This document shows, in pieces, positions 1 through 64,000 of a stretch of 64,000 nucleotides of DNA (position 1 is the first letter of the stretch; each line of letters begins with the position of its first letter). The translations under genes were made by a program, and so were the position numbers. The notes beneath the pieces are model-generated. The model had not been told where the DNA came from. It worked only from the letters and a program-made list of their open reading frames with translations, and made no database searches. This DNA is from Candidatus Poribacteria bacterium (GTDB lineage Bacteria > Poribacteria > WGA-4E > WGA-3G): assembly GCA_963663765.2 (NCBI GenBank), contig CAXXUA010000007.1, positions 32,001 through 96,000 of the forward strand, given 5' to 3'.

Positions 1-34
1 GTTAAATTGTATTGTTTTTCCTGAATCAACGATT

Positions 35-880
35 TCAAACTTTCACAACAAATTCTGTTCCTTTTTGAAACCACTGCTGAAGAATAGTGTTTTCATTGGA
101 GGTACGTTTTGCTTGTGTTCCCGTTGCTTGTGTTAGGTCTATTGTAGCAGTAACGATCTGATCACCAAAGAATCCTGCTTCCTTTATAACATTTCCATTA
201 GGATGAATGATCTTTGAGTTGCCATGTGATGACCCAGATGACCTAAGATCATTGGGATTCGCAGGTGTATTTGTCATAACGAGATAGATGCCGTTTTCAG
301 TTGCGCGTGAAATGGGCATAGCACGATAAGCAGAGAGTTTATTTTCTGATAACAGACCTGATTCACATGAACAATAAAAGCAGATTTGTGCTCCCATTGC
401 AGCTGGCAGTTTGACTAATTCTGGATAGCGGACATCATGGCAAATGATAAAGCAACAGTCTACCCCAGCTAACTCCACAATTGGTAGTTTGCCGCGATTA
501 TTGGTACACCATTTTTCACCTGCGAGAAAAGTCTTACTGTAGCGATATCTAATGCTGCCATGTTGATCAAATATTACCAAGTCGTTATGCCAATTATCAC
601 TATCATGCTTAGCTGAACCAACTATAACTGCAATGTTGTGTCGTCGTGCTGCATCTGCGATTCTTGTTTCTGCCTCCTTAAATATCTGTGTAGAAATATG
701 TTTCCAATAGGAAGTATCACAACAATAACCGTATAAGCATCCTTCAGGAAATGCAGCTATTTGAACCTGCATTTCTGCACATGCTTCTATTTGCTTAAGC
801 ACTTTTGATGTGCTTGCATTAACGTCTTTACTTGTTAACAGCTGACATGCTGCGACTTTTATCTGGTTTTTTGACATCAT
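35..880 (-). CDS. Carbon-nitrogen hydrolase (nitrilase/amidase family)
   Basis: FPEG, YSK and IICHD motifs give the E-K-C triad; GNSKIIHPNG. Start at ATGATG (880/877), overlapping the upstream stop. Confidence 0.9.
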   Translation of the reverse strand: MMSKNQIKVAACQLLTSKDVNASTSKVLKQIEACAEMQVQIAAFPEGCLYGYCCDTSYWKHISTQIFKEAETRIADAARRHNIAVIVGSAKHDSDNWHNDLVIFDQHGSIRYRYSKTFLAGEKWCTNNRGKLPIVELAGVDCCFIICHDVRYPELVKLPAAMGAQICFYCSCESGLLSENKLSAYRAMPISRATENGIYLVMTNTPANPNDLRSSGSSHGNSKIIHPNGNVIKEAGFFGDQIVTATIDLTQATGTQAKRTSNENTILQQWFQKGTEFVVKV

Positions 881-1677
881 CCTTTTCCTAAGTTGTTTAT
901 TTTTTCGAAGTTCCAAGCAGGTGTAGAATATTTTGTATTTTCCAATGTCTCTGCTTGTGCAATTTCTTCAAACATCAGTCTGTCTTTTTTAAATGTATAC
1001 CCAACTTCATTGGTTTCACAGATTGCTGTGATTAAGGATTTTTTGGTGATAAAACGTCCATTTGTGTTAATTGCAGAGGATTTTTCTGACAATATCTGTT
1101 GTGCCATCGGATTTTTTGATACATGTTTTAGGATGTGTTTGGGTGGTATGTCTAATGAAATATATCCTTGAAACATGATACCGTTTCTGTTGCGTCTGAC
1201 CGACACACCTGCGAGTTTCTTACCGTTGCACATGACATCGTTTTCGGCAGGATTTGTCAAACAGATATTTTCAGTTGATGTAGTTGAACTTTCATTATAA
1301 CATTCTGCTGGTATGTTGAGTTTTTGGAATGCTCTAACCAGACCTTTGCCGATCAATTTGTATGTTTCAGAAACAGGGTATTCTCCCGATTTGCGTGGGA
1401 GAATCAGTGTATACGTCAAATCCCATCCATGCACGACGGTGCCCCCGCCAGTCATCCGTTTCACCAATTCAATACCCTCTGAACGGCATGCTTCAACGTC
1501 AACTTCAGAGGAAATATCTTGAAAGTACCCGAAGCTGAATGCTGGTTTTGTCCAATCGTAAAACCGTAGTGTTGGGTTGTCTTGGCAGTTCTGCGCGATG
1601 AGAATTGCTTCGTCAATTGCCATATTCATGGCTGCGCAGTTTTTGTCCATTTCTATTAGGCGTCCAGTCATTTTCAT
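877..1677 (-). CDS. Lipoate-protein ligase A / LipM-like octanoyltransferase
   Basis: NMAIDEA, PTLRFY, KRMTGGGTVVHG and GKKLAG motifs of the BPL/LplA family. Confidence 0.88.
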   Translation of the reverse strand: MKMTGRLIEMDKNCAAMNMAIDEAILIAQNCQDNPTLRFYDWTKPAFSFGYFQDISSEVDVEACRSEGIELVKRMTGGGTVVHGWDLTYTLILPRKSGEYPVSETYKLIGKGLVRAFQKLNIPAECYNESSTTSTENICLTNPAENDVMCNGKKLAGVSVRRNRNGIMFQGYISLDIPPKHILKHVSKNPMAQQILSEKSSAINTNGRFITKKSLITAICETNEVGYTFKKDRLMFEEIAQAETLENTKYSTPAWNFEKINNLGKG

Positions 1678-2309
1678 TTGGGATATGCTATCCGACAGAC
1701 AGCAGTTGTATGTGCATCACAATACCAGAAATATCCATCCCAGTAGGTCATGCCGTGCGGTTCAGGATGTGGTTCAGGTATTTCTATTTTATTACTAAGG
1801 CTGCCATTTTCTGTATTGAGTTGATATATCGCGCGATGATTGGTTTCAACGCACCAAAGTTCATCTGCGATCCAAGCGATTCCGTGGGGTCTGTCTCCAG
1901 GTGCAGGAAATGAATGCATTACTGTGAAATCGTTTTCAACATCAATTTGATAGATTGTTGCAGATGGCGGTACTGCCATCCAGAGTTTGTTATCACGCCA
2001 TTCCAGGCCGTGCGCGCCTGTCTGTCCTGCACCGGGTGTATCATAAGATGCAAGTGTCTTGCCGTTTTCTGGGTCAGTCAGCAGGATTTCACAACTATAG
2101 GTAGACGCAAGCCAAAGGTTTGTGCCAGTGTGTGTAATGCCGCTGCCTTTGTCGGAGTCGGTTGCAAGTGTCTTTTTTACTGTCCCATCATAAGAGACTA
2201 AATGCACCTCGTCTGTTTGTTGGTCGAGTATCCAGAGTCCTTCTTTGATGGCTTGCATACCGTTGGGTTGTGGTCCTGGCGCGTCAAACATTTTTTCGAT
2301 ATTTGGCAT
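1674..2309 (-). CDS. Beta-propeller protein (glutaminyl cyclotransferase/Vgb-like)
   Basis: Repeated PxG/PHGxxW blades. ATG at 2309 has a GGAG SD; stop overlaps the next start. Confidence 0.6.
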   Translation of the reverse strand: MPNIEKMFDAPGPQPNGMQAIKEGLWILDQQTDEVHLVSYDGTVKKTLATDSDKGSGITHTGTNLWLASTYSCEILLTDPENGKTLASYDTPGAGQTGAHGLEWRDNKLWMAVPPSATIYQIDVENDFTVMHSFPAPGDRPHGIAWIADELWCVETNHRAIYQLNTENGSLSNKIEIPEPHPEPHGMTYWDGYFWYCDAHTTAVCRIAYPK

Positions 2310-2348
2310 GTGATGTCTCCGCATATGGATGTCTTGTTTCGGTTCATT

Positions 2349-2477
2349 TTATACGGTAATAGGTGAGGTGTCAATGGTATTATTGATATCGTTTGTTGGG
2401 TTCGCGAAAATTAGATTTTGCCTATCTCTGATGGTTAAAGTTGAAAAACATCGATCGGCAAATAACCTCAATCTCAT
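2349..2477 (-). pseudogene. Truncated DUF5615 (PIN-like toxin) remnant
   Basis: TAATG overlap with the DUF433 stop. My translation starts MRLRLFADRCFS, like DUF5615 N-termini, then runs into unrelated sequence and stops after 42 codons. Confidence 0.5.
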
Positions 2478-2701
2478 TAAGCGACTTCCTCAAATTCTGC
2501 TAACTCACGAGCATAATCCAGACAAGCATGAATGTGCATTACTTTTAGGTCAGGAAATTCTGCAATAATTTCATGTGCTGTATATCCTGCTGCCAAGTAT
2601 CCAAGTAAGAGACTAACTGGAATCTGCGTGCCTTTTATCCGCGGTTTTCCCCGTAATATCTCTAATGTGCTAATAATATGATCTCTCCAATTAATTGGCA
2701 T
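2477..2701 (-). CDS. DUF433 family antitoxin
   Basis: GKPRIKGTQIPV...EIIAEFPDL...IHACLDYA signature. Confidence 0.9.
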   Translation of the reverse strand: MPINWRDHIISTLEILRGKPRIKGTQIPVSLLLGYLAAGYTAHEIIAEFPDLKVMHIHACLDYARELAEFEEVA

Positions 2702-2794
2702 GTGATTTTTTCCTATTCTGTTGTGAAGTTACCGTGTTTTAGAGCATTCGGAGTTTCGCATACAAGAACCAAATCTATGTTTTATCAAAGCCTG

Positions 2795-3037
2795 TTAACG
2801 TTCTCGCTTAGCATAGCCTGGTTGATAGTCGTTGATGAATCTTGTTAATCCTTCTCCTTCTTTCGCCAATTCTTTCATCTCCTCAACGTCATCCTTACCT
2901 GCACTCTCATAAGTATACAGATAGATTCTACCGCTCGTAAACTGGATTCTGATAAATTTAGCTCCCGCTTCATAAGCAGCGATTCCCGAATTTCCATGAA
3001 GATTACCATATCGTTTCATGCGTTTTTTCTTTTGCAT
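2795..3037 (-). CDS. Small conserved hypothetical protein (KTSC-like)
   Basis: Strong AGGAGG SD; NSGIAAYE..I.IQF..G..YLY...G pattern. Confidence 0.65.
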   Translation of the reverse strand: MQKKKRMKRYGNLHGNSGIAAYEAGAKFIRIQFTSGRIYLYTYESAGKDDVEEMKELAKEGEGLTRFINDYQPGYAKRER

Positions 3038-3118
3038 GGGTTTCCTCCTATGTGAGAACTATAGTTTCGTCTATTATAGCACATTCGAAACTTTTTGTTA
3101 GATGAAATTACTCATTTT

Positions 3119-3399
3119 TAGGGTTATTTAGTTTTAAGAGTATTCTGTTATTGAGATTTACTGAAAGTTAATACCCCAGGCCGGTAGGTGCGGTTAGAAA
3201 CCGCACCGAATCCTAATAGGGAAAGTTGCCATGAAGGTTTTTGATCCAAATTCAGCAGAATACGCCAAATCAACGGTATGAATGTTATATAGCATTCCCC
3301 GTTTGGTATTCTGCATTGGTTAGAAACCGCAACTACCAGCATGGAATATATAGCATGTGTTAAAAATTCGCAAGAAATACCTGAAACTAAATAACCCTG
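3119..3399. mobile_element. MITE family A (TIR YAGGGTTATTTAGTTT)
   Basis: TIRs at 3119-3134 and 3384-3399; 9-bp direct repeat ACTCATTTT at 3110-3118 and 3400-3408; internal REPs and a hairpin mini-element. Confidence 0.85.
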
Positions 3400-3412
3400 A
3401 CTCATTTTGGGT

Positions 3413-3835
3413 TTACGGGCAAGTGTCCTTGGTTAGCAAGTGTTTATGTGATTTTGTTTTGTATACTTTTCCTTGAGATACATGCACCTTAAAATCTGCA
3501 ATCAATTTATTATCTTTGGAGATCAAAACTTTTACTTCCGCAATGAGTGCTAATGCAATAATGTGCGGATCGTCTGATTTAATTTCGTCTTTTATTTTAT
3601 CATTTTTTTCTTGCACATCTTGGGCTAATACTAATTTGAGTTTACCCCTTCTTTGCAGTTGTCTTCTTAACGTGTACCCACCTCCTTTATCCCATTCCTT
3701 TCTAAATTTCTCGGTATCAGAGTAAACAATTTTGCCGTTTTTTCTTTCTAACCACTGGTGCACAAACTTCAGATCTTCATCAACTGGATCCTTTTTAAAT
3801 CTACCAATCAAATTAACATCTAAAATAGCACACAT
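3413..3835 (-). CDS. PIN-domain protein
   Basis: N-terminal ILDVN, DDPHIIALA and LISKDNKL acidic PIN motifs; starts 2 bp after the ATPase stop. Confidence 0.8.
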   Translation of the reverse strand: MCAILDVNLIGRFKKDPVDEDLKFVHQWLERKNGKIVYSDTEKFRKEWDKGGGYTLRRQLQRRGKLKLVLAQDVQEKNDKIKDEIKSDDPHIIALALIAEVKVLISKDNKLIADFKVHVSQGKVYKTKSHKHLLTKDTCP

Positions 3836-3837
3836 AG

Positions 3838-5169
3838 TTAATCCTCAAAACCCATGAGTCGGTTAGTTTCTTTTAAGAAAAATTTACCATAATGTGGCGG
3901 CACACCTACCATATTTGCCATTTTGTCAAAACCGATATTATGCACCTTTACGATATTTCCCTTTGGTTCAAAGTAGATTAGGGATACATCTTCAGGTTTG
4001 ATGTTTCCTTTTCTTATTTCAATGCGTGCACGGTCAATCATGTAATCACTGTGTGTCTCAATTATGAATGACCTATTCCCTTGGCTTGTAAAGTTTGCTA
4101 ATAAAGAAGATAGTTCTGCTTGTGCCCTTGGATGCAAGTGCACCTCTGGCTGTTGTAATAAGAAATAAGACATATCCTCATAATCAGGTTGAGTCCTCTT
4201 GCGAATACCGTGATTTAGTATTTGCACCAAAATTGGCAAAATTTGGCTGACACCGTAGCCGACATCGATTATATTTGAAGTAGGTCCTCGGACCTTGAAT
4301 TGTAATTGGAATGGTCCGCCAAGAGATCGTCCAAAGTTTTTTATTTTTATGTCTTGGAAGAGTCCAGAACTTATCCCAAATTCGATTAGTTGTTGTTTTA
4401 GTATTTCCCATTCCTTTTTTTCAGTCGCCTCTATTCGCATTAGTAGCATCGGGACATCACTGCCTTCTGGATCATCAAATTCCCGTGTTGGATCGTAAGT
4501 ACGTTTAGGTCGTGATCTAATCGGCGATGTACTAAATACAGATAAACTACCAAAGGAATCCCACGGTCGGTAATCACCTGTTCCTATATAGTGATTCTTT
4601 TTACTTAGATATTCCTCTAAGGCAATTTCTGCATCAGATTCATCTCTGAAATGGAGTGAAAGTATTTTAATATAAGGTGGAGTTAAGGTATCAGTTCCAC
4701 AAATTATTTGATATTGATTTCGTTTTTTATCATAAGAGGCTAAACGCACAGTCTTTGCGATTTGTTGTCCAGTTTCAAGAATGACTTCACCATCAACGAA
4801 TTTCACTCTTATTGAACTAACAGTCGGCTCAATTCCTCCTTTTTTCTCAACAAATTCAACTGTCACTTCAACATTTTCATTACTATATCTACCTGCAAAA
4901 CTATATCTACCCGTAAACCCGAGCTTAAAATATTTTTCTTTTTTCTTACTATTTCTGACAATATCTCGGTAGGTTCCCAGTGAGTAGGGATAAGGATTAA
5001 TATCTAACTCTCCATGTCGTAAATAATTTGCTAATACATGAAAACATGCAAGTGTAGTCGTCTTACCGGTGCTGTTTTCTCCAACCAAGAAGGTTAACGG
5101 GCGGATTTCAAGTGTTTGCCGTCCAGCAAAACAACGGACCTCTTCCATTGTAAATTGTGTAATGCTCAT
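3838..5169 (-). CDS. ABC-type ATPase (AAA_15/AAA_21, DUF3696-like C-terminus)
   Basis: Walker A GENSTGKT, signature VGYGVSQILP, Walker B/D-loop LLQQPEVHLHP, H-loop IIETHS. Confidence 0.88.
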   Translation of the reverse strand: MSITQFTMEEVRCFAGRQTLEIRPLTFLVGENSTGKTTTLACFHVLANYLRHGELDINPYPYSLGTYRDIVRNSKKKEKYFKLGFTGRYSFAGRYSNENVEVTVEFVEKKGGIEPTVSSIRVKFVDGEVILETGQQIAKTVRLASYDKKRNQYQIICGTDTLTPPYIKILSLHFRDESDAEIALEEYLSKKNHYIGTGDYRPWDSFGSLSVFSTSPIRSRPKRTYDPTREFDDPEGSDVPMLLMRIEATEKKEWEILKQQLIEFGISSGLFQDIKIKNFGRSLGGPFQLQFKVRGPTSNIIDVGYGVSQILPILVQILNHGIRKRTQPDYEDMSYFLLQQPEVHLHPRAQAELSSLLANFTSQGNRSFIIETHSDYMIDRARIEIRKGNIKPEDVSLIYFEPKGNIVKVHNIGFDKMANMVGVPPHYGKFFLKETNRLMGFED

Positions 5170-5191
5170 GATAATATCACGGAAAGACAGA

Positions 5192-5411
5192 ATTGCGAGT
5201 TTCCAGCGCGCTTACAAAGCACGCCTACCGTTGCGCATGAACCAATATTGCGAGTTTCCAGCGCGCTTACAAAGCACGTCTACCATTTGCACGTGAACCA
5301 ATATTGCGAGTTTCCAGCGCGCTTACAAAGCACGTCTACCATTTGCACGTGAACCAATATTGCGAGTTTCCAGCGCGCTTACAAAGCACGTCTACCATTT
5401 GCACGTGAACC
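5192..5411. repeat. Tandem array of four 55-56 bp units, REP-derived
   Basis: Units start at 5192, 5247, 5303 and 5359. Units 2-4 are identical; unit 1 differs slightly. No unique spacers. Confidence 0.95.
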
Positions 5412-5473
5412 TATTTAAAGTATAGCATATTATGTAAGGAAACTGAAGATCATTTTACCTACAGTATGGTTGC

Positions 5474-8053
5474 TTAAGATCGTCTCATATCAATGCGGCG
5501 GAGGGCGATGTCTATGAGTAATAGGATTAGGGCTGCGATGAGGAAAGGTCGCCACAGATGTATCCGCAGTGTTACTGGGTTTTCAGGTGTGCGAAATACA
5601 TCTTCAGCGGAAATGTTGAATTTCCCACCAGACACATTTGAGAGCTGCGTGAGAAGTGATTCGTTAGCATTGTGGACAAGATATTCGTCTTGATAGGATA
5701 CAACGGTTCCGGAGACTTGGGTATTGACGATTTCACTCCCTTGTTTTTGTACGATGTTTAAGAAATAGGGACCGACATCTTGTGTTGGAAATTCAAGTTC
5801 ATATTTTCCGGGAGAAGTTTGTGAGATTGCGAGCTGTTTCTTTTTGAGATCAGGACCAATTAGGGAAATATCACTGTCTAACTCGTTCAGAAATTCACCG
5901 TCTTCACTCAATGCGTCAATGGTGAGATGTGCAATTCCCTTATCTTTTGTGATTTGTGCTTGAAAATTACTGAGTGTTGTTTTTCGCATTGTATCACGCA
6001 CGAGTTGTGTCCAAAATTTGCCATAACCCGGCCACTCTAACCAATCAGAAGCCCACCGTGCTTTTGCATCTGAAGTAAAAGCTACAGATTTGCCTAAACC
6101 GTATTGCCAGCTTGCAAGAACAGGATCGCCTCTGTCAGAGACGAGGAAAATCTCTGCAGTGGGTCTTGGTTGCGTAGCCACATATCCGAGTAGGAAGGGG
6201 GCAAGTTCCAAATCTATCCCGTTTAGAACTTGTGTCGGTTTGATGCGTTGCGGTATGAATGGTGTATCAATGATTGCAGACTTAGAAGCAGTGACTGTTT
6301 CTTTTGCGAAAATCTGTGGTACATTGTATGGGTCTTGTGTGAAATAGTCGCGTCCACCACCCCACTTGGCAAGATTCCCCAATAGGTTCATATCTGCACC
6401 AGAACCGATACCGACGGTTGATATTGTGATGCGTTCAGAATGCATTGAATTCGCGATTCCGTACCAGTCTCCACCTTGCGAATGACCATCACTCAGAACG
6501 ATGACGTGTTTAAGTTTCGCAGTTGTTTCGGTAAGTGCATAGTATGCTTGCTGCAATGCAGGATATAGGTTTGTTCCACCACCTGCAGTAATAGAACCGA
6601 CCTGATTTGAGATGAATTGCTTATCGGATGCATCGTGCATTTCAGTGATCCAGAATGGAGATCCGTCAAATGCGATGACACCGATTTTGTCGCGTGGACC
6701 GAGAAGTTCAACAGTTGCGCGTGCTGCTTCTTTTGCTAATTCTATCTTGATCCCACCCATACTGCCTGATTTATCTATCACTAACAGCATGGCTAATGAA
6801 GGTGTTTCTTTTTTCTTTTCGGTATCGGTGCGGACAGGTAGTACCTCTTCAATTGGGGTTTTATAGTATCCACCCAATCCAAAACTGTTTTCACTTCCGA
6901 GCATCATATATCCACCGCCGAGGTCTTGGACATAAGTGCGTATGAGTTCCATCTGTTTCTCACTGAGACGGTTGGCAGGAACATCACTGAAGATGATGAG
7001 TTCGTAGTTTTGGAGATCTGCTAATTCATTAGGGACACCTATGCCGTTACGGACATCCACACGAATCTTTGCTTCCTCAAGTACGCGCATAAGGTATCTG
7101 GTCTGAGACTCGTTTTCGTCAATTAGCAGCACTTTTGGTTTTCCAGAGACAGAAACTATTCCAAGAGCTTTGTTATTGTCGTAGCGTGTATCTTCTGTTG
7201 TTCTGCAAGTTACATCATAGGTCAACGTTCCGCTTTCCATAGATGTTTCCATGAAAACAATGCGATTCTCACCTTCAACGAGTCGAACCTCTTTCTTCGC
7301 AGCTTCAAATTTATTCTTGTATAGTTTGACTTCTGCTATATCCTCGTGATTGCTGTGGATAATTACTTCTAAATTGAAGGGTGCACCTTGTTTGACTTGT
7401 GCAGGAGCGTCAATTCGTTGTACCATGACTTCAGGTGAGTCGCTGGGATAGATAGGTACTGTGTCAATCTGTATGTCAAAGTCCTTTCCCCGTAGCCCTG
7501 TATGAATAGCATCACCTTGGGTTTCAATTCCGTCTGTGATTAGGACAATTCTTTTGTTTGCATTTGCTGGAAAAACACTCCATGCCGTTTCAATTGCTTG
7601 TGCAATATTTGTCGTGTCGCCGACATCCTCATCTTTCTCTAACCAAGTTTTCTTTATGTCTGCGAAATCAATTTTGGCTTCAGATTGTTGTTGATCTTGA
7701 GTATCTGGGGAATTTAGAATCTCTGCATTTTCAGTAAATGCTATAACACCAATTTGCTGATTCCCACTCTGGGATTTGAGTGCTTCATCAACAAATTCCG
7801 TTGATTTTTTCAATCCTTCTTCAGAGATACTGTCAGAAATATCTGTCAAAAACATCACAGCAAGTTTGTTATCCGTCTTTAGGTACTGGAAGTCTACCAC
7901 ACTTAGGATAAGTAGAAGTACTATAATGATTCTGACACATAAACTAACAATTCTCTGCGTCAGTGACAAGTCTACGAGACTGCGACGAAAGCCATAGTAA
8001 AGGACTGGTAATAAAACCAGCAGCAATAGTAAAAATGGGCGTGTTATTTCCAT
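5474..8053 (-). CDS. Membrane VWA protein with glutamine amidotransferase-like domain
   Basis: Two MIDAS-type motifs (DISDS, DKSGSM), GGGYMMLG GATase-like segment, WQYGLGKSVAFTSD, N- and C-terminal TM segments. Confidence 0.85.
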   Translation of the reverse strand: MEITRPFLLLLLVLLPVLYYGFRRSLVDLSLTQRIVSLCVRIIIVLLLILSVVDFQYLKTDNKLAVMFLTDISDSISEEGLKKSTEFVDEALKSQSGNQQIGVIAFTENAEILNSPDTQDQQQSEAKIDFADIKKTWLEKDEDVGDTTNIAQAIETAWSVFPANANKRIVLITDGIETQGDAIHTGLRGKDFDIQIDTVPIYPSDSPEVMVQRIDAPAQVKQGAPFNLEVIIHSNHEDIAEVKLYKNKFEAAKKEVRLVEGENRIVFMETSMESGTLTYDVTCRTTEDTRYDNNKALGIVSVSGKPKVLLIDENESQTRYLMRVLEEAKIRVDVRNGIGVPNELADLQNYELIIFSDVPANRLSEKQMELIRTYVQDLGGGYMMLGSENSFGLGGYYKTPIEEVLPVRTDTEKKKETPSLAMLLVIDKSGSMGGIKIELAKEAARATVELLGPRDKIGVIAFDGSPFWITEMHDASDKQFISNQVGSITAGGGTNLYPALQQAYYALTETTAKLKHVIVLSDGHSQGGDWYGIANSMHSERITISTVGIGSGADMNLLGNLAKWGGGRDYFTQDPYNVPQIFAKETVTASKSAIIDTPFIPQRIKPTQVLNGIDLELAPFLLGYVATQPRPTAEIFLVSDRGDPVLASWQYGLGKSVAFTSDAKARWASDWLEWPGYGKFWTQLVRDTMRKTTLSNFQAQITKDKGIAHLTIDALSEDGEFLNELDSDISLIGPDLKKKQLAISQTSPGKYELEFPTQDVGPYFLNIVQKQGSEIVNTQVSGTVVSYQDEYLVHNANESLLTQLSNVSGGKFNISAEDVFRTPENPVTLRIHLWRPFLIAALILLLIDIALRRIDMRRS

Positions 8054-8193
8054 ATCTGCGTTATTTTCCCATAGAGTAGATTACAAGATTGGTAATCAAG
8101 TTGTTGTTTCATTATAACATATCAACTTTAGGTAGACAATATTAATAGTGTATGTTCAGACTTTTTTGGTTCTTTACACTTTTTATTTTATAT

Positions 8194-9333
8194 TCATCGT
8201 TGTAGATCAGCAATTAGTGTTTCTAAATTGATGTATTTAACTGAAATACCGTTGAATTCCGTAACAAAAGGATGGTCAACATCCTGCGCTATGACATAAT
8301 TTGCACCATCAGGATATTGTCTTCGAAATGCAAGTAATTGGCGTGGTGAAAAACCTGCTTCAGACCATTTACACTCAATTGCTATAGGTTCTTTTCGGTG
8401 GTGTGAAAGAATGAAATCTATTTCGTGTCCTCTTTTATCCCGCCAATATTGAATATCTTGAGTTTGTGTATGTGCTATTATTTCGTTTAGAACAAAATGT
8501 TCCCATAATATACCTAAATCTTCTTGTCGCAGTTGCATCCACCCTTTATGATAGCAGACGAAACCTGTGTCAAATCCATAAACTTTAGGTGCAGCAACAA
8601 TTTCAGTTGAACGACGAGAACTGAAGGGTCTAACGATATGTATTACGTAGGTCGCTTCTAAAACAGACAGATAGTTTGAAATTGTACTACGACTTACTTC
8701 ACAAGGTGCAGCGAAACGGGATGCTTCAAAAACATCACCACTCTGTGTCATCAGTAGTTCAGTAAATTTCTGAAACGAATAACGACGTTCAAGTCGAAAT
8801 AGTTCTTGTATATCTTTTGCCCAATATGCATCTATCCATTCTTGATATTCTTTTTCAGGATATTCTGCTTCAAGAAAATATGGAGGTAACCCACCATGTA
8901 ATAGACGATGTTGCAGATTTTCCTGATTGAAATCGAGCAGGTCGTTAGTTATTATTGGCGTTAACCACAATTCTACCTTGCGTCCAGCAAGTGTGTCCCG
9001 AAATTTTGTACTAGCACCGAGTGTTGATGAACCTGTAGCAACAATATATATTTGTGGATAGTGATCTGACGCAATCTTTAATAGTTCTGATGGGTTTTGC
9101 AAACGGTGTATTTCATCAAGGACTATTCTTCCGCTTCTGATGTTGTTCAGAAACCCTTGCGGGTCTTCCATCAATCGTCTGACACGAGGCAGTTCACAAT
9201 CAAAATACTCAATCTCAGGAATTGTTTGACACAAGCAGGTTTTTCCAACCCTTCGTACACCAGATAACCACACGACTGACCGTCGTTCCCAAGCAGCTTC
9301 AATACGATTTAACCAGAATTCTCGTTTTATCAT
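8194..9333 (-). CDS. AAA_14/DUF4143 ATP-binding protein
   Basis: GVRRVGKT, LDEIH, ATGSS, LAGR, HGGLP, PKVYGFDTG, C-terminal EIDF...IECK nuclease-like motif. Start MIKRE at 9333. Confidence 0.9.
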   Translation of the reverse strand: MIKREFWLNRIEAAWERRSVVWLSGVRRVGKTCLCQTIPEIEYFDCELPRVRRLMEDPQGFLNNIRSGRIVLDEIHRLQNPSELLKIASDHYPQIYIVATGSSTLGASTKFRDTLAGRKVELWLTPIITNDLLDFNQENLQHRLLHGGLPPYFLEAEYPEKEYQEWIDAYWAKDIQELFRLERRYSFQKFTELLMTQSGDVFEASRFAAPCEVSRSTISNYLSVLEATYVIHIVRPFSSRRSTEIVAAPKVYGFDTGFVCYHKGWMQLRQEDLGILWEHFVLNEIIAHTQTQDIQYWRDKRGHEIDFILSHHRKEPIAIECKWSEAGFSPRQLLAFRRQYPDGANYVIAQDVDHPFVTEFNGISVKYINLETLIADLQR

Positions 9334-9339
9334 ACATGA

Positions 9340-9419
9340 ATCGTATCGTATAGTGCTACTATATGTCAAGTCTATTTGCATATAGTAGCACTATTTGTAA
9401 AGTCTACTTGCATATAGTA
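9340..9419 (-). promoter_or_regulatory. Sigma70-type promoter with an overlapping 15-bp inverted repeat (putative operator)
   Basis: TTGACA (9369-9364) and TACGAT (9345-9340) on the - strand; IR 9351-9365/9379-9393; direct repeat AAGTCTAYTTGCATATAGTA. Confidence 0.6.
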
Positions 9420-9612
9420 ACAAAATATATGTCTTTTCTAAACATAGATTTTTCAAAAAAGTTACCAAATGGACACTTTTTTCGTTTTTTTGGCAACATT
9501 GCAAAACCGATAGTAAACATAGTCATCGTAAGGGTTTATAGGTGTTTTTTTCGTAAATTTCCAAATTTAAAAAATATTTTCATAATGTGTAACATTTTTC
9601 TCTATGGTTTAT

Positions 9613-11697
9613 TTAATCAATTCGTCTTCGTTGATAAAGGAACCATTCAACCACTGTTAGAATAACGGCAAAAAACACTAAATAAATCCAAGGCGGATAA
9701 CGGAATAACGAACTCCCACTTAGTATTTCTGCATCTGTTATAAGGTCTTCAATTTCTTCTACAATATCAATATGAGATTCTGTTTCACTTGCGAGATTAA
9801 CTGCCCATACCTGTTCTGGTTCTTCGGTTTCTGCTTCATCAGTAGTGGGTTCATCAGGTTTTTCTGTATTCGGTTTGTCAGTTATATCCGTTGTTGCTTG
9901 TTCTGAAATAGACAGTGCGTAAAATCCTGCTCTTTGTGTGTTATCAAAGATCATCTCGTCATTCTCAATTGGTATGTCCCACGTTTCTTCTCCTGGACCT
10001 GTTATCTTTACAGTTTCCTGTGTATTTTCAACTGTGGTTTCAGTTTCTTGTTCTGTTTCGGTATCTTGTGTAATCTGTGGCTCAACTTTATAGCGAAGCA
10101 CTTCACCCGTGTGTAAATGATATTCCTCCATACCTTGTTTCTGTTGAAACCATTGAATCGTATTTGCCATTATGACAGGGAATGCGATTCTTAGCGGTAA
10201 GTCAGATTCCAAGATATTGATTGCTGCAAAAACAATTTTTCTATTTGGTGTTACATCCACAAAAATGACTGGTGAGTCAAAAGAACGTGCTAAGACTTGT
10301 GCGGTAGATGGAGGTGTAATATGATATGCCTCTCCGATGAGTACATTCTCCAAATGAACGTGTCGCAGGACGGGATGTGTGCGTTCCCAGTCTGTGATAA
10401 TTGGGGTATCAAGTGGGTTCCCTATATTCCAGACTATTTCGGGTTTTACAGCATTTTCTTCAGGCGTCTCATTGTTTTTTGGAGGATAGATGAACATGTA
10501 ATTTCCATCATCAAGCGTGTTTGGACTGTAGCGATCAAAAATCACGACTTCAGCTGTCAGTGCGGAAGATTCATATTCCTCAGGAGTTGTAATGGTAAGG
10601 TCTAATTTTTCATCAACGGAAAGTGCTTTTTCAAGAAACGGATTTTCGTTTGTCACCAGTAGCGCAGAGATTAGTTCACGTTTTGGTAGCGTTGCATAAG
10701 CCACATTATCAGTGATGAGTATGTCTTGAATGTCTAATACAGCTTTTAGTTCGCCGCCTTCAAATGCAAAATTACTGAAGATTTCTGATTTCTTTTCTCC
10801 GGGTGCGAGCGTGTAAGGTCGGACATCAAAAAGATTATCGTTGAAATAGAGTTCAACACTACACTGTTTTTCTTCATCAGATGCGTTTACGACGGTGAGC
10901 AAAGTTTCGTAATCGAATGCGTTTACGATGCTTTTTCGGACGCGAAATTGCGTAATGCCGACGTTATCACTTTTTTCACCTATCCTGATAAGATGCAATT
11001 TTATCTTTTTTTGCTCTTGTTGGTCTTCTTCTGTAGTTTCATTCTCGGTGAGTGTATCTTGGAACTGTGTGATTAATTGTTCTTGTACTGAGTGAAAGTC
11101 ACTCATCACAATAATTTCTGGGTTAGGTTTTGTTTCTGCCACAGAATAAGCTAAATCCACAGCGGGTTTTATATCTGTTTTTATATCAGTAGGTTTGATA
11201 GATTCAATTGCTTCTCTTAGAGTTTTTTGATGGTTGGTAAAAGGGGTATGGATTACAGGAAGTGTATGACAACTAATGATTGTCATCTCGTCCATGAAAC
11301 GAAGTTGTTGGACTATCTGTAATGCTTGTTCTTTTGCAGAGTCTAAACGTGTTTCTGAAGTAGGATTCTCAGGTTCAAGTTCCAAAACAGCATTCATACT
11401 TGCTGAATGATCAACGATGAGTATGAGTTGTCTTGCCGACTTTGTCATGAATGCGAATTGTGGACGTGCAACTGCTAAGACTAAAAGTAACAGGAATAGT
11501 AATTGAAGCAATAACGACAATAAATGCTTAAGTCTTTGAAAGAGTGATGTCGTCTGTCTTTCTTTGAATAACTGTTCCCAAAACATCAAAGTAGAGACAG
11601 GTTCACGTCGTCTGCGCAGTTTTAGGATGTACAGCGCGATGATAGGTGCAGCAAGAGCAAATAGGAAAAGCGATGTGGGAGCAAGAAAATTCATCAA
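9613..11697 (-). CDS. BatA/VWA domain membrane protein
   Basis: BatA N-terminus (PIIALYILK...STLMFW...LLVLAVARP), DHSASM MIDAS, C-terminal EW TM segment. Confidence 0.88.
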   Translation of the reverse strand: MMNFLAPTSLFLFALAAPIIALYILKLRRRREPVSTLMFWEQLFKERQTTSLFQRLKHLLSLLLQLLFLLLLVLAVARPQFAFMTKSARQLILIVDHSASMNAVLELEPENPTSETRLDSAKEQALQIVQQLRFMDEMTIISCHTLPVIHTPFTNHQKTLREAIESIKPTDIKTDIKPAVDLAYSVAETKPNPEIIVMSDFHSVQEQLITQFQDTLTENETTEEDQQEQKKIKLHLIRIGEKSDNVGITQFRVRKSIVNAFDYETLLTVVNASDEEKQCSVELYFNDNLFDVRPYTLAPGEKKSEIFSNFAFEGGELKAVLDIQDILITDNVAYATLPKRELISALLVTNENPFLEKALSVDEKLDLTITTPEEYESSALTAEVVIFDRYSPNTLDDGNYMFIYPPKNNETPEENAVKPEIVWNIGNPLDTPIITDWERTHPVLRHVHLENVLIGEAYHITPPSTAQVLARSFDSPVIFVDVTPNRKIVFAAINILESDLPLRIAFPVIMANTIQWFQQKQGMEEYHLHTGEVLRYKVEPQITQDTETEQETETTVENTQETVKITGPGEETWDIPIENDEMIFDNTQRAGFYALSISEQATTDITDKPNTEKPDEPTTDEAETEEPEQVWAVNLASETESHIDIVEEIEDLITDAEILSGSSLFRYPPWIYLVFFAVILTVVEWFLYQRRRID

Positions 11698-11738
11698 TAT
11701 ATAATTTGCACTGGTAAGTGAATATTATGTGAAATCAA

Positions 11739-12629
11739 CTATGAAACAAAACCACCCATACGGAAAATTCTCAGGATCAGTTCTTCAAAAGGTGTTTTTG
11801 TCATTGTTCGTACGATGCTAATCTCACGTTGTGTGCAGTATCTGTCAATGTCATCACAGTATTTTTGGAAAAGAGCTTGGTAACGTTTTATGTGATTTTC
11901 ATTGATAGTAACAGGACGGAGTTGATTAGTTTCGACATCAACAAGGTGATAATCTCCAAGAAGATTGGGTTCTGCTTCCTTTTCATCAATAATATGTACG
12001 ACAAAAAGATCATGCTTTTGAAATTTCAACATATTGAGTCCAGCAGTAAACCCCTTTGGATCGAATAGATCGGATATAACGACGACCAACCCTCTGCGTT
12101 TTGTAAAATGCACGAAATTACGGAAAGCGTGTTCAAGATCTGTTTCCCCTGTGCAATTGATCTGATCAAGGAAATTGAGAACGGTAAAGATTTTTCCTTT
12201 TCCACGTTCTGTTGGTAACCGAGTTGTGTCGGTGGTGTTAAATGCGGTAATCCCGATTCGGTCGAGATTTGAGAGTCCGATGTATGCAAGGGCAGCTGCG
12301 ACGCGTTTGGCGTAAGTCAGTTTTGGCAGCTCACCGTAGGTCATGGATTGGCTGACATCTACGAGGAAATAGATGTGTAAGTCCTCGCGTTCCTCATATA
12401 GTTTTAACAGGAGTTCGTCTAACCGTGCAAAAGCGTTCCAATCAATATAGCGGAAATCATCACCTGGTGTATAGTTGCGATAGTCTGCAAACTCAACACT
12501 TACACCCCGACGTGTGCTGCGGCGTTCAGCTTTGATCCGACCTGAAAATATTTTTTTTGAGACAATATAAAGGTATTCAAGCTTTTTTAAGAAATCACTG
12601 TCAAATGCGGATTCTGTTTCGTTATTCAT
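11739..12629 (-). CDS. DUF58 domain protein
   Basis: SVEFADYRNYTPGDDFRYIDWN, DVSQSM, VVISD. Likely start MNNE at 12629. Confidence 0.92.
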   Translation of the reverse strand: MNNETESAFDSDFLKKLEYLYIVSKKIFSGRIKAERRSTRRGVSVEFADYRNYTPGDDFRYIDWNAFARLDELLLKLYEEREDLHIYFLVDVSQSMTYGELPKLTYAKRVAAALAYIGLSNLDRIGITAFNTTDTTRLPTERGKGKIFTVLNFLDQINCTGETDLEHAFRNFVHFTKRRGLVVVISDLFDPKGFTAGLNMLKFQKHDLFVVHIIDEKEAEPNLLGDYHLVDVETNQLRPVTINENHIKRYQALFQKYCDDIDRYCTQREISIVRTMTKTPFEELILRIFRMGGFVS

Positions 12630-12713
12630 ATTAAAACCTTGTGTATTATGGGAATCAATAGGCAACAAATATTACGGGTTACTCACTACGCGAAAAGAAT
12701 CAGACAGGAAGTA

Positions 12714-13697
12714 TTATTCAACGACATCTAACAGATGGTGAATGATACCGTCGGGGTCAATTCCTTCTGCTTCGCCTTCAAAACTCAGGATGAGTCTGTG
12801 ACGTAGACTGGGTAAAGCCACAGTTTGTATGTCTTCACGAGCGACGTTATATCTACCGTCGAGAATGGCACGAACCTTACTTGCCAAAATTAATGCTTGT
12901 GCACCGCGTGGACTTGAACCATAACGTACATACTGTTTTGTCATTTCTGGTGCGTCATCAGCTTCTGGGTGTGTTCCTAAAACCAGACGTAATGCGTATC
13001 TACGTATATCTTCTGCTATGAGAATGTCGCGTACAATCAATTCCAAATCATTTATTTGCTGACCATGACTGACTTTTCCAACCGCAGGCATTTCACGTTT
13101 TGTGGTGCGTTCCATGACAAGGTCAAGTTCATCAAGTGTTGGGTATTCAACTTTTAGTTTGAAAAAGAATCGGTCCAGTTGTGCTTCAGGTAAGGGATAT
13201 GTGCCTTCCATTTCTAATGGGTTCTGTGTAGCCATTACAAAGAAGGGCAAATCCAATTTGCGATGCTGTCCTGCGACAGTAACAGATTTTTCTTGCATTG
13301 CTTCTAACAGTGCTGATTGTGTTTTGGGTGTTGCACGGTTTATCTCATCAGCAAGGACAAGATTTGCAAAGATAGGTCCAGGTTGGAATTCAAAGAACTT
13401 TTGCCCAGTTTCATCTTCTGCTACAATAGTCGTCCCCACAATATCTGCAGGCATTAGGTCGGGTGTAAACTGAATTCGTTGAAATTCAAGGTCAAGGACT
13501 TCTTTGAGAGTGCTGATGAGTAGTGTTTTACCTAAGCCAGGAACTCCTTCTAAGAGTGCATGTCCACCTGTCATAAGGCATATTAGAACACCTTCAATAA
13601 TTTCCTTTTGACCGACGATTCGCTTAGATACCTCTTCATGTATCTTCAAGAAGGTCTCACGGAATTCTTCATGTTTTTGTTCAATTTGTTCGGACAT
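12714..13697 (-). CDS. moxR: MoxR family AAA+ ATPase
   Basis: LLEGVPGLGKT, RIQFTPDLMPAD, LADEINRA, ATQNPLEMEGTYPLPEAQLDRF. Confidence 0.95.
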   Translation of the reverse strand: MSEQIEQKHEEFRETFLKIHEEVSKRIVGQKEIIEGVLICLMTGGHALLEGVPGLGKTLLISTLKEVLDLEFQRIQFTPDLMPADIVGTTIVAEDETGQKFFEFQPGPIFANLVLADEINRATPKTQSALLEAMQEKSVTVAGQHRKLDLPFFVMATQNPLEMEGTYPLPEAQLDRFFFKLKVEYPTLDELDLVMERTTKREMPAVGKVSHGQQINDLELIVRDILIAEDIRRYALRLVLGTHPEADDAPEMTKQYVRYGSSPRGAQALILASKVRAILDGRYNVAREDIQTVALPSLRHRLILSFEGEAEGIDPDGIIHHLLDVVE

Positions 13698-13785
13698 AAT
13701 TCTCCCTACAGGTAGTAGTGATTCTACGTTAAATCACCGCAAAGATAGGGTATCTCTGCGGTGATTTTGGTCAGGTACTCAGTTC

Positions 13786-15270
13786 CTACTCATCAGTCGG
13801 TTTAATTGATTCAAAGTAGCGTTTCACGTAGAACTTATATCCGAGTGGGATCTGTTCTTCTGTGAGAGCATCTTCAGAAAGTTTCTGATACTTCATATAT
13901 GCATCTTTATAACTGAGTGAAGACTCTTGTCCTTCAGCGGATGCTTTTTCGGTTTGAACAGTAGAACTTCCTTCACCTTGAACACCTTTGATATGTTCAA
14001 GATTTAGGGTAGAATCAAGAGAGGTTAGTTTACCAAGTTGTGATTCAGTAGTTTTATTGCCTGCACTATTACTGGGTTGATTTGACAACAGATTTGTTAG
14101 ACCTGTAGCGGGATTTACACCTTTACCTGCGCAACATGCTGCGATACATGCTTTGCATTCCTCACATGCACACAACAAGTCTGTCAACTTTTGATTACGG
14201 TTTTTGAGAAGATCAAAATCGCGTAGGCTTTTGCTGACTTGACTTAATTTCTGCTGTGTACCCTCTGAATCGTTACCTTCCATTGCTTCACCAGCACCGG
14301 CAAGTTGTCCTCCGAGGCCTTCAAGGTCGGTATCTTTCACTGTTTTTCCAGCGCGTTTGAGTTCATCAGATAGGTTTTGCTTTTTTTCCTGCTCAAACTT
14401 AGGGACATCTTTTGCGACTTTATCAAGTTTTTCAGCTGCTTTATCGTAATCTCCACGTTTAAGCTGCTGTCCGAAATCGTTGAGTATAGGATTACCGATG
14501 AATTCCTGTCCGAGTCCTTTCATAAGTTCTTCTTGCTGTGCCATCTTAAGTGGATCAACTTTTGTTTTTAGCAAAGCTGCTAATTCGGTCATTCTCTTAA
14601 GAGCGTCCTTAGGAAGGATCTCGGGTTTTTTCAATTCTTGGGTTCTTTTTTCAATTTCTTCCAAGATTTCTTTGAGTTCTTGGTCTTCAGTCTGTTCAGC
14701 TTCTTTTTTTGCTTCTTCAATAGTCTTCAATAAAGTGTCTGCTTCCGCTGCGATTTGCGGCGAATAGTCAATTTCAGAAGTAGCTTGCGGTGTAAAAAAC
14801 TCAACAAACGAGAAAGCCACGAGAAATACTGCTACAAGTGCAAAGTATTTTGTTTCGCGTGGGACAACATATCGTGCAACTTTTTTGATTGATATGCTCT
14901 GTAACCAATTTGCTGTATCTTGAAGCTGCAACGCAGTTAAGGATTCATTTGTTTTTCGTTCAATCTGTTCTAAACCACTAATAACACGATCTTTAAGTGA
15001 TGCGTCAACATCAATTGCATGTGCTGCTTGGTGGAGATCAATCGGACGAATGAGTCGGTAGACAAAAGCAATAACGCAGATTCCGCCTGCGACACCGAGG
15101 AACACCAGAGGTGAAATATTAAAAGAGGTCATAACACTATCAACAATAACTACCGGGACACATATCAATAGTCCGTATAGGAGAAACATCGCAAGTGTTT
15201 GTAAATAACTTTGAACGTTTAAACGTCGACGCACTTGTTGAATTTTTTCAAGAATCAATTTTTCCTGCAT
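13786..15270 (-). CDS. Membrane-anchored coiled-coil protein of the MoxR cluster
   Basis: N-terminal TMs, long coiled coil, Cys-rich patch, C-terminal IPLGYKFYVKRYF. Confidence 0.7.
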   Translation of the reverse strand: MQEKLILEKIQQVRRRLNVQSYLQTLAMFLLYGLLICVPVVIVDSVMTSFNISPLVFLGVAGGICVIAFVYRLIRPIDLHQAAHAIDVDASLKDRVISGLEQIERKTNESLTALQLQDTANWLQSISIKKVARYVVPRETKYFALVAVFLVAFSFVEFFTPQATSEIDYSPQIAAEADTLLKTIEEAKKEAEQTEDQELKEILEEIEKRTQELKKPEILPKDALKRMTELAALLKTKVDPLKMAQQEELMKGLGQEFIGNPILNDFGQQLKRGDYDKAAEKLDKVAKDVPKFEQEKKQNLSDELKRAGKTVKDTDLEGLGGQLAGAGEAMEGNDSEGTQQKLSQVSKSLRDFDLLKNRNQKLTDLLCACEECKACIAACCAGKGVNPATGLTNLLSNQPSNSAGNKTTESQLGKLTSLDSTLNLEHIKGVQGEGSSTVQTEKASAEGQESSLSYKDAYMKYQKLSEDALTEEQIPLGYKFYVKRYFESIKPTDE

Positions 15271-15483
15271 TAAGAAAACCTCCTGTAAGACACAGTTAGT
15301 TTAAAACAGTTTTTCTTTACGGTTTTGTTAACTATGCTAGTGAGACGTTGCTGATCATGTAAATTGGAGTAATCATCAAATAAGGGTAATTTCTGAGTTT
15401 TTAACATTGTATTACATTAATAACCTTCATGTCAAGCATAAAATCAATATTTTTTCACATTTTTTCATATTTTCGTTGAATTC

Positions 15484-17568
15484 TCATTTATTTTTGAGTT
15501 TTTCCCAGTCCCACATGATGACTGTGCCATCGTTTGAGGTACTTGCGAGTATTTTTCCATCGTGAGAAAACTGTAGTTTTTCAACTTTGTTTGAATGTCC
15601 TGAATAGGTAGTGATTGTCTTTGCAGTTTGTACATCCCACAATCTAATTCCGTTAATGATTTCAGATGCCCATCCAAAGCGACCTTGTATATTTCTTCGC
15701 TCTTCAATTCCTCCGAGCAGCGTTTTCCCATCTGGTGAGAATGTTAATGCAAATATTTTTTCATCATATTCTAATTTAATCAAATGTTCTGTAAGAATTG
15801 TGCTGGGTGGTTTTCCGGTGTTAAGATTCCATAGATGTATTTCCCTACGAGTACCAATAGCAAGAATGGAATTATCGGGAGAAAATGCAAGGGTTTCGGC
15901 ATCATCCGTTGTAAGTTTTGAATGAATCTTAGCTTTTTTTACATCCCATATAAACGTTTCACGGTAACTTCCATCAGTTGCAAGGAAATTGCTATCAGAG
16001 GAAAACGCAATGACGGTATCTTGTGTCTTAAATTTAAAGAGTTCAGTTGCACTGTTAGTATCCCAAACGACAGAATCACCTAAGGTTTTTGCAAATACGA
16101 GAAGTCTGCTATCAGGTGAATATAGGAATTCTCTTCCACCAAATATGTGTTCTAATTGTGGTAGTTCAGTATCAGTATTCAGGTTCCAAAATCGAATAGT
16201 ATTAGTGCCTTGTGAGGCTTTTCTACCAATACTGTTACCGTTTGCAGATGTAGCAATTCTGGCGTTTAGTCTTCCATATACAGCAAAACGTGAAGCATCT
16301 GGTGAAATTGCCATTGCATCAGTGAGTGCGATCGGTGCTGCATCAAAAGTTTTTATTTTTTCTCTGGAATTAATATCCCAGGTTTGGACTTTACCGTTAA
16401 ATGTACTGGTCACAATTTTTGTGTTATCTGGTGTGAATGCAACTGATTTTGATCCCATCACATGATCGGTAGCAAAAACAGACAATTCTTTTGCAGTATT
16501 TATGTCCCAGAAACGTATTGTGCCGTCTAAACTACCACTTGCGAGTATTTTTCCATCAGGTGCAAAAGTCAGTGCTGTTACTGTATGTGTGTGACCGTTG
16601 AGAGTACCGTGTTTGTCACCTGTTTTTACATTCCACAAGTGAATATTTTTTCTTGCGTCACCACTGGCAAGAATCGTATTATCTTTATTGAATACAAGGG
16701 CTGTGATCCAAACAGTTTGTGCTTTGAGAGATAATTTTTGGGTATGTGCTTTTTCGGTCCATAGCCTAATATTTCCTTCGTAATCTCCTGTGGCTATGGT
16801 CTCACCGTCCTTAGAAAATTGAATACTAATCATTGAATGCCGTCTAACACGATTTCTCATATCTCCTGATCTTGAAAATTTTGAGAGAAAATTACTTGTT
16901 TTCCTACCGAGTAGAACACCTGGATTACGTGCTTCCGGAAATAGTAGATTTACTTTCCCCTCTTGAGAAACACCAGCAAAAATGTTTTTTTCCACGTTGT
17001 ATGTCAAAGGAAGCCCAAAACCTGTGATGGAATCTCTTGACAACACTCTGGAAGTTTTAACATTCCATCGTTTTATTACATTCTCTGTTGACATGATTGT
17101 AAACAGACCAAAAAGCTCTTTTCCATCCTTTGAGAAAGCCAATACATTCGCATTAACATTCACTTCTCCACTAAGAGATAGTCTTTTTTTGCCAGTATTC
17201 AGATCCCACAGAATTACTTTCCTACTATTGCAGCCACTACTTGCAAGTGTATTTTGGTCAGGAGAAAGTGCAAAGTTGTCAACACCACCGGGATGAGGTG
17301 TAAGCAAATGTTTTACGTTTCCTGTGTTGACTTCGTAAATCCACACTCCGATATCCGATCCTACTGCAAGGAGAGAACCATTGTCCAAAAATTGCAATTT
17401 GGTTATTTTTCCTTTACCCAATCTTGCAATTGCACCTTCAGGTAGGTTAACTTGGGTTTCTGACTGAGCAGAGATCGGAGTAACAAAAATGGTTAAGTAA
17501 AGAAAGACGACAAAAAATAGTCGTAAAATGTTAATTTGGAAATAGTTTATATTGCGCATATCTAACAT
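15484..17568 (-). CDS. Secreted WD40-repeat protein (divergent repeats)
   Basis: Signal peptide, LPEGAIARLGKG motif, multiple GH...FSPDG...WD repeats. Confidence 0.88.
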   Translation of the reverse strand: MLDMRNINYFQINILRLFFVVFLYLTIFVTPISAQSETQVNLPEGAIARLGKGKITKLQFLDNGSLLAVGSDIGVWIYEVNTGNVKHLLTPHPGGVDNFALSPDQNTLASSGCNSRKVILWDLNTGKKRLSLSGEVNVNANVLAFSKDGKELFGLFTIMSTENVIKRWNVKTSRVLSRDSITGFGLPLTYNVEKNIFAGVSQEGKVNLLFPEARNPGVLLGRKTSNFLSKFSRSGDMRNRVRRHSMISIQFSKDGETIATGDYEGNIRLWTEKAHTQKLSLKAQTVWITALVFNKDNTILASGDARKNIHLWNVKTGDKHGTLNGHTHTVTALTFAPDGKILASGSLDGTIRFWDINTAKELSVFATDHVMGSKSVAFTPDNTKIVTSTFNGKVQTWDINSREKIKTFDAAPIALTDAMAISPDASRFAVYGRLNARIATSANGNSIGRKASQGTNTIRFWNLNTDTELPQLEHIFGGREFLYSPDSRLLVFAKTLGDSVVWDTNSATELFKFKTQDTVIAFSSDSNFLATDGSYRETFIWDVKKAKIHSKLTTDDAETLAFSPDNSILAIGTRREIHLWNLNTGKPPSTILTEHLIKLEYDEKIFALTFSPDGKTLLGGIEERRNIQGRFGWASEIINGIRLWDVQTAKTITTYSGHSNKVEKLQFSHDGKILASTSNDGTVIMWDWEKLKNK

Positions 17569-17684
17569 TGAGTGTATATGTATAAGTGTGGAAATCTGAA
17601 TTATCAGGTATTATTTTGAAAAGGTATTCAATCCTGTGATTATAATTGTAATCTAATTTCATATTGATGTCAATGTATTTTACA

Positions 17685-18156
17685 GGGTGTGTAAAGTTTT
17701 TGCACAAACATCCCACTCTCCATTGTAGGGCGAAATCAACGGTATGAATGCCATTTAGGCATTCCCCGGGTCTCTGTGCCCCCCCGCAACTGATTAAATG
17801 AGAGATTGCGGACACAGAGTCCTAATGAGTTTTGACGTTCAAGTTGTGTATTCGTAGGTGCGCGGTTTCCACACATGATCTACGCAAACTCAAAAACCAA
17901 AGGGGTTGGGGAACCCAAACCCTACGAATTCAACTACCAATTTTGATTGTCAAACTTCATTAGGTGTCAATATAAAGAAATATTGTTAATATTAACCATA
18001 TTCTTCAGTCCCGTAGGGACGATTTGTTTATCCTTCTATGTCGTTCCTACAGAACTAAAGAGAGAGGATGTGATAACGTCTTTCTATAAACATTGCGTCC
18101 CTACGGGACTAAAGAGAACAAAAGCTAGTACCTCTGTGCAAAAACTTTGCACACCC
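17685..18156. mobile_element. MITE family B (IS256-like ends), REP-packed
   Basis: 22-bp TIR GGGTGTGTAAAGTTTTTGCACA with 1 mismatch; 9-bp TSD TATTTTACA at 17676-17684 and 18157-18165; no transposase. Confidence 0.88.
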
Positions 18157-18295
18157 TATTTTACACAGGGTCATTTAGTTTTAAGAGTTTTTCGTTATTA
18201 GACATTAATAATGTGTTCTGCATGCAGTTTAGCACATAATGGGTAGAACTGCAACATTTGCGAATTGCTGCATTGTTGAGTGGAATTAAAATTCT

Positions 18296-18330
18296 AATAG
18301 CGTTTGATAATTACACTATCAAACGCTATT
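18296..18330. terminator. Strong hairpin, probable terminator
   Basis: AATAGCGTTTGATA-loop-TATCAAACGCTATT. Confidence 0.5.
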
Positions 18331-19295
18331 ATTGCACGGAATAGGCAAATATTAAAGTGAAATCAAGGTGAAGGGAAAATCAGGAGAGTTATTTTATAAA
18401 CTTATTAGTGGAGATTTAGGTGCTACAAGAGGTGTGTTTTTCGCAACTAATCGATTCAATAAAAATGGTCCGGGGTGTGTAATATTCAAAGATGCGTATA
18501 GGTGTCAATTCCCTTCAAACGGGAAGGACTTTCCGAATCTTCTTGTTCACGATTGGCTGTTAGTGTTTGAAACTGTAGGTATCTAGGTTCCAGAGATCGC
18601 ATTTGAGGCAAACATCTAAAGCATTCGTGAGTGGTATTTCAGCGTATAGGTAATACTCTTGCACTTTTGTTTTTTGTGCTGTGGTGGGTAATGGTTCGTG
18701 TAGATATATCGAGAGGTGTGTATCTTGTCCGCGGACCCATTCTGTGGCGTTATCATATCACTAGAGTTTGAAACTTGTCGCCAACGCGAACCGTCGTTTG
18801 TAGACCAGCGTTGATATATTGACATCACCGGTATCAGGATCAGATGGATAACTATTCCCATCAAAATAGGAAGCACCGAGCCATACCCGTTTGCCGAAAA
18901 CAGGTAGTGTGCCGTTGATATGAGCGAAAAGTGGCGGACTGTTATTCTGTATCGGTACAAGGGGACCGCCACTTTTCAGGTATGCTGCCAGCATGCCTGG
19001 GATAAGAACGGGCAGTGATTTCAATGAAATTACTAAATCCGTTTTGTCCGCTTCCATCTGTTCAATGCGTGTGAAAGTTGCACGGTTCATGCCGTTATGT
19101 AAAAAAGCTCTGCGGTAAGGGTTTGGTGAATTGTCCCTTTTCTTTGAAAAATGACAGATGTTACACCCGCCTGTCCGTTTGTATTGTGCCTTGAACGTTT
19201 TCTAGAACGCTGGCAAAGTTAATGTGGATTAATCTACGATCAAGGTACAAGAAAGCACCATTGCACAATAGCACAAAAATTTACGCATCATAAAC

Positions 19296-19760
19296 TCATT
19301 TTCGATCCTTGTTTCTGTTTGCAGTGTGGACAATGCTACGAATTTTCATAACACATGCGATAAACACAAAGAAAGCGAACCAACCGATGAGCAATGCCCA
19401 TGGTCGTTGCAGTGCCAATCCTCTTGTTGTATGTAAGAAGTAAGCAGCATAGGCAAGCACACAACAAAAGAATAGCAATATAACGGCTTGTAACGTTTTT
19501 TGGACAATGAGAATCGGTATCGGCAGCGTCTCCACTTCATCCTGCCTCGTTTTGCCAAGCACAAGTCCCAATGTGAGTGTTGTCAACCAACCTAAGAGTA
19601 AACCTTTCGGTCGATTCTGTAGTTCGTGCGCTGCTTCTCTGGTCGCTATAAAGTAGATCGTTCCAATAAAGAGTGCGAGTGCGATAAGGAAAACGATCGC
19701 TAAGAGTATCGTTTCTCTCACCACCCGCCGCAGCACAATTCTATTGTTGTTATCCTGCAT
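19296..19760 (-). CDS. Small 4-TM membrane protein at the end of the RND operon
   Basis: Start MQDNN overlaps the RND 3' end; two internal repeats (LQNRPKGLLLGW / LQRPWALLIGW). Confidence 0.65.
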   Translation of the reverse strand: MQDNNNRIVLRRVVRETILLAIVFLIALALFIGTIYFIATREAAHELQNRPKGLLLGWLTTLTLGLVLGKTRQDEVETLPIPILIVQKTLQAVILLFFCCVLAYAAYFLHTTRGLALQRPWALLIGWFAFFVFIACVMKIRSIVHTANRNKDRK

Positions 19761-22700
19761 CGTTTTCAACTCCCCTTTGGACAGTAAAGCGGTCAAGGAT
19801 ACAATATAGAACAGGAATAATCGTAAGCGTGCAGATCGTCTGTATGACGATAGCCCCGATTTCAACGCCAGCTAATGTTGCCCGCATAATCGCGGTACCT
19901 TGGTCTCCGAGCGTCTGCGGAAATATACTAATAACGATGGTCAAGTTTGTCATGATAATCGTTCGCAATTTGAGTGGTCCCGCTTTGATGAGTGCCTCTT
20001 TGATGGGAAGTCCTTCTTCCCGGTATATGCGGGTCTGTGTGAGTATCAAGATAGCGTCATTGACAACAATTCCGATCAGCATGATTAGTGCCAAGAGTGA
20101 AAAGATATTGATAGTCAATCCAAAAAGCGACATAGACAACACAGCACCCACGAAACCAAGCGGCAGTGTGAGCATAATCGTGAATGGATGTGTGTAAGAC
20201 CCTAAAAGTGCTGCGAGTAGCATATATGTTAGGATAATTGCTTGCACAATTGCCACACCGATGGCTTGAAAAGACTCAGCCTGTTCTTCCGCATCGCCAC
20301 CCATGCGTATCTGGTAGCCGGGCGGTAAATCTATCTGTGCTACCTTCTCCTCGATCTGTTTTGTCGCTGCGCCGAGTGCACCTTGTATCAGATTTGCTTC
20401 AATGACAAACAACTTCAGCTTGTTCTTACGTGCGATCTGCGTTTCACCTAACCGTTCAACGACGGTGCCGAGTGTCGATAACGGCACTAATCCTTTTTGT
20501 GTGCGTATCAGTACCTGATCAACTTTTTCAGCGATATTCATATCCGTTTTGTTCAGTTGCACCCGAATATCGTAAGCGTCATCATCTTCCGTATAGGTAG
20601 ACGCTACCGATCCCGTGATACTGTAGTTAAGCACTTGTCCGATCTCCGCGACGGTGATACCGTAATCTTTGAGCCGATTTCTGTTTGGTATGAACGTGAT
20701 TTCTGGTTTCCCTGTGCGGACAGTGGATTTCGTCTCAATCAACTGCGGCATTTCATCAACGATACGTTTGACCTGTTGTGTTATCTCTATCAGTTTATCC
20801 TTTTCAATGCCTAACACTTCAATTTTGATGTCCGCACCACTGGGCAGACCGCCAGTGCCAGGTAGCATCTGTTGCAGAGTCACGCTGGGGAACTTACCCT
20901 CTAAAACAGTGCGCAGTTCGTTGTTCACCTCAATAATATGTTTTTCATGTCCTTTCGGCAACACGACTAACAACTCAGCATATTCAACACCTTCCTTACC
21001 TCTGCCACTTTTACCGATCTTGGTGAACACATCTTTGACTTCAGGCTCGTTCTTGAGGACGGCTTCTATCTCTGTAGTCATTTCATCTGTCTCGGCTAAT
21101 GTTGTGCTGGGTGGCAATTCTACATTGATAATGAGGAAGTCACCGTTAGATTTCGGCATAAATTCACTACCCAACGATCTTCCTAAATAGCCAGCTCCAC
21201 CAATCAAAACAATCGCAATTGCTACGTTTGCCCATAAGTGATTCAATGACCATGTGAGTATCTTTGCATATCCGCTTTCTAAACGTGCCATACCGCTGTC
21301 CCACAGTCTGAAAAAGACGTTAGGCATTCGTTCCTCTGATTTCGGTTTCAAAAGATATGCAGCCAACATTGGTGTCAGTGTGAACGACATCCAGAGTGAA
21401 AAGAACGTCGCAAACACAACGGTCAGTCCAAACTCAACGAAAAATGCACCCGCGATACCGGACATAAAGGCAATAGGTATAAACACGAAAATGTTTGTCA
21501 TGGTTGAGCCGATCACAGAGATAGTCACCTCTCTTGTGCCTTCCGCTGCTGCTGTTTTAGCAGGTACCCCAGCGTCAAGGTGTCGGGTAACGTTTTCCAA
21601 GATAACAATCGCGTTAACAACAAGTGTGCCGATAGAGAGTCCGAGTCCAAGCATAGACATAATGTTAAGTGTAAAGCCGAACATACTCATCAGGAAAAAT
21701 GAGGAAACGATACACGCTGGCATTACAACAGCAACAATAATCGTCATGCGGAGATTGTGTAAGAAAAGGTAAAGGATAATAGATGTCAAGATGATACCGA
21801 TAATGATGTTCGTTTGTACATCGTTGACAGAGTCTAAGATACTAACAGATTCATCTTTGATCACTTCAATCTCAACATCGGCTGGTAGCTGCGTCTTGAG
21901 TGCTGCAATGGTCGCCCGCACATCATCTGCGAGTTGGATAGGTTGTGCTTCGCTGAGTTTGATAATACTGAGCGAAATCCCTTCTGATCTACCATAGCGC
22001 GCGGTCATCCGCTTTTCAACGAACACATCATCAACCGAACCCAGCTCACTGAGTTTAACGGTGCCGCCAGCAGGCAGGAAAACATCTAAATACCGCAGTT
22101 CATTTAGACTATTGAATTCGCCTTCCATGCGAACGGTAAACTCATCTTTAGATTGTGTGATACGTCCTGCGGGCATTGACATATTCCCTGCGTTGATTGC
22201 GCGCGTTACATCCGTGATAGAGAGTCCATACCCTTTCAATCGTTCTTTGGAAAGGTTGACCTGTATCTCGCGTTTTTCGCCGCCTAAAACATCAACGTTG
22301 GCAACACCTTGCACACGCGACAACGCGTCTTTGACATTACCATCAGCATATTCATACAACTCCGGAAGTGGACGTTCACCTGTCAGCATGAGTTCCATAA
22401 GCGGAGAGGCTCCAAGGTCAAACTTTTCAACAACTGGTGAAATGATACCGTCAGGCAATCTACCGAGAATAGTATCTACTTTGTCTTTCACATCAATATG
22501 TGCGAAGTTGACATCGGTGCCGGAGACAAACCATATAGTAACAATAGAGACACTCTCAAGTGAGTAAGATTCGAGGTTCTTGATACCGCTAATCGTAGCA
22601 ACAACATCTTCTATCTCTTTGGTAATTTGACTTTCAACTTCTTTCGGACCCGCCCCCGGCCATACTGTCCTGACGTTGACGACAGGAATATCAACTTTCG

Positions 22701-22812
22701 GGAACAAGTCCATCGTCAACGTAGCAAACGCGACAATCCCTAAAAAGATAAACACCAAATTAAGCATCACTGCCAGGACCGGACGTTCAATACAGATTCT
22801 TGCTAAATTCAT
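19750..22812 (-). CDS. RND efflux permease (AcrB/AcrD/AcrF family)
   Basis: ~1020 aa; RPV, DLFP, WPGAGP.EVE, AIVILEN, GIVVNDAI, LRTIIMT motifs. Confidence 0.95.
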   Translation of the reverse strand: MNLARICIERPVLAVMLNLVFIFLGIVAFATLTMDLFPKVDIPVVNVRTVWPGAGPKEVESQITKEIEDVVATISGIKNLESYSLESVSIVTIWFVSGTDVNFAHIDVKDKVDTILGRLPDGIISPVVEKFDLGASPLMELMLTGERPLPELYEYADGNVKDALSRVQGVANVDVLGGEKREIQVNLSKERLKGYGLSITDVTRAINAGNMSMPAGRITQSKDEFTVRMEGEFNSLNELRYLDVFLPAGGTVKLSELGSVDDVFVEKRMTARYGRSEGISLSIIKLSEAQPIQLADDVRATIAALKTQLPADVEIEVIKDESVSILDSVNDVQTNIIIGIILTSIILYLFLHNLRMTIIVAVVMPACIVSSFFLMSMFGFTLNIMSMLGLGLSIGTLVVNAIVILENVTRHLDAGVPAKTAAAEGTREVTISVIGSTMTNIFVFIPIAFMSGIAGAFFVEFGLTVVFATFFSLWMSFTLTPMLAAYLLKPKSEERMPNVFFRLWDSGMARLESGYAKILTWSLNHLWANVAIAIVLIGGAGYLGRSLGSEFMPKSNGDFLIINVELPPSTTLAETDEMTTEIEAVLKNEPEVKDVFTKIGKSGRGKEGVEYAELLVVLPKGHEKHIIEVNNELRTVLEGKFPSVTLQQMLPGTGGLPSGADIKIEVLGIEKDKLIEITQQVKRIVDEMPQLIETKSTVRTGKPEITFIPNRNRLKDYGITVAEIGQVLNYSITGSVASTYTEDDDAYDIRVQLNKTDMNIAEKVDQVLIRTQKGLVPLSTLGTVVERLGETQIARKNKLKLFVIEANLIQGALGAATKQIEEKVAQIDLPPGYQIRMGGDAEEQAESFQAIGVAIVQAIILTYMLLAALLGSYTHPFTIMLTLPLGFVGAVLSMSLFGLTINIFSLLALIMLIGIVVNDAILILTQTRIYREEGLPIKEALIKAGPLKLRTIIMTNLTIVISIFPQTLGDQGTAIMRATLAGVEIGAIVIQTICTLTIIPVLYCILDRFTVQRGVENDAG

Positions 22813-22845
22813 AAAATACAAATTCCTTCTATTTTGTTTGACAGG

Positions 22846-23160
22846 TTATTTCCACAACCGACACTTTCATACCATCTGCCAACTGCCGGTAGCCATTGAT
22901 TCCTATCTTCTTCAGCTTATTTTCGTATCAACATCTTCCGTGTAACACTGAATCACATGCGGTGAGTGTATAAAAATACACGCCGCTTGCCACAGGTTTC
23001 ACCCAGAGCATTTTTGCCATCCCAATACGCAGCACGACCACGACTTTGATAGATACCGACTGACTGATGTGCCAAGTTCAACGTCCTAACCATTTTGCTA
23101 TCTGCATCATAGATCGTCACCGTTACATCTGCAGGGACTGCTAACTGATTTTGTAGTGCG
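22846..23160 (-). pseudogene. Relics: frameshifted FlgD-like C-terminal domain plus the 3' end of a second MFP
   Basis: RAAYWDGKNALGE...SGVYFYTL...TRKMLIRK across frameshifts (22918-23160); NGYRQLADGMKVSVV at 22846-22899 parallels the intact MFP end. Confidence 0.7.
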
Positions 23161-23189
23161 AGGTATCTGTACATACCAATGTTGACAGG

Positions 23190-24779
23190 TTATTTCACAA
23201 CCAATACATCCATACCATCTTTTAACTGCCGGTGCCCGTTGACAACGACACGGCTGGACTCGGTTACACCTTCAAGAATAGAAATACTATCGCCCCAAAC
23301 AAGTCCCACTTTCACGTTCTGTTTTTGTGCTTGGTTTCCGTCTGCCACAACGAAAACATGCCCCGCATCATCTTGAATGTTTAAAACGGCTTCACGGGGA
23401 AGCAGTAACGACTCTTCAAGTGCTGAATTGTCTATATTGACTTCCACAAACATACCCGGCTTGAGTTGATACTTCGGATTAGGTATTTTTCCCTTGACGG
23501 TTACCGTGCGATCTGCGGGGTTGACAATCGGGCTGATGTAATTGATTTGTCCCTGGATAATGTCTTTTCCTGCGGTAATGTTTACTGGCGCGCCAACGCT
23601 GATGTTCGTGATCTCTGTTTCAGAGACAGTGAACACCGCATGGACAATATCCATATTGACAATCATAAGTATCGGGTTACCTGCGCGACTGCCCGCAGCT
23701 GCAGCATAATCCCCTGTATCCGCGGTCTTGTTCACCACGATACCAGCTACAGGTGCCGTTATTGTTGCGTCTGACAACCGCTTTTTCGCAAGGTTCACCT
23801 GTTCGGTCGCTTGGTCATATTGTGACTGTGCAGCGGCGATGTCATGTTCCCACACCTGTATCTCAACGAGTATATCCGCTGAACGCAGATTCGCTCGTGC
23901 CTGCTTGACTTGTGACTGCGCTAGTGCAATTTGTTTCTCCCAATCTTTCGTATCCACTGTCCGCTTCGCGAGTCTTTGAGCTGCTTGTGCTTGTTGCAGT
24001 TGGGCTTCGGCTGCGTTTATATCTTCTTCACGCGTGCCTTCTTCTACCAAGCTGAGCTTTTCAACGGCACTTTCATGTTGTGCTTTGGCACCGTCCCGTT
24101 GGGTTTTCGCGTTATCTAAGTCTTGGTCGGTTATCGCCTCTATCTCATAGAGTTTTTGCAACCGCTTGACGTTTACCTCTGCGTTATCCAATGATGCTTT
24201 GGCACCAGAAACCGCCGCTTTTGCCTGTTCCACTTCCTGACTTCTGGCACCTGACTTCGCCTTTTTCAGACTCGCTTCCGCAGCAGCAACACCCGCTTTG
24301 GCTTGTTCAAACTGCGCGTAAACTTGTGCCTGTGCCAACGCCTCTGCTTGATTCAACTTCGCATTCGCTGCATCAAGCGAGGCTTCTGCGTTTATAGATT
24401 GCGTTTCAACTTTTATCTGTGCAGTTGCTTTCACCTTCAAGAGATTGGATTCCGCTGCTTTTTGTGAGGCTTGTGCTTGTGTCAACGCTAGTTGTAGTTC
24501 GTGTGATTCCGTAAGCGCAAGCACATCTCCTTTTCTGACAGGTTGCCCCTCATTAACCTTAAACGCCACTAATTTGCCTGAAGTGTTCGCGTAAATCTCT
24601 ACCATCGCATCCGCTTCAAGGGTGCCGGTATAAGTGGTTTTCTGTTCTATCTTGCCACGGTGTGGCGTGGCAACTGTAACAGGTTTCGGCTTCGACGCTT
24701 CTTGTGCTTGTGTGTAAAACAGCGCACCGAACCCGAAACATAAAAGTAAAAGAATGTATGAAAATCTATTTCGTAGCAT
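23190..24779 (-). CDS. RND periplasmic adaptor (MFP) with a long alpha-hairpin
   Basis: VNEGQPVRKGDVL and ITAPVAGIV lipoyl halves, LKPGMFV, extended coiled coil. Confidence 0.92.
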   Translation of the reverse strand: MLRNRFSYILLLLCFGFGALFYTQAQEASKPKPVTVATPHRGKIEQKTTYTGTLEADAMVEIYANTSGKLVAFKVNEGQPVRKGDVLALTESHELQLALTQAQASQKAAESNLLKVKATAQIKVETQSINAEASLDAANAKLNQAEALAQAQVYAQFEQAKAGVAAAEASLKKAKSGARSQEVEQAKAAVSGAKASLDNAEVNVKRLQKLYEIEAITDQDLDNAKTQRDGAKAQHESAVEKLSLVEEGTREEDINAAEAQLQQAQAAQRLAKRTVDTKDWEKQIALAQSQVKQARANLRSADILVEIQVWEHDIAAAQSQYDQATEQVNLAKKRLSDATITAPVAGIVVNKTADTGDYAAAAGSRAGNPILMIVNMDIVHAVFTVSETEITNISVGAPVNITAGKDIIQGQINYISPIVNPADRTVTVKGKIPNPKYQLKPGMFVEVNIDNSALEESLLLPREAVLNIQDDAGHVFVVADGNQAQKQNVKVGLVWGDSISILEGVTESSRVVVNGHRQLKDGMDVLVVK

Positions 24780-24798
24780 CTGTTATCTCCTTTATCCC

Positions 24799-26160
24799 TT
24801 ATTCAAGTCTAAGGGCGATCGCACGTCTATACCGTGCAGTCGCGACCATGTAATCATGTATCGCTTGTAACCGATTCACTTGGGTTTGGGTATAGGACAG
24901 CTCAACGTCTGTCAACTCAACACCCGTAATCATGCCCGCTTCATGTTTTACATTGGCAATTCGTAAGCCTTCTGCGGCTTGCTCAACAATTCCCTCTTGT
25001 GCTGCAATCAATTCCGCAGCAGCTGCCAGATCAAAGGCAGCGGATTTTGTCTCAAGTTTGATACTGTCAATAAGCCGGTCTTTATTTGTTTGAACCTGAT
25101 CTAACTTCACACGCGCTTGCTTCACACGCGAACGTGTCGCTAATCCGTCAAATATCGGAAACGAAATCGACATGCCAACACTCCAAGATGTATCAAGCGA
25201 TTGTCTCTCATTGTCATTGAACACATAGCTGCCATAAGATGACACTTTCGGCTTATCCCCGGCTTTTGCCACCTTTACCTGTGCCTCGCTAATCCGTTCC
25301 TGTAGGTTTAGCTGCTGGATTTCAGGACGGTGCACAACAGCTCTTGTGATCGCAGCGTCAAGCTCTACATCTTTAATTTCAGCCTGTAGGCTACCCGAAA
25401 GCGAGATCGGCTGCTCAGGTGAAAGCCCCAGTGTCAATTTGAAGTTTTCAACCGCAAGTTTGTGCTGATTACGCGCTTGAATCAATTGTGAACGGCTATT
25501 GACAACTTGCACATTGGCACGGATCACTTCCAACCGTGTCGTTGCCCCCATCGCTTTTTGTTGCGCTGCGAGTTTATGCCGTTTTTCTACTTGTGCGAGC
25601 GACTGTTCCGATACCTTAACAAAGGCTTCTGCCAACAGCACACCGTAAAACGCCTGCTGCACCTTCAACTCCGTATCGAGATGAACGGCTATCAACTTGC
25701 GTTCTGTTACAAGCTTGCCTAGTACCGCCTGCTTATACGTGTTGCTCAGCTGCCCCCACGTAAAAATCTGCTGTGACACACGGGCTTGACCCAGAATATT
25801 ATGCACAGCCCCCATCTGAAATTCTATCGTTTCCATGTCCGTACCACTACCACTTGATGAAGCGTCCGGTGTGCCGCTCAGCACGGATAACAATTCACTA
25901 TCTAACACAATCGTCGGTAAATCACCGTTGAATGTATAACTTGTATCTAACGACAAACGCGGTAAAAACGCAGCACGCGCCTCTTTGATTTTCGCATCTG
26001 CAAGTTCAACATCTTTTTTTGCCACTTGATACTCGTGACTATGACTCAATGCATGACGAATACCGTCTGCCAGTGTAAAAGTTTGTTCTGCTTCTTGTGC
26101 CAATACGATAATAGGGACAAGCAACAGAAATACACAATATGCGAGTGTTCTTCTAAACAT
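24799..26160 (-). CDS. TolC family outer membrane efflux protein
   Basis: Signal peptide, ARAAFLPRLSL, SFPIFDG, two OEP repeats; GGAGG SD before the ATG at 26160. Confidence 0.92.
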   Translation of the reverse strand: MFRRTLAYCVFLLLVPIIVLAQEAEQTFTLADGIRHALSHSHEYQVAKKDVELADAKIKEARAAFLPRLSLDTSYTFNGDLPTIVLDSELLSVLSGTPDASSSGSGTDMETIEFQMGAVHNILGQARVSQQIFTWGQLSNTYKQAVLGKLVTERKLIAVHLDTELKVQQAFYGVLLAEAFVKVSEQSLAQVEKRHKLAAQQKAMGATTRLEVIRANVQVVNSRSQLIQARNQHKLAVENFKLTLGLSPEQPISLSGSLQAEIKDVELDAAITRAVVHRPEIQQLNLQERISEAQVKVAKAGDKPKVSSYGSYVFNDNERQSLDTSWSVGMSISFPIFDGLATRSRVKQARVKLDQVQTNKDRLIDSIKLETKSAAFDLAAAAELIAAQEGIVEQAAEGLRIANVKHEAGMITGVELTDVELSYTQTQVNRLQAIHDYMVATARYRRAIALRLE

Positions 26161-26504
26161 ATACACCTCCAAAATTGTTTATTTGTCAGATTTATAGTAA
26201 ACCTTGAAATTAATGAGACATTTTCTGATTGTAGTACATTCTGTTAGATTGCGTATCTCGTAGCACATCCTTCCATATTGTGTTTGTTCAATCACTATGG
26301 TGAATCATAGAATTATATCTACACTTTCTATCAACGGTAGGCGAGGTTTCCCAACCGAACCGGTGTTTGTTCAGTCTCATGGATGTGGTTTGGAAACTGC
26401 ATCTACCGGGGAGTGTGCACGTATTTTACATTTCACCATATATGAATATGCCAAATAAGTGGGACGTGTCATGCAAAAGGTAAAAACCCACGTCCCATAA
26501 GTTT

Positions 26505-27216
26505 TTACATACGCTTAATTTTACCCCAAGTAGTTGTAAGTTTTTCTAAATGAGTAACCGACGTAACGTTTACCCTCAAAATTTCAATCTCTCTTACACT
26601 TAAACTTCTATTATACAAACGAAATTCATCAACTAATCCCAACCAAGAACCATTTGTATCTTTAGCACCTTTACCAACTATGAGTTTTACAACATCAGAC
26701 ACTTCGCCTTCAGTCGCATCACTATTATGCGTAGGGGTGTCATCAAATATACCATTGATATGCAAAGACAGTTTTTGACCGCTTTCCCAAGAATATGCGA
26801 TGTGTTGCCATTCCGTTGTTTGCACATCGCTTTTACTTTCATAGGTTTGCGTGCCACCTATAGTTATCAGGGTCGCTTGATGACATCTACTCCACCCTTC
26901 ACATCCCAACTGGATTTGTCATAGCGTAAACCGAAAACCTCGTCTTTACCTTAAGGATCAATCCCCATCAGGAGACCTCTGTCGTGATTCGTTTCAGTTG
27001 ACTTTACCCACACAGAGACAGTGAAAGCAGTAAGACCATTGATATAATTGCCACCGTTTTCATCAACAACACAACCATCGTTACCGTCCAGACTGATAGC
27101 ACCGTCATGCCTGCCTTTTGTAGACAATCATTCAGCACCGCCTATCAGTTCAGCGTTGTGGACGTTGCCACTATCATCAGACACAGCGTTACCCTTCGTT
27201 TCGTCAAACGGATATT
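26505..27216 (-). pseudogene. LamG/ConA-like secreted protein, degraded
   Basis: YPFDETKGNAVSDDSGN...FTVSVWVK...WQHIAYSW...VDEFRLYNRSLS...KLTTTWGKIK with in-frame stops and a frameshift; 5' end cut off at a REP pair. Confidence 0.8.
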
Positions 27217-27300
27217 GTAGGTCGGGTAGAGCGTGCGAAACCCCACACGCATCTACTTATCATCAGTAAAGTCGGGTTTCGTGCATCTACCCGATCTACA
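27217..27300. repeat. Inverted GTAG-type REP pair
   Basis: TGTAGGTCGGGTAGAG...GAAACCC / GGGTTTCG...CTACCCGATCTACA. Confidence 0.75.
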
Positions 27301-27332
27301 ATATATGAGTAGATAGACCAGTAGGTTACTTC

Positions 27333-27460
27333 TTACTTCAAACTAACCATTTTACGCAGGAAAGACACACTGTCTGCCTGCAGCTGATAAAAATAGATAC
27401 CGTTTGCCACGCGTTCACCGAGATTGTTCCGACCATCCCAATGCGCAGCACGACTACGCT
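27333..27460 (-). pseudogene. Orphan copy of the FlgD-like C-terminal domain
   Basis: RAAHWDGRNNLGERVANGIYFYQLQADSVSFLRKMV; DNA near-identical to 29623-29740; fused to a REP. Confidence 0.8.
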
Positions 27461-27730
27461 GATGACGCATCTCTATAAGTACTGTTAGGAAACCGCACCT
27501 ACCGTCTAAAAATAAGATAAATCCCGTTAATACTGTTTTGCATAATAGATTCCAAGGCTTACGGGAGTGAAAGTTTTCTGAACCCATTCAATATCAATTA
27601 ATTCATCAAGTACTGAAGCCTCATTTTCAGTGGCACTATGCAGACAAAGCATTTTCCCATCCGGTGCCAAAGCCGTGAGGCTATACGATTTATAATCGTC
27701 CAACTCCTCCTCAAACTGACGATCACGGAC

Positions 27731-29599
27731 TTACCTTTCTGCGGGTGTGATTTCCCACAGCAGCACGGTGCCATCATCACTCGCACTTGCGATTGTGGTG
27801 CCATCCGGACTAAAAGATACGTTATAGACCCTACGTGTATGGCCTGATAATGTTCTTATGTGTGTGCCTATGTCTACGTTCCACAAACGGATGGTTGTGT
27901 CCCAACTTCCACTTGCGATTGTGGTGCCATCCGGACTAAAAGATACGCTATAGACCACACCCCTATGTCCTGATAATGTTCTTATGTGTGTGCCTGTGTC
28001 TACGTTCCACAAACGGATGGTCTCGTCCCAACTCCCACTTGCGATTGTGGTGCCATCCGGACTAAAAGATACGCTCTTGACATCTCTCGTATGCCCTGAG
28101 AGTGTTCTTATGTGTGTGCCTGTGTCTGCCTCCCACAAACGGATGGTGTTGTCCCTACTCCCACTTGCGATTGTGGTGCCATCCGGACTAAAAGATACGC
28201 TCTCGACATCTTCCGTATGCCCTAATAGCGTTCTTATGTGCGTGCCTGTGTCTGCCTCCCACAAACGGATGGTGTTGTCCCTACTCCCACTTGCGATTGT
28301 GGTGCCATCCGGACTGAACGACACGCTCCAGACCCAATACGTATGCCCTAATAGCGTTCTTATGTGCGTGCCTGTGTCTGCCTCCCACAAACGGATGGCG
28401 TAGTCCCTACTCCCACTTGCGATTGTGGTGCCATCCGGACTAAAAGATACGCTCTCGACATCTTCCGTATGCCCAGATAGTGTTCGTATGTGCGTGCCGG
28501 TGTCTGCCTGCCACAAACGGATGGTATTGTGCACACTCGCACTTGCGATTGTGTTTCCATCCGGACTAAAAGATACGCTCTCGACATCATCCGTATGGCC
28601 AGATAGTGTTCGTATGTGTGTGCCGGTGTCGGCCTGCCACAAACGGATCTCTTGCCTACTCGCACTTGCGATTGTGTTTCCATCCGGACTAAAAGATACG
28701 CTATAGACCCTACGCGTATGCCCTGAGAGTGTTCTTAAGTGTGTGCCGGTGTCTGCCTGCCACAAACGGATGGTGGTGTCCCAACTTGCACTTGCGATTG
28801 TGTTTCCATCCGGACTAAAAGATACGCTATAGACCACACCCGTATGCCCAGATAATGTTCTTATGTGTGTGCCTGATTCTACGTTCCACAAACGGATGGT
28901 TCTGTCAAAACTTGCACTTGCGATTGTGTTTCCATCCGGACTAAAAGATACGCTCTCGACCCAATCCATATGCCCAGATAGTGTTCTTATGTGTGTGCCG
29001 GTGTCTGCCTGCCACAAACGGATGGTGGTGTCATAACTCGCACTTGCGATTATGGTGCCATCCGGACTAAAAGATATGCAATTGACCAAATCCGTATGCC
29101 CAGATAGTGTTCGTAGGTGTGTGCCGGTGTCTACGTTCCACAAACGAATCTCTTGTCCACTCCTACTTGCGATTGTGTTTCCATCCGGACTAAAAGATAC
29201 GCTATAGACATCCCCCGTATGCCCAGATAGTGTTCGTAGGTGGTTTCTTGTGTCTGCGTTCCACAAACGGATGATTCTGTCCGGCGATCCACTTCCACTT
29301 GCGATTGTGGTGCCATCCGGACTAAAGGATACGCTCTCAACATCACCCGTATGCCCTGAGAGGAGGTCAAGTTCTTCACCTGTCTGTGCATCGTAGATCC
29401 AAACACCGATACTACCTGCTACTGCCAGCTTGCTGCCATCGTGAGAATAGGCAACATTCCCAGTAATCTGTCCTTTCCCGAGACGTACTTTTGCGTCTTC
29501 GGGTAGATGCCATTGCGATGAGTCTTGGGCATAGGTGTTGGTGGTAAAGGTTAGTGTTATGAATAGTGTTATCAAGATTGAATACAATATGTTTTCCAT
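27731..29599 (-). CDS. Secreted WD40 protein with 13 highly conserved repeats
   Basis: Signal peptide; ~126-bp repeats LSGHTxxVxSVSFSPDGxTIASxSxDxTIRLW. Confidence 0.95.
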   Translation of the reverse strand: MENILYSILITLFITLTFTTNTYAQDSSQWHLPEDAKVRLGKGQITGNVAYSHDGSKLAVAGSIGVWIYDAQTGEELDLLSGHTGDVESVSFSPDGTTIASGSGSPDRIIRLWNADTRNHLRTLSGHTGDVYSVSFSPDGNTIASRSGQEIRLWNVDTGTHLRTLSGHTDLVNCISFSPDGTIIASASYDTTIRLWQADTGTHIRTLSGHMDWVESVSFSPDGNTIASASFDRTIRLWNVESGTHIRTLSGHTGVVYSVSFSPDGNTIASASWDTTIRLWQADTGTHLRTLSGHTRRVYSVSFSPDGNTIASASRQEIRLWQADTGTHIRTLSGHTDDVESVSFSPDGNTIASASVHNTIRLWQADTGTHIRTLSGHTEDVESVSFSPDGTTIASGSRDYAIRLWEADTGTHIRTLLGHTYWVWSVSFSPDGTTIASGSRDNTIRLWEADTGTHIRTLLGHTEDVESVSFSPDGTTIASGSRDNTIRLWEADTGTHIRTLSGHTRDVKSVSFSPDGTTIASGSWDETIRLWNVDTGTHIRTLSGHRGVVYSVSFSPDGTTIASGSWDTTIRLWNVDIGTHIRTLSGHTRRVYNVSFSPDGTTIASASDDGTVLLWEITPAER

Positions 29600-29622
29600 T
29601 ATTATTCTCCTTATGTTGACTG

Positions 29623-32600
29623 CTATTTCAAAATAACCATTTTACGCAGGAAAGACACACTGTCTGCCTGCAGTTGAAAAAAATAAATACCGTTCGCCAC
29701 GCGTTCACCGAGATTGTTCCGACCATCCCAATGAGCAGCACTGCTTTGGGTTATGTAGTATCCCGCCCGTTGATGCCCCAATTCCAACCGACGCACAATA
29801 ACGCCACGCGCATCGTAAATCGTAATCTGGACGTCGCTGGCATTTGCCAACTGATACGGTATCCACGTCTCCGGATTGAACGGGTTTGGATAGTTGGATA
29901 AGAGTGCAGTCGTATCAGGAGATGGCTGAGCAGACGGCGCAGCACCCTCTACATCGGTGACATTGATTGTAACGGAGATTTTATCATTTTTGGTCTTTAC
30001 ATCTATCACATAAACCGTTACACTGTAAGATGACTTCGTTTCATAATCTAAGTTTTCTTTGGTTTGCAGTTGCCCTGTTGTGCTGACAATACTGAATGAG
30101 GCTGCGTCCGTGCCACGCAGGTAATAGCTGAACGCATCCCCATCAGGATCTTTTGCACTAATCCTTCGATCAATGTTCTGACCAGGTTCAGTGTTCTCCG
30201 CTACAGAGCGAGTTGTGCTGTTACCATCTATGAACCAAGGATACCTATTTCCAATATAGCTTGCTATCGTAATTCCCGTATCCTTGTCTAATATTGTTGC
30301 GATCGAACCGAAATCGGTTATCGGATTTCCATGGAGCGTTAGATACTTCAGCATTGTGAAACCTTCCAAATATGATATATCACTAATATTGTTGTTGGCC
30401 AGATATAGAGACTTCAGTGCGGTCATATCATCAAGTGCGGATATACCGCTGATGCTGTTATTACTAAGGTTGAGGCTGGTCAGTGCGGTCATATCATCAA
30501 GTGCGGATATACCGCTGATGCTGTTATTACTAAGGTTGAGGCTGGTCAGTGCGGTCATATCATCAAGTGCGGATACATCACTGATGCTGTTATTACTAAG
30601 GTTGAGGCTGGTCAGTGCGGTCATATCATCAAGTGCGGATATATCACTGATACTGTTATGATCCAGAATTAGAAATCTTAGACCGGTTATATTTGTAAGA
30701 GAAGATATATCATTGATGCTGTTTTCACCAAGACTAAGCAATGTCAGTGCGGTCATATTTGTAAGAGGAGATATATTACTGATGCTGTTTTCATCAAGAC
30801 TAAGCGATGTCAGTGCGGTCATATTTGTAAGTGGAGATATATCACTGATATTGTTATTCGCTATTTCAAGAAATGTCAGTGCGGTCATATCATCAAGTGC
30901 GGATATATCACTGATTTTGTTGTTATTGCTAAGATTGAGGTGAGATAGTTTTGTTAGATCATCAAGTGCGGATATATCGCTGATTCTATTCCTATTAAGT
31001 TTGAGAAATGTTAGTTTTGTTAGATCATCAAGTGCGGATATATCAACAATCTTATTATTTGCTAAATCAAGGGACTGTAACTCTGTAAGATTTTCCAGCG
31101 GCGATATATCCATGATATTGATATGATAAAGACTTAGATTTGTGAGTTGTGTCAAATTTGCCAACGGTGAAATATCGGTCAAATTGTTGAATCTGAAAGA
31201 TAACCATTTCAGTGAAATAAGCCCATCAAAGTCTCCTGTTTTGAGTGATGTAATTCCTTTACTTTGAAGATCAAGGCTCGTAATTGCTGCGAGATGTTCT
31301 GGTGTCACATCTTCAGCAGAATCCACGCCTGCGGTGGTAACAATTTCATCGCGTATTTGCGGTGTGCGTTCACTTACCGGCGTAATTGTAATTTCGGTCA
31401 CATCTGTGACACTGATTGTGACAGTGATACTATCACTCCCGCCATTCTCATCGGAGACAGAAATGGTTACCGTATAAGAGGTTTTCGTTTCATAATCAAG
31501 TGCGGCATTCGTCTGTAGCTGCCCGTTCGTGTTGACGATGCTAAACGATGTCGCATCCGTACCACTGAGAGTATATGTAAGCGTATCGTTATCTGCATCG
31601 GTTGCAGCAACAGGGTCTCCGATGTTCTGTCCAGATTCCGTATTTTCCGCAACAGACCGAGTCGTACTATCGCCATCGGTGAACATCGGTGCACTATTGA
31701 CAACTTGTTGCTGTTGTGAACTGATACTACCTATGATGCTGATTGTAACAACGATAGAGTTGCTCCCGCCATTCCCATCGGAAACTGTAACCGTGACGAA
31801 GTAGGTATCCTGTTGTTCCGAATTCAGCGGTGCTTTTGTTTGTAGCTGTCCTGATGTGCTAACGATCTTAAACGCTGCTGCATCTGTCCCACCGAGACTA
31901 TAGGTGAGCGTATCGTCATCTGCATCTGTCGCAACTACCGGGTTGCCGATATCCATGTCTGCCTCTGTGTCCTCAGTGATAGAGCGAGTTGTGCTATCGC
32001 CATCAGTGAATTCAGGGGCACGGTTTTCGTCCACATCAGTGACACTAATAGTGACCTTGATACTATCTCTACCACCATTCCCATCAGACACTGTGATTGT
32101 CAAGGAATAAGATGTCTTGGTTTCATAATTTAGGGCTGATCTTGTTAGCAGCTGCCCGTTTGTAGTGTTAATGCTAAATGAGTCAGCATCCGTTCCACCG
32201 AGACTATAAGTAAGATCATCGTCATCTGCATCGGTTGCCCCAATCGCACTCCCGATATTCACGCCGGACCCCGTATTCTCCGCAACAGAGCGGGTTGTGC
32301 TATCGCCATCAGCGAACACTGGTGCGCGGTTCTCGTCTACATCTGTCACGTTGATTGTAATATCGATTTCGTCTGTGAGCGTTCCATCAGACACAGTGAT
32401 TGTGACAGAATAGGAGTCTTTTGTTTCGTAATCCAGAGCGGCTTTCGTTCGCAACTGTCCTGAGCTGCTATCAATGCCAAACGAGGCAGTATCCGTTCCA
32501 CCGAGACTATAAGTAAGATCATCGTCATCTGCATCGGTTGCCCCAATCGCACTACCGATATTCACGCCGGACCCCGTATTCTCCGCAACGGAACGCGTTG

Positions 32601-35600
32601 TGCTATCGCCATCTGTAAACACAGGTGCGCGGTTCTCGTCCACATCCGTTACATTGATTGTAATATCGATATCATCTGTGAGTGTTCCATCAGACACGGT
32701 GATTGTGACAGAATAGGAGTCTTTTATTTCATAATCCAGAGCGGCTTTCGTTCGCAGCTGCCCAGAGCTGCTATCAATCCTAAACGCGGCAGCATCGGTG
32801 CCACCGAGACTATAAGTGAGATCATCGTCATCTGCATCGGTTGCCCCAATCGCACTCCCGATATTCACACCGGACGCAGTATTCTCCTCAACTTCTCGCG
32901 TTGTGCTATCGCCATCTGTAAACACAGGTGCGCGGTTCTCGTCTACATCCGTGATGTTGATGGTAATGTCAATCGTATCCGCGAGTGTATTGTCAGAAAC
33001 CGTGATTTTTACTGAGTAAGAGGTCTTGGATTCATAATTTAATGCTGCTTTGGTTTGCAGCTGCCCACTTGTACTAACAATGTCAAATGACGATGCATCC
33101 GTCCCACCGAGTGAATATGTCAAGGTATCGCCATCGTCCGGGTCGGTTGCGGAAAGTACACCACCGATAGTCACACCTGCTGTCGTATTCTCTGCGATTG
33201 ACAGAGTCGTTTTGGCATCGGCTGCGATGACAGGTGCCTCATTCACATCAGCGACGTTAATCGTGACGGCGATGCTGTCTGTGCCATTGCCATCTGATAC
33301 GGTGACGGTGACCTTATAAGAGGATTTCGCCTCATGATTAAGCGCAGCACTTGTTTTCAACTGCCCGTTAGCACTGTCAATACTAAACGAAGCTGCATCT
33401 GTTCCGCTTAGCAGATACGCAAGCGTGTTTTTATCCACATCTGTAGCACCAATACGTGTGCCGATGTTGGAACCTGCATCAGTATTTTCAGCGACAGAAC
33501 GTGTTGTGCTTGTACCATCAGAGAATACTGGGGGGTTGTTAGAAGTCGATTCGTCTAAGTTCGTGACGCTGATTGTTATCGTGATTATATCTGTCAAACT
33601 ACCATCGGAAACAGAGATTGTCACCGAATAGGCTGTCATTTTTTCATAATCAAGGGTAGATTTTGTTTTCAACTGTCCAGTCTCACCATCAATACTGAAT
33701 GATGCTGCATCCGTTCCACCGAGGGTATATGTCAGGTCGTCCCCATCCGGATCGCTTGCAGAAACAGCACTTCCGATGTTTATGTCTGCAGCAACATTCT
33801 CAGCGATTGAGCGGGTTGTGCTATCGCCATCAGAAAACGCAGGGGCTTCGTTGACATCGGTGACGTTAATGGTAACAGAGATACTATCTGTGTCCGTGCC
33901 ATCTGAGGCAGTGACAGATACCGAGTAGGAGGATTTGCTCTCATAGTCCAACGTTGCGCTCGTTTTCAGTTGTCCTGAATTGCTATTAAAGCTAAAAGAA
34001 GACGCATCAGTGCCACTGAGACTATAAGCCAATTCATCATTGTCCGCATCAGTCGCAGCAAAAGCATCGCCGATGTTTACACCTGAGCTTGTATTCTCTG
34101 CTACAGTGAGGGTCGTGCTACTCCCTCCTGTAAACTCCGGTGAGGAGTTTGCAGGCGTTTCGTCTACATCGGAAACATTTATCGTGACGGTGATACTATC
34201 ACTACCACCGTTGCCATCAGAAACGGTGATTGCTACTGAATACAATGACTTTGTTTCATAGTCAAGGGACGCATCGGTTCGCAGTTGTCCTGTTGTGCTG
34301 TCAATGCTAAACGATCCTTTATCCGTGCCACCCAATGTATAAGTCAATGTATGTCCATCCGCATCGGTGGCAGAAACTGCAGCTCCGATGTCCACACCGG
34401 TACCGGTGTTCTCCGTTACGGAGCGGGTGGTGTTTTCACCTTCGGTGAACTCTGGCGCGTTGTTCGTGGGACTTTCATCTACATCTGTAACGTTAATCGT
34501 CACGTTAATTGTGTCTGTCAGACTGCCATCTGAGACAGTTATCATCACCGAGTATGAGTTTTTAGTTTCATAATCAAGTAACGCTTTTGTTTTCAGCTGT
34601 CCCGTTGCGGTATCAATGGTAAATGATGATGCATCTGCACCCCCAATGCTGTAGGTAAGCGGATCGTCATCCGTATCAGTTGCAGCAACCGGTTCACCAA
34701 TATTTTCTCCTGCAGCCCTATTCTCTGCGATAGACCGAGTTGTACTTGTGCTTTCTGTAAACACCGGCGCGCGGTTTTCATAACTCGTATGCCCTATGAA
34801 GGTGCGGATAGCATCGCTTGTGCTAACATCTATTACTGCAGCGGAAAACTCAGCGAAAATGGTATAGGCACCAGTCGCTGTCGCATAACTTTCTACTTTG
34901 ACGTAATACGTACCTGGTTCCACATCGTGTGCTATGCTGAAATTATAACCGGAATAATCGTCATTCGTTGCCACGGTGTTCCCATCACTATCTTCCAACG
35001 CACCCACAGTATTAAGAGCTCCTGTTGTCCAGACTGTCAGTTCACCTGCTGTCTCAACTTGGATGCTGAAGTAATCCACATCATCGCCAGGGGCTATATC
35101 TTCAGTGAGGGAGCCACTTATAGGCAGCGGTGTCGCATCTGCTCGCGTGTTGTTAGTTTCATCCGTTGCTGGCGGTGGCGGTTCGTCTGTTGAGGGAACA
35201 TCCCATAGGAGTATCGTCCCGTCCTCACTCGCACTTGCGATTATGGTGCCATCAGGACTAAAAGATACGCTTAAGACCGCACGCGTATGCCCTGATAGTG
35301 TTCGTATGTGTGTGCCTGTGTCTGCCTGCCACAAACGGATCGTGTTGTCATAACTCCCACTGGCGATTGTGCTACCATCAGGACTAAAAGATACGCTTAA
35401 GACCGCACGCGTATGCCCTGATAGTGTTCGTATGAGTGTGCCTGTGTCTGCCTGCCACAAACGGATCGTGTTGTCATAACTCCCACTTGCGATTATGGTG
35501 CCATCAGGACTAAAAGATACACTATAGACCCAATCCGTATGCCCTGATAGTGTTCGTATGAGTGTGCCTGTGTCTGCCTGCCACAAACGGATCGTGTTGT

Positions 35601-36162
35601 CATAACTCCCACTGGCGATTGTGCTACCATCAGGACTAAAAGATACGCTATAGACATTCCACGTATGCCCTGATAGTGTTCGTATGTGTCTGCCTGTGTC
35701 TGCCTGCCACAAACGGATCTCTTGCCTACTCCCACTTACGATTGTGCTACCATCAGGACTAAAAGATACGCTATAGACCAAACCCGTATGTCCTGAGAGT
35801 GTTCGTATGTGTGTGCCATCGGTTACATTCCACAAACGGATGGTGGTGTCATAACTCCCACTTGCGATTGTGCTACCATCAGGACTAAAAGACACGCTTC
35901 TGACCGCACGCGTATGCCCTGAGAGGAGGTCAAGTTCTTCACCTGTCTGTGCATCGTAGATCCAAACACCAGTGCTACCTGCTACTGCCAATTTGCTGCC
36001 ATTGGGAGAATAGGCAACATTCCCAATAATCTGTCCTTTCCTGAGACGTGCTTTTGCGCCTTCGCGTAGACTTATTGTTGTGTAGTCTTGGGCGGGGGTG
36101 TTGGAGGTAAAGGTTAGTGTTATAGTCAGTGTTATCAAGATTGAATATAATATGTTTTTCAT
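29623..36162 (-). CDS. Large surface protein: WD40 propeller, PPC-like domain, 11 cadherin repeats, LRR, cadherin, FlgD-like/T9SS-type C-terminus
   Basis: Signal peptide, 6 conserved WD repeats, DDVDYFSI PPC motif, NxAPxF...LDYE cadherin units, internalin-type 22-aa LRRs, NYPNPFNPETWIPY C-terminal domain. Confidence 0.93.
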   Translation of the reverse strand: MKNILYSILITLTITLTFTSNTPAQDYTTISLREGAKARLRKGQIIGNVAYSPNGSKLAVAGSTGVWIYDAQTGEELDLLSGHTRAVRSVSFSPDGSTIASGSYDTTIRLWNVTDGTHIRTLSGHTGLVYSVSFSPDGSTIVSGSRQEIRLWQADTGRHIRTLSGHTWNVYSVSFSPDGSTIASGSYDNTIRLWQADTGTLIRTLSGHTDWVYSVSFSPDGTIIASGSYDNTIRLWQADTGTLIRTLSGHTRAVLSVSFSPDGSTIASGSYDNTIRLWQADTGTHIRTLSGHTRAVLSVSFSPDGTIIASASEDGTILLWDVPSTDEPPPPATDETNNTRADATPLPISGSLTEDIAPGDDVDYFSIQVETAGELTVWTTGALNTVGALEDSDGNTVATNDDYSGYNFSIAHDVEPGTYYVKVESYATATGAYTIFAEFSAAVIDVSTSDAIRTFIGHTSYENRAPVFTESTSTTRSIAENRAAGENIGEPVAATDTDDDPLTYSIGGADASSFTIDTATGQLKTKALLDYETKNSYSVMITVSDGSLTDTINVTINVTDVDESPTNNAPEFTEGENTTRSVTENTGTGVDIGAAVSATDADGHTLTYTLGGTDKGSFSIDSTTGQLRTDASLDYETKSLYSVAITVSDGNGGSDSITVTINVSDVDETPANSSPEFTGGSSTTLTVAENTSSGVNIGDAFAATDADNDELAYSLSGTDASSFSFNSNSGQLKTSATLDYESKSSYSVSVTASDGTDTDSISVTINVTDVNEAPAFSDGDSTTRSIAENVAADINIGSAVSASDPDGDDLTYTLGGTDAASFSIDGETGQLKTKSTLDYEKMTAYSVTISVSDGSLTDIITITISVTNLDESTSNNPPVFSDGTSTTRSVAENTDAGSNIGTRIGATDVDKNTLAYLLSGTDAASFSIDSANGQLKTSAALNHEAKSSYKVTVTVSDGNGTDSIAVTINVADVNEAPVIAADAKTTLSIAENTTAGVTIGGVLSATDPDDGDTLTYSLGGTDASSFDIVSTSGQLQTKAALNYESKTSYSVKITVSDNTLADTIDITINITDVDENRAPVFTDGDSTTREVEENTASGVNIGSAIGATDADDDDLTYSLGGTDAAAFRIDSSSGQLRTKAALDYEIKDSYSVTITVSDGTLTDDIDITINVTDVDENRAPVFTDGDSTTRSVAENTGSGVNIGSAIGATDADDDDLTYSLGGTDTASFGIDSSSGQLRTKAALDYETKDSYSVTITVSDGTLTDEIDITINVTDVDENRAPVFADGDSTTRSVAENTGSGVNIGSAIGATDADDDDLTYSLGGTDADSFSINTTNGQLLTRSALNYETKTSYSLTITVSDGNGGRDSIKVTISVTDVDENRAPEFTDGDSTTRSITEDTEADMDIGNPVVATDADDDTLTYSLGGTDAAAFKIVSTSGQLQTKAPLNSEQQDTYFVTVTVSDGNGGSNSIVVTISIIGSISSQQQQVVNSAPMFTDGDSTTRSVAENTESGQNIGDPVAATDADNDTLTYTLSGTDATSFSIVNTNGQLQTNAALDYETKTSYTVTISVSDENGGSDSITVTISVTDVTEITITPVSERTPQIRDEIVTTAGVDSAEDVTPEHLAAITSLDLQSKGITSLKTGDFDGLISLKWLSFRFNNLTDISPLANLTQLTNLSLYHINIMDISPLENLTELQSLDLANNKIVDISALDDLTKLTFLKLNRNRISDISALDDLTKLSHLNLSNNNKISDISALDDMTALTFLEIANNNISDISPLTNMTALTSLSLDENSISNISPLTNMTALTLLSLGENSINDISSLTNITGLRFLILDHNSISDISALDDMTALTSLNLSNNSISDVSALDDMTALTSLNLSNNSISGISALDDMTALTSLNLSNNSISGISALDDMTALKSLYLANNNISDISYLEGFTMLKYLTLHGNPITDFGSIATILDKDTGITIASYIGNRYPWFIDGNSTTRSVAENTEPGQNIDRRISAKDPDGDAFSYYLRGTDAASFSIVSTTGQLQTKENLDYETKSSYSVTVYVIDVKTKNDKISVTINVTDVEGAAPSAQPSPDTTALLSNYPNPFNPETWIPYQLANASDVQITIYDARGVIVRRLELGHQRAGYYITQSSAAHWDGRNNLGERVANGIYFFQLQADSVSFLRKMVILK

Positions 36163-36185
36163 TATTATTCTCCTTATATTGACTG

Positions 36186-36410
36186 CTATTTCCGTATTTA
36201 CACCTTCCGTGTAGCAGACCTTCCCTGCTGTGAATGTGTAGAATTACACGCCACACGCCACAAGTTCTCCTTGTGCGTTTTTGCCACCCATATGGGCAGC
36301 ACGGCTACGCTGATGATGCATCTCTAAAAGTACTGTTAGGAAACCGCACCTATAGTTACTGAGTATGAGTTCTTAGTATCATAATCAAAGGACACTTTTG
36401 TTTTCAATTG
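36186..36410 (-). pseudogene. Collapsed relic of a cadherin + FlgD-like-tail gene
   Basis: QLKTKVSFDYDTKNSYSVT (36354-36410), then a REP half, then degraded RSRAAH...KNAQGELVA.GV.FYTFTAG tail. Confidence 0.65.
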
Positions 36411-36547
36411 GAGAAGATACGCCACTTATTGCCACTACGATTGCATCAGAACTTGCGAAGTGCGCTCACTGACTGATGCGACATCTGCATAACTGGTAAC
36501 ATGCACGCCAAGCATTACTACAATTCACAAATGATGTATTCTATTGA

Positions 36548-36582
36548 GATAGTGAGTATTCAAGAAATACTCACTATCTTTT
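36548..36582. terminator. Intrinsic terminator-like hairpin
   Basis: GATAGTGAGTATT-loop-AATACTCACTATC followed by a T run. Confidence 0.6.
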
Positions 36583-36840
36583 GGTAATGTCAAATATAAT
36601 AATTATATTTATATAATCCTAATAAGTCAAGTTATAATATCTATATATTTAAAATATATAATGATTAGTTATTACTCTATTGTCAGCGAATGTATCAATT
36701 CAGATATACAGTCCATCTAGCAGAGCATATCAAAGCGGTAAGTCTTCTATCTCATTGTAGCGGTGGTTCTCTATGCCAGCCGTTGTTGTATGTCTGACAT
36801 GGTGTGGCGTAGAGAACCGTTCTACACTGCGGTGTCTAAA

Positions 36841-37023
36841 GGGTGTGTAAAGTTTTTGTAGAAACACGGATATTAAAAGAAGTCTGTCCAGTTTCTATTA
36901 AAGTTTGCTTGATGTTAGGGAACTGTGGACATCGTAGGGGCGAGGTTTTCTCGCCCGCGTAAAGTTTCTGTTCGGGCGGGGAGACCCCGTCCCTACACAC
37001 AGTAACCAAAACTTTACACACCC
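36841..37023. mobile_element. MITE family B, short copy containing a REP doublet
   Basis: GGGTGTGTAAAGTTTT...AAAACTTTACACACCC ends; internal GTAGGGGCGAGG.../...CCCGTCCCTAC; no TSD seen. Confidence 0.7.
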
Positions 37024-37110
37024 AAGATATTTGTTCATCTTGCTTTTTTTGTACATTCATGCTAATGTATCTAAACTGAATCTTTAATTGGTCTTATTCT
37101 GAGGTTAGAA

Positions 37111-38838
37111 TTGAATTACAAACAAAAAGCACTGATATGTGTTCCATTCAGTTTAGTAATTTGTATTATTTTGATGTGGCAGTTTCCAAATGTAGCATCG
37201 GATGGTGGGGATGTTGTATGGCGGCAAAACGCTATACTTTCGTTGTTTTCTATTCTATTTGATTCGGATGTTGCATGGTGGTATAGCGTATTGCCACCAT
37301 TGATTGCTATCACATTAGCAGTAATTACAACGCGGTTGTTTCTTAGTCTTGGTGTTGCAGTTGGTGTTGGTGTTATACTTGCTTGGGGACAGCAAGGATT
37401 TTCGTTTAATTCTTTCTTCTCTGAGTTAATATGGTTTGCGCGTGCAGTCACCATTACTAATGATGGAATTGATCTGTTCAATTTATGGGTAATTCTGTTT
37501 GTCCTTTTCATGATGTCAATGATTACAGTTGTTATTGCCTCTGGTGGTATTGGGGGTGTCATATCTCTGTTATCTCACTTGGCAAAGGGAGCGCGTTCAA
37601 CGCAGTTCATCACTGCGATAATGGGTACGTTAATTTTCATTGGTGACTATAGCAATGCGATGCTGGTTGGTCCCACGATGCGACCCATCACTGACAAGTT
37701 CAAAGTAAGTCGAGAGAAGTTGGCATATATTGTGGATTCCACGAGTGCGCCTATCGCAGGACTTGCTTTTGTAAGCACATGGATCGGATATGAGGTTGGG
37801 TTATTTAATGACGTAGCTAAAACTATTGGATTAGATAGTGATGGTTATTCAATGTTCTTTGACGCGCTGCCGTTCCGTTTCTATTGCATATTGACGATAT
37901 TGTTCGTTATCATAAACACTATCAGTGGTCGTGATTATGGGATGATGCGGCGAGCACAGATGCGAGCAAGGGAAACGGGTAATGTTTTAGAACCTGATGC
38001 GAAAGTCATGGGAAATATTGCATCGGAGATACAAACAGGAAACATCAAAGCACAAATTCTTTCTGCAGTGATTCCTCTTACCCTTCTTTTTAGTCTGATT
38101 TTGGGTGGTTTATGGATAGATGGTAAGGGTTCAGGCTCAATTTTTTCACTGACATCTTGGCGTGATGCACTTTCAAATGCGAATAATGTAAAAATCCTTG
38201 CGACTGCTGCAATTACTTCATTTCTTGCTGCGATTATTTGTGCAAGATTGTTTTCTCAAATGACGTTTTCAGATATTTGGAAAGCAGTGAAGGAAGGTTT
38301 AACAGGAACGCTTTTACCGATTGCGATAATCCTTTGTGCATGGGGGATTAAAGCGAGTTGTGATAAACTGATGACCGGACAGTTTATCGCATCAATCATC
38401 AGTGATGTTGTTTCACCTTTGTGGTTTCCCGCACTTGTATTCGTAGTTGCTTCAATTACTTCATTTGCGACAGGAACGAGTTGGGGAACGATGGCGATTC
38501 TAATACCGACTGCAATACCGGTTGCTTTTGTACTTGATAATAACATGTATGGCCTCACGACAATTATTTGCTTGGGTGCAGTTCTGGACGGTGCAATTTT
38601 TGGAGACCACTGTTCACCTATATCAGACACAACCATTTTGAGTGCTATTGTCAGTAGTTGTGATCCGATGCATCATGTGCGGACGCAAATGCCGTACGCC
38701 CTCACTGTAGCTGTCATAGCATTAATCTGTGGTTATCTTCCCGCTGCCCTCGGATTGCCATCTTCTATCGGTATATTGATTGGAGTTAGCATCATAATAC
38801 TGTTGTTTTCTATCTTATCTCGATTACGACCAGATTGA
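37111..38838 (+). CDS. Na+/H+ antiporter NhaC family transporter
   Basis: SVLPPLIAI, SREKLAYIVDSTSAP, SFATGTSWGT, GAIFGDHCSPISDTT. Confidence 0.92.
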   Translation: MNYKQKALICVPFSLVICIILMWQFPNVASDGGDVVWRQNAILSLFSILFDSDVAWWYSVLPPLIAITLAVITTRLFLSLGVAVGVGVILAWGQQGFSFNSFFSELIWFARAVTITNDGIDLFNLWVILFVLFMMSMITVVIASGGIGGVISLLSHLAKGARSTQFITAIMGTLIFIGDYSNAMLVGPTMRPITDKFKVSREKLAYIVDSTSAPIAGLAFVSTWIGYEVGLFNDVAKTIGLDSDGYSMFFDALPFRFYCILTILFVIINTISGRDYGMMRRAQMRARETGNVLEPDAKVMGNIASEIQTGNIKAQILSAVIPLTLLFSLILGGLWIDGKGSGSIFSLTSWRDALSNANNVKILATAAITSFLAAIICARLFSQMTFSDIWKAVKEGLTGTLLPIAIILCAWGIKASCDKLMTGQFIASIISDVVSPLWFPALVFVVASITSFATGTSWGTMAILIPTAIPVAFVLDNNMYGLTTIICLGAVLDGAIFGDHCSPISDTTILSAIVSSCDPMHHVRTQMPYALTVAVIALICGYLPAALGLPSSIGILIGVSIIILLFSILSRLRPD

Positions 38839-38876
38839 TTGTTCCGAATTTGTTGTCCGAATAGTAGTAGGGCTAC

Positions 38877-39745
38877 TTAATTCACAGTAGCGAGAACGAC
38901 CCGTTTTATCCCCGCATAATCTTTGATGAACTGAAACTTCTTATATGCGGATTGTTCTTGAATCAATGCTGCAACCTGATCTGCTTGTGTGTCCCCGATT
39001 TCAAAGATGAGTTTTCCTTCTGGTAATAGATAGTGTGGTGTTTCGGCAATTAGATTGCGAATGATGGTTAACCCGTCTTTACCTGCAAACAGTGCGATAT
39101 TGGGTTCATGTTCGAGAATTTCTGCACTCAATTCATTTATTGTCCCGCTATTGACATAAGGCGGGTTGGCAACGATCCAATCAAAGCTTTTCTGTTTTAG
39201 TGTTTTAATTGGTTCAAATAGATCACCATGTAGAAGATGAATACGATCTTCGCAGCCATGATTATCTATGTTTTTTCTCGCCACCACTAATGCATCTTGA
39301 GAGATGTCAGTAGCGGTAATTTTCCATTCCGGTTTGTTTACTGCGATTGTTGTTGCAATAGCGCCACTTCCTGTTCCTATCTCCAACAAATTTTGCGATG
39401 TGTTCTCTTCAGACTTTAGAATAGTTTCTACGATGAATTCTGTTTCTGGTCTCGGAATAAGTACGCGTTCATCACGAAAAAATCAAGTGACATGAACTCT
39501 TTGTTGTTTGTAATATAACTGATAGGTGTCCGTACGATTCGTTTTTTGATTAGTTCTCGGAATACACTTAGGTCGTGTTGGAAAACAGGCATATCAAAAT
39601 GCAGATAGAGTTGCAGTCTGCTTTTTTTAAGAAGGTGTCCGAGTAACACCTCAGCATCTAAACGAGGATTGGGTATGTTATGCTTTTCAAAATAACCTGT
39701 TGTCCACTCAAGGAGTTCAAGCACATGCCAGATTTTAGTAGCCAT
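38877..39745 (-). pseudogene. prmC: Release factor glutamine methyltransferase, 1-bp frameshift
   Basis: N-part PRLDAEVLL...EFMSLDFF, other frame DERVLIPRPETE...LEIGTGSG...NPPY; break near 39472-39482; follows prfA. Confidence 0.85.
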
Positions 39746-39881
39746 ATATTGTTATACTATTTCCGTGAACTCTGTAAGAGAGAGAATTTGGTAGGATAAA
39801 TTTTGTGGATGGATTTAAAGCCATAAAACTATAAAGTAGGATTCTTGATTCATTGGCATATATCAATTATTTTTAATGTGA

Positions 39882-40955
39882 TTAGATTCCTTCACTTTTT
39901 AACTTTTCTGCTTGGTCTGCGGTAGTCAATCGTTCAATAAATGCTTCTAAATCACCATCTAAAACGTTATCTAATTGATGTGAGCTAAATTGGATGCGGT
40001 GGTCAGTTACTCTTGATTGCGGGAAATTATATGTGCGAATTTTTTCGCTTCTGTCACCGCTACCGACCATTGATCGTCTTGTTTCAGCGCGTTCGCTATC
40101 CAGTTCTGCCTGTTTTATTTCTTGTAGGCGTGCGCGTAAGATTTTCATGGCTTTTGATCGGTTTTTGTGTTGTGATTTTTCGTCTTGTTGCGTAACGACT
40201 AAACCAGTTGGTAGGTGTGTGATGCGGATTGCAGAATCTGTTGTGTTGACACTTTGACCACCTGGTCCTGATGATCGGTATGTATCGATTCTTAATTCTG
40301 TTGCTTCTTCTATTTCAATATCAACTTCTTCAGCTTCAGGTAGGACAGCGACAGTAACAGCAGATGTGTGAATTCTTCCGCTTGTTTCGGTTGTTGGTAT
40401 TCGTTGAACTCTGTGTATTCCGCCTTCATATTTGAGTAGGCTATATGCGGAATTTCCTTCAATTGAAAAAACCACCTCTTTAAACCCTTTTAACCCAGTT
40501 GCGTTTGCATTGAGCATTTCAACTTTCCAACCATTTCTTTCAGCATATCTGGTATACATACGGAATATCTCTGCGGCAAATAGACTTGCCTCCTCGCCAC
40601 CTGTCCCCGCTCGAATTTCAATGATGACGTTTTTTTCGTCGTTCGGGTCTTTTGGTATCAGCAGCATTTTCAGATTATCTGTGAGTTGTTCTTGTTGATT
40701 TCTTAGAGAGTCCAACTCCTCTTGTGCTAACGCAAGCATGTCTGCATCTAATTCATCTGCTAACAGTGAATGTGTGTCTTCAATAGAAGTTTCTACCTGT
40801 TGATAGTCTTTATATGCAGAAACTATTGGTGACAGTTCGGCATGTGTCTTTGAGAGTTCTTGCAGACGTTTTGGATTAGAAATTTGTTCAAGATCACTCA
40901 AAGATTTTTCGACATTAATAAATTTCTCTTGAATGTCTTTAAGTTTATCTAACAT
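39882..40955 (-). CDS. prfA: Peptide chain release factor 1
   Basis: GGQ motif, PxT (PTT) RF1 determinant, RTYNFPQ. Confidence 0.97.
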   Translation of the reverse strand: MLDKLKDIQEKFINVEKSLSDLEQISNPKRLQELSKTHAELSPIVSAYKDYQQVETSIEDTHSLLADELDADMLALAQEELDSLRNQQEQLTDNLKMLLIPKDPNDEKNVIIEIRAGTGGEEASLFAAEIFRMYTRYAERNGWKVEMLNANATGLKGFKEVVFSIEGNSAYSLLKYEGGIHRVQRIPTTETSGRIHTSAVTVAVLPEAEEVDIEIEEATELRIDTYRSSGPGGQSVNTTDSAIRITHLPTGLVVTQQDEKSQHKNRSKAMKILRARLQEIKQAELDSERAETRRSMVGSGDRSEKIRTYNFPQSRVTDHRIQFSSHQLDNVLDGDLEAFIERLTTADQAEKLKSEGI

Positions 40956-41106
40956 TAGAATTCCCTTCACAGGGCAATATGTGTAATAGTATAAAAAATT
41001 CTAATATCTATCATGAACTGATAGATATTGATACAGCAAACAAAATTGGAGTTTAGCGGTACCAATTTACATTAAGCAAAAGTTTGCATGGTTTAGTTCA
41101 GAAAAC

Positions 41107-41319
41107 TTACGTTTTTTCAGTTATACCGTAACGTTTTCTGAAACTTTCAACGCGTCCAGCAGTGTCAATAAATCTTGTTTGTTGTCCAGTAAAAAAAGGA
41201 TGACATTTTGAACATACGTCAATCCTCATATCTGATTGAACAGAAACCGTCTTGATTGAAGCACCACACACACAACTGATAGTGCATTCCGTTGTTTCTG
41301 GATGGATTTCAGGTTTCAT
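41107..41319 (-). CDS. rpmE: 50S ribosomal protein L31 (Zn-binding type)
   Basis: [30 protein letters not shown]; GGAG SD. Confidence 0.96.
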
Positions 41320-41346
41320 ATTTTCACTCCTTTTTAGCATGTTAAT

Positions 41347-42675
41347 TTATTTTCCCGTTCTGATAGCTTTAGGTCGTGGTTTTGTAGTTTGTCCTGCATC
41401 GGTGGTCATCATTTCAAGAAATTCGTCATTTGTTTTGTTCCTACCGAATTCTCGAATTAATAGTTCCATGGATTCAGCCATGCTCATCTGACTGATAAAT
41501 TTCCGTAGCACCCATACCTTGTTAAGTGCATCGCTTTCTAATAAGAGTTCTTCACGTCGTGTTTTGGATTTTTCTAAATTGATTGCGGGGAAAATCCGTA
41601 GTTCTAACAAGGTGCGATCCATGTGGATTTCCATGTTTGCTGTACCTTTGAATTCTTCATAGATGTGTGTATCGGAACGACTTTCTGTATCAACGAGTAC
41701 GGAAGCGAGTATGGTAAGGCTTCCACCTTCTTCAAATTTGCGTGCAGCGCCGCAGAATCTGCGTGGTTCCACAGTAGCCATAGCATCTAATCCGCCAGAT
41801 AGGGTTCTTCCGCTATGGGGTGCAGTCATATTGTGTGCCCTTGCAAGCCGTGTCATACTGTCCAGCAAGATGACAACATCCTGTCCGCATTCAACCATGC
41901 GTTTTGCTTTTTCAATAGCCATTTCAGAAACTTGTATATGTCGTTCTGGTGGTTCATCAAAAGTGGAGCTGATGACTTCTCCTTTGACGGTACGTATGAC
42001 ATCCGTGACCTCTTCAGGCCGTTCATCAATTAGTAAAAAGATCAGGGAAACTTCAGGATGATTAGCTTCGATTCCGAGTGCGATGTTTTTCAGAAGTGTT
42101 GTCTTACCGCTAAATGGTGGAGCAACTATGAGACCACGTTGTCCTTTCCCGATTGGTGCGAAAAGGTCAATCATACGCGTGCCAAATTCTGAAGGGTTAT
42201 GTTCTAATTTTAGTTTTTCATAAGGGAATACAGGTTGAGGTGTGTCAAAGGGTGTTCTTTGCTTTACTAATTCAGGGGGTTCACCGTTGACTTTCTCTAT
42301 TTGTAACAAAGCAAAATAACGTTCAGTCTTGTTTTCCGATTTCTTAGGAGGTCGTACCAAACCTTCTACTATGTGTCCAGTTTGCAGTCCGAACAATCTT
42401 ATCTGTGAAGAAGATACGTAAATATCTTCATCACTTTGTAAGTAATTGGATCGGGGTGATCTTAGAAAACCGAAGTTTTGGTCATTGTCATCTAAGATTT
42501 GTAGTACGCCCTTTCCGTAAAGCGGTATGTTTCTATCTGATACTGCTTTAAGGATTCGCGTTATAAGTTCATCCTTTCGGTATGAATTATAATCATCAAT
42601 ACCATAGGATTGTGCCATGGTATTTAGTGTGGAAATCTCCATATCCTGGAGCTTGCCTATTTCCAAGCTCTCCAT
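41347..42675 (-). CDS. rho: Transcription termination factor Rho
   Basis: FGFLRS, DIYVS, PIGKGQRGLIVAPP, LLIDERPEEVTD, DSMTRLARA. Confidence 0.97.
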   Translation of the reverse strand: MESLEIGKLQDMEISTLNTMAQSYGIDDYNSYRKDELITRILKAVSDRNIPLYGKGVLQILDDNDQNFGFLRSPRSNYLQSDEDIYVSSSQIRLFGLQTGHIVEGLVRPPKKSENKTERYFALLQIEKVNGEPPELVKQRTPFDTPQPVFPYEKLKLEHNPSEFGTRMIDLFAPIGKGQRGLIVAPPFSGKTTLLKNIALGIEANHPEVSLIFLLIDERPEEVTDVIRTVKGEVISSTFDEPPERHIQVSEMAIEKAKRMVECGQDVVILLDSMTRLARAHNMTAPHSGRTLSGGLDAMATVEPRRFCGAARKFEEGGSLTILASVLVDTESRSDTHIYEEFKGTANMEIHMDRTLLELRIFPAINLEKSKTRREELLLESDALNKVWVLRKFISQMSMAESMELLIREFGRNKTNDEFLEMMTTDAGQTTKPRPKAIRTGK

Positions 42676-43208
42676 ATTGACGTTTACTCCTCAGTAATAC
42701 CTGCGTCCCCTTTACAATTCAGCACAGGTTGTTACTGTGTGTTAGAAATCGTGGCAAGGGAATCAGGTGAAAACGAATGAATCAGACAGGACGTATTACA
42801 ATTACGTATGACTGTCGTGAATATATACTAATAATATTTGAAATAATGACTCTTTAGTGTATTCTTAGAATGAATTGTATTGGTATTTTGTTAAGTTACA
42901 TATATATATGTTGTTGGAGAATTATGCGTTGTGTGTCGTGAATAATCACGATCAGCAGCACATCCGGTATTTTTTGGAGGGTTGCTATCTGACAAAAGCA
43001 GAATTTTTGATTTATATTATGGGGTCCGATTTCAAGCGTTGGCAGGAATTAGACATCCTTTTACAGTTGGGACTTTATATTTGCCCGATTGCTTTAACCG
43101 TTCTAATGTATATTATACATAATTTTCGGTTATTCGTCAAGTTTTTTTCATGATAAACATCAGATATTGGTAAATTGATTCATATTTTTGTTTGCAATTG
43201 CATAAAAT

Positions 43209-43242
43209 GTTGTTAGTACATTCCCGTGAATGTACTAACAAC
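43209..43242. terminator. Hairpin terminator after the TPR gene
   Basis: GTTGTTAGTACATTC-CCGT-GAATGTACTAACAAC. Confidence 0.7.
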
Positions 43243-43250
43243 GAAGATTT

Positions 43251-45185
43251 CTATTCACTGTTGCCTTTTAAAGGTTGTAACCTACGTCGGATTTTTGCAT
43301 TGTATTTATCCTTTTCTAAGAATCCTTCCCATAATGCAATGGCTTCATCGTTATATCCTTTTGAGACGTAGTAATCTCCGAGAGCGATAACAGCGATCTC
43401 TGAACGCGGATCTTTCTCAATTGCTTCTTTGAACGCTTCAACTGCTACTTTTTCGTCACCTTTGAGGAGTGCAAATTCTCCTTTTGCATAGGGAAGTAGG
43501 GCATGCTCAGGATATTGACTTGTAATGTCGTCAAGCAGAGTTTGTGCGTCAGCGTCTCGTCCCTGCTTAAAAACTGCTATTGCTGCAAGGATCAAACCAT
43601 ATCCGTGCTGATGCTTTAAAATCTCTTTTTCCACTTTATTATCGGTTTTGTTCAACAGGCGTTCTGCTACCCGTGCGGCTGCTTTATACTTGATTTGTGC
43701 TTTATTATATTGACCGTATTTATAGCACACATCTCCAAGTGTTTTTAAAGCAACGAAAGTGCTGGTATTTTGTTTGGCAAGGTCATCGAAAATGACTGCT
43801 CTCTGACTATCTCTGAGTCTATAGTGTAACACTTCAGCAAGACTTTGCAAAGCGTCTGTGTCTTCAGGATTTAATGCGACTGCATGTTCAAATGCCTCTT
43901 TTTCTTTTTCATACTCACCGAGTTTTTGATAAGTTTTCCCAATATTCCAATAGATCTGTACATCTTTATTACGATTGATTCCAACAATAGATTGGAAAGT
44001 TTCAAGTGCTTTTTCATATTCCTCATTTGTATACTGGTTTTCACCAGTTGCGATAACAGCATCAACAACTTTACTATCTTTACTTGCAGCTTTTTTTAGA
44101 ACATCTGCTGCCTTTTTATGCATTCCAAGTTTTCTGTAGCAGATTGATAGGCTTAAGTAGCTGTATGGGTTTAATTTTGCTTTTTCTGCTTCAGCCCTTG
44201 CGATTGCATCAAAATACAACGCCCCTGCATCACGATAGTTTTCATCTTGGTATAAAAATTTTGCGACCATAAGTTCGGCATCGTAATATGTGCCTTGATC
44301 ATCACCTGCAATAGATGTTCCGCCGCCAAAACTTCCCATGACTTCTTCAGCACTGACTCCGAAACCAGAATCTGCTAAAACGACTTTTGGTTTCAAGACA
44401 GGACTTTGCTCAACATTTCTGGGTCTGTCGCGTTCACGACGTTCTTGTTGCCTCAGGATAGCGCGTCCGATCTGTGTTGATTCAGGATTATCGGGTTCAG
44501 GAATCTGTGCGTTAAGTTCGGTCAGTTCCTGTTTTGCTTTCTCAATATCAGGTTCTGCTCCTTCAAGTTTTCCATATTTCTTTACCATGGATTGAAGTGT
44601 CTGTTTTGCATCATCTTCATTTTTGAGGTAATTACGTTGGATTCGTGCTTTATTCACAAGTGCTTGTGTGGCGCGCGTGCTTTTTGGATTTCGGTGTGCA
44701 AAGTTATCAAAAACTTCGACAGCTTGCTCATATTTTTTGCCATCTTCATAACTTTTTGCTAACATTAATTGTGCTTTGTGGCTCAATTCCAGATGTGGAA
44801 ATTGATTGACAATTGTGTCAAACTGGGTTTGTGCTTCATCATAGTTTTCTAGTCTATAGTTATGCATACCAAGTTCATAATGAGCTTCTGCCGTTTCATC
44901 ACTTTCAGGTGCGTCAACGATGAGAGTTTCATAGATTTGGACACCTTTCGCGGGTTGATTCATGTGTTTGAAGTACAGTGTTCCTATTGCCAGTTGTGCT
45001 TTTCTGGCATCAAGAGTACCGGGTTTTGTGTTAACAACGTTTTGGTATGCCTCTAACGCACCGCGGTAATCTTTCATCTCTACTAATTTATCACCAGCGT
45101 CTAATGCGTTACCGGATATACAACCAGTATATACTGCTGTTAGGACGACTATGGCAGTAAGTATGCAGTAGTTAACATATTTCAT
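43251..45185 (-). CDS. TPR-repeat lipoprotein
   Basis: Lipobox-like VYTGC; many TPR helices, with a BamD/CpoB-like N-terminal half. Confidence 0.85.
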   Translation of the reverse strand: MKYVNYCILTAIVVLTAVYTGCISGNALDAGDKLVEMKDYRGALEAYQNVVNTKPGTLDARKAQLAIGTLYFKHMNQPAKGVQIYETLIVDAPESDETAEAHYELGMHNYRLENYDEAQTQFDTIVNQFPHLELSHKAQLMLAKSYEDGKKYEQAVEVFDNFAHRNPKSTRATQALVNKARIQRNYLKNEDDAKQTLQSMVKKYGKLEGAEPDIEKAKQELTELNAQIPEPDNPESTQIGRAILRQQERRERDRPRNVEQSPVLKPKVVLADSGFGVSAEEVMGSFGGGTSIAGDDQGTYYDAELMVAKFLYQDENYRDAGALYFDAIARAEAEKAKLNPYSYLSLSICYRKLGMHKKAADVLKKAASKDSKVVDAVIATGENQYTNEEYEKALETFQSIVGINRNKDVQIYWNIGKTYQKLGEYEKEKEAFEHAVALNPEDTDALQSLAEVLHYRLRDSQRAVIFDDLAKQNTSTFVALKTLGDVCYKYGQYNKAQIKYKAAARVAERLLNKTDNKVEKEILKHQHGYGLILAAIAVFKQGRDADAQTLLDDITSQYPEHALLPYAKGEFALLKGDEKVAVEAFKEAIEKDPRSEIAVIALGDYYVSKGYNDEAIALWEGFLEKDKYNAKIRRRLQPLKGNSE

Positions 45186-45314
45186 GATTTTTCTCCTTTC
45201 TATAGAAATTTAAGTATTAGAATGAATTTAGATCGGCACCCAGGAATTCACAAGACTCTGTAAAGAAAATAACTCTTATATCAGTGATGCATATTATCTG
45301 GGTGAAGGTTTGTT

Positions 45315-46448
45315 CTAATACATCTGTCTTGCAGTACATTGGTCAATTAGGTCTAAGACTTCTTGACGATTATATCCTTCTTTTTCAATAAGTTCATCAC
45401 AGTCAACTCTGTTTTTGGCATCCGGACCTTTTCCTGCTTCGAGAATGGAGTTCGTCAACCAACTGGTTCGTATCCCGTTGATGCCTGAGGTATAGTTTGT
45501 ATCATATTCACCTTTAACGAGTCCTACAAGTTGGTCAACTTTGCTACGGGGGTATCCATCAGGACGTGAGTATGAAATTGGTTGAGCTTCACCATCTTTA
45601 TGAATAAAACGGATTCCTTTTTTGATTTCAATTGTTCCTTTGTCACCTTCAAGTATGACCCATTCTTCGAACCCAACACGTGTGTTACCGAGTATTGTGA
45701 TTGTTCCTTCTGCACCGTTGTCAAGTTTGACATCTGAGTAGGAATTGATTTCAACGAATTTTGGGACAATATTCCCATCATTGTCTTCAAATTTCATGTC
45801 GGTAGTACCGTAAACTTCAGCAGGTAAAGCATTTGTCATCCACAGGAAGATGTCTTGTAGATGGCTACCAGAGTCGTTAGGTTGCCCACCACCAGAAAAA
45901 CGAGGGTCGCCACGCCAGCCACCAGCACCCCAACGTTGTGCCATGTATACCTCAAACTTTTTGAGATTCCCGATAAGACCTTCAGCAATAGCATGTCTAC
46001 CGTTAATATATGTATCTTCGTAGTGTCGTTGGTAACCGCCGACAAGATGTAATTCGCTACTGAGTGCTATTTTGGTTATAGTAATTGCATCACCAACAAT
46101 ATTTGCCATAGGTTTTTCTACGATGACATGACAGCCAGCACGGAGAGCGTATTTAACATGTATGTCGTGCAAAGAGTGTGGTGAAAAGACACCGACTATA
46201 TCTAAGTCTTCGTGGTTTAGCATTTCAATAAATTCATGCTCACCGAGATAACGGTTTAGACTATTAGGTTTGTAATCTTCAACCCGTTGCTGCAATGCGT
46301 TTTCTAAAGCGTCTATACTTCCTTCATGAGCATCTGCAGCAGCAACGACTTGGCAATCGGGACGTGTAGCAAAACCCATTGTATTTCCGCGTCCTGCCCC
46401 GCCAGGACCGATTACACCGACTCTTAATATATCGTTCTTGCTTGGCAT
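45315..46448 (-). CDS. Gfo/Idh/MocA oxidoreductase
   Basis: GVIGPGGAG Rossmann motif, HVIVEKPMA, GGG...D.GSH..D. Confidence 0.92.
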   Translation of the reverse strand: MPSKNDILRVGVIGPGGAGRGNTMGFATRPDCQVVAAADAHEGSIDALENALQQRVEDYKPNSLNRYLGEHEFIEMLNHEDLDIVGVFSPHSLHDIHVKYALRAGCHVIVEKPMANIVGDAITITKIALSSELHLVGGYQRHYEDTYINGRHAIAEGLIGNLKKFEVYMAQRWGAGGWRGDPRFSGGGQPNDSGSHLQDIFLWMTNALPAEVYGTTDMKFEDNDGNIVPKFVEINSYSDVKLDNGAEGTITILGNTRVGFEEWVILEGDKGTIEIKKGIRFIHKDGEAQPISYSRPDGYPRSKVDQLVGLVKGEYDTNYTSGINGIRTSWLTNSILEAGKGPDAKNRVDCDELIEKEGYNRQEVLDLIDQCTARQMY

Positions 46449-46488
46449 TGTTTAATGTCTCCGGGATAGGTTAAAAAATATAGTTATG

Positions 46489-46718
46489 TTAATTTATATA
46501 CTCATATACAAGCAACGTGACAGTTCGGAAGGGTTGCTGCTGATTCCACACATTTTGTTGTAAACGGTCAACAACATTAGGCGAGAAAATTGCTCTCCCG
46601 TTTCAACATTGATACGGGCAGGAACATTCTCAATTAAGAGAAACTTACCGTCCATTTCAAGCGTGTATGTAACCTTCTGATCAATTAAGTGTTCATCCCA
46701 AACTTCTTAGTTAGACAT
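46489..46718 (-). pseudogene. YgiT/MqsA-type antitoxin-like pseudogene
   Basis: My translation: MSN*EVWDEHLIDQKVTYTLEMDGKFLLIENVPARINVETGEQF, frameshift, FSPNVVDRLQQ...VYEYIN*; premature stop at 46707-46709. Confidence 0.7.
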
Positions 46719-46729
46719 TTTTTCCATAC

Positions 46730-47470
46730 TTATCCAGTAAATACTTTGAATAGTTTTCTGAGCGGATCATAAAATTCATCTACTACACGTTCTTTCAATG
46801 GTATAATTGCGTTATCTGTAATCGTGATGTGTTCTGGACAAACTTTTGTGCAGCACTTAGTGATGTTACAATATCCGATACCGTCAATATCTTTCAATTC
46901 TTCTAACCGATTTTCAGTGTCTATTGGGTGCATCTCTAATGATGCTGCGTAGACGAATAACCGGGGGCCGATGAATTTATCATGCAAATGATGTTCACGC
47001 AAGACGTGACACACATCTTGGCATAGAAAGCACTCAATACACTTTCGGAATTCTTGCACGTGGTCTATGTCTGCTTGCTCCATACGCCATGTGCCATCTT
47101 CTGCATCCGGTGGTCGTGGCGTGAAGGGTTTCATTTTCTCTTTGATCTTATAGTTCCAAGATACGTCAGTAACAAGGTCTTTGATGATAGGAAATGCACG
47201 CATCGGTTCAACGGTGACAGGTTGGTCAAGTGGTAGATCGTTGAGGCGCGTCATACACATTAATTTAGGATTACCGTTCACTTCTGCAGAACAGGAACCG
47301 CACTTCCCTGCTTTGCAGTTCCATCTGACAGCGAGGTCATTTGCCTGTTCAGCTTGGATTCGGTGTACAGCGTCTAACACGACCATCCCTTCGGAGACTT
47401 CTGTTTCGTAATCAACGTATTGTGCCTTGTCGGCATCCCCGCGCCAGATTCTGAAAGTTGCTTTTGCCAT
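46730..47470 (-). CDS. sdhB: Succinate dehydrogenase/fumarate reductase Fe-S subunit
   Basis: CKAGKCGSC, CIECFLCQDVC, CNITKCCTKVCP. Confidence 0.95.
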   Translation of the reverse strand: MAKATFRIWRGDADKAQYVDYETEVSEGMVVLDAVHRIQAEQANDLAVRWNCKAGKCGSCSAEVNGNPKLMCMTRLNDLPLDQPVTVEPMRAFPIIKDLVTDVSWNYKIKEKMKPFTPRPPDAEDGTWRMEQADIDHVQEFRKCIECFLCQDVCHVLREHHLHDKFIGPRLFVYAASLEMHPIDTENRLEELKDIDGIGYCNITKCCTKVCPEHITITDNAIIPLKERVVDEFYDPLRKLFKVFTG

Positions 47471-47496
47471 TATAAATTCCTTCCGTTGTGTATTCC

Positions 47497-49314
47497 CTAT
47501 CCGATTTCATCAATAATCTGTTGATATTCTTCGGTCAAATCAGTTACGTTTTCTCGTCGGATTTCCATTGTACCGTCGTCAGCTTTTTTAAGGATAGTGT
47601 TATATTTTCCTGTTCCTTGTTCCTCTTTCTCTGGATAATCATCACGTGAATGTGCACCGATACTTGCTCTACGTTCAAGTGCTGCAAGTGCGATGGCTTC
47701 TGAGACTGTGAGTAGACAGTCAAGTTCAAGAGCAGTATGCCATCCAGAATTATATTCACGATTGCCAATTGCGTGAACATTCTCTGCTTTTTTGCGTAAA
47801 ATCTGTATTTCTTCTAATGCTTGTGTAAGACTGTCTTGGCTGCGTGCGATACCCACTAATTCCTGCATTTTGTCTTGAAGTTGTGCCTGTATTTCGTAAG
47901 GATTATCTCCCTCTTCTGGGTTATCAAAAGGTTTTAGCACATGAATTGCTATTTCTTCTATTTCACTCTCTTCAAGTGGCACATCACCATTTTCCTGAGA
48001 AAATTGTGATGCGAATTCACCTGCTCTTTTTCCAAATACGAGTAAGTCAGACAAAGAGTTACCCCCGAGTCGATTAGCACCGTGTAAACCTGCTGCACAT
48101 TCACCTGCTGCAAAGAGACCTGGTACACAGGTCATTTGCGTATCCGCATCAACCCGAATGCCTCCCATGATATAATGTGTCGTTGGACCTACCTCCATCG
48201 GTTCTTGGGTGATGTCTATGTCAGCAAGTTCCGTAAATTGATGATACATGCTCGGTAGTTTTCTGCGTATATGTTCTGCAGCATTTGGAATTTTCTCCTT
48301 AATCCAAGCAATGTCTAAGAACACACCACCGTGTGGACTTCCTCTGCCTTCCTGAACTTCTCGGACGATGCACCTTGCAATATGGTCACGGGTTAACAAT
48401 TCCGGAGGTCTCCGCGCTTCACGATCACCTTGTGTATAACGCCAACCTTCTTCGGGATTGTCGGCAGTTTGGTTTACATACAGTTCAGGTATATCGTCGA
48501 ACATGAAGCGACGTCCTTCGTTATTTGTCAATATTCCGCCTTCTCCGCGAACACCCTCGGTAACTAATATTCCTCTGACACTGGGTGGCCAGACCATTCC
48601 TGTTGGGTGGAACTGCACAAATTCCATGTCGATTAGTTCGGCACCTGCGTGATATGCAAGAGAATTTCCATCACCTGTATACTCCCAACTGTTGCTTGTG
48701 ATTTTATATGCTTTACCGACGCCACCTGTTGCTAATACAATTGCTTTCGCAGCAAAGATTTTGAAACGACCTTTCTCACGTTCATAACCGAAAGCACCTG
48801 AGACTCTATCCCCTGATTTAAGGAGTGAGACGATTGTATTCTCCATGTGGACTTCAATGCCTTGATGAATACCGTGGTCTTGCAAGGCACGGATCATTTC
48901 CAGACCTGTACGGTCACCGACATGAGCGAGACGTGGATATTGATGTCCTCCAAAGTTTCGTTGCAGGATGCTTCCGTCCTGTGTACGATCAAAGAGTGCC
49001 CCCCATGCTTCAAGTTCTCGGACACGGTCGGGGGATTCCTTTGCGTGAAGTTCAGCCATTCGCGCGTTTGAGAGGTACTGTCCACCACGCATTGTGTCGG
49101 CAAAATGGACTCTCCAACTGTCTCTTTCATCTACATTTGCTAATGCAGCAGCGACTCCACCTTCCGCCATCACAGTGTGTGCTTTTCCAAGCAGTGACTT
49201 ACAAATTAATCCGACTTTCAAGTCATCTGTCGCTGCTTCAATTGCGGCACGTAACCCTGCACCACCAGCACCGATTATCAATACATCATATTCGTGAGTT
49301 TCAATAGATGCCAA
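47497..49314 (-). CDS. sdhA: Succinate dehydrogenase/fumarate reductase flavoprotein
   Basis: GAGGAG, AHTVMAEGG (FAD His), QFHPTG, HGANRLGGNSL. Confidence 0.95.
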   Translation of the reverse strand: MASIETHEYDVLIIGAGGAGLRAAIEAATDDLKVGLICKSLLGKAHTVMAEGGVAAALANVDERDSWRVHFADTMRGGQYLSNARMAELHAKESPDRVRELEAWGALFDRTQDGSILQRNFGGHQYPRLAHVGDRTGLEMIRALQDHGIHQGIEVHMENTIVSLLKSGDRVSGAFGYEREKGRFKIFAAKAIVLATGGVGKAYKITSNSWEYTGDGNSLAYHAGAELIDMEFVQFHPTGMVWPPSVRGILVTEGVRGEGGILTNNEGRRFMFDDIPELYVNQTADNPEEGWRYTQGDREARRPPELLTRDHIARCIVREVQEGRGSPHGGVFLDIAWIKEKIPNAAEHIRRKLPSMYHQFTELADIDITQEPMEVGPTTHYIMGGIRVDADTQMTCVPGLFAAGECAAGLHGANRLGGNSLSDLLVFGKRAGEFASQFSQENGDVPLEESEIEEIAIHVLKPFDNPEEGDNPYEIQAQLQDKMQELVGIARSQDSLTQALEEIQILRKKAENVHAIGNREYNSGWHTALELDCLLTVSEAIALAALERRASIGAHSRDDYPEKEEQGTGKYNTILKKADDGTMEIRRENVTDLTEEYQQIIDEIG

Positions 49315-49341
49315 ACTAATGTATCCTCTCTAAGACATTGT

Positions 49342-50160
49342 TTAAAATGTTATGTAATCTTGCCATCCTGTAACCGCTATTGTGCGGACATACAAATCAG
49401 ATAAACCGACCCAAATCAGACTCATCCATGCCCAGAGCATGTGTCGTTGGTTGAGACAACTCACACAGTTATACAAACTTCTGCGTACTGGTGCTTTGGA
49501 TAGCAGGTCAACTATTCCACCGACCAAGTGACGTAATGAGTGACATCCAAATGTATATCCACCTAATAATACCACATTTCCTGCTAATATCACAGTACCT
49601 AGACCGATACCAAATGTCTTACCACCGTTCCCATCCTCAAACCAGAGTGCTTTCCAGACATCATAAGCAAGGATTCCAACTATGACAATTGCGACATAAA
49701 GAAAATATCTGTGGATATTCTGGATTATCAATGGAAATGAATGTTCACCTCGGTACCCCTTTCGTGGTTCTGATACTGAACATGATGGCGGGTCTGCCCA
49801 AAATGCTTTATAGTATGCCCCACGGTAATAATAGCAAGTAAAACGAAATCCAAGTGGTGCCCACAAAATAAGGACCGCGGGAGTAATTAACGCAGGCATC
49901 CAACCGGGCATCGCTCCAAACCAACTGTGGCTAATAGAATGTTCAGATGTACCAAAAAGCAGTGGTGAATAAAAAGGTGTCAAATAAGGAGCGTTCTCAG
50001 GTAGAAAATGGTTGCCTTCAAAAACCCGAAAAGTTGCATAGATTATGAATGTACCTAAACCGATAAATACTGCTAAAGGTTGTACCCACCAGGTATCTTT
50101 TCGTTGGGTTTGAAAGGGTCGGTGCTCAGTTAATGTAAGTTCTGGATGTGCCATATACAA
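49342..50160 (-). CDS. Sdh1-type membrane anchor (Rv0249c-like)
   Basis: PFYSP, FRFTCYYYRGAY, HRYF, GCHSLRH, HMLWAW; directly upstream of sdhA. Confidence 0.85.
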   Translation of the reverse strand: MYMAHPELTLTEHRPFQTQRKDTWWVQPLAVFIGLGTFIIYATFRVFEGNHFLPENAPYLTPFYSPLLFGTSEHSISHSWFGAMPGWMPALITPAVLILWAPLGFRFTCYYYRGAYYKAFWADPPSCSVSEPRKGYRGEHSFPLIIQNIHRYFLYVAIVIVGILAYDVWKALWFEDGNGGKTFGIGLGTVILAGNVVLLGGYTFGCHSLRHLVGGIVDLLSKAPVRRSLYNCVSCLNQRHMLWAWMSLIWVGLSDLYVRTIAVTGWQDYITF

Positions 50161-50839
50161 TTTTCCCTTCTATATCTTACAGAATACCACATTTGAAAAC
50201 AAAGTGCAAGCAGGAAAGGATTTACGTATCGTATTAAGTTTATCTTTCATTTTAATCTTCATTAATATTTTTGAGGAAATGGTGCATATTTTCAGTCAAG
50301 TTCTTTCCATTCAATTGATTTTTCTCTATAAACTTTACTGATGTGTTTTGCATAGTTGAGATTCTACAACACATTCGTACTTGCTTGTGCTACGAGATAA
50401 GTTCCAACTATTGTTTTCTCATAGTCCCTCGGTTATATTTCAGTATATTGTAGCATGAAGTAATATTTTTGTCAAATATAACGTAAAACGAATTTTATGA
50501 ACGGTTTGTATAGTTTTTTACATGAATTGAGAGGGTGTACGTATTAGTTCATTGTCTGAATTGTGGTGTGAGTCCGGAATCTCGGATTACACGGAGAACC
50601 CGGACTATTGAGTTTTTGCCTGTTAAATCCTTTTCAAACAATATACACAAACTATTGCTGTGATGATTGGAGATCCAAACTTACAAATCCGAGAAATCTG
50701 TGTAATCCACGAATCAAACAGGTTAGGCAAGACTACATCAACACATACGGATGACACATGCGTAAGGTATTCTTCAATCAATACTATCAGTAATGCTTAT
50801 TATCTGACTATTTTTAAAAAATAATCCTTACCAACTCCT

Positions 50840-51026
50840 CAGGGTTGTTTTATGCATATTACACGATACCTGAGAAAATCGCGACCGGCAAAACAAGAAA
50901 TCCAACGGTATGAATGCGCGTATGGCATTCCCCGGGTATGAATGCCTTTTGGCATTCCCCGGTTCGTTACTACCGCGGGATTTCATTTTTTAGAAATCCG
51001 AACATTAGGCAAACTGAATAACCCTA
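50840..51026. mobile_element. MITE family A copy, reverse orientation, degenerate
   Basis: CAGGGTTGTTT...AAACTGAATAACCCTA ends; imperfect TSD CCAACTCCT/CCAATTCCC; carries a double mini-element. Confidence 0.65.
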
Positions 51027-51028
51027 CC

Positions 51029-51096
51029 AATTCCCAAAACTTCTTGACATAAATTCCCAAAACTTCTTGACATATTCATGTTTTGCGTGGTATTTT
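51029..51096 (+). promoter_or_regulatory. Promoter of the glycogen synthase-like gene with a duplicated -35 segment
   Basis: 23-bp tandem AATTCCCAAAACTTCTTGACATA x2 (51029-51074); TGGTATTTT extended -10-like element. Confidence 0.55.
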
Positions 51097-51133
51097 AAAC
51101 AATCTAAAGTTATTGTATAGGTGAGGTGAGAAC

Positions 51134-52882
51134 TTGAGTATTGTTGTTCACGTTACACACGAAGCAATCCAAAAAATGGGTGGAATCGGTGCAGTATTGG
51201 AAGGGTTGCTAACAACACGTAGCTACAACGAAGGGATTGAGCGTACGTTTCTTGTCGGACCGCTTTTTTCTGGTGCCGATTTAGGAGCATTGGATTCAGT
51301 GTTGTATCATGCAGTCGAAGGTATTAGGACAACACCACACGCTGACGCACTGAGTGATATTGAAAAGACTTTTCATGTTGAAATTGTCTATGGACTAAGG
51401 CGTTTTGAAGGTAAAGATCACGAGGTCGTTACACTGACAGATGTATTGTTGATTGATGTATCTAATGGTAATGTAGACTTAGTGGGTCAGTTCAAGTGGC
51501 AACTCTACGAACATTTTGGCATTGAATCAAGCCGTTACGAGAATCAATGGGAGTTTGAGGAATATGTCCGTCTTGCTGAACCTGCTTATGATGCGTTACG
51601 GGTACTCATGGGTGAAGAAACCAGTACGCCAGTGTATGTTATATCACATGAGTTTATGGGGATGCCGCTTGCACTCAAAACGCAGATTGAACGGAAAAAC
51701 GGTAATGGTGCATCAAATATGCGGACTGTCTTTTATGCTCATGAAGTTGCGACAATACGACCTATCGTTGAAGGACATCCCGGTCATGATGTTCGTTTTT
51801 ACAATGCTTTAGAACAGGCTAAGAATGAAGGTAAGTTAATCCGTGACGTGTTTGGGGATCCGTTCTGGTATTACAAGCACGCATTGATTGACAAAGCGCA
51901 TCTCTGTGATACGATCTTTGCTGTTGGTGATCTTGTTGTAGATGAACTCCGCTTTCTGTCACAACCGTTTGAATCGTATCCTATCAATCTTGTTTACAAT
52001 GGAATACCTGCTTTTGAGACGAGTATGGAGGATAAGTTAGAGTCAAAATCTCGTCTTCAAAAGTATACCAGAACGCTTCTTGACTATCGTCCTGATTATG
52101 TATTTACACATGTCACACGTCTTGTCAAAAGCAAAGGATTGTGGCGTGATCTACAAGTGTTAACACATTTGGATTCACTGCTTGCATCTAATGACAAGAC
52201 TGCGGTGTTGTTTATTCTATCAACAGAGATTGCAACGGGTCGTCCACACGAGGATATTCGTGAAATGGAACGTGAATATGGTTGGCCTGTCCACCATAAA
52301 ATCGGTTATCCTGATTTGGTAGGTGCGGAGATAGAATTGAACAATGGTATCTCCGCGTTTAATTTACAGTCTAAAGCAATTAAGGTCGTTTTTGTCAATC
52401 AATTTGGTTGGGATCAAGCGTCTTGTGGCACACGAATGCCAATGGATATGGAGTTTATGGACATTCGTAAAGGGAGTGATGCAGAATTTGGACAGTCAAT
52501 CTATGAACCTTTTGGTATTGCGCAAGTAGAACCACTTAGTTTTGGTGCGATCTGTGTTGTCAGCAATGTATGCGGATGTTGCGGTTTCATCCAACGTGCT
52601 ACTGATAACAACGAGGTGCCGAATGTTGTTATTGCTGACTATACGCACCTGAATTCGCCTCCGAAGTCTTTAGAAAATGTCTTGGACATCGGTTTAGCGG
52701 AACGGACACAGATTGAAGTTGAGAATAGCCGTGACATTGCAGCGAAACTTCTTGGTCGTCTACCAAGAAAACAACGTGACGTTGAGGATATGATTAGAGA
52801 AGGTTATGAGATTGCCTCTCGAATGAGTTGGGAAGTTGTCGTTAGGGATTATTTCTTGCCTGGGTTGAAACAGGCGTTATGA
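51134..52882 (+). CDS. GT-B glycosyltransferase, GT3 glycogen synthase-like
   Basis: HEAIQKMGGI (KxGGI), HEFMG, FYAHE, SIYEPFG; near glgB. Confidence 0.7.
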   Translation: MSIVVHVTHEAIQKMGGIGAVLEGLLTTRSYNEGIERTFLVGPLFSGADLGALDSVLYHAVEGIRTTPHADALSDIEKTFHVEIVYGLRRFEGKDHEVVTLTDVLLIDVSNGNVDLVGQFKWQLYEHFGIESSRYENQWEFEEYVRLAEPAYDALRVLMGEETSTPVYVISHEFMGMPLALKTQIERKNGNGASNMRTVFYAHEVATIRPIVEGHPGHDVRFYNALEQAKNEGKLIRDVFGDPFWYYKHALIDKAHLCDTIFAVGDLVVDELRFLSQPFESYPINLVYNGIPAFETSMEDKLESKSRLQKYTRTLLDYRPDYVFTHVTRLVKSKGLWRDLQVLTHLDSLLASNDKTAVLFILSTEIATGRPHEDIREMEREYGWPVHHKIGYPDLVGAEIELNNGISAFNLQSKAIKVVFVNQFGWDQASCGTRMPMDMEFMDIRKGSDAEFGQSIYEPFGIAQVEPLSFGAICVVSNVCGCCGFIQRATDNNEVPNVVIADYTHLNSPPKSLENVLDIGLAERTQIEVENSRDIAAKLLGRLPRKQRDVEDMIREGYEIASRMSWEVVVRDYFLPGLKQAL

Positions 52883-52920
52883 TGACTTAGTAAATTTTAG
52901 CACAAAAGGATATTATCATT

Positions 52921-53781
52921 ATGCAAAATGTTCGTAATTCTCATGAGCCTATGCCGTTGGCTCCTGCTGAGAAGTTGATGGCTCCGGAACAGAAGTTCTT
53001 CTTTGATCTTCGTGGTTGGATTTTATTACCATCGGTCTTATCGGAATCGGAAATAGAAGTGATGAAAACGGAAGTGTATGCTGGTGCCAAACATTGTTAT
53101 CAAGGTGCACTTCAGAATTTACTTGATCATCCTGCAATTGTTGGAATTCTAAATGAAATTGTTGCGGATGAACGTTTTATATTTGATGATTGCTACGGTT
53201 TTCGGTGTGAGAATTCGTTTACTACGGTCAGGCAGCCTGGGTGGAAAACTCCATCTGAAAGAGGTACTGCAGTACCACATGTCGTGCGTCCGCCTCAACA
53301 AGCGAATGCAGTGCGGTATCAGGTGTCAGGTGGTAAGATATTTGCTGGACTCACCCGTGTGGTTTGGGAACTGGAGGAGGTGAAAGCAGGACAAGGAGGT
53401 ACTACTTTTCTCACAGGTTCGCACAAGGCTCACTTCAACTATGGTGGGCCGGATCCAAATCGTCCGAATATTAGTGAATCACCTTGGGAAGAAAAAATAA
53501 AGGATCTGATGGATGACTATAGTTGTCCGGCAGGGTCTGCGCTTATATTCACTGAAAGTCTGATACATGCGACCAACAACTGGACGAATCCTGACAATCC
53601 GCGTTGTGCTGTGTTTAATTGTTACAACTCAATCTGGGCTCAATGGTATCGGTTGAATCTAAGTCATGAAATAATAGAAAAGATGCCTACAAAACGTCAA
53701 TCCTTATTCCGTGGGACGTGGGCGATAGGCGGTGGTCCTGGTGGAAACCGTCAGTATTCGTTGGATAATACGACCAAATAA
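52921..53781 (+). CDS. PhyH-family Fe(II)/2OG dioxygenase, paralogue 1
   Basis: QKFFFDLRGW, GGTTFLTGSHK, AGSALIFTESLIHA, R.AVF. Confidence 0.85.
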   Translation: MQNVRNSHEPMPLAPAEKLMAPEQKFFFDLRGWILLPSVLSESEIEVMKTEVYAGAKHCYQGALQNLLDHPAIVGILNEIVADERFIFDDCYGFRCENSFTTVRQPGWKTPSERGTAVPHVVRPPQQANAVRYQVSGGKIFAGLTRVVWELEEVKAGQGGTTFLTGSHKAHFNYGGPDPNRPNISESPWEEKIKDLMDDYSCPAGSALIFTESLIHATNNWTNPDNPRCAVFNCYNSIWAQWYRLNLSHEIIEKMPTKRQSLFRGTWAIGGGPGGNRQYSLDNTTK

Positions 53782-53806
53782 TTCCAAGACTATTAAGGAG
53801 ATATAA

Positions 53807-54646
53807 ATGTCAAAAGAAACGTTAAATGATGTACCTGTGCCAATGACTGAAGAACAGAAGTTTTTCTTTGATTTGCGCGGTTGGATTTTATTACCATCAT
53901 TATTGTCTGACTCGGAAATAGAAGATATGAAAGCAGAAGTGTATGCAGGGGCAAGGCAATGTTATCAAGGTGCACTTCAATCGCTACTTGACCATCCTGG
54001 GATTGTCGGTATTCTGAATGAGATTCTGTCCGAAAACCCTTTCGTCCATGATGATTGCTACGGATTTAGATGTGAAGGATCATTCACGACTGTCCGAGAA
54101 TCTGGTTGGAGCAAGTCTTCACGAGGTGACAACGGTTTACCACACGTCGTGCGACCTCCACAACAAGCAAATGCAATGCGGTATCAGGTCGCAGGTGGAA
54201 AGATATTTGCCGGATTAACACGTGTTGTGTGGGAACTTGAGGAGGTAAAAGCAGGACAAGGTGGCACCTCTTTTCTAAGCGGTTCTCATAAAGCACATTT
54301 CAACTATGGAGGCCCCGATCCCTATCGTCCGAATATCGGTGAATCTCCTTGGGAGGATAGCATGCGGGAGATGATGGAGGACTATAGCTGCCCACCCGGT
54401 TCAGTGGTTATTTTCACCGAAAGCCTTGTGCATGCTGCGAATGATTGGACGAATCCTTCTAATCCTCGGTGTGCGGTGTTCAATTGCTATAACTCTATTT
54501 GGGCACAGTGGCATCGGTTGAATTTGGGTCATGAGATTATTGAAACAATGCCGACGAGAAGACAATCGTTGTTCCGCGGGACGTGGGCGATTGGTGGTGG
54601 TCCTGGTGGTAATCGTGCGTATTCACTGGATAATAGCACGATGTAA
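53807..54646 (+). CDS. PhyH-family Fe(II)/2OG dioxygenase, paralogue 2
   Basis: Same motifs; closely similar tandem duplicate. Confidence 0.85.
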   Translation: MSKETLNDVPVPMTEEQKFFFDLRGWILLPSLLSDSEIEDMKAEVYAGARQCYQGALQSLLDHPGIVGILNEILSENPFVHDDCYGFRCEGSFTTVRESGWSKSSRGDNGLPHVVRPPQQANAMRYQVAGGKIFAGLTRVVWELEEVKAGQGGTSFLSGSHKAHFNYGGPDPYRPNIGESPWEDSMREMMEDYSCPPGSVVIFTESLVHAANDWTNPSNPRCAVFNCYNSIWAQWHRLNLGHEIIETMPTRRQSLFRGTWAIGGGPGGNRAYSLDNSTM

Positions 54647-54702
54647 AAGAGTTTTGCGTGCTGCTATATCTTATAGTAAAATCCATAATTTTTTGGACAC
54701 GA

Positions 54703-55139
54703 CGGTAGGTTCGGTTTCCTAACCGAACCTAGACGTCAATTTAAGTTAGAAGTTCTCTATTCTTGTGTAAGTGAAACCTTGGATGTTCTAATTCCTTCAG
54801 ATGGCACCTTTATCGTAGGTCTTTCTTTTACCCATAAGTTTTTGGGTATTGTCCGTTAAGTCTTTTGTGGGTGCCTATTGCTCAAAAACACCTGAAAACT
54901 GACCAATATTTTAGATGGTAGAATACCGTTATAGGCTTTTTAGACAAGTTTCACAAGATTTTTTAGTTCTTATGACCAGTTTTCTGTAATCTATCGGGGT
55001 TAGAAACCCCTCCTACAGCAGCATGTCGTGCCTTTGTACCTCCAATTTGACTTATGGGTAAAAGTAAGATCGTAGGGGCGGGGTTTCCCCGCCCGATTGG
55101 TAGTTTGTTTACACGGGCGAGGAGACCTCGCCCCTACGA
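54703..55139. repeat. Cluster of GTAG-type REPs between convergent genes
   Basis: GTAGGTTCGGTTTCCTAACCGAACC, GGGGTTAGAAACCCCTCCTAC, and the doublet GTAGGGGCGGGGTTTCCCCGCCC...GGGCGAGGAGACCTCGCCCCTAC. Confidence 0.8.
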
Positions 55140-55188
55140 TGTGTGCGAGGATTAGCGGACTTAAATAGACGTCTATGGTGCGGTGTTG

Positions 55189-57249
55189 TTAATTCTGGTC
55201 TGCGGCTAATACCAATGCACTTCGGGCAGGGACGTAGAGTTGGATAGATTGAGTATGTCCCTCTATTGCTACGTCTTGCCAAGGATAATGGACTCCTTCA
55301 ACTGCACCGAAACCACCAAAATTGGTGTCATCTGTATTGAGAATGAGAAGGTAATCCCTTTGTTCAGGAACGGGTATACGCCAATCTTTGACAGAATTTG
55401 TCGGATGGAAGTTGAAGGCGAACACAAGATTACCGCGCGTATAGATTATCTGCTTTGCGTCCTCATGAATGAACAGCAAATGTATGTCATCATCAGAGAG
55501 TAAATGGCACTCTGTATCAAGTAGTTGCATGGCGATATCAAAAGCGTTTAAGTGTTTGTAATAGAGTGTATCATCATCAACGAGAAGCCACTGTCTGCGT
55601 GCATACCAGTAGGAGTTGTTGTTACCAGCACGAGGGAAGTCTATCCATTCCGGATGACCGAATTCATTACCCATAAAGTTGAGATACCCCTCTCCACCTA
55701 AGCTAAATGTGAGAAGTCGAATCAGTTTATGCAGTGCTACGCCACGTGCAATGCGAAGACTCGGTGTGATCACACTCATATTCGTATAGAGTTCGGCATC
55801 CATCAACTGCATTGCAAGCGTTTTGTCTCCGACAATACTTTGGTCGTGACTCTCAACATAAGCGATGTGTTTTTCGTCCCTACGGCGATTGCGTAACATA
55901 CCGTATATTTCACCGATGTGCCACTCTTCGTCCATTTTCTCCTTCAACAACCGGATCCAATAATCTGGTATCCCCATGGCTAATCGATAATCAAAACCGA
56001 GTCCGCCTTCATTGATGGGGCGCGCGAGACCGGGCATGCCACTCATATCTTCAGCAACGGAAATTGCGTTTGGGTTAACAGCATGGACGACATCGTTTGC
56101 TAACATCAGATATGTAAACGCATCTAACTCGACATTGTCATCAAAATATGCATCGTAGTGGGAGAACTTTTTGCCAAGTCCGTGATCCTTATAGAGCATG
56201 CTTGTAACACCATCAAATCTAAAGCCGTCAAACCTATAGGTTTCTAACCAATAACGGATATTACTGAGTAGGAACCGCTGTACTTCGTATTTACTATAAT
56301 CAAAACAGAGTGAATCCCAAGCTACATGTTCTCCTTTTGCACCTGCGTGAAAGTATTGATGATCTGTGCCGTCAAAGCGGTTCAATCCTTCGTTGATGTT
56401 TTTCACAGCATGACTATGCACCAGATCCATAATGACTAGCAACCCCATACCGTGTGCAGTATCAATGAGTTCTTTCAGTTCTTCAGGTGTTCCAAAACGG
56501 CTTGATACAGCGAAGAAATTACTTACGTGATACCCGAAACTTGCATAATATGGATGCTCCATAATTGCCATCAGTTGTATGGTGTTGTATCCTAAATTGG
56601 CGATTCTGGGTAGTACGTTTTGTGTGAATTCAACGAATGTACCGACCTTTTCATCCTCCTGTGCCATACCGATGTGTGTTTCGTATATGCGTATTCCTTC
56701 TTTGTTGAAGTCTAAGTTTGGAACTTGATTTTTCCATTGATAGGGATTGGTAGGATGCCAATATTGTCCTGTGAAATCGGTATCATTTTCTTGAATGACG
56801 CGCTGGATATATGCCGGGATTCTATCATGCTGACCTTGATCAGATCTGACATGTACCTTCACGCGACTTTCGTGCGTGAAGCGATTCGCATAGTGTGTAT
56901 CGGGTAGAAACAGATGCCAAATACCCCATTTATCCACGGACATGGGGTGCGTATCACGGTTCCACTCGTTGAAGTCTCCAATAAGTGATAGGTATTTTGC
57001 ACCTGGTGCCCACTCGCGATACCACACACCGCTTTCGTCATCATTTTCCCCACGGTTGAATCCGAAATAATGATGACCTTGGCTGATTTCACCTAAGATG
57101 CCGTCAGTTTTCTCAATTTTTGCTTTGAAACTTTGGTAGTGCTTATGCCTTTCACGCAATGGTGTTATATAGGGTTTTAGAAGTGGATCAAGTTCAATAA
57201 GGTGTGTACCGTCAGATCGCAGTTTTGTCATAGTGGTGATAAGTGACAT
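55189..57249 (-). CDS. glgB: 1,4-alpha-glucan branching enzyme (eukaryote/Bacteroidetes-type, GH13_8-like)
   Basis: YREWAPGA, EHPYYASFGYHV, FDGFRFDGVTSM, AEDMSGMP, ESHDQSIVGDKT, NFMGNEFGHPEWIDFPR. Confidence 0.93.
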   Translation of the reverse strand: MSLITTMTKLRSDGTHLIELDPLLKPYITPLRERHKHYQSFKAKIEKTDGILGEISQGHHYFGFNRGENDDESGVWYREWAPGAKYLSLIGDFNEWNRDTHPMSVDKWGIWHLFLPDTHYANRFTHESRVKVHVRSDQGQHDRIPAYIQRVIQENDTDFTGQYWHPTNPYQWKNQVPNLDFNKEGIRIYETHIGMAQEDEKVGTFVEFTQNVLPRIANLGYNTIQLMAIMEHPYYASFGYHVSNFFAVSSRFGTPEELKELIDTAHGMGLLVIMDLVHSHAVKNINEGLNRFDGTDHQYFHAGAKGEHVAWDSLCFDYSKYEVQRFLLSNIRYWLETYRFDGFRFDGVTSMLYKDHGLGKKFSHYDAYFDDNVELDAFTYLMLANDVVHAVNPNAISVAEDMSGMPGLARPINEGGLGFDYRLAMGIPDYWIRLLKEKMDEEWHIGEIYGMLRNRRRDEKHIAYVESHDQSIVGDKTLAMQLMDAELYTNMSVITPSLRIARGVALHKLIRLLTFSLGGEGYLNFMGNEFGHPEWIDFPRAGNNNSYWYARRQWLLVDDDTLYYKHLNAFDIAMQLLDTECHLLSDDDIHLLFIHEDAKQIIYTRGNLVFAFNFHPTNSVKDWRIPVPEQRDYLLILNTDDTNFGGFGAVEGVHYPWQDVAIEGHTQSIQLYVPARSALVLAADQN

Positions 57250-57281
57250 TGTGTTCTGACTATATTTTGAAAGGTGTTCTT

Positions 57282-58124
57282 CTATTCTAACGAAATCAAC
57301 TTGTCGATTTCTGCATCTAATTCTGTTTTACTGAGTTTTGAAAGTCTTTGGAATTCCGTGTCTGTGAGATGGTCAAACAATTGATCAATTTCGGTATACA
57401 ATTCATTTGTATCTTCTGTCATGCTAATATCTTCATTTGAATCAAGGTCTATTGTATACTTATTACCATATACATCGGTTATATTAATTATACCACGTTT
57501 GTGTTCCTCTGGAATCTTAACAGAACCATCTTCCTGAAAGATAGGTTGCGATGCACCGCTATCTGTATACGATTCTACACCAAATACATTAATTGGAAAC
57601 TTTGTGGATGTACCATCTTCATTCTCTTTAAGTTTTACGATTGCAGATTCGACGCTGTTCATTACCAATCTTTTGTTGAGTGTATCAAGGTGTTGAAACA
57701 GTTTTGAACGACTATCCGCTGGAAAATCAGCTAATTTTGTTTTTGCAGTTAAGGCGCGGATGCCGCAATTTCTTTGGAGGGGTTTGACTTCTGTGTCCGT
57801 TGAGAAGGTCCCTTCGGGAATGAAGAACAGTTCAGGATTATTTTGGTACAACGACATGGAATGTGCTTCCAATTTTAGGCTTTCTCGTTTAGGGAGTACA
57901 AGTTTTTTTGCTAATTTAGGGTCGACTTTTTCTATTGATACTGCAAATTCTGAATAACTTTTTAGCTCCTCTGGTGTCAATCTACCAGAATAATCATAAA
58001 CGGGTGCAACTATTTCACGAGCCTGTGCGTAGATTTCTTCTCGTTGTTTGTTCCAGATAAAAAGACCAACACATATTACAATCACACTCAAAACAACAAC
58101 AATAAGAATGCCTTTTTTATTCAT
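57282..58124 (-). CDS. Hypothetical protein with an N-terminal membrane anchor
   Basis: 280-aa ORF, single N-terminal TM; no family recognised. Confidence 0.65.
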   Translation of the reverse strand: MNKKGILIVVVLSVIVICVGLFIWNKQREEIYAQAREIVAPVYDYSGRLTPEELKSYSEFAVSIEKVDPKLAKKLVLPKRESLKLEAHSMSLYQNNPELFFIPEGTFSTDTEVKPLQRNCGIRALTAKTKLADFPADSRSKLFQHLDTLNKRLVMNSVESAIVKLKENEDGTSTKFPINVFGVESYTDSGASQPIFQEDGSVKIPEEHKRGIINITDVYGNKYTIDLDSNEDISMTEDTNELYTEIDQLFDHLTDTEFQRLSKLSKTELDAEIDKLISLE

Positions 58125-58298
58125 ATAAAAGATCTTTCTTCAGGATATTGTATTTAGTAAATTCATTTTACAATTAGTACTATACCTTTGTCAATATAGT
58201 TTTAGGGTTATTCAGTTCTAATAATCTATCGTTATGCTAGTTAACTTTGGGTTAAAATTAGTGATATATATAGGAATGTTTGTGGTATTCTTGTTTGT

Positions 58299-58445
58299 TG
58301 TCTGAACTAGGACTTTCAGGATTAGTAGATTTACAAGATTTACCTCATCAAGGGTTATTTATATGCGTTTATACTCTATTTTGGAATTGGATTGGATGAG
58401 AAAAATCCTGATAATCTACTAATCCTGAAAATCCTTGTTCAGACA
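58299..58445. repeat. Long imperfect inverted repeat (TGTCTGAAC...GTTCAGACA)
   Basis: TTTCAGGATTAGTAGATT pairs with AATCTACTAATCCTGAAA; a related motif lies near 50552-50720. Confidence 0.6.
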
Positions 58446-58575
58446 AAGAATGAGTTAACTCCCCAAAAATTAGCATACTCAAGGACTGGTGACTGTGATA
58501 GAATTTACTCAATAAAAGGTATGTACTGCGTTGATGCTGTATTGAAATATAACTTGGTTATTTTATGGAAATCAG

Positions 58576-58618
58576 TCAAGATCATGTCTGTTATATCAAA
58601 TTAACAGACATGATCTTG
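58576..58618. terminator. Hairpin downstream of the sigma-54 activator
   Basis: CAAGATCATGTCTGTTA-loop-TAACAGACATGATCTTG. Confidence 0.6.
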
Positions 58619-58682
58619 TTTTGTTGAAGACAAATGCGGTTAGGAAACCGCACCTACCGTTATAAATCGCGTTAATTTGGTA

Positions 58683-59786
58683 TTAGTTGGAATTTCGTTT
58701 CCATTGTGCATATCGTTGTAGTGTTCGGATATCAATTTCTAACGATTTTGCAGCTTCACGTAATGATGTATGATTATCTATACGCAAAGTTGCAACTTCA
58801 GAAAGAATTTGGTTCTGATTCATATTTTGAATATCTATAGATTCACTATGCACATCCGATTGATTATCTATCGAATTCCTATCGCTATACCAGGGTTGTG
58901 GTAATTGTGTTGAGAATTCATGCGTGATGATATGTTGCATTTCTGGATGAAGTGCATCCCATATTGCATGTTGTGTTTCGTTAGAGAGTTCACCCCATAG
59001 CGTTATTAGTGTTTGTAGGTAATCTGGATAGATATTTGGAAAATCCTTGAGTTCAAGTTTTTCTGCTGTTGTTAGTGCGATAGCTGTTTGTATTGTACTT
59101 CTCAGCTGCCGTATGTTACCTTTCCATGCCGCTTGTTTCAGACGTTTTAGTGCCTCTATAGTGATTCCAGACACATCTTTATCATATTCAGCACTAAATT
59201 CATTGATAAAAGCATCTATTAATGGAGAAATATCTTCTGTTCGTTCGCGGAGTGGTGGTAGATGAATCCTCATACCTTTCAGACGGTAGTATAGGTCTTC
59301 TCTAAAGTGTTTTTCAGCGACGTCCTTTTCAATGTCTCTGTTCGTTGCGGTGAGTATATGAACATCTACAGTTAATATTTGATTTCCCCCAAGTCTGGTG
59401 AATTTTGATGTGTCTAAGACGCGTAGTAGCATTTTCTGTGCATCCATTGACATTTCAGGCACTTCATCTAAAAAGAGAATACCTCCATTTGCGAGTTCAA
59501 ATGCCCCTTGTCTTTGTCGTATTGCACTTGTAAATGCGCCAGCTTCATGACCGAATAATTCACTTTGTAGGAGTTCTGTTGAATATCTTCCGCAATTGAT
59601 TGCTACAAAAGGTTTTTCCTTCCGCTGACTATTTTCATAAATATACTTTGCAATTCCTTCTTTACCTACTCCTGTATCACCTGTAATTAAGAATGGAATA
59701 TTTGAATTTACAACCTGTTTTATTTTCGTATATATCATTTGCATCTGTTTAGATGGCAATTCGATGTAAGTTGGTTGCATGTTCAT
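58683..59786 (-). CDS. Sigma-54-dependent activator (bEBP) lacking an N-terminal sensor domain
   Basis: GDTGVGKE, SELFGHEAGAFTSA, LFLDEV, FREDLYYRL, WKGNIRQL, C-terminal HTH (AAKSLEIDIRTL). Confidence 0.9.
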   Translation of the reverse strand: MNMQPTYIELPSKQMQMIYTKIKQVVNSNIPFLITGDTGVGKEGIAKYIYENSQRKEKPFVAINCGRYSTELLQSELFGHEAGAFTSAIRQRQGAFELANGGILFLDEVPEMSMDAQKMLLRVLDTSKFTRLGGNQILTVDVHILTATNRDIEKDVAEKHFREDLYYRLKGMRIHLPPLRERTEDISPLIDAFINEFSAEYDKDVSGITIEALKRLKQAAWKGNIRQLRSTIQTAIALTTAEKLELKDFPNIYPDYLQTLITLWGELSNETQHAIWDALHPEMQHIITHEFSTQLPQPWYSDRNSIDNQSDVHSESIDIQNMNQNQILSEVATLRIDNHTSLREAAKSLEIDIRTLQRYAQWKRNSN

Positions 59787-60318
59787 GATGAATGTGCTCC
59801 TGTCGTTATTTTTTCGACGAAGTATTTTTTAGGTTTAAGCTATTACATTCCTAAAAGTCAGGTTTCGGTGTGATGCGTCATTACCATGACCGAATCCTTC
59901 CTTTCTTTGCGGATATATAATGCAGCACATTTTATTTTTTACAATAAACGATATATATAGGTTTTGGGTTGACTAAAAAATCAATCATTAGTAAACTATT
60001 TTTACAGTTAGGTTTACAGTCAAGAATTCTCATCATGCATATTTTGTATTGAATAGCATTAATTGTCGTTTCTGTGTATAATATCCTACATTTACCGACA
60101 TTATTAGTGTCTTACGGATGCAATAAATGTGAAATGATATATTCTCAGTTAAGAAATTCGCTTAACATAATTTATTCAGCAAAAAATATAATTAGTTAAT
60201 CGTTAACATTTTCCACTGATTAAACCCATTGTACACGCAAATTCTTGATATATCACAGATTTGTGTAGCATGTAAATTAGAATTGTTGTAACATATTATT
60301 GCGGTTTTATTTAAAGAA

Positions 60319-60334
60319 TGGCATAAAACTTGCT
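60319..60334 (+). promoter_or_regulatory. Sigma-54 (-24/-12) promoter
   Basis: TGGCATAAAACTTGCT: GG-N10-GC with TGGCA/TTGCT consensus, divergent from the bEBP gene. Confidence 0.7.
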
Positions 60335-61090
60335 AATAATGTTCCTGTCAATAACTAAAATATAAAACTCAAAAGTATAAAATCTTGGATGTTGATTTTT
60401 ACTACATCTACAATAAAAAATACTCATTTTGAGTTAACATAATAACATAAAATAGGTATGTGCGTAATTGCTTAGTAATGCATCCCAGTGAGTAGATTGC
60501 TCCAAGCGATGTTTTATTAGCAGAAGTTGGTTTATAGTCGCGCAATTCAAAACCAAAACAAATTTTAAATATGTTTCAAGACTTACGTAGTTTTCTTGAT
60601 TTAATCAAGAATTATGATGAAAATGATGTAATTATCAGCAATCTTATAGGTTTCCAGCGCGCTTACAAAGCGGCAAATCAAGAAATCAACGGCAAGAATG
60701 CCATTTAGGCATTCACCGCCTAACGTTTTTGCGTAAGTCCTGATGTTTATAGTGTTAGTATCACTGATGTTTGTGTTTAACACAATAAGGTGTCTAATGC
60801 TTACATGTATATTAAAATAGATATAACTTATGCGCACTTCTATGAAAATAAAATAGGAAAAAGATAAGATGAATAAATAGATATTAGGCACTATGTATGT
60901 GCCATTTGGTTGTAAGTGCGCTTGTCCCTCTCCCCTTAAGGGCGTGCTTACAACAGATCGCGATTTGGGTAGGCGCGCTAACCAAATCGCGATTAAAAGG
61001 TAGTGGTCTTCGGATCACTACCTTAGTTTTTTATAATAGCTTGAGTTTCTACCTACAAGCTTTTAAGCAGATAGTTACTGGTCATTACTA

Positions 61091-61967
61091 GAGCGTATCT
61101 CATAAATATTTTAGTGACATACGTATGCAAGCAAGAAGTACAAAACCTAAATAATTTTCAGCGTAGTATTCCCAACGAACAACTAAACGCCGATAATCCT
61201 CTAACCAACTGAAAAATCTTTCTACTTTGAAACGACGCTTATACCGTCGTAAACGCCGACCATCCTGTGTAGCCTGTTTTTTACGATTCTTTTTATGAGG
61301 TGCTACCATTTCAATACCACGTTCCCTCAAAGAAGCATCTAAAGGATCAGAGTCATAAGCTTTGTCCCCAATCAACACTGCGGGGTTTTCGGATGTCCAA
61401 CACGCATCCAATGCCGGTTCAACCAAGCGCACTTCATGACAAGAAGCCTTTGTAATCAGAACACTCACAGGTCTACCAGACTTTTCTGTAATCGCTACCA
61501 GTTTTGTCCCTTTGCCGCACTTCGTTGGACCAACACAAATGCCTCCTTTCTTGGCAGGAACGAATTTCGCATCAATACAACACTCACTCATATTTATTTT
61601 TTTTCGTTTTTCAAGCATTTCTGTGAGTACCATTTGAACTTTTTCAAGCGTTCCATCCGATGACCATTGCTGAAAACGACGATGACAGGTTTGATAGGGT
61701 GGATACTTTTCTGGTAAATCCCGCCAGGGAGCTCCTGTTCGCAACACCCACAGTATCCCATCTAACACTTCTCTATTACCACGCCAAGGTCTCCCCGGTT
61801 TATCCGATGGTGGTTCTGGCATTAGGGGTTCAATAATTTCCCATTCCTTATCACTAAGTTCCATTCAAATCATCCCCTTACTTATAGTAGAAATAGATAT
61901 AGTTTAGCAGAGATGATGAGAAATTAAAAGAAAAAATCAAACCATTTAATATTTATGAGATACGCTC
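61091..61967 (-). mobile_element. IS5 family (IS427-like) insertion sequence
   Basis: TIR GAGCGTATCTCATAAATATT at both ends, flanked by TA; encodes a transposase. Confidence 0.93.
61100..61864 (-). CDS. IS5 family transposase
   Basis: LSDKEW, LRTGAPWRDLP, CIDA, GDKAYD, R..VERFFSWL..YRRL. Confidence 0.95.
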   Translation of the reverse strand: MELSDKEWEIIEPLMPEPPSDKPGRPWRGNREVLDGILWVLRTGAPWRDLPEKYPPYQTCHRRFQQWSSDGTLEKVQMVLTEMLEKRKKINMSECCIDAKFVPAKKGGICVGPTKCGKGTKLVAITEKSGRPVSVLITKASCHEVRLVEPALDACWTSENPAVLIGDKAYDSDPLDASLRERGIEMVAPHKKNRKKQATQDGRRLRRYKRRFKVERFFSWLEDYRRLVVRWEYYAENYLGFVLLACIRMSLKYL

Positions 61968-62129
61968 TAATATAACAACGATTTTCCATCTATTTTGATG
62001 ATATTTATTCTAAATCAGGGTTAGAAACCCTTCCTACAAGAGTATTCCGATGTAGGTAGTAACTTGACGACTTGTGCCAGTTAACCCATTGTTTTCAAAG
62101 TTTTTACATATATTAGGTTTATAATGCGC

Positions 62130-62342
62130 ACATATCGTCCCTACCAAATCAACGCCAAATGCGCCAAATCAACGGTATGAATGCCATTAAGGCATTCCCC
62201 GTATGGCATTTGTCGGGACTAAAGAGGATGTACTATGACGTTTTTCTATAAACATATCGTCCCTACCAAATCAACGCCAAATGCGCCAAATCAACGGTAT
62301 GAATGCCATTAAGGCATTCCCCGTATGGCATTTGGCGGGACT
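62130..62342. repeat. Two copies (period 122 bp) of a REP unit, each carrying nested mini-elements
   Basis: 91-bp units at 62130-62220 and 62252-62342 with 1 mismatch; empty homologue at 18097-18116. Confidence 0.9.
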
Positions 62343-62527
62343 GAAGATCGTTTCAAACTATGAAGGACACCTGCAAAACGTCATGCTTATGTGAAACAAT
62401 GATTAACATATAGTTATTTAGCACAACTCGTTAACTTGGGTTATAATAAAATCATTATATTTTGAAATATCAAGATAATAATGTCTATAGAACTATGGTT
62501 TAAATGTTGTGAATCTATATAGAGATG

Positions 62528-63238
62528 TTAGATGACTTCACAGGTGCATGCGTTTACTGGACAGGTTCCAGCAGTACATAGTTTTGGCATTGGGACGACA
62601 ACATTGGGGAAGGGTATGTCAGTATCTGGTAGTCGTAGTTCTTTGTATGATGCTTTTAATATAGAGATTGCTGACTTTAGGAAAATTGTTGTGATGAGCA
62701 AACCTACAATGATATCTGGCAGTTTGGATTGTGTTACAGCAACAAATGCGGCAGCCAAAAAGACGCTTGTATTTGCAATGATGTCATTACGCGAACACAC
62801 CCAAGTAGAATGCATGTTTATATCGTCTGTTTTGTGACTGGATAGGAGAAACAGACAACTTGCATTTGCAATCAAGGCGATGACACTCATTATAATCATG
62901 AAGTGAGATTCTGGGATACCACCAGCGAGAAATCTATATATACTCTGGATCAAGACACCGATACCAAAGATAGCCATGATGCTACCTTTAAGCATTGCCG
63001 AACCTACCCGCCAACGATGACTCTTACCAATAGCATAAAGACTGAATCCATAGACCAGCGTATCACTCAGCATGTCAAGCGAATCGGCTTGCAGCGCAAC
63101 GGAACCTGCCATTATACCAACGATTAATTCCAAGCAGAACATTGCACCGTTGATTCCAAGTACAATCCATAAAGTTTTGGACTGTTTTTCACGGAGTTCT
63201 TCAAGTTCATCTGCTTTATCGTGACAGCAATTATCCAT
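62528..63238 (-). CDS. Cation diffusion facilitator (short CDF) metal transporter
   Basis: SVALQADSLDMLSD, CSRND, PDIIVG; Cys-rich N- and C-termini. Confidence 0.88.
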   Translation of the reverse strand: MDNCCHDKADELEELREKQSKTLWIVLGINGAMFCLELIVGIMAGSVALQADSLDMLSDTLVYGFSLYAIGKSHRWRVGSAMLKGSIMAIFGIGVLIQSIYRFLAGGIPESHFMIIMSVIALIANASCLFLLSSHKTDDINMHSTWVCSRNDIIANTSVFLAAAFVAVTQSKLPDIIVGLLITTIFLKSAISILKASYKELRLPDTDIPFPNVVVPMPKLCTAGTCPVNACTCEVI

Positions 63239-63326
63239 AATAATCTCAATATCTCACATCACACTATGTAATGGTGTATTCTGGTTTATTATGTTACCAT
63301 TTTTATGAGTAAAACACCAGTTTACT

Positions 63327-64000
63327 TCAAAAATATATCCATAAAGAGGTAAAGAAAAGGTTAGGATATGTCCCAAATTCTGATTGGAATTGCGTTGGGT
63401 CATTATTCTTTGGAGGTTTTCCGATGCTTAACATACCACCAACAGATATGTGAATATCCTCAACAATATTATAACCAATCTGAGAGACAAGCCATGCAGA
63501 TGTATCATTTAGATTTAACAGCAATTGACCACTGAAACTGATTAGTGGTGTGAGTTGGTGTGTGACACCAGGAGCAAGATAGTGAACTCCGAGTAAATAA
63601 ACGGCACCACGGGTGTATGCAGATTGTTCAATATTTTCCAGAAAATCTTCAGGTATGGTTACACCTGCGCCATTAAAGTGGTATTCAATAAATGCATAAG
63701 TCTCTCCACCGAAACTATAGTCAAAACCGATAGAGGAACGTAGATAGTTGTCAGATACATTTGTATCGTCTGCAAAAACTTCCGGTAAGACATAAGCAGT
63801 TTCCAACCAGAAACCTGCACCACCGATTCCGCGAGTTATATCCAGACCTATAAGCAGATCCCTCTGATATTCCAGAAGTAAGATAGAATAATCGGTTTCA
63901 GCTGCATTTAATTGTGTACGTAGAAAAAATGCACTCTTGTCTAAGTTGAAATTGCTTCCAATTACATATCCAGTGTCTATTTCACCGAGTATACCGACTG
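63327..64000 (-). CDS. Putative outer-membrane beta-barrel protein, 3' part (5' end beyond the window)
   Basis: Amphipathic strands, EYHFNG, SEFGTYP, C-terminal aromatic WIYF. Confidence 0.6.
   Translation of the reverse strand, partial: VGILGEIDTGYVIGSNFNLDKSAFFLRTQLNAAETDYSILLLEYQRDLLIGLDITRGIGGAGFWLETAYVLPEVFADDTNVSDNYLRSSIGFDYSFGGETYAFIEYHFNGAGVTIPEDFLENIEQSAYTRGAVYLLGVHYLAPGVTHQLTPLISFSGQLLLNLNDTSAWLVSQIGYNIVEDIHISVGGMLSIGKPPKNNDPTQFQSEFGTYPNLFFTSLWIYF

Follow-up and report, generated by a model that had tools for sequence, protein, structure and literature searches.

A gene in the genome of a Candidatus Poribacteria sponge symbiont, here called gene A, encodes a leader peptide followed by WD40 blades whose DNA forms a homogenised scaffold interrupted by a few hypervariable codons, and its repeat units belong to a pool shared with many other loci of the same genome. 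We consider it probable that the product of gene A is an intact tandem propeller, exported by Sec, and that it serves in the cell envelope or extracellularly as a module with variable ligand binding. The gene lies in a 64,000-nt stretch of DNA (the window), and the coordinates in Table 1 and in the text are positions in it unless stated otherwise.

Table 1. Features of the gene A locus, in window positions
Feature	Position	Strand	Description	Basis
Gene A	27731..29599	-	622-aa intact ORF, stop TAA; leader and 14 WD40 blades	
Leader of gene A	29525..29599	-	MENILYSILITLFITLTFTTNTYA/QD, residues 1-25, putative cleavage site at the slash	Sequence
126-bp WD40 unit array of gene A	27779..29356	-		Tandem Repeats Finder
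Spacer from gene B stop to gene A ATG	29600..29622	-	23 nt; AAGGAG about 8 nt before the ATG	
Gene B	29623..36162	-	2179 aa	Pfam, TIGR04183
Orphan 3' piece of a T9SS-type C-terminal domain	27333..27452	-	270 nt downstream of gene A	Alignment

Architecture and predicted fold of gene A

The array was cut at the motif L[SL]GH, with the L of LSGH as column 1 and 42 codons per unit. This splitting gave 13 LSGH units of 44, 41, 42, 42, 42, 41, 42, 42, 42, 42, 42, 42 and 40 aa, and the 79 aa preceding the first full unit consist of the leader and one degenerate N-terminal blade. Tandem Repeats Finder reported a period of 126 with 12.5 copies, 86% matches, 1% indels and a score of 1891, and the Pfam WD40 model (PF00400) matched in 13 stretches (E 5.6e-160, 513.5 bits against a cut-off of 27). 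The 13 repeats counted in the initial annotation of this DNA were therefore borne out, and all residue strings which it quoted after GH(T) and after ASxS were found in the units. It had also called the repeats nearly identical in DNA. The scaffold is indeed homogenised, but the wording was too strong, because pairs of the 12 full units were 81 to 95% identical in scaffold DNA and the repeat finder gave the 86% matches above. Within the blades, the consensus GH, D and W of WD40 repeats were strongly kept. Mean pairwise amino acid identity of units of equal length was 0.78, scaffold pS was 0.21, and scaffold dN/dS was 0.21-0.40.

An AlphaFold2 model of gene A had a pLDDT of 93.8, a pTM of 0.88 and 56 strands, with all 14 blades modelled at high confidence. 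Pfam and the model agreed with a tandem of seven-bladed WD40 propellers, and gene A is predicted to form two such rings in tandem. The best Foldseek match to the model was 2ymu_A (E 2.9e-58, 49% identity), which is also the closest solved structure by sequence (phmmer E 8.9e-176); TM-scores against double-propeller proteins reached 0.77. Among the 25 of 65 matched Pfam families listed, gene A was matched by WD40/beta-propeller models only and by no NTPase model, including the NACHT (STAND) NTPase that characterises the fungal NWD/HNWD NLRs. Only the leader and one blade precede the units, which also supports the earlier statement that the protein has no NTPase domain.

Repetitive prokaryotic WD40s with variable hotspots are already in print. 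Hu et al. (2017, PMC5587647) described Highly-Repetitive WD40s with an internal identity of at least 0.7 and high diversity at predicted hotspot sites. The 0.78 of gene A lies above this threshold by a simple measure of our own, which is not the authors' eight-contiguous-repeat procedure. In the accessible parts of the source, gene A resembles this class and 2YMU, a Nostoc-type "highly repetitive propeller structure", in having a multi-propeller form and many DHSW-type units. In an alignment, however, the units of 2ymu differ almost only at column 9, whereas those of gene A differ at five columns. The passages of Hu et al. that were available hold no secreted class, no inter-locus unit pool and no Poribacteria, and the terms "signal peptide" and "secreted" were absent from the text searched.

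Hypervariable codons within the scaffold

Variation among the gene A units was concentrated at unit codons 6, 7, 9, 25 and 27. The five columns with the highest pN were 27, 7, 25, 6 and 9 (pN 0.64-0.51), V8 and D26 were fixed, and the 13 units carried 12 different five-residue signatures. Because the columns of this first per-column count were chosen from the data, two site sets were fixed a priori: codons 7, 9, 25 and 27, and the hotspot set 7, 9 and 25. The former are the codons reported to be under positive selection in Podospora NWD/HET-E repeats, where codons 8 and 26 are under purifying selection (Paoletti 2007, PMC1805685, as far as the text was accessible).

The a-priori codons 7, 9, 25 and 27 of gene A had a pN of 0.582 against the scaffold pS of 0.214. 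This pN was reached by 1 of 20000 random 4-column sets, and that of the hotspot set by 15 of 20000 random sets. The ratio dN(set)/dS(rest) was 4.46 for the four codons and dN(rest)/dS(rest) was 0.40; pairwise dN/dS across converting paralogous repeats is not a clean selection test, and part of the ratio may be retained diversity, not faster change, since homogenisation lowers scaffold dS. The hypervariable positions which the initial annotation had seen amid a conserved scaffold are thus real and far beyond chance, and the per-codon dN/dS that it had proposed as a check was well above 1 at these sites.

The same five columns were also highest in within-gene entropy in 18 other genes of the genome. 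In nine genes from other Poribacteria loci, the top five columns included codon 7 in 9/9, codon 9 in 8/9, codon 25 in 7/9, codon 6 in 6/9 and codon 27 in 3/9. This column test and the a-priori test in gene A are the only two in which post-hoc choice of columns was avoided. Arrays with a scaffold pS of 0.08-0.27 were near saturation at the five columns (pN 0.48-0.64), with ratios of 2.7-10.6.

The variable sites of the gene A units were placed in the D-A loop, the start of strand A and the B-C turn, a mapping derived from the model's DSSP string and from published WD40 topology, not from measured distances. Codons 7, 9 and 25 coincide with the WD40 top-face hotspots R1-2, R1 and D-1, which were published with support for top-face binding in the portion of the paper available (Wu 2012). 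Mapped on the predicted double propeller, a check that the initial annotation had asked for, these sites are predicted to lie at the top face. If five residues differ in each blade, about 70 variable positions would be spread over two composite surfaces of the protein.

The amino acid composition of the variable sites differed strongly from that of all ORFs: W was enriched 5.7x, D 3.1x, Y 2.4x, S 2.0x, N 1.8x and R 1.6x, and A, V, L, I, K, P and C were depleted. Binding sites typically contain many aromatic and polar residues. The skewed composition speaks against drift and in favour of residues selected for binding.

The likeness to fungal HNWD/HET-E repeats, asserted in the initial annotation, proved exact at the codon level and in the same register. 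In the accessible sections of the fungal papers, the Podospora anserina NWD/HNWD genes (het-d, het-e, het-r) share with gene A the 42-codon WD40 unit and the homogenised scaffold (PMC1805685; Dyrka 2014, PMC4986451). The strongest non-synonymous variation falls on codons 7, 9, 25 and 27 of the interaction face in both, beside conserved codons 8 and 26, and both gene A and the fungal NLR repeats of "high internal conservation" show exchange of units within and between paralogous loci. According to the same sections, the fungal proteins are cytoplasmic STAND NTPases in which NACHT is combined with an effector such as HET, they trigger cell death, their alleles differ in repeat number between strains, and RIP was proposed as a mutation source of their repeats. 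In contrast, gene A has neither NTPase nor effector and carries an export leader.

Variable lymphocyte receptors likewise combine a rigid repeat scaffold with variable residues at fixed positions, and aromatic and polar amino acids are frequent at their variable sites. Gene A differs from them in that its diversity is germline and paralogous with no somatic assembly, and in that its scaffold is a propeller, not an LRR solenoid.

A shared pool of units in a large gene family

The genome encodes 158 ORFs with at least five such WD40 units. A crude heuristic assigned a signal-peptide-like leader to 110 of them and a lipobox leader to 10; a leader with 14 blades, about 620 aa in all and without a sorting domain, is a common architecture in the family. 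ECF-sigma N-termini fused to WD40 arrays are also encoded. The WD40 expansion was seen in 15/15 genomes of the same genus, and a first look at four families of the order gave 14 to 314 candidates in each genome. The abundance of these proteins has been in print since 2014: Kamke et al. (2014, PMC3909097) reported, in the part of the paper available, that WD40 (PF00400) is highly abundant in Poribacteria and that many of the proteins have signal peptides and a TIGR04183 tail. The accessible text of that paper does not report a homogenised scaffold, five hypervariable codons or inter-locus exchange. Our literature search, judged on titles and the starts of abstracts and with subscription journals and closed supplements outside its scope, found no description of the codon pattern in poribacterial WD40 genes. 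A lead to a MoxR-vWA "ternary system" was dropped, as the passages available did not treat repetitive WD40 variability (PMC7159879).

We collected all units with at least 80% scaffold DNA identity to a gene A unit. This pool held 110 units in 24 ORFs, with 104 distinct five-residue signatures. The nearest scaffold neighbour was in the same ORF for 65/110 units (shuffled mean 6.6, maximum 18) and in another ORF for 45/110. Units A10 and A11 of gene A matched units of other contigs at 96-98%, and A11 differed from unit 1 of C15_573312 at 2/111 scaffold bases and at 10/15 bases of the variable codons. Units have thus been exchanged between loci as in the fungal NWD/HNWD genes, although some of this pattern may stem from recent duplication of whole genes. 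The family and its common pool support, at the level of the genome, the "repertoire" proposed in the initial annotation. That this repertoire is diversified by recombination is supported in part: units and half-unit codon cassettes were common to several ORFs, but 86/110 codon strings at (6,7,9) were unique.

The genome has about 150 paralogues of this kind, gene A among them. The observations are consistent with a mechanism in which 126-bp units would be duplicated and exchanged, both inside a locus and from one locus to another. This would create new specificities and keep the scaffold DNA alike, and selection would favour or keep amino acid change at the five surface codons.

A different account needs no positive selection. 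The five positions would be drifting, unconstrained loops, unequal crossing-over and gene conversion would reset the rest of the unit, and the high dN/dS would be an artefact of concerted evolution. The strong homogenisation within ORFs seen in the neighbour analysis agrees with this account, as does the ratio of mostly 0.5-2.4 in arrays with a scaffold pS of at least 0.5. However, conversion of a 126-bp unit would reset codons 6-9 and 25-27 too unless diversity were selected, and unit pairs such as A11 and its counterpart are nearly identical in the scaffold yet differ at most variable-codon bases. The composition of the sites is also far from expectation, with W in excess and P, C and aliphatics depleted, and the same columns recur in independent genes, in other genomes and in fungal NWD repeats. 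We regard drift as improbable.

Variation limited to a few fixed codons in a homogeneous, template-like sequence could also point to programmed switching or to a dedicated mutator acting on these codons, for instance a diversity-generating retroelement. We found no RVT_1 match in the genome, which is 97.8% complete (the control matched in 3/14 genomes), and this lack of a reverse transcriptase argues against a diversity-generating retroelement. Moreover, the differences affect first, second and third codon positions and show no adenine specificity, and the 110 units lie at 24 ORFs, not in one variable region. The RIP process invoked for the fungal repeats does not, to our knowledge, exist in bacteria.

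Public sequencing data bear on switching as well. Part of the stretch was present in 7/9 runs, none of the nine being recorded as RNA, and pieces spanning two adjacent units, variable codons included, were identical in four runs of two studies. The run sequences were Logan contigs of about 120-590 nt in the array region, too short for the order or number of units. The unchanged junction pieces gave no sign of ongoing switching between samples or strains. On all these grounds together, a mutator or switch is largely refuted and extremely improbable. Diversity of the gene A type sits between paralogues, not visibly between strains. Many joints in the run contigs had short sides of 22-42 nt at 90% likeness. 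A scan of metagenome contigs with the gene A protein returned 56 pattern stretches and 0 relatives.

Leader, neighbourhood and putative function

The signal peptide claimed in the initial annotation is supported as a signal-peptide-like leader. It has a hydrophobic h-region and a T-Y-A c-region (T-Y-A/QD), and residues 2-18 were modelled as a helix, with low pLDDT at 17-20. Its n-region, M-E-N, has no positive charge; leaders of the paralogues begin with MKN, so that gene A carries E2 in place of K2. From this leader, gene A protein would be exported.

Gene B, the co-oriented upstream neighbour, has the same leader as gene A and six LSGH units from the same scaffold pool. It also contains a T9SS-type C-terminal domain, 12 cadherin stretches and LRRs, some of which are near-identical units of 66 bp. 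A good Shine-Dalgarno site (AAGGAG) precedes gene A, and judging from the sequence the two genes are likely co-transcribed. The best promoter-like site (36630-36602, 11/12) lies upstream of gene B and is a consensus match only. An arrangement of the C-terminal domain end, 24 nt and an M[KE]NILYS leader was found at three loci.

TIGR04183 matched over its cut-off 59 times in the genome, and the sole match at this locus was the end of gene B (C7:61632-61892, window 29632-29892). Gene A, which ends five residues past blade 14, lacks this domain. Gene B therefore fits the poribacterial WD40 proteins of Kamke et al. (2014), as described in the text available, fully, whereas gene A, from the same phylum, has just the orphan fragment downstream. 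The T9SS-type tail was found by jackhmmer on 14/158 family ORFs and was lacking on 144/158, gene A included. Of the secretion machinery itself, profile searches of the genome gave only sub-threshold collinear matches for SprA (best 64.8 bits against a cut-off of 200), a weak candidate, and zero matches for GldM and PorP; the control genomes were silent for all three.

Lacking this tail, the gene A protein would by default stay in the periplasm of a diderm cell. The term "extracellular" used in the initial annotation was thus not borne out by a Sec-type leader with E in its n-region, and the periplasm is equally possible as a location. With the same diversification, gene A could act there as an adaptor that captures ligands or takes part in signalling, for instance by feeding the ECF-sigma-WD40 fusions or by assisting gene B, and not as a secreted or surface binder. 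The leader without a sorting domain, shared with most of the family, is in line with this role, the fusions imply a possible sensor role for WD40 arrays outside the cytoplasm, and gene A begins directly behind gene B in a junction that recurs. On the other hand, members with a lipobox or a C-terminal sorting domain draw on the same unit pool, which suggests that the module is also used at the surface, and gene A protein may be released by other routes such as vesicles or another secretion system. We consider a purely periplasmic adaptor unlikely.

Downstream of gene A, the orphan piece matches the final 118 nt or so of gene B at about 95% identity, the similarity ends abruptly upstream, and the piece has weak CHU_C and FlgD_ig matches in Pfam. 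Beyond it lies a LamG gene whose reading frame is interrupted by a frameshift and by stops at 27130 and 26953. The locus is flanked by an antiporter (37111-38838) and an outer-membrane efflux protein (24799-26172), both with orthologues in the genus, and no WD40 array was found between these anchors in 4/4 related-species neighbourhoods (G005, G006, G027, G014).

The orphan piece and the broken gene next to it, the K2E change in the leader and the missing syntenic counterpart would all be expected if gene A were a recently truncated, functionless by-product in a decaying locus, copied from a B-like or C-terminal-domain-bearing WD40 gene minus its C-terminal domain. However, the 1.9-kb frame is open, the 14 blades are modelled with high confidence, the scaffold dN/dS is low, the Shine-Dalgarno site is strong, and many members of the family have the same architecture, likewise with no sorting domain. 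Decay is very unlikely.

We therefore return to an intact, exported tandem propeller as the preferred reading. Its ligands would most plausibly be host or other foreign proteins or peptides, because of the lifestyle of the organism and the adhesin-like gene B just upstream. A wider reading is speculative, and we offer it as doubtful: the approximately 150 genes, with more than 1500 blades, might constitute a germline repertoire of extracytoplasmic WD40 receptors, diversified by unit shuffling and by selection at five top-face codons. Such a repertoire would be an NTPase-free, exported counterpart of the fungal NLR recognition domains and would recognise changing host, phage or prey proteins, some members being wired to transcription via ECF-sigma-WD40 fusions and others displayed via the sorting-domain pathway.

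Sponge symbionts are rich in "eukaryote-like" repeat proteins, and the poribacterial WD40 class described here evolves in an unusual way, with a scaffold homogenised across many loci while the putative ligand-facing residues change fast. The variable positions are the same as in fungal immune receptors, which points to recognition of diverse or changing partners. The five codons name concrete residues for mutation and surfaces for binding screens. The pattern of a conserved scaffold with a variable site, known from cytoplasmic NLR-type proteins, would thereby extend to putatively exported bacterial proteins without an NTPase.

Architecture and predicted fold of gene A

The WD40 gene A is an uninterrupted ORF of 622 codons. 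Its ATG lies 23 nt past the stop of the co-oriented upstream gene B, with an AAGGAG motif about 8 nt before it. The protein begins with MENILYSILITLFITLTFTTNTYA/QD, and a degenerate first blade up to residue 79 is followed by 13 units starting with L[SL]GH, about ten of 42 aa and the remainder of 44, 41, 41 and 40 aa. Tandem Repeats Finder (TRF) described the array as 12.5 copies of a 126-bp period (86% matches, score 1891). The Pfam search gave 13 WD40 stretches (E 5.6e-160), and WD40 or propeller models were all of the best 25 of 65 matched families; no NACHT domain and no effector were found in gene A. The initial annotation described 13 repeats nearly identical in DNA. The 13 units and every quoted residue string were found in the sequence, but "nearly identical" was too strong, because the scaffold (the unit without its five variable columns) was 81-95% identical, with a pS of 0.21.

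An AlphaFold2 model, for which gene A was aligned with nine paralogues from its own genome, had a mean pLDDT of 93.8 and a pTM of 0.88. It contained a helix at residues 2-18 and then 56 strands, forming 14 four-stranded blades. Foldseek matched it with 2ymu_A, titled "a highly repetitive propeller structure" (49% identity, E 2.9e-58), and with proteins of two seven-bladed propellers, among them processome WD proteins (TM-scores up to 0.77); 2ymu was also the closest solved relative by sequence (E 8.9e-176). When columns were counted from the L of LSGH, DSSP of the model placed strands D, A, B and C at columns 39-2, 8-13, 19-24 and 28-32, the D-A loop at 3-7, and the B-C turn at 25-27.

Selection on the variable codons

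The per-codon count proposed in the initial annotation gave the highest pN among the 12 full units of gene A at columns 27, 7, 25, 6 and 9 (0.64 to 0.51). Our initial Nei-Gojobori count was circular because its columns were picked by eye, so two externally defined column sets were taken. In Podospora NWD repeats, strong positive selection is reported at codons 7, 9, 25 and 27, and purifying selection at 8 and 26 (Paoletti et al. 2007, PMC1805685). The top-face interaction hotspots of WD40 proteins are described as R1-2, R1 and D-1 (Wu et al. 2012, PMC3419727), and by that description they fall on columns 7, 9 and 25 of gene A, as located by the V-x-S-V fingerprint and the conserved Asp.

For the Paoletti set, pN was 0.582 and scaffold pS 0.214, giving a dN(set)/dS(rest) of 4.46, with a dN(rest)/dS(rest) of 0.40. 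This pN was attained by 1 of 20000 random four-column sets, and that of the Wu set by 15 of 20000 random column sets. Diversifying top-face codons, as first proposed for gene A, were thus supported. The same columns had the top within-gene entropy in 18 further genes of the genome, each with at least 8 full units. Among nine genes at nine loci of other Poribacteria (maybe eight independent genes, as loci L015 and L020 are probably one record), column 7 was among the top five variable columns in all nine, column 9 in eight, column 25 in seven, column 6 in six and column 27 in three.

We compared arrays in 52 ORFs of the genome with at least 5 full units. Where scaffold pS was 0.08-0.27, pN at the five columns was near saturation (0.48-0.64) and the ratios were 2.7 to 10.6; where it was at least 0.5, the ratio was mostly 0.5-2.4, with synonymous sites saturated too. 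Repeats undergoing conversion are not independent lineages, and the dN/dS ratio may partly represent diversity kept during scaffold resetting rather than faster substitution. Both readings require selection on the variable codons.

A shared pool of units in a large family

Scaffold DNA at least 80% identical to some gene A unit was found in 110 near-full units of 24 ORFs. These included 14-blade proteins, the giant gene B and seven-bladed lipoproteins, so units are common to different architectures. Single gene A units were as similar to units on other contigs as to one another. Scaffold identity was 98.2% between unit A11 and unit 1 of C15_573312, and 96.4% between unit A10 and unit 9 of C3_616598, both WD40 ORFs of the same genome; the former pair had 2 differences in 111 scaffold bases and 10 in the 15 bases of the five variable codons. 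For 65 of the 110 units, the nearest scaffold neighbour was a unit of the same ORF (shuffled labels: mean 6.6, maximum 18), indicating that within-gene homogenisation or tandem duplication is dominant and the inter-locus part substantial. The best matches of gene A units in other genes showed no collinearity, and this speaks against simple duplication of whole genes.

Codon strings at columns 6, 7 and 9 were distinct in 86 of the 110 units, and those at columns 25 and 27 in 73; 6 and 16 strings, respectively, were common to more than one ORF. Only 15 of the 43 pairs with an identical 6, 7, 9 string also agreed at 25, 27, so the halves of the variable face are partly uncoupled. Recombination therefore contributes to the diversity, as the term "recombination-diversified" had implied, but most variants are unique, and the support did not extend to a dominant role for it. 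A diversity-generating retroelement as the mutator is very unlikely, because a search of the genome for an RVT_1 reverse transcriptase gave nothing (the control matched in 3 of 14 genomes) and differences in variable codons occurred at all three codon positions. Two exact pieces of the array, variable codons included, were unchanged in short contigs of public runs from two studies: four runs had the first piece and three the second. These unit junctions are therefore stable between those samples, of which one may have been the assembly's source.

The pool units had 104 distinct five-residue signatures. Compared with all ORFs, variable sites were enriched in W (5.7x), D (3.1x), Y (2.4x), S (2.0x), N (1.8x) and R (1.6x), and depleted in A, V, L, I, K, P and C. 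This composition, which we take to be similar to that typical of protein-binding sites, is not the one that drift from the codon table would be expected to produce.

The assembly (6.35 Mb, 15 contigs, 97.8% complete) contained 301 six-frame matches to gene A. An HMM from 17 units of genes A and B, run on ORFs of at least 150 aa, found one or more units in 199, five or more in 158 and twelve or more in 55, in agreement with the repertoire first supposed. By a crude hydrophobic-leader heuristic, which overlooks some obvious cases including gene B, 110 of the 158 were predicted to have signal-peptide-like and 10 lipobox-like leaders. A few were leaderless, and several had ECF-sigma-like N-termini joined to WD40 units, so WD40 arrays may also act as sensors within sigma or anti-sigma fusions. 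Such ORFs were partly in tandem clusters.

Many gene A matches were found in 15 of 15 same-genus genomes and in most of the order, with 14 to 314 candidates per genome at first look across four families. The best paralogue of gene A was 77% identical and the best match outside the genome only 67%, and none of four neighbourhoods of the flanking anchor genes in related species had a WD40 array; gene A is therefore a lineage-specific member, with no one-to-one orthologue among the genomes compared.

Features in the window and on contigs (C) of the same genome
Feature	Coordinates	Strand	Description
BatA/VWA, DUF58, MoxR AAA+ cluster	9613-17568	minus	weak bpMoxR match
Adjoining WD40 protein	15484-17568		694 aa, predicted exported
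Broken LamG/concanavalin-like gene	26505-27250	minus	TGA at 27130, TAA at 26953, both in frame
ORF after its frameshift	26505-26909		134 aa, Laminin_G_3, E 4.3e-14
Orphan piece	27333-27452	minus	~118 nt
Gene A	27731-29599	minus	WD40 array
Exact pieces	28812-28938; 29183-29323		each a unit end plus next unit start
Gene B	29623-36162	minus	2179 aa; leader as gene A, 6 WD40 units, 12 cadherin stretches, LRRs, T9SS-type tail
Gene B LRR units 7-10	30414-30915		near-identical 66-bp copies (3.7 by TRF, with 97% matches)
Closest gene A paralogues	C3:610895-621890; C15:573312-576120		clusters; include 1353-aa ORF of 25 units, also A-like gene in two parts (ORFs of 344 and 575 aa; maybe frameshift)
ECF-sigma-like/WD40 ORFs	C11:65750-81428; C5:1564731-1570313; C15:184185-193193; C3:498898-501891		850-1000 aa, 8-14 WD40 units at end
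Seven-bladed WD40 lipoproteins	C4:1160421-1165376; C6:46328-48695; C6:350832-351926		leader end ...ACGG; gene A scaffold pool
SprA-like frame	C4:1173509-1177468		2162 aa open, five collinear sub-threshold SprA matches

Export, neighbouring genes and relation to known WD40 systems

Gene A has a leader, with Glu where paralogues have Lys, and no C-terminal sorting domain. It is not aberrant in this, because the B-type domain ends 14 of the 158 family ORFs and is missing from 144. A Sec leader by itself takes a protein of a diderm cell to the periplasm. The genome had 59 TIGR04183 matches over cut-off, including the end of gene B. Among type IX components, GldM and PorP had no match in the genome, the control genomes being silent too, and SprA gave a sub-threshold frame (64.8 bits vs a cut-off of 200) that may be a divergent translocon candidate. 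These sparse matches agree with a report of poribacterial WD40 proteins with a TIGR04183 tail and no structural Por genes (Kamke et al. 2014, PMC3909097). Given a leader without a sorting domain and this sparse machinery, the "extracellular" location first proposed for the gene A protein is putative, and the periplasm is as likely.

The orphan piece, about 270 nt downstream of gene A, shared about 95% identity with the 3' end of the gene B sorting domain. Further upstream the similarity was abruptly gone, a pattern suggestive of recombination through sorting-domain sequence. The broken LamG gene follows; judging from its relatives, Trp is presumably expected at the TGA. The junction "sorting-domain end, 24 nt, M[KE]NILYS leader" was present at two further loci, so the duplicated module reaches upstream of the leader. 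In gene B, several cadherin repeats were almost identical too.

Most of the gene A pattern is already covered, as far as the cited texts describe it, by abundant poribacterial WD40 "eukaryote-like" proteins, many with signal peptides and a Por tail (Kamke 2014), by highly repetitive prokaryotic WD40 proteins with diverse predicted hotspot sites (Hu et al. 2017, PMC5587647), and by fungal NWD/HET-E repeats, which combine concerted evolution with four positively selected codons (Paoletti 2007; Dyrka 2014, PMC4986451). Gene A, at 0.78 by a simple measure, falls within the identity range described by Hu et al. It lies outside the fungal family because it has neither NACHT domain nor effector, but diversifies alike, at the same reported codons. 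Titles and abstract openings yielded no paper describing the variable-codon pattern in poribacterial WD40 genes. Overall, the observation of the initial annotation was confirmed and its interpretation partly supported; the support covers the variable top-face codons and the set of paralogues, and host, phage or competitor recognition would be a putative role. To these known cases, the locus of this sponge symbiont adds an exact codon-level match of the variable sites to the fungal case, a pool of exchangeable units across different architectures, and the scale of the WD40 family.

Follow-up and report, generated by a model that had tools for sequence, protein, structure and literature searches.

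The closest analogue of the repeats described here appears, from the portions of the literature available and by comparison of descriptions rather than sequences, to be the SDRs of Nostoc, with the REP/REPIN-RAYT systems next. The families SDR4, SDR5 and SDR6 reportedly range from 21 to 27 nt in size. As described in papers that cite Elhai et al. (2008, Genome Res 18:1484), SDRs of Nostoc punctiforme and its relatives are about 20 bp long (SDR5 has 21 nt), are both dispersed and arranged in tandem, and are thought to be mobile. In these papers, SDR5 is reported to sit precisely inside HIP1, a short GC-rich palindrome, between its third and fourth nucleotides, and SDR families are placed in heterocystous cyanobacteria (Nostocaceae). 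The family reported here, X, consists of non-coding DNA modules made of a leader and a hairpin. As far as the descriptions reach, X is like SDR4, SDR5 and SDR6 in being very small, non-coding, dispersed and tandem. It is unlike the SDRs, which are known here by description, in its Poribacteria host, in its units of 34–36 nt with a repeated 8-nt leader, and in its target, which is a bare CpG.

According to the excerpts available of Di Nocera (2013, PMC3733652), REPs carry a conserved tag, GTAG or CGTC, on one end of their palindrome. Cases in which REPs are embedded in larger palindromes have also been observed, in three species. Like REPs and REPINs as partly documented (Nunvar 2010; Bertels & Rainey 2011; Di Nocera 2013), X forms short extragenic hairpins that reach hundreds of copies and persist within restricted lineages. 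Set against the features of that class, X has the short, high-copy extragenic palindrome; it lacks a GTAG or CGTC tag, does not flank the RAYT gene of the genome analysed and does not co-occur with RAYTs across genomes. Indeed, in contrast to the REPs covered by those excerpts, it is present in RAYT-free genomes and lives inside REPs.

IS200/IS605 elements have hairpin-bearing ends and insert beside a very short target, in a strict orientation and without target duplication. Background on their single-strand transposition and their miniature derivatives is given in the available part of PMC6006769. X shares with such derivatives the lack of target duplication and the orientation-specific insertion at a short target, but differs in having one hairpin, a length of 36 nt, no TnpA co-occurrence and apparently no consistent lagging-strand bias. 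Nor is it a classical MITE, since it has neither terminal inverted repeats nor target-site duplication. BOX elements are modular mosaic repeats. The BIMEs of E. coli are likewise modular mosaics (PMC2817692, in the part available). X resembles both, so far as they are described in the text seen, in its small vocabulary of modules and their variable numbers; in BIMEs and BOX elements, however, the modules stand side by side, and nesting in another module's loop at a fixed dinucleotide is not mentioned in those portions. Palindromic repeats also serve as preferred landing sites for larger elements: IS1397 inserts into palindromic units, and there are ISs that target REPs (Tobes and Pareja 2006). 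X is like these ISs in landing in palindromic repeats, but they are full-length elements that encode a transposase, while X has no coding capacity and only about one twenty-fifth of their size.

Nested modules in a 64-kb window

The window, that is, the whole 64-kb stretch of DNA that was analysed, corresponds to C7:32001–96000 of a Candidatus Poribacteria MAG (G000) of 6.35 Mb in 15 contigs. The sequence-only reading had described six copies of a small hairpin unit in it. All six are present, to within 1–2 nt, and all lie on the + strand, in line with the shared orientation that had been claimed. Two of the copies, at 62 kb, belong to nested sets with the following parts.

61089–61969, − strand: IS4/IS5-type insertion sequence of 881 bp that directly adjoins the composite repeat; 254-aa ORF at 61100–61864 with DUF4096 and DDE_Tnp_1
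62067–62434, + strand: composite repeat of 368 bp carrying both nested sets, with copies elsewhere in the genome
62137–62144, + strand: host B hairpin, left arm and loop (GTCCCTAC), level 0 of copy 1; X2 is inserted after its last C
62145–62214, + strand: X2, level 1 of copy 1, with leader CAAATCAAC and hairpin GCCAAATGC-GCGTATG-GCATTTGTC; 34 nt alone, 70 nt with X1
62165–62200, + strand: X1, level 2 of copy 1, 36 nt, with leader CAAATCAAC followed by GG-TAT-GAATGCC-ATTAA-GGCATTC-CC-CC
62215–62219, + strand: host B hairpin, right arm (GGGAC), level 0 of copy 1
62259–62341, + strand: second nested set, 122 bp downstream of the first, with host B at 62259–62266 and 62337–62341, X2 at 62267–62336 and X1 at 62287–62322

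The X1 at 62165–62200 splits the CpG of the X2 loop (GCGC|GTATGG, the bar marking the junction), and the 3' arm of X2 across the two sets reads GCATTTG(T/G)C. The three nested levels reported for this site, and the empty host at 18097, are as had been described. A DNA fold of the 96-nt stretch predicts nested helices (−14.9 kcal/mol, z = −3.2). The two copies are not independent, because they lie 122 bp apart in one 368-bp composite that recurs at two other places, C5:867886–868253 (99%) and C6:315964–316333 (98%), making three in all. The adjoining insertion sequence has at least six genomic copies. The interval 61865–62527 is intergenic. Of the minus-strand ORFs that border it, one encodes a DDE transposase of the IS4/5 type and the other a protein for cation efflux. 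A scan of the 64-kb window against Rfam returned no family at its gathering score.

The remaining copies in the window, and host sites without X, are these.

3266–3300, + strand: X1 of 35 nt, with the variant stem GTT/AGC, at the CpG in the loop of the host E hairpin GCAGAATACGC|GTTTGGTATTCTGC
5211–5400, + strand: four tandem host A units with a 56-bp period and without X; one fits the empty consensus AAGCAC|GCCTAC
17733–17767, + strand: X1 minus its leading C, after GTAGGGCG, within a 470-bp MITE-like repeat with inverted ends (17685–18156)
18008–18020, − strand: second empty host B site
18097–18109, + strand: empty host B site, GTCCCTAC|GGGAC
50889–50960, + strand: X array of two leaders (one degenerate) and two hairpins with unlike loops (GCGCGTATGGC, GCCTTTTGGC), bounded by GCGACCGG and GGTTCG
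60674–60717, + strand: degenerate X1 with a doubled leader, GGCAAGAAT..CATTCACC, within a copy of host A

The empty form of host E, CAGAATACGC|GTATGGTATTCT, occurs seven times in the genome, and that of the 17.7-kb site, GTAGGGCGGGGTCTC, six times. The 470-bp repeat has a second copy at C5:316188–316675 (94%). Removal of the unit had been said to rebuild a host hairpin at five sites; it does so at four, while at 60657 the host is a degenerate host A and not the hairpin that had been drawn. A seventh exact match to the 10-mer AAATCAACGG, at 7798 on the − strand, is without a hairpin and looks like a chance match. When up to one mismatch is allowed, this 10-mer has 15 matches in the window against 6.1 expected, a number reached by none of 100 shuffles.

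Anatomy, insertion rule and hosts across the genome

The same 10-mer has 528 exact copies in the 6.35 Mb. X1 comprises an 8-nt leader in one to six copies and a 27-nt hairpin in one to five, and a permissive grammar recovers 469 X1 arrays, 224 on the + and 245 on the − strand. Among these, arrays with one to six leader units number 274, 151, 29, 12, 2 and 1, and those with one to five hairpin units 371, 87, 9, 1 and 1. The general form of the 8-nt leader is AAATCAAG/C, and the final leader unit ends in C. There are 617 simple hairpin units, 478 of them with a perfectly complementary inner stem, and compensatory stem subfamilies, each with its own loops, can be distinguished (GCC/GGC, 421; GCT/AGC, 30; ACC/GGT, 25). 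The X1 stem is GAATGCC/GGCATTC, from which the stems of X2 and X3 differ. X3 (n = 12, in yet another host hairpin) combines the leader seen in X1 and X2 with a new stem, GTCAGAAGC, and the loop GCGTTTG. Therefore, the family is defined by its leader, together with a GCGT(A/T)TG loop in X2, X3 and one X1 variant, and the stems vary freely.

The ends of X1 (CAAATC.. and ..TTCCCC) are not inverted repeats. Neither X1, X2 nor X3 has a GTAG or CGTC tag; such tags belong to the host repeats, which have a GTAGG foot. The family is mostly extragenic, with only 12 of 464 arrays falling within proxies for long ORFs. Periodic arrays of 36 nt and 82 nt occur in contig C6. Across 57 distinct multi-unit arrays, adjacent units are unlike in 47 of 65 pairs, with an identity of 28% against a random expectation of 15%. 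Since neighbouring units are mostly unlike, the arrays are not plain slippage products.

An empty paralogue with exact 9-nt flanks exists for 329 of the 469 arrays. Once 17 tandem-context flank pairs (30 copies), in which the flank is another unit, are left out, 105 flank pairs with empties remain, representing 299 copies. For 51 of these pairs, which account for 201 copies, taking exactly one stretch that begins and ends in C out of the filled form, from within a CpG, yields the empty form; for the other 54 (98 copies) the junction is off by 1–3 nt. No target duplication was seen at the 51 exact pairs. The precise targets include GCGC|GTATGG (the X2 loop), GCAC|GCCTAC and GCGC|GCTTAC (two host A sites), ACGC|GTATGG, GGTC|GGGTAG and CTAC|GGGAC. 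Orientation at four sites was 122 to 1, 206 to 0, 35 to 0 and 63 to 0. The general rule is that a single CpG is split by the element, between C and G, in one orientation. The description of copies as flanked by CG on both sides suits the window but does not extend to the genome, where 351 of the 469 arrays have CC immediately before the leader and 36 have CG.

At two hosts, the sequence GCCTAC after X replaces the host's own bases, with two host bases lost in a REP host (GAGATCG..CCTACA) and GCTTAC changed to GCCTAC at host A site 1. Both cases look like recombination. The X2-loop target is filled in 47 and empty in 65 instances with identical flanks, and 47 X1 copies share identical flanks. 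A further loop, GAATGCGC|GTATGGCATTC, present in about 45 copies, has no insertions against 63 in the near-identical X2 loop, which suggests that the census has largely been amplified from few events. A few flank classes dominate the census of X arrays.

A preference for hairpins, which the sequence-only reading had proposed, did not emerge. The junction falls in a predicted loop at 69 of 268 distinct hosts compared with 417 of 1500 random intergenic CpGs, and pairing of at least 5 bp across the junction is found at 118 of 274 hosts compared with 536 of 1000 in the background, so that neither measure is enriched.

The nesting seen at 62 kb recurs throughout the genome. Between TCGTCCCTAC and GGGACTRAAGA, host B is empty in 596 copies, carries X2 alone (34–35 nt) in 66, X2 with a nested X1 (70 nt) in 43, and longer nested arrays (77–106 nt) in about 15; X1 in the X2 loop totals about 58. 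Three-level nesting is thus a common, population-level feature of this genome. Host A, with the motif CTTACAAAGC..GCGTAAG, is a very abundant repeat. Its empty 16-mer, TACAAAGCACGCCTRC, has 949 copies in G000, many of them in 32-nt tandem arrays, and 0–5 copies in each of 39 congeners, with none in the two nearest relatives. Intergenic CpGs of G000 lie mostly within palindromic repeats. Read off the listed classes, X occupies about 16 host A flank variants, all of which are also present empty. Because X1 is found genus-wide while host A is nearly private to G000, X is older than host A and must have entered it in this lineage, and recently. The unit occurs with constant ends in at least 10 unrelated sequence contexts of G000. 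At 73 loci (89 arrays) in other species the hosts differ again, for example GGGAATC|GGAGTTCCC, and the base after X is G in 84 of the 89 arrays.

Relatives and taxonomic range

The nearest relatives compared, G016 and G036, share about 87% identity with G000. The stretch 61034–62527, comprising the insertion sequence and the composite, is absent as a block at the orthologous site of both. The whole of host A around the degenerate copy at 60674–60717, some 170 bp (about 60570–60740), is missing together with its X at the orthologous site of G016 only; the G036 alignment starts at 60828. No pair filled and empty for X alone was found at the orthologous loci of these two genomes, where whole composites are the indels. 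The X-dense region C6:34–54 kb showed no synteny in either relative, only paralogous gene matches. Logan contigs from four public runs, each of a different study, likewise support no empty allele that could be tied to a given locus: the contigs end at repeats, and the joints that skip X or its host have sides of just 20–36 nt and therefore fit other copies and not the locus itself. Filled and empty forms can be matched among paralogues, but relatives and reads give no empty allele specific to X. The earlier claim of a mobile mini-element stands insofar as X is a discrete, insertable module, given its precise presence or absence at CpGs in unrelated hosts, but no orthologous allele empty for X alone accompanies it.

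Among species-representative genomes, the exact 20-mer AAATCAACGGTATGAATGCC was found in at least 91 stretches, and all those listed are from Candidatus Poribacteria MAGs, including one titled 'uncultured bacterium'. X1 is present in 38 of 39 genomes of the same genus as G000 and in 54 of 65 genomes of a second genus, and was not detected in the seven genomes that represent four further genera of the family. Beyond the family there was one match only, in G082 (genus g6, 1 of 20 genomes), with none in the rest of the phylum. With G000 counted, 94 of 176 genomes have an X1 match. Copy number ranges from 0 to 374, with the maximum in G000, and loop variants are private to species. Perfect leader-plus-hairpin copies number 75 in G044 and 58 in G001, and their loop variants are rare or absent in G000. 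Counted as X1 units, there are 98 in G044 (one contig), 70 in G001 (4 contigs, 97% complete) and 72 in G010.

Direct identity with the Nostoc SDRs, or a cyanobacterial origin, was considered and rejected, since the 20-mer matches listed are from Poribacteria only and HIP1 is not enriched in G000 (29 + 29 copies, the chance level). A full-text literature search returned no description of such repeats in Poribacteria. From the parts available, the literature that joins Poribacteria and palindromic sequences appears to cover CRISPR or general sponge-microbiome genomics.

Strand distribution, candidate enzymes and competing explanations

On balance, we lean towards X being a discrete module that is mobilised in trans, integrates at C|G in one orientation, can re-use the regenerated C|G and then hitch-hikes on its hosts. 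A unit of 34–36 nt, with C at both ends, would enter a single CpG, separating its C from its G, in a fixed orientation and with no visible target duplication. Its targets would mostly be other GC-rich repeats (REP-like hairpins and MITEs), the X2 loop included, which would produce the Russian-doll nesting. As the right junction after insertion is again C|G, further units could be added, giving arrays of unlike units. Composite hosts carrying X would later multiply on their own. We infer that insertion is mediated by an enzyme acting on single-stranded or extruded DNA.

The sequence-only reading had suggested that this enzyme was an HUH/Y1 transposase, of the RAYT or IS200 kind, and it had correctly noted that the window encodes none: the six PF01797 matches in the genome are on contigs C3, C4, C5 and C10, with none on C7, the contig of the window. 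The presence in the genome of a genuine RAYT (NF047646, 121 bits, cut-off 80; C4:621.4–622.1 kb) and of four TnpA genes of the IS200 type speaks for the suggestion. Action of such an enzyme on single-stranded hairpins would also suit the fixed orientation, the lack of target duplication and the hosts, all of which are REP-like hairpins with a GTAGG foot. The genes themselves speak against it, however. Arrays of other REPs, and not of X, border the RAYT on either side, and no X lies within 1.5 kb to the left or right of any of the five Y1 loci examined, although RAYT or TnpA genes flanked by the hairpin were what the earlier reading had advised looking for. RAYTs scoring over the cut-off occur in 77 of 112 genomes of the family, including X-free genera, and G003 has a RAYT (83 bits) yet 0 X units. 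Conversely, X-rich G044, G001 and G010, with loop variants of their own, gave no PF01797 match at E ≤ 0.01. With no adjoining X, no co-occurrence and X-rich genomes free of Y1 genes, the Y1 hypothesis is unsupported, and we regard it as highly improbable. The mobilising enzyme is probably not a Y1 HUH transposase, and an enzyme active in the past may lie behind the spread of X. A search with PF04986 (the Y2/IS91 transposase) gave no match, but its control likewise matched nowhere, which makes the negative uninformative. The genes of the X-dense region C6:300–380 kb (PolA, HSP20, sulfatases, about 11 WD40 proteins and DDE transposases) include no candidate mobiliser.

The distribution of X between strands bears on the same question. 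A strand bias had been claimed from the window, and it holds regionally: contig C6 has 3 copies on the + and 30 on the − strand up to 190 kb, and 51 and 1 from 305 kb (runs test, z = −4.17), and runs are also evident in contig C4 (z = −2.09). Such regionally coherent runs would suit a Y1 enzyme, but the complete genome G033 shows no pattern by strand or replichore (41 runs against 45.4 expected, z = −0.95). Runs tests in four other contigs of G000 were not significant. Strand is weakly associated with GC skew (odds ratio 2, p = 1e-4), although contig C15 runs against the trend. The position of dnaA, C5:1.28 Mb, does not coincide with a point where the skew turns. A similar but weaker regional strand bias is seen for empty host A and for another REP. 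Direction relative to flanking genes is not tied to them, with 101 co-oriented and 98 anti-oriented copies after de-duplication.

Two further explanations dispense with a dedicated mobiliser of X. X could have passed from one GC-rich hairpin repeat to another with no dedicated enzyme, through template switching during replication or short-patch gene conversion where hairpins stall: slippage would make the arrays of leaders and hairpins, and the CpG rule would be microhomology, as X starts with C and ends with C before a G. The junctions that carry the donor flank GCCTAC (in the REP host and at host A site 1), the inexact flanks of 54 of the 105 pairs, the varying numbers of 8-nt and 27-nt units, the 36-nt and 82-nt periodic arrays of C6, and the persistence and diversification of X in genomes without a Y1 gene all fit such processes. 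They are harder to reconcile with 201 copies in 51 flank contexts that have identical element ends and just 1 nt of possible homology per side, with an absolute orientation, and with array neighbours that are mostly unlike. Moreover, conservation of the 36-nt sequence in two genera implies that the unit itself has been under sustained selection. We therefore rate an enzyme-free origin as rather unlikely. X might instead be immobile alone, a fixed segment of larger mobile composites, with the empty sites representing other subfamilies or deletion derivatives. The whole composite is indeed the indel at both loci compared with relatives, the 62-kb copies lie within a repeat present three times, the 17.7-kb copy lies within a 470-bp MITE with a 94% copy elsewhere, and few flank classes dominate the census. 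Against this, the ends of X stay constant over at least 10 unrelated contexts in G000 and over different ones in other species, its main host is genome-specific while X is genus-wide, and about 16 host A flank variants exist both filled and empty, so that a purely composite-borne X is improbable.

A bolder form of the trans-mobilised reading, which we put forward tentatively, is that X1, X2 and X3 are self-targeting replicators of about 35 nt that follow the C|G rule in one orientation without duplication and are moved by an agent other than a Y1 HUH enzyme. A candidate agent would be an undescribed nuclease or strand-transferase that recognises the leader as if it were an iteron and cuts one strand in the GCGT(A/T)TG loop; alternatively, a replication or repair activity of the host could have been hijacked. 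If this form is true, no mobile DNA of bacteria with a known target rule would be smaller than X, and the enzyme that moves it would represent a new class.

Few known DNA units that appear to be mobile are as small as X, which tests the lower size limit of mobile DNA. It offers a cleaner system than REPs. Its anatomy, target dinucleotide, orientation rule and nesting census are readable from sequence, so the mechanism is directly testable with oligonucleotides. The Y1 enzymes of RAYT and IS200 elements having been set aside by co-occurrence, the mobiliser can be searched for by phyletic profiling. X modules and their hosts fill the intergenic DNA of uncultured sponge symbionts and break short-read assemblies there. 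Finally, the differences between species in copy number and loop sequence make the modules possible strain markers.

Host A arrays and further forms of nesting

Host A, one of the GC-rich hairpin repeats that hold the mini-element family X, also forms long tandem arrays in the Poribacteria genome under study (G000), and X1, one of the 34–36-nt non-coding units of that family, takes part in longer palindromes.

G000:C2:50450-51425, window 5211-5400 and many other places: long tandem arrays of host A (GCGCGCTTACAAAGCACGCCT[AG]C..)
G000 C4:1165454-1165560: example of a head-to-head X1 palindrome

The arrays have a period of 32 nt, or of 40–56 nt elsewhere, and one comprises 31 units. The host A 16-mer is nearly private to G000, with 949 copies against 0–5 in 39 congeners, and this count points to a very recent burst. 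Across G000 there are longer palindromes with two X1 units set head to head about a common central hairpin (GGTATGAATCATGGCGAATGC..GCATTCGCCATGATTCATACC), and some units carry a CATGGAGCATGC..GCATGCTTC hairpin in place of their loop. Both arrangements are further types of nesting.

Mobile elements and other repeats

window 17685-18156: MITE-like repeat, 470 bp, with inverted ends (..GTGTAAAGTTTTTGCACA / TGTGCAAAAACTTTGCACAC..)
window 61089-61969: IS4/IS5-type insertion sequence, 881 bp, beside the 62-kb composite; 254-aa DDE transposase with DUF4096
L017 (G000:C4:620161-623487), 900-2500: classical REPtron with a RAYT gene (225-aa ORF)

The MITE-like repeat contains X1, a long internal hairpin and two host B sites without X, and a 94% copy lies at G000:C5:316188-316675. 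Three more copies of the insertion sequence at 98–100% and two at 85% occur in G000, and several congeners carry copies at 80–92%. At the RAYT locus, GTAGG-footed REPs of two alternating types bracket the gene, with at least 8 copies upstream and at least 12 downstream.

About 1.1 kb of the window (2325-3405), including the X1 copy at 3266 and two small minus-strand ORF-like stretches, is represented by 100–160 bp at the orthologous site in the nearest relatives, G016 and G036.

X1-rich stretches and other genome features

In the complete, single-contig genome G044, about 32 of the 75 perfect X1 copies, oriented both ways, lie within 115 kb (C1:4351187-4465118). G000 has a similar hotspot at C6:305-375 kb. 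Approximately 11 WD40 beta-propeller proteins (325–763 aa) are clustered at G000:C6:337951-373825 (L124–L126), where two DDE transposases and intergenic DNA rich in X alternate with their genes.

window 58683-59786: sigma-54 interaction-domain AAA+ activator (PF00158, E = 2.8e-64)
C5:1282439-1282924: dnaA, sole match in G000

The sigma-54 activator was an early sign against a cyanobacterial identity of the genome. Because the cumulative GC skew of C5 falls steadily on either side of this sole dnaA, GC skew is no marker of the replication origin in G000.
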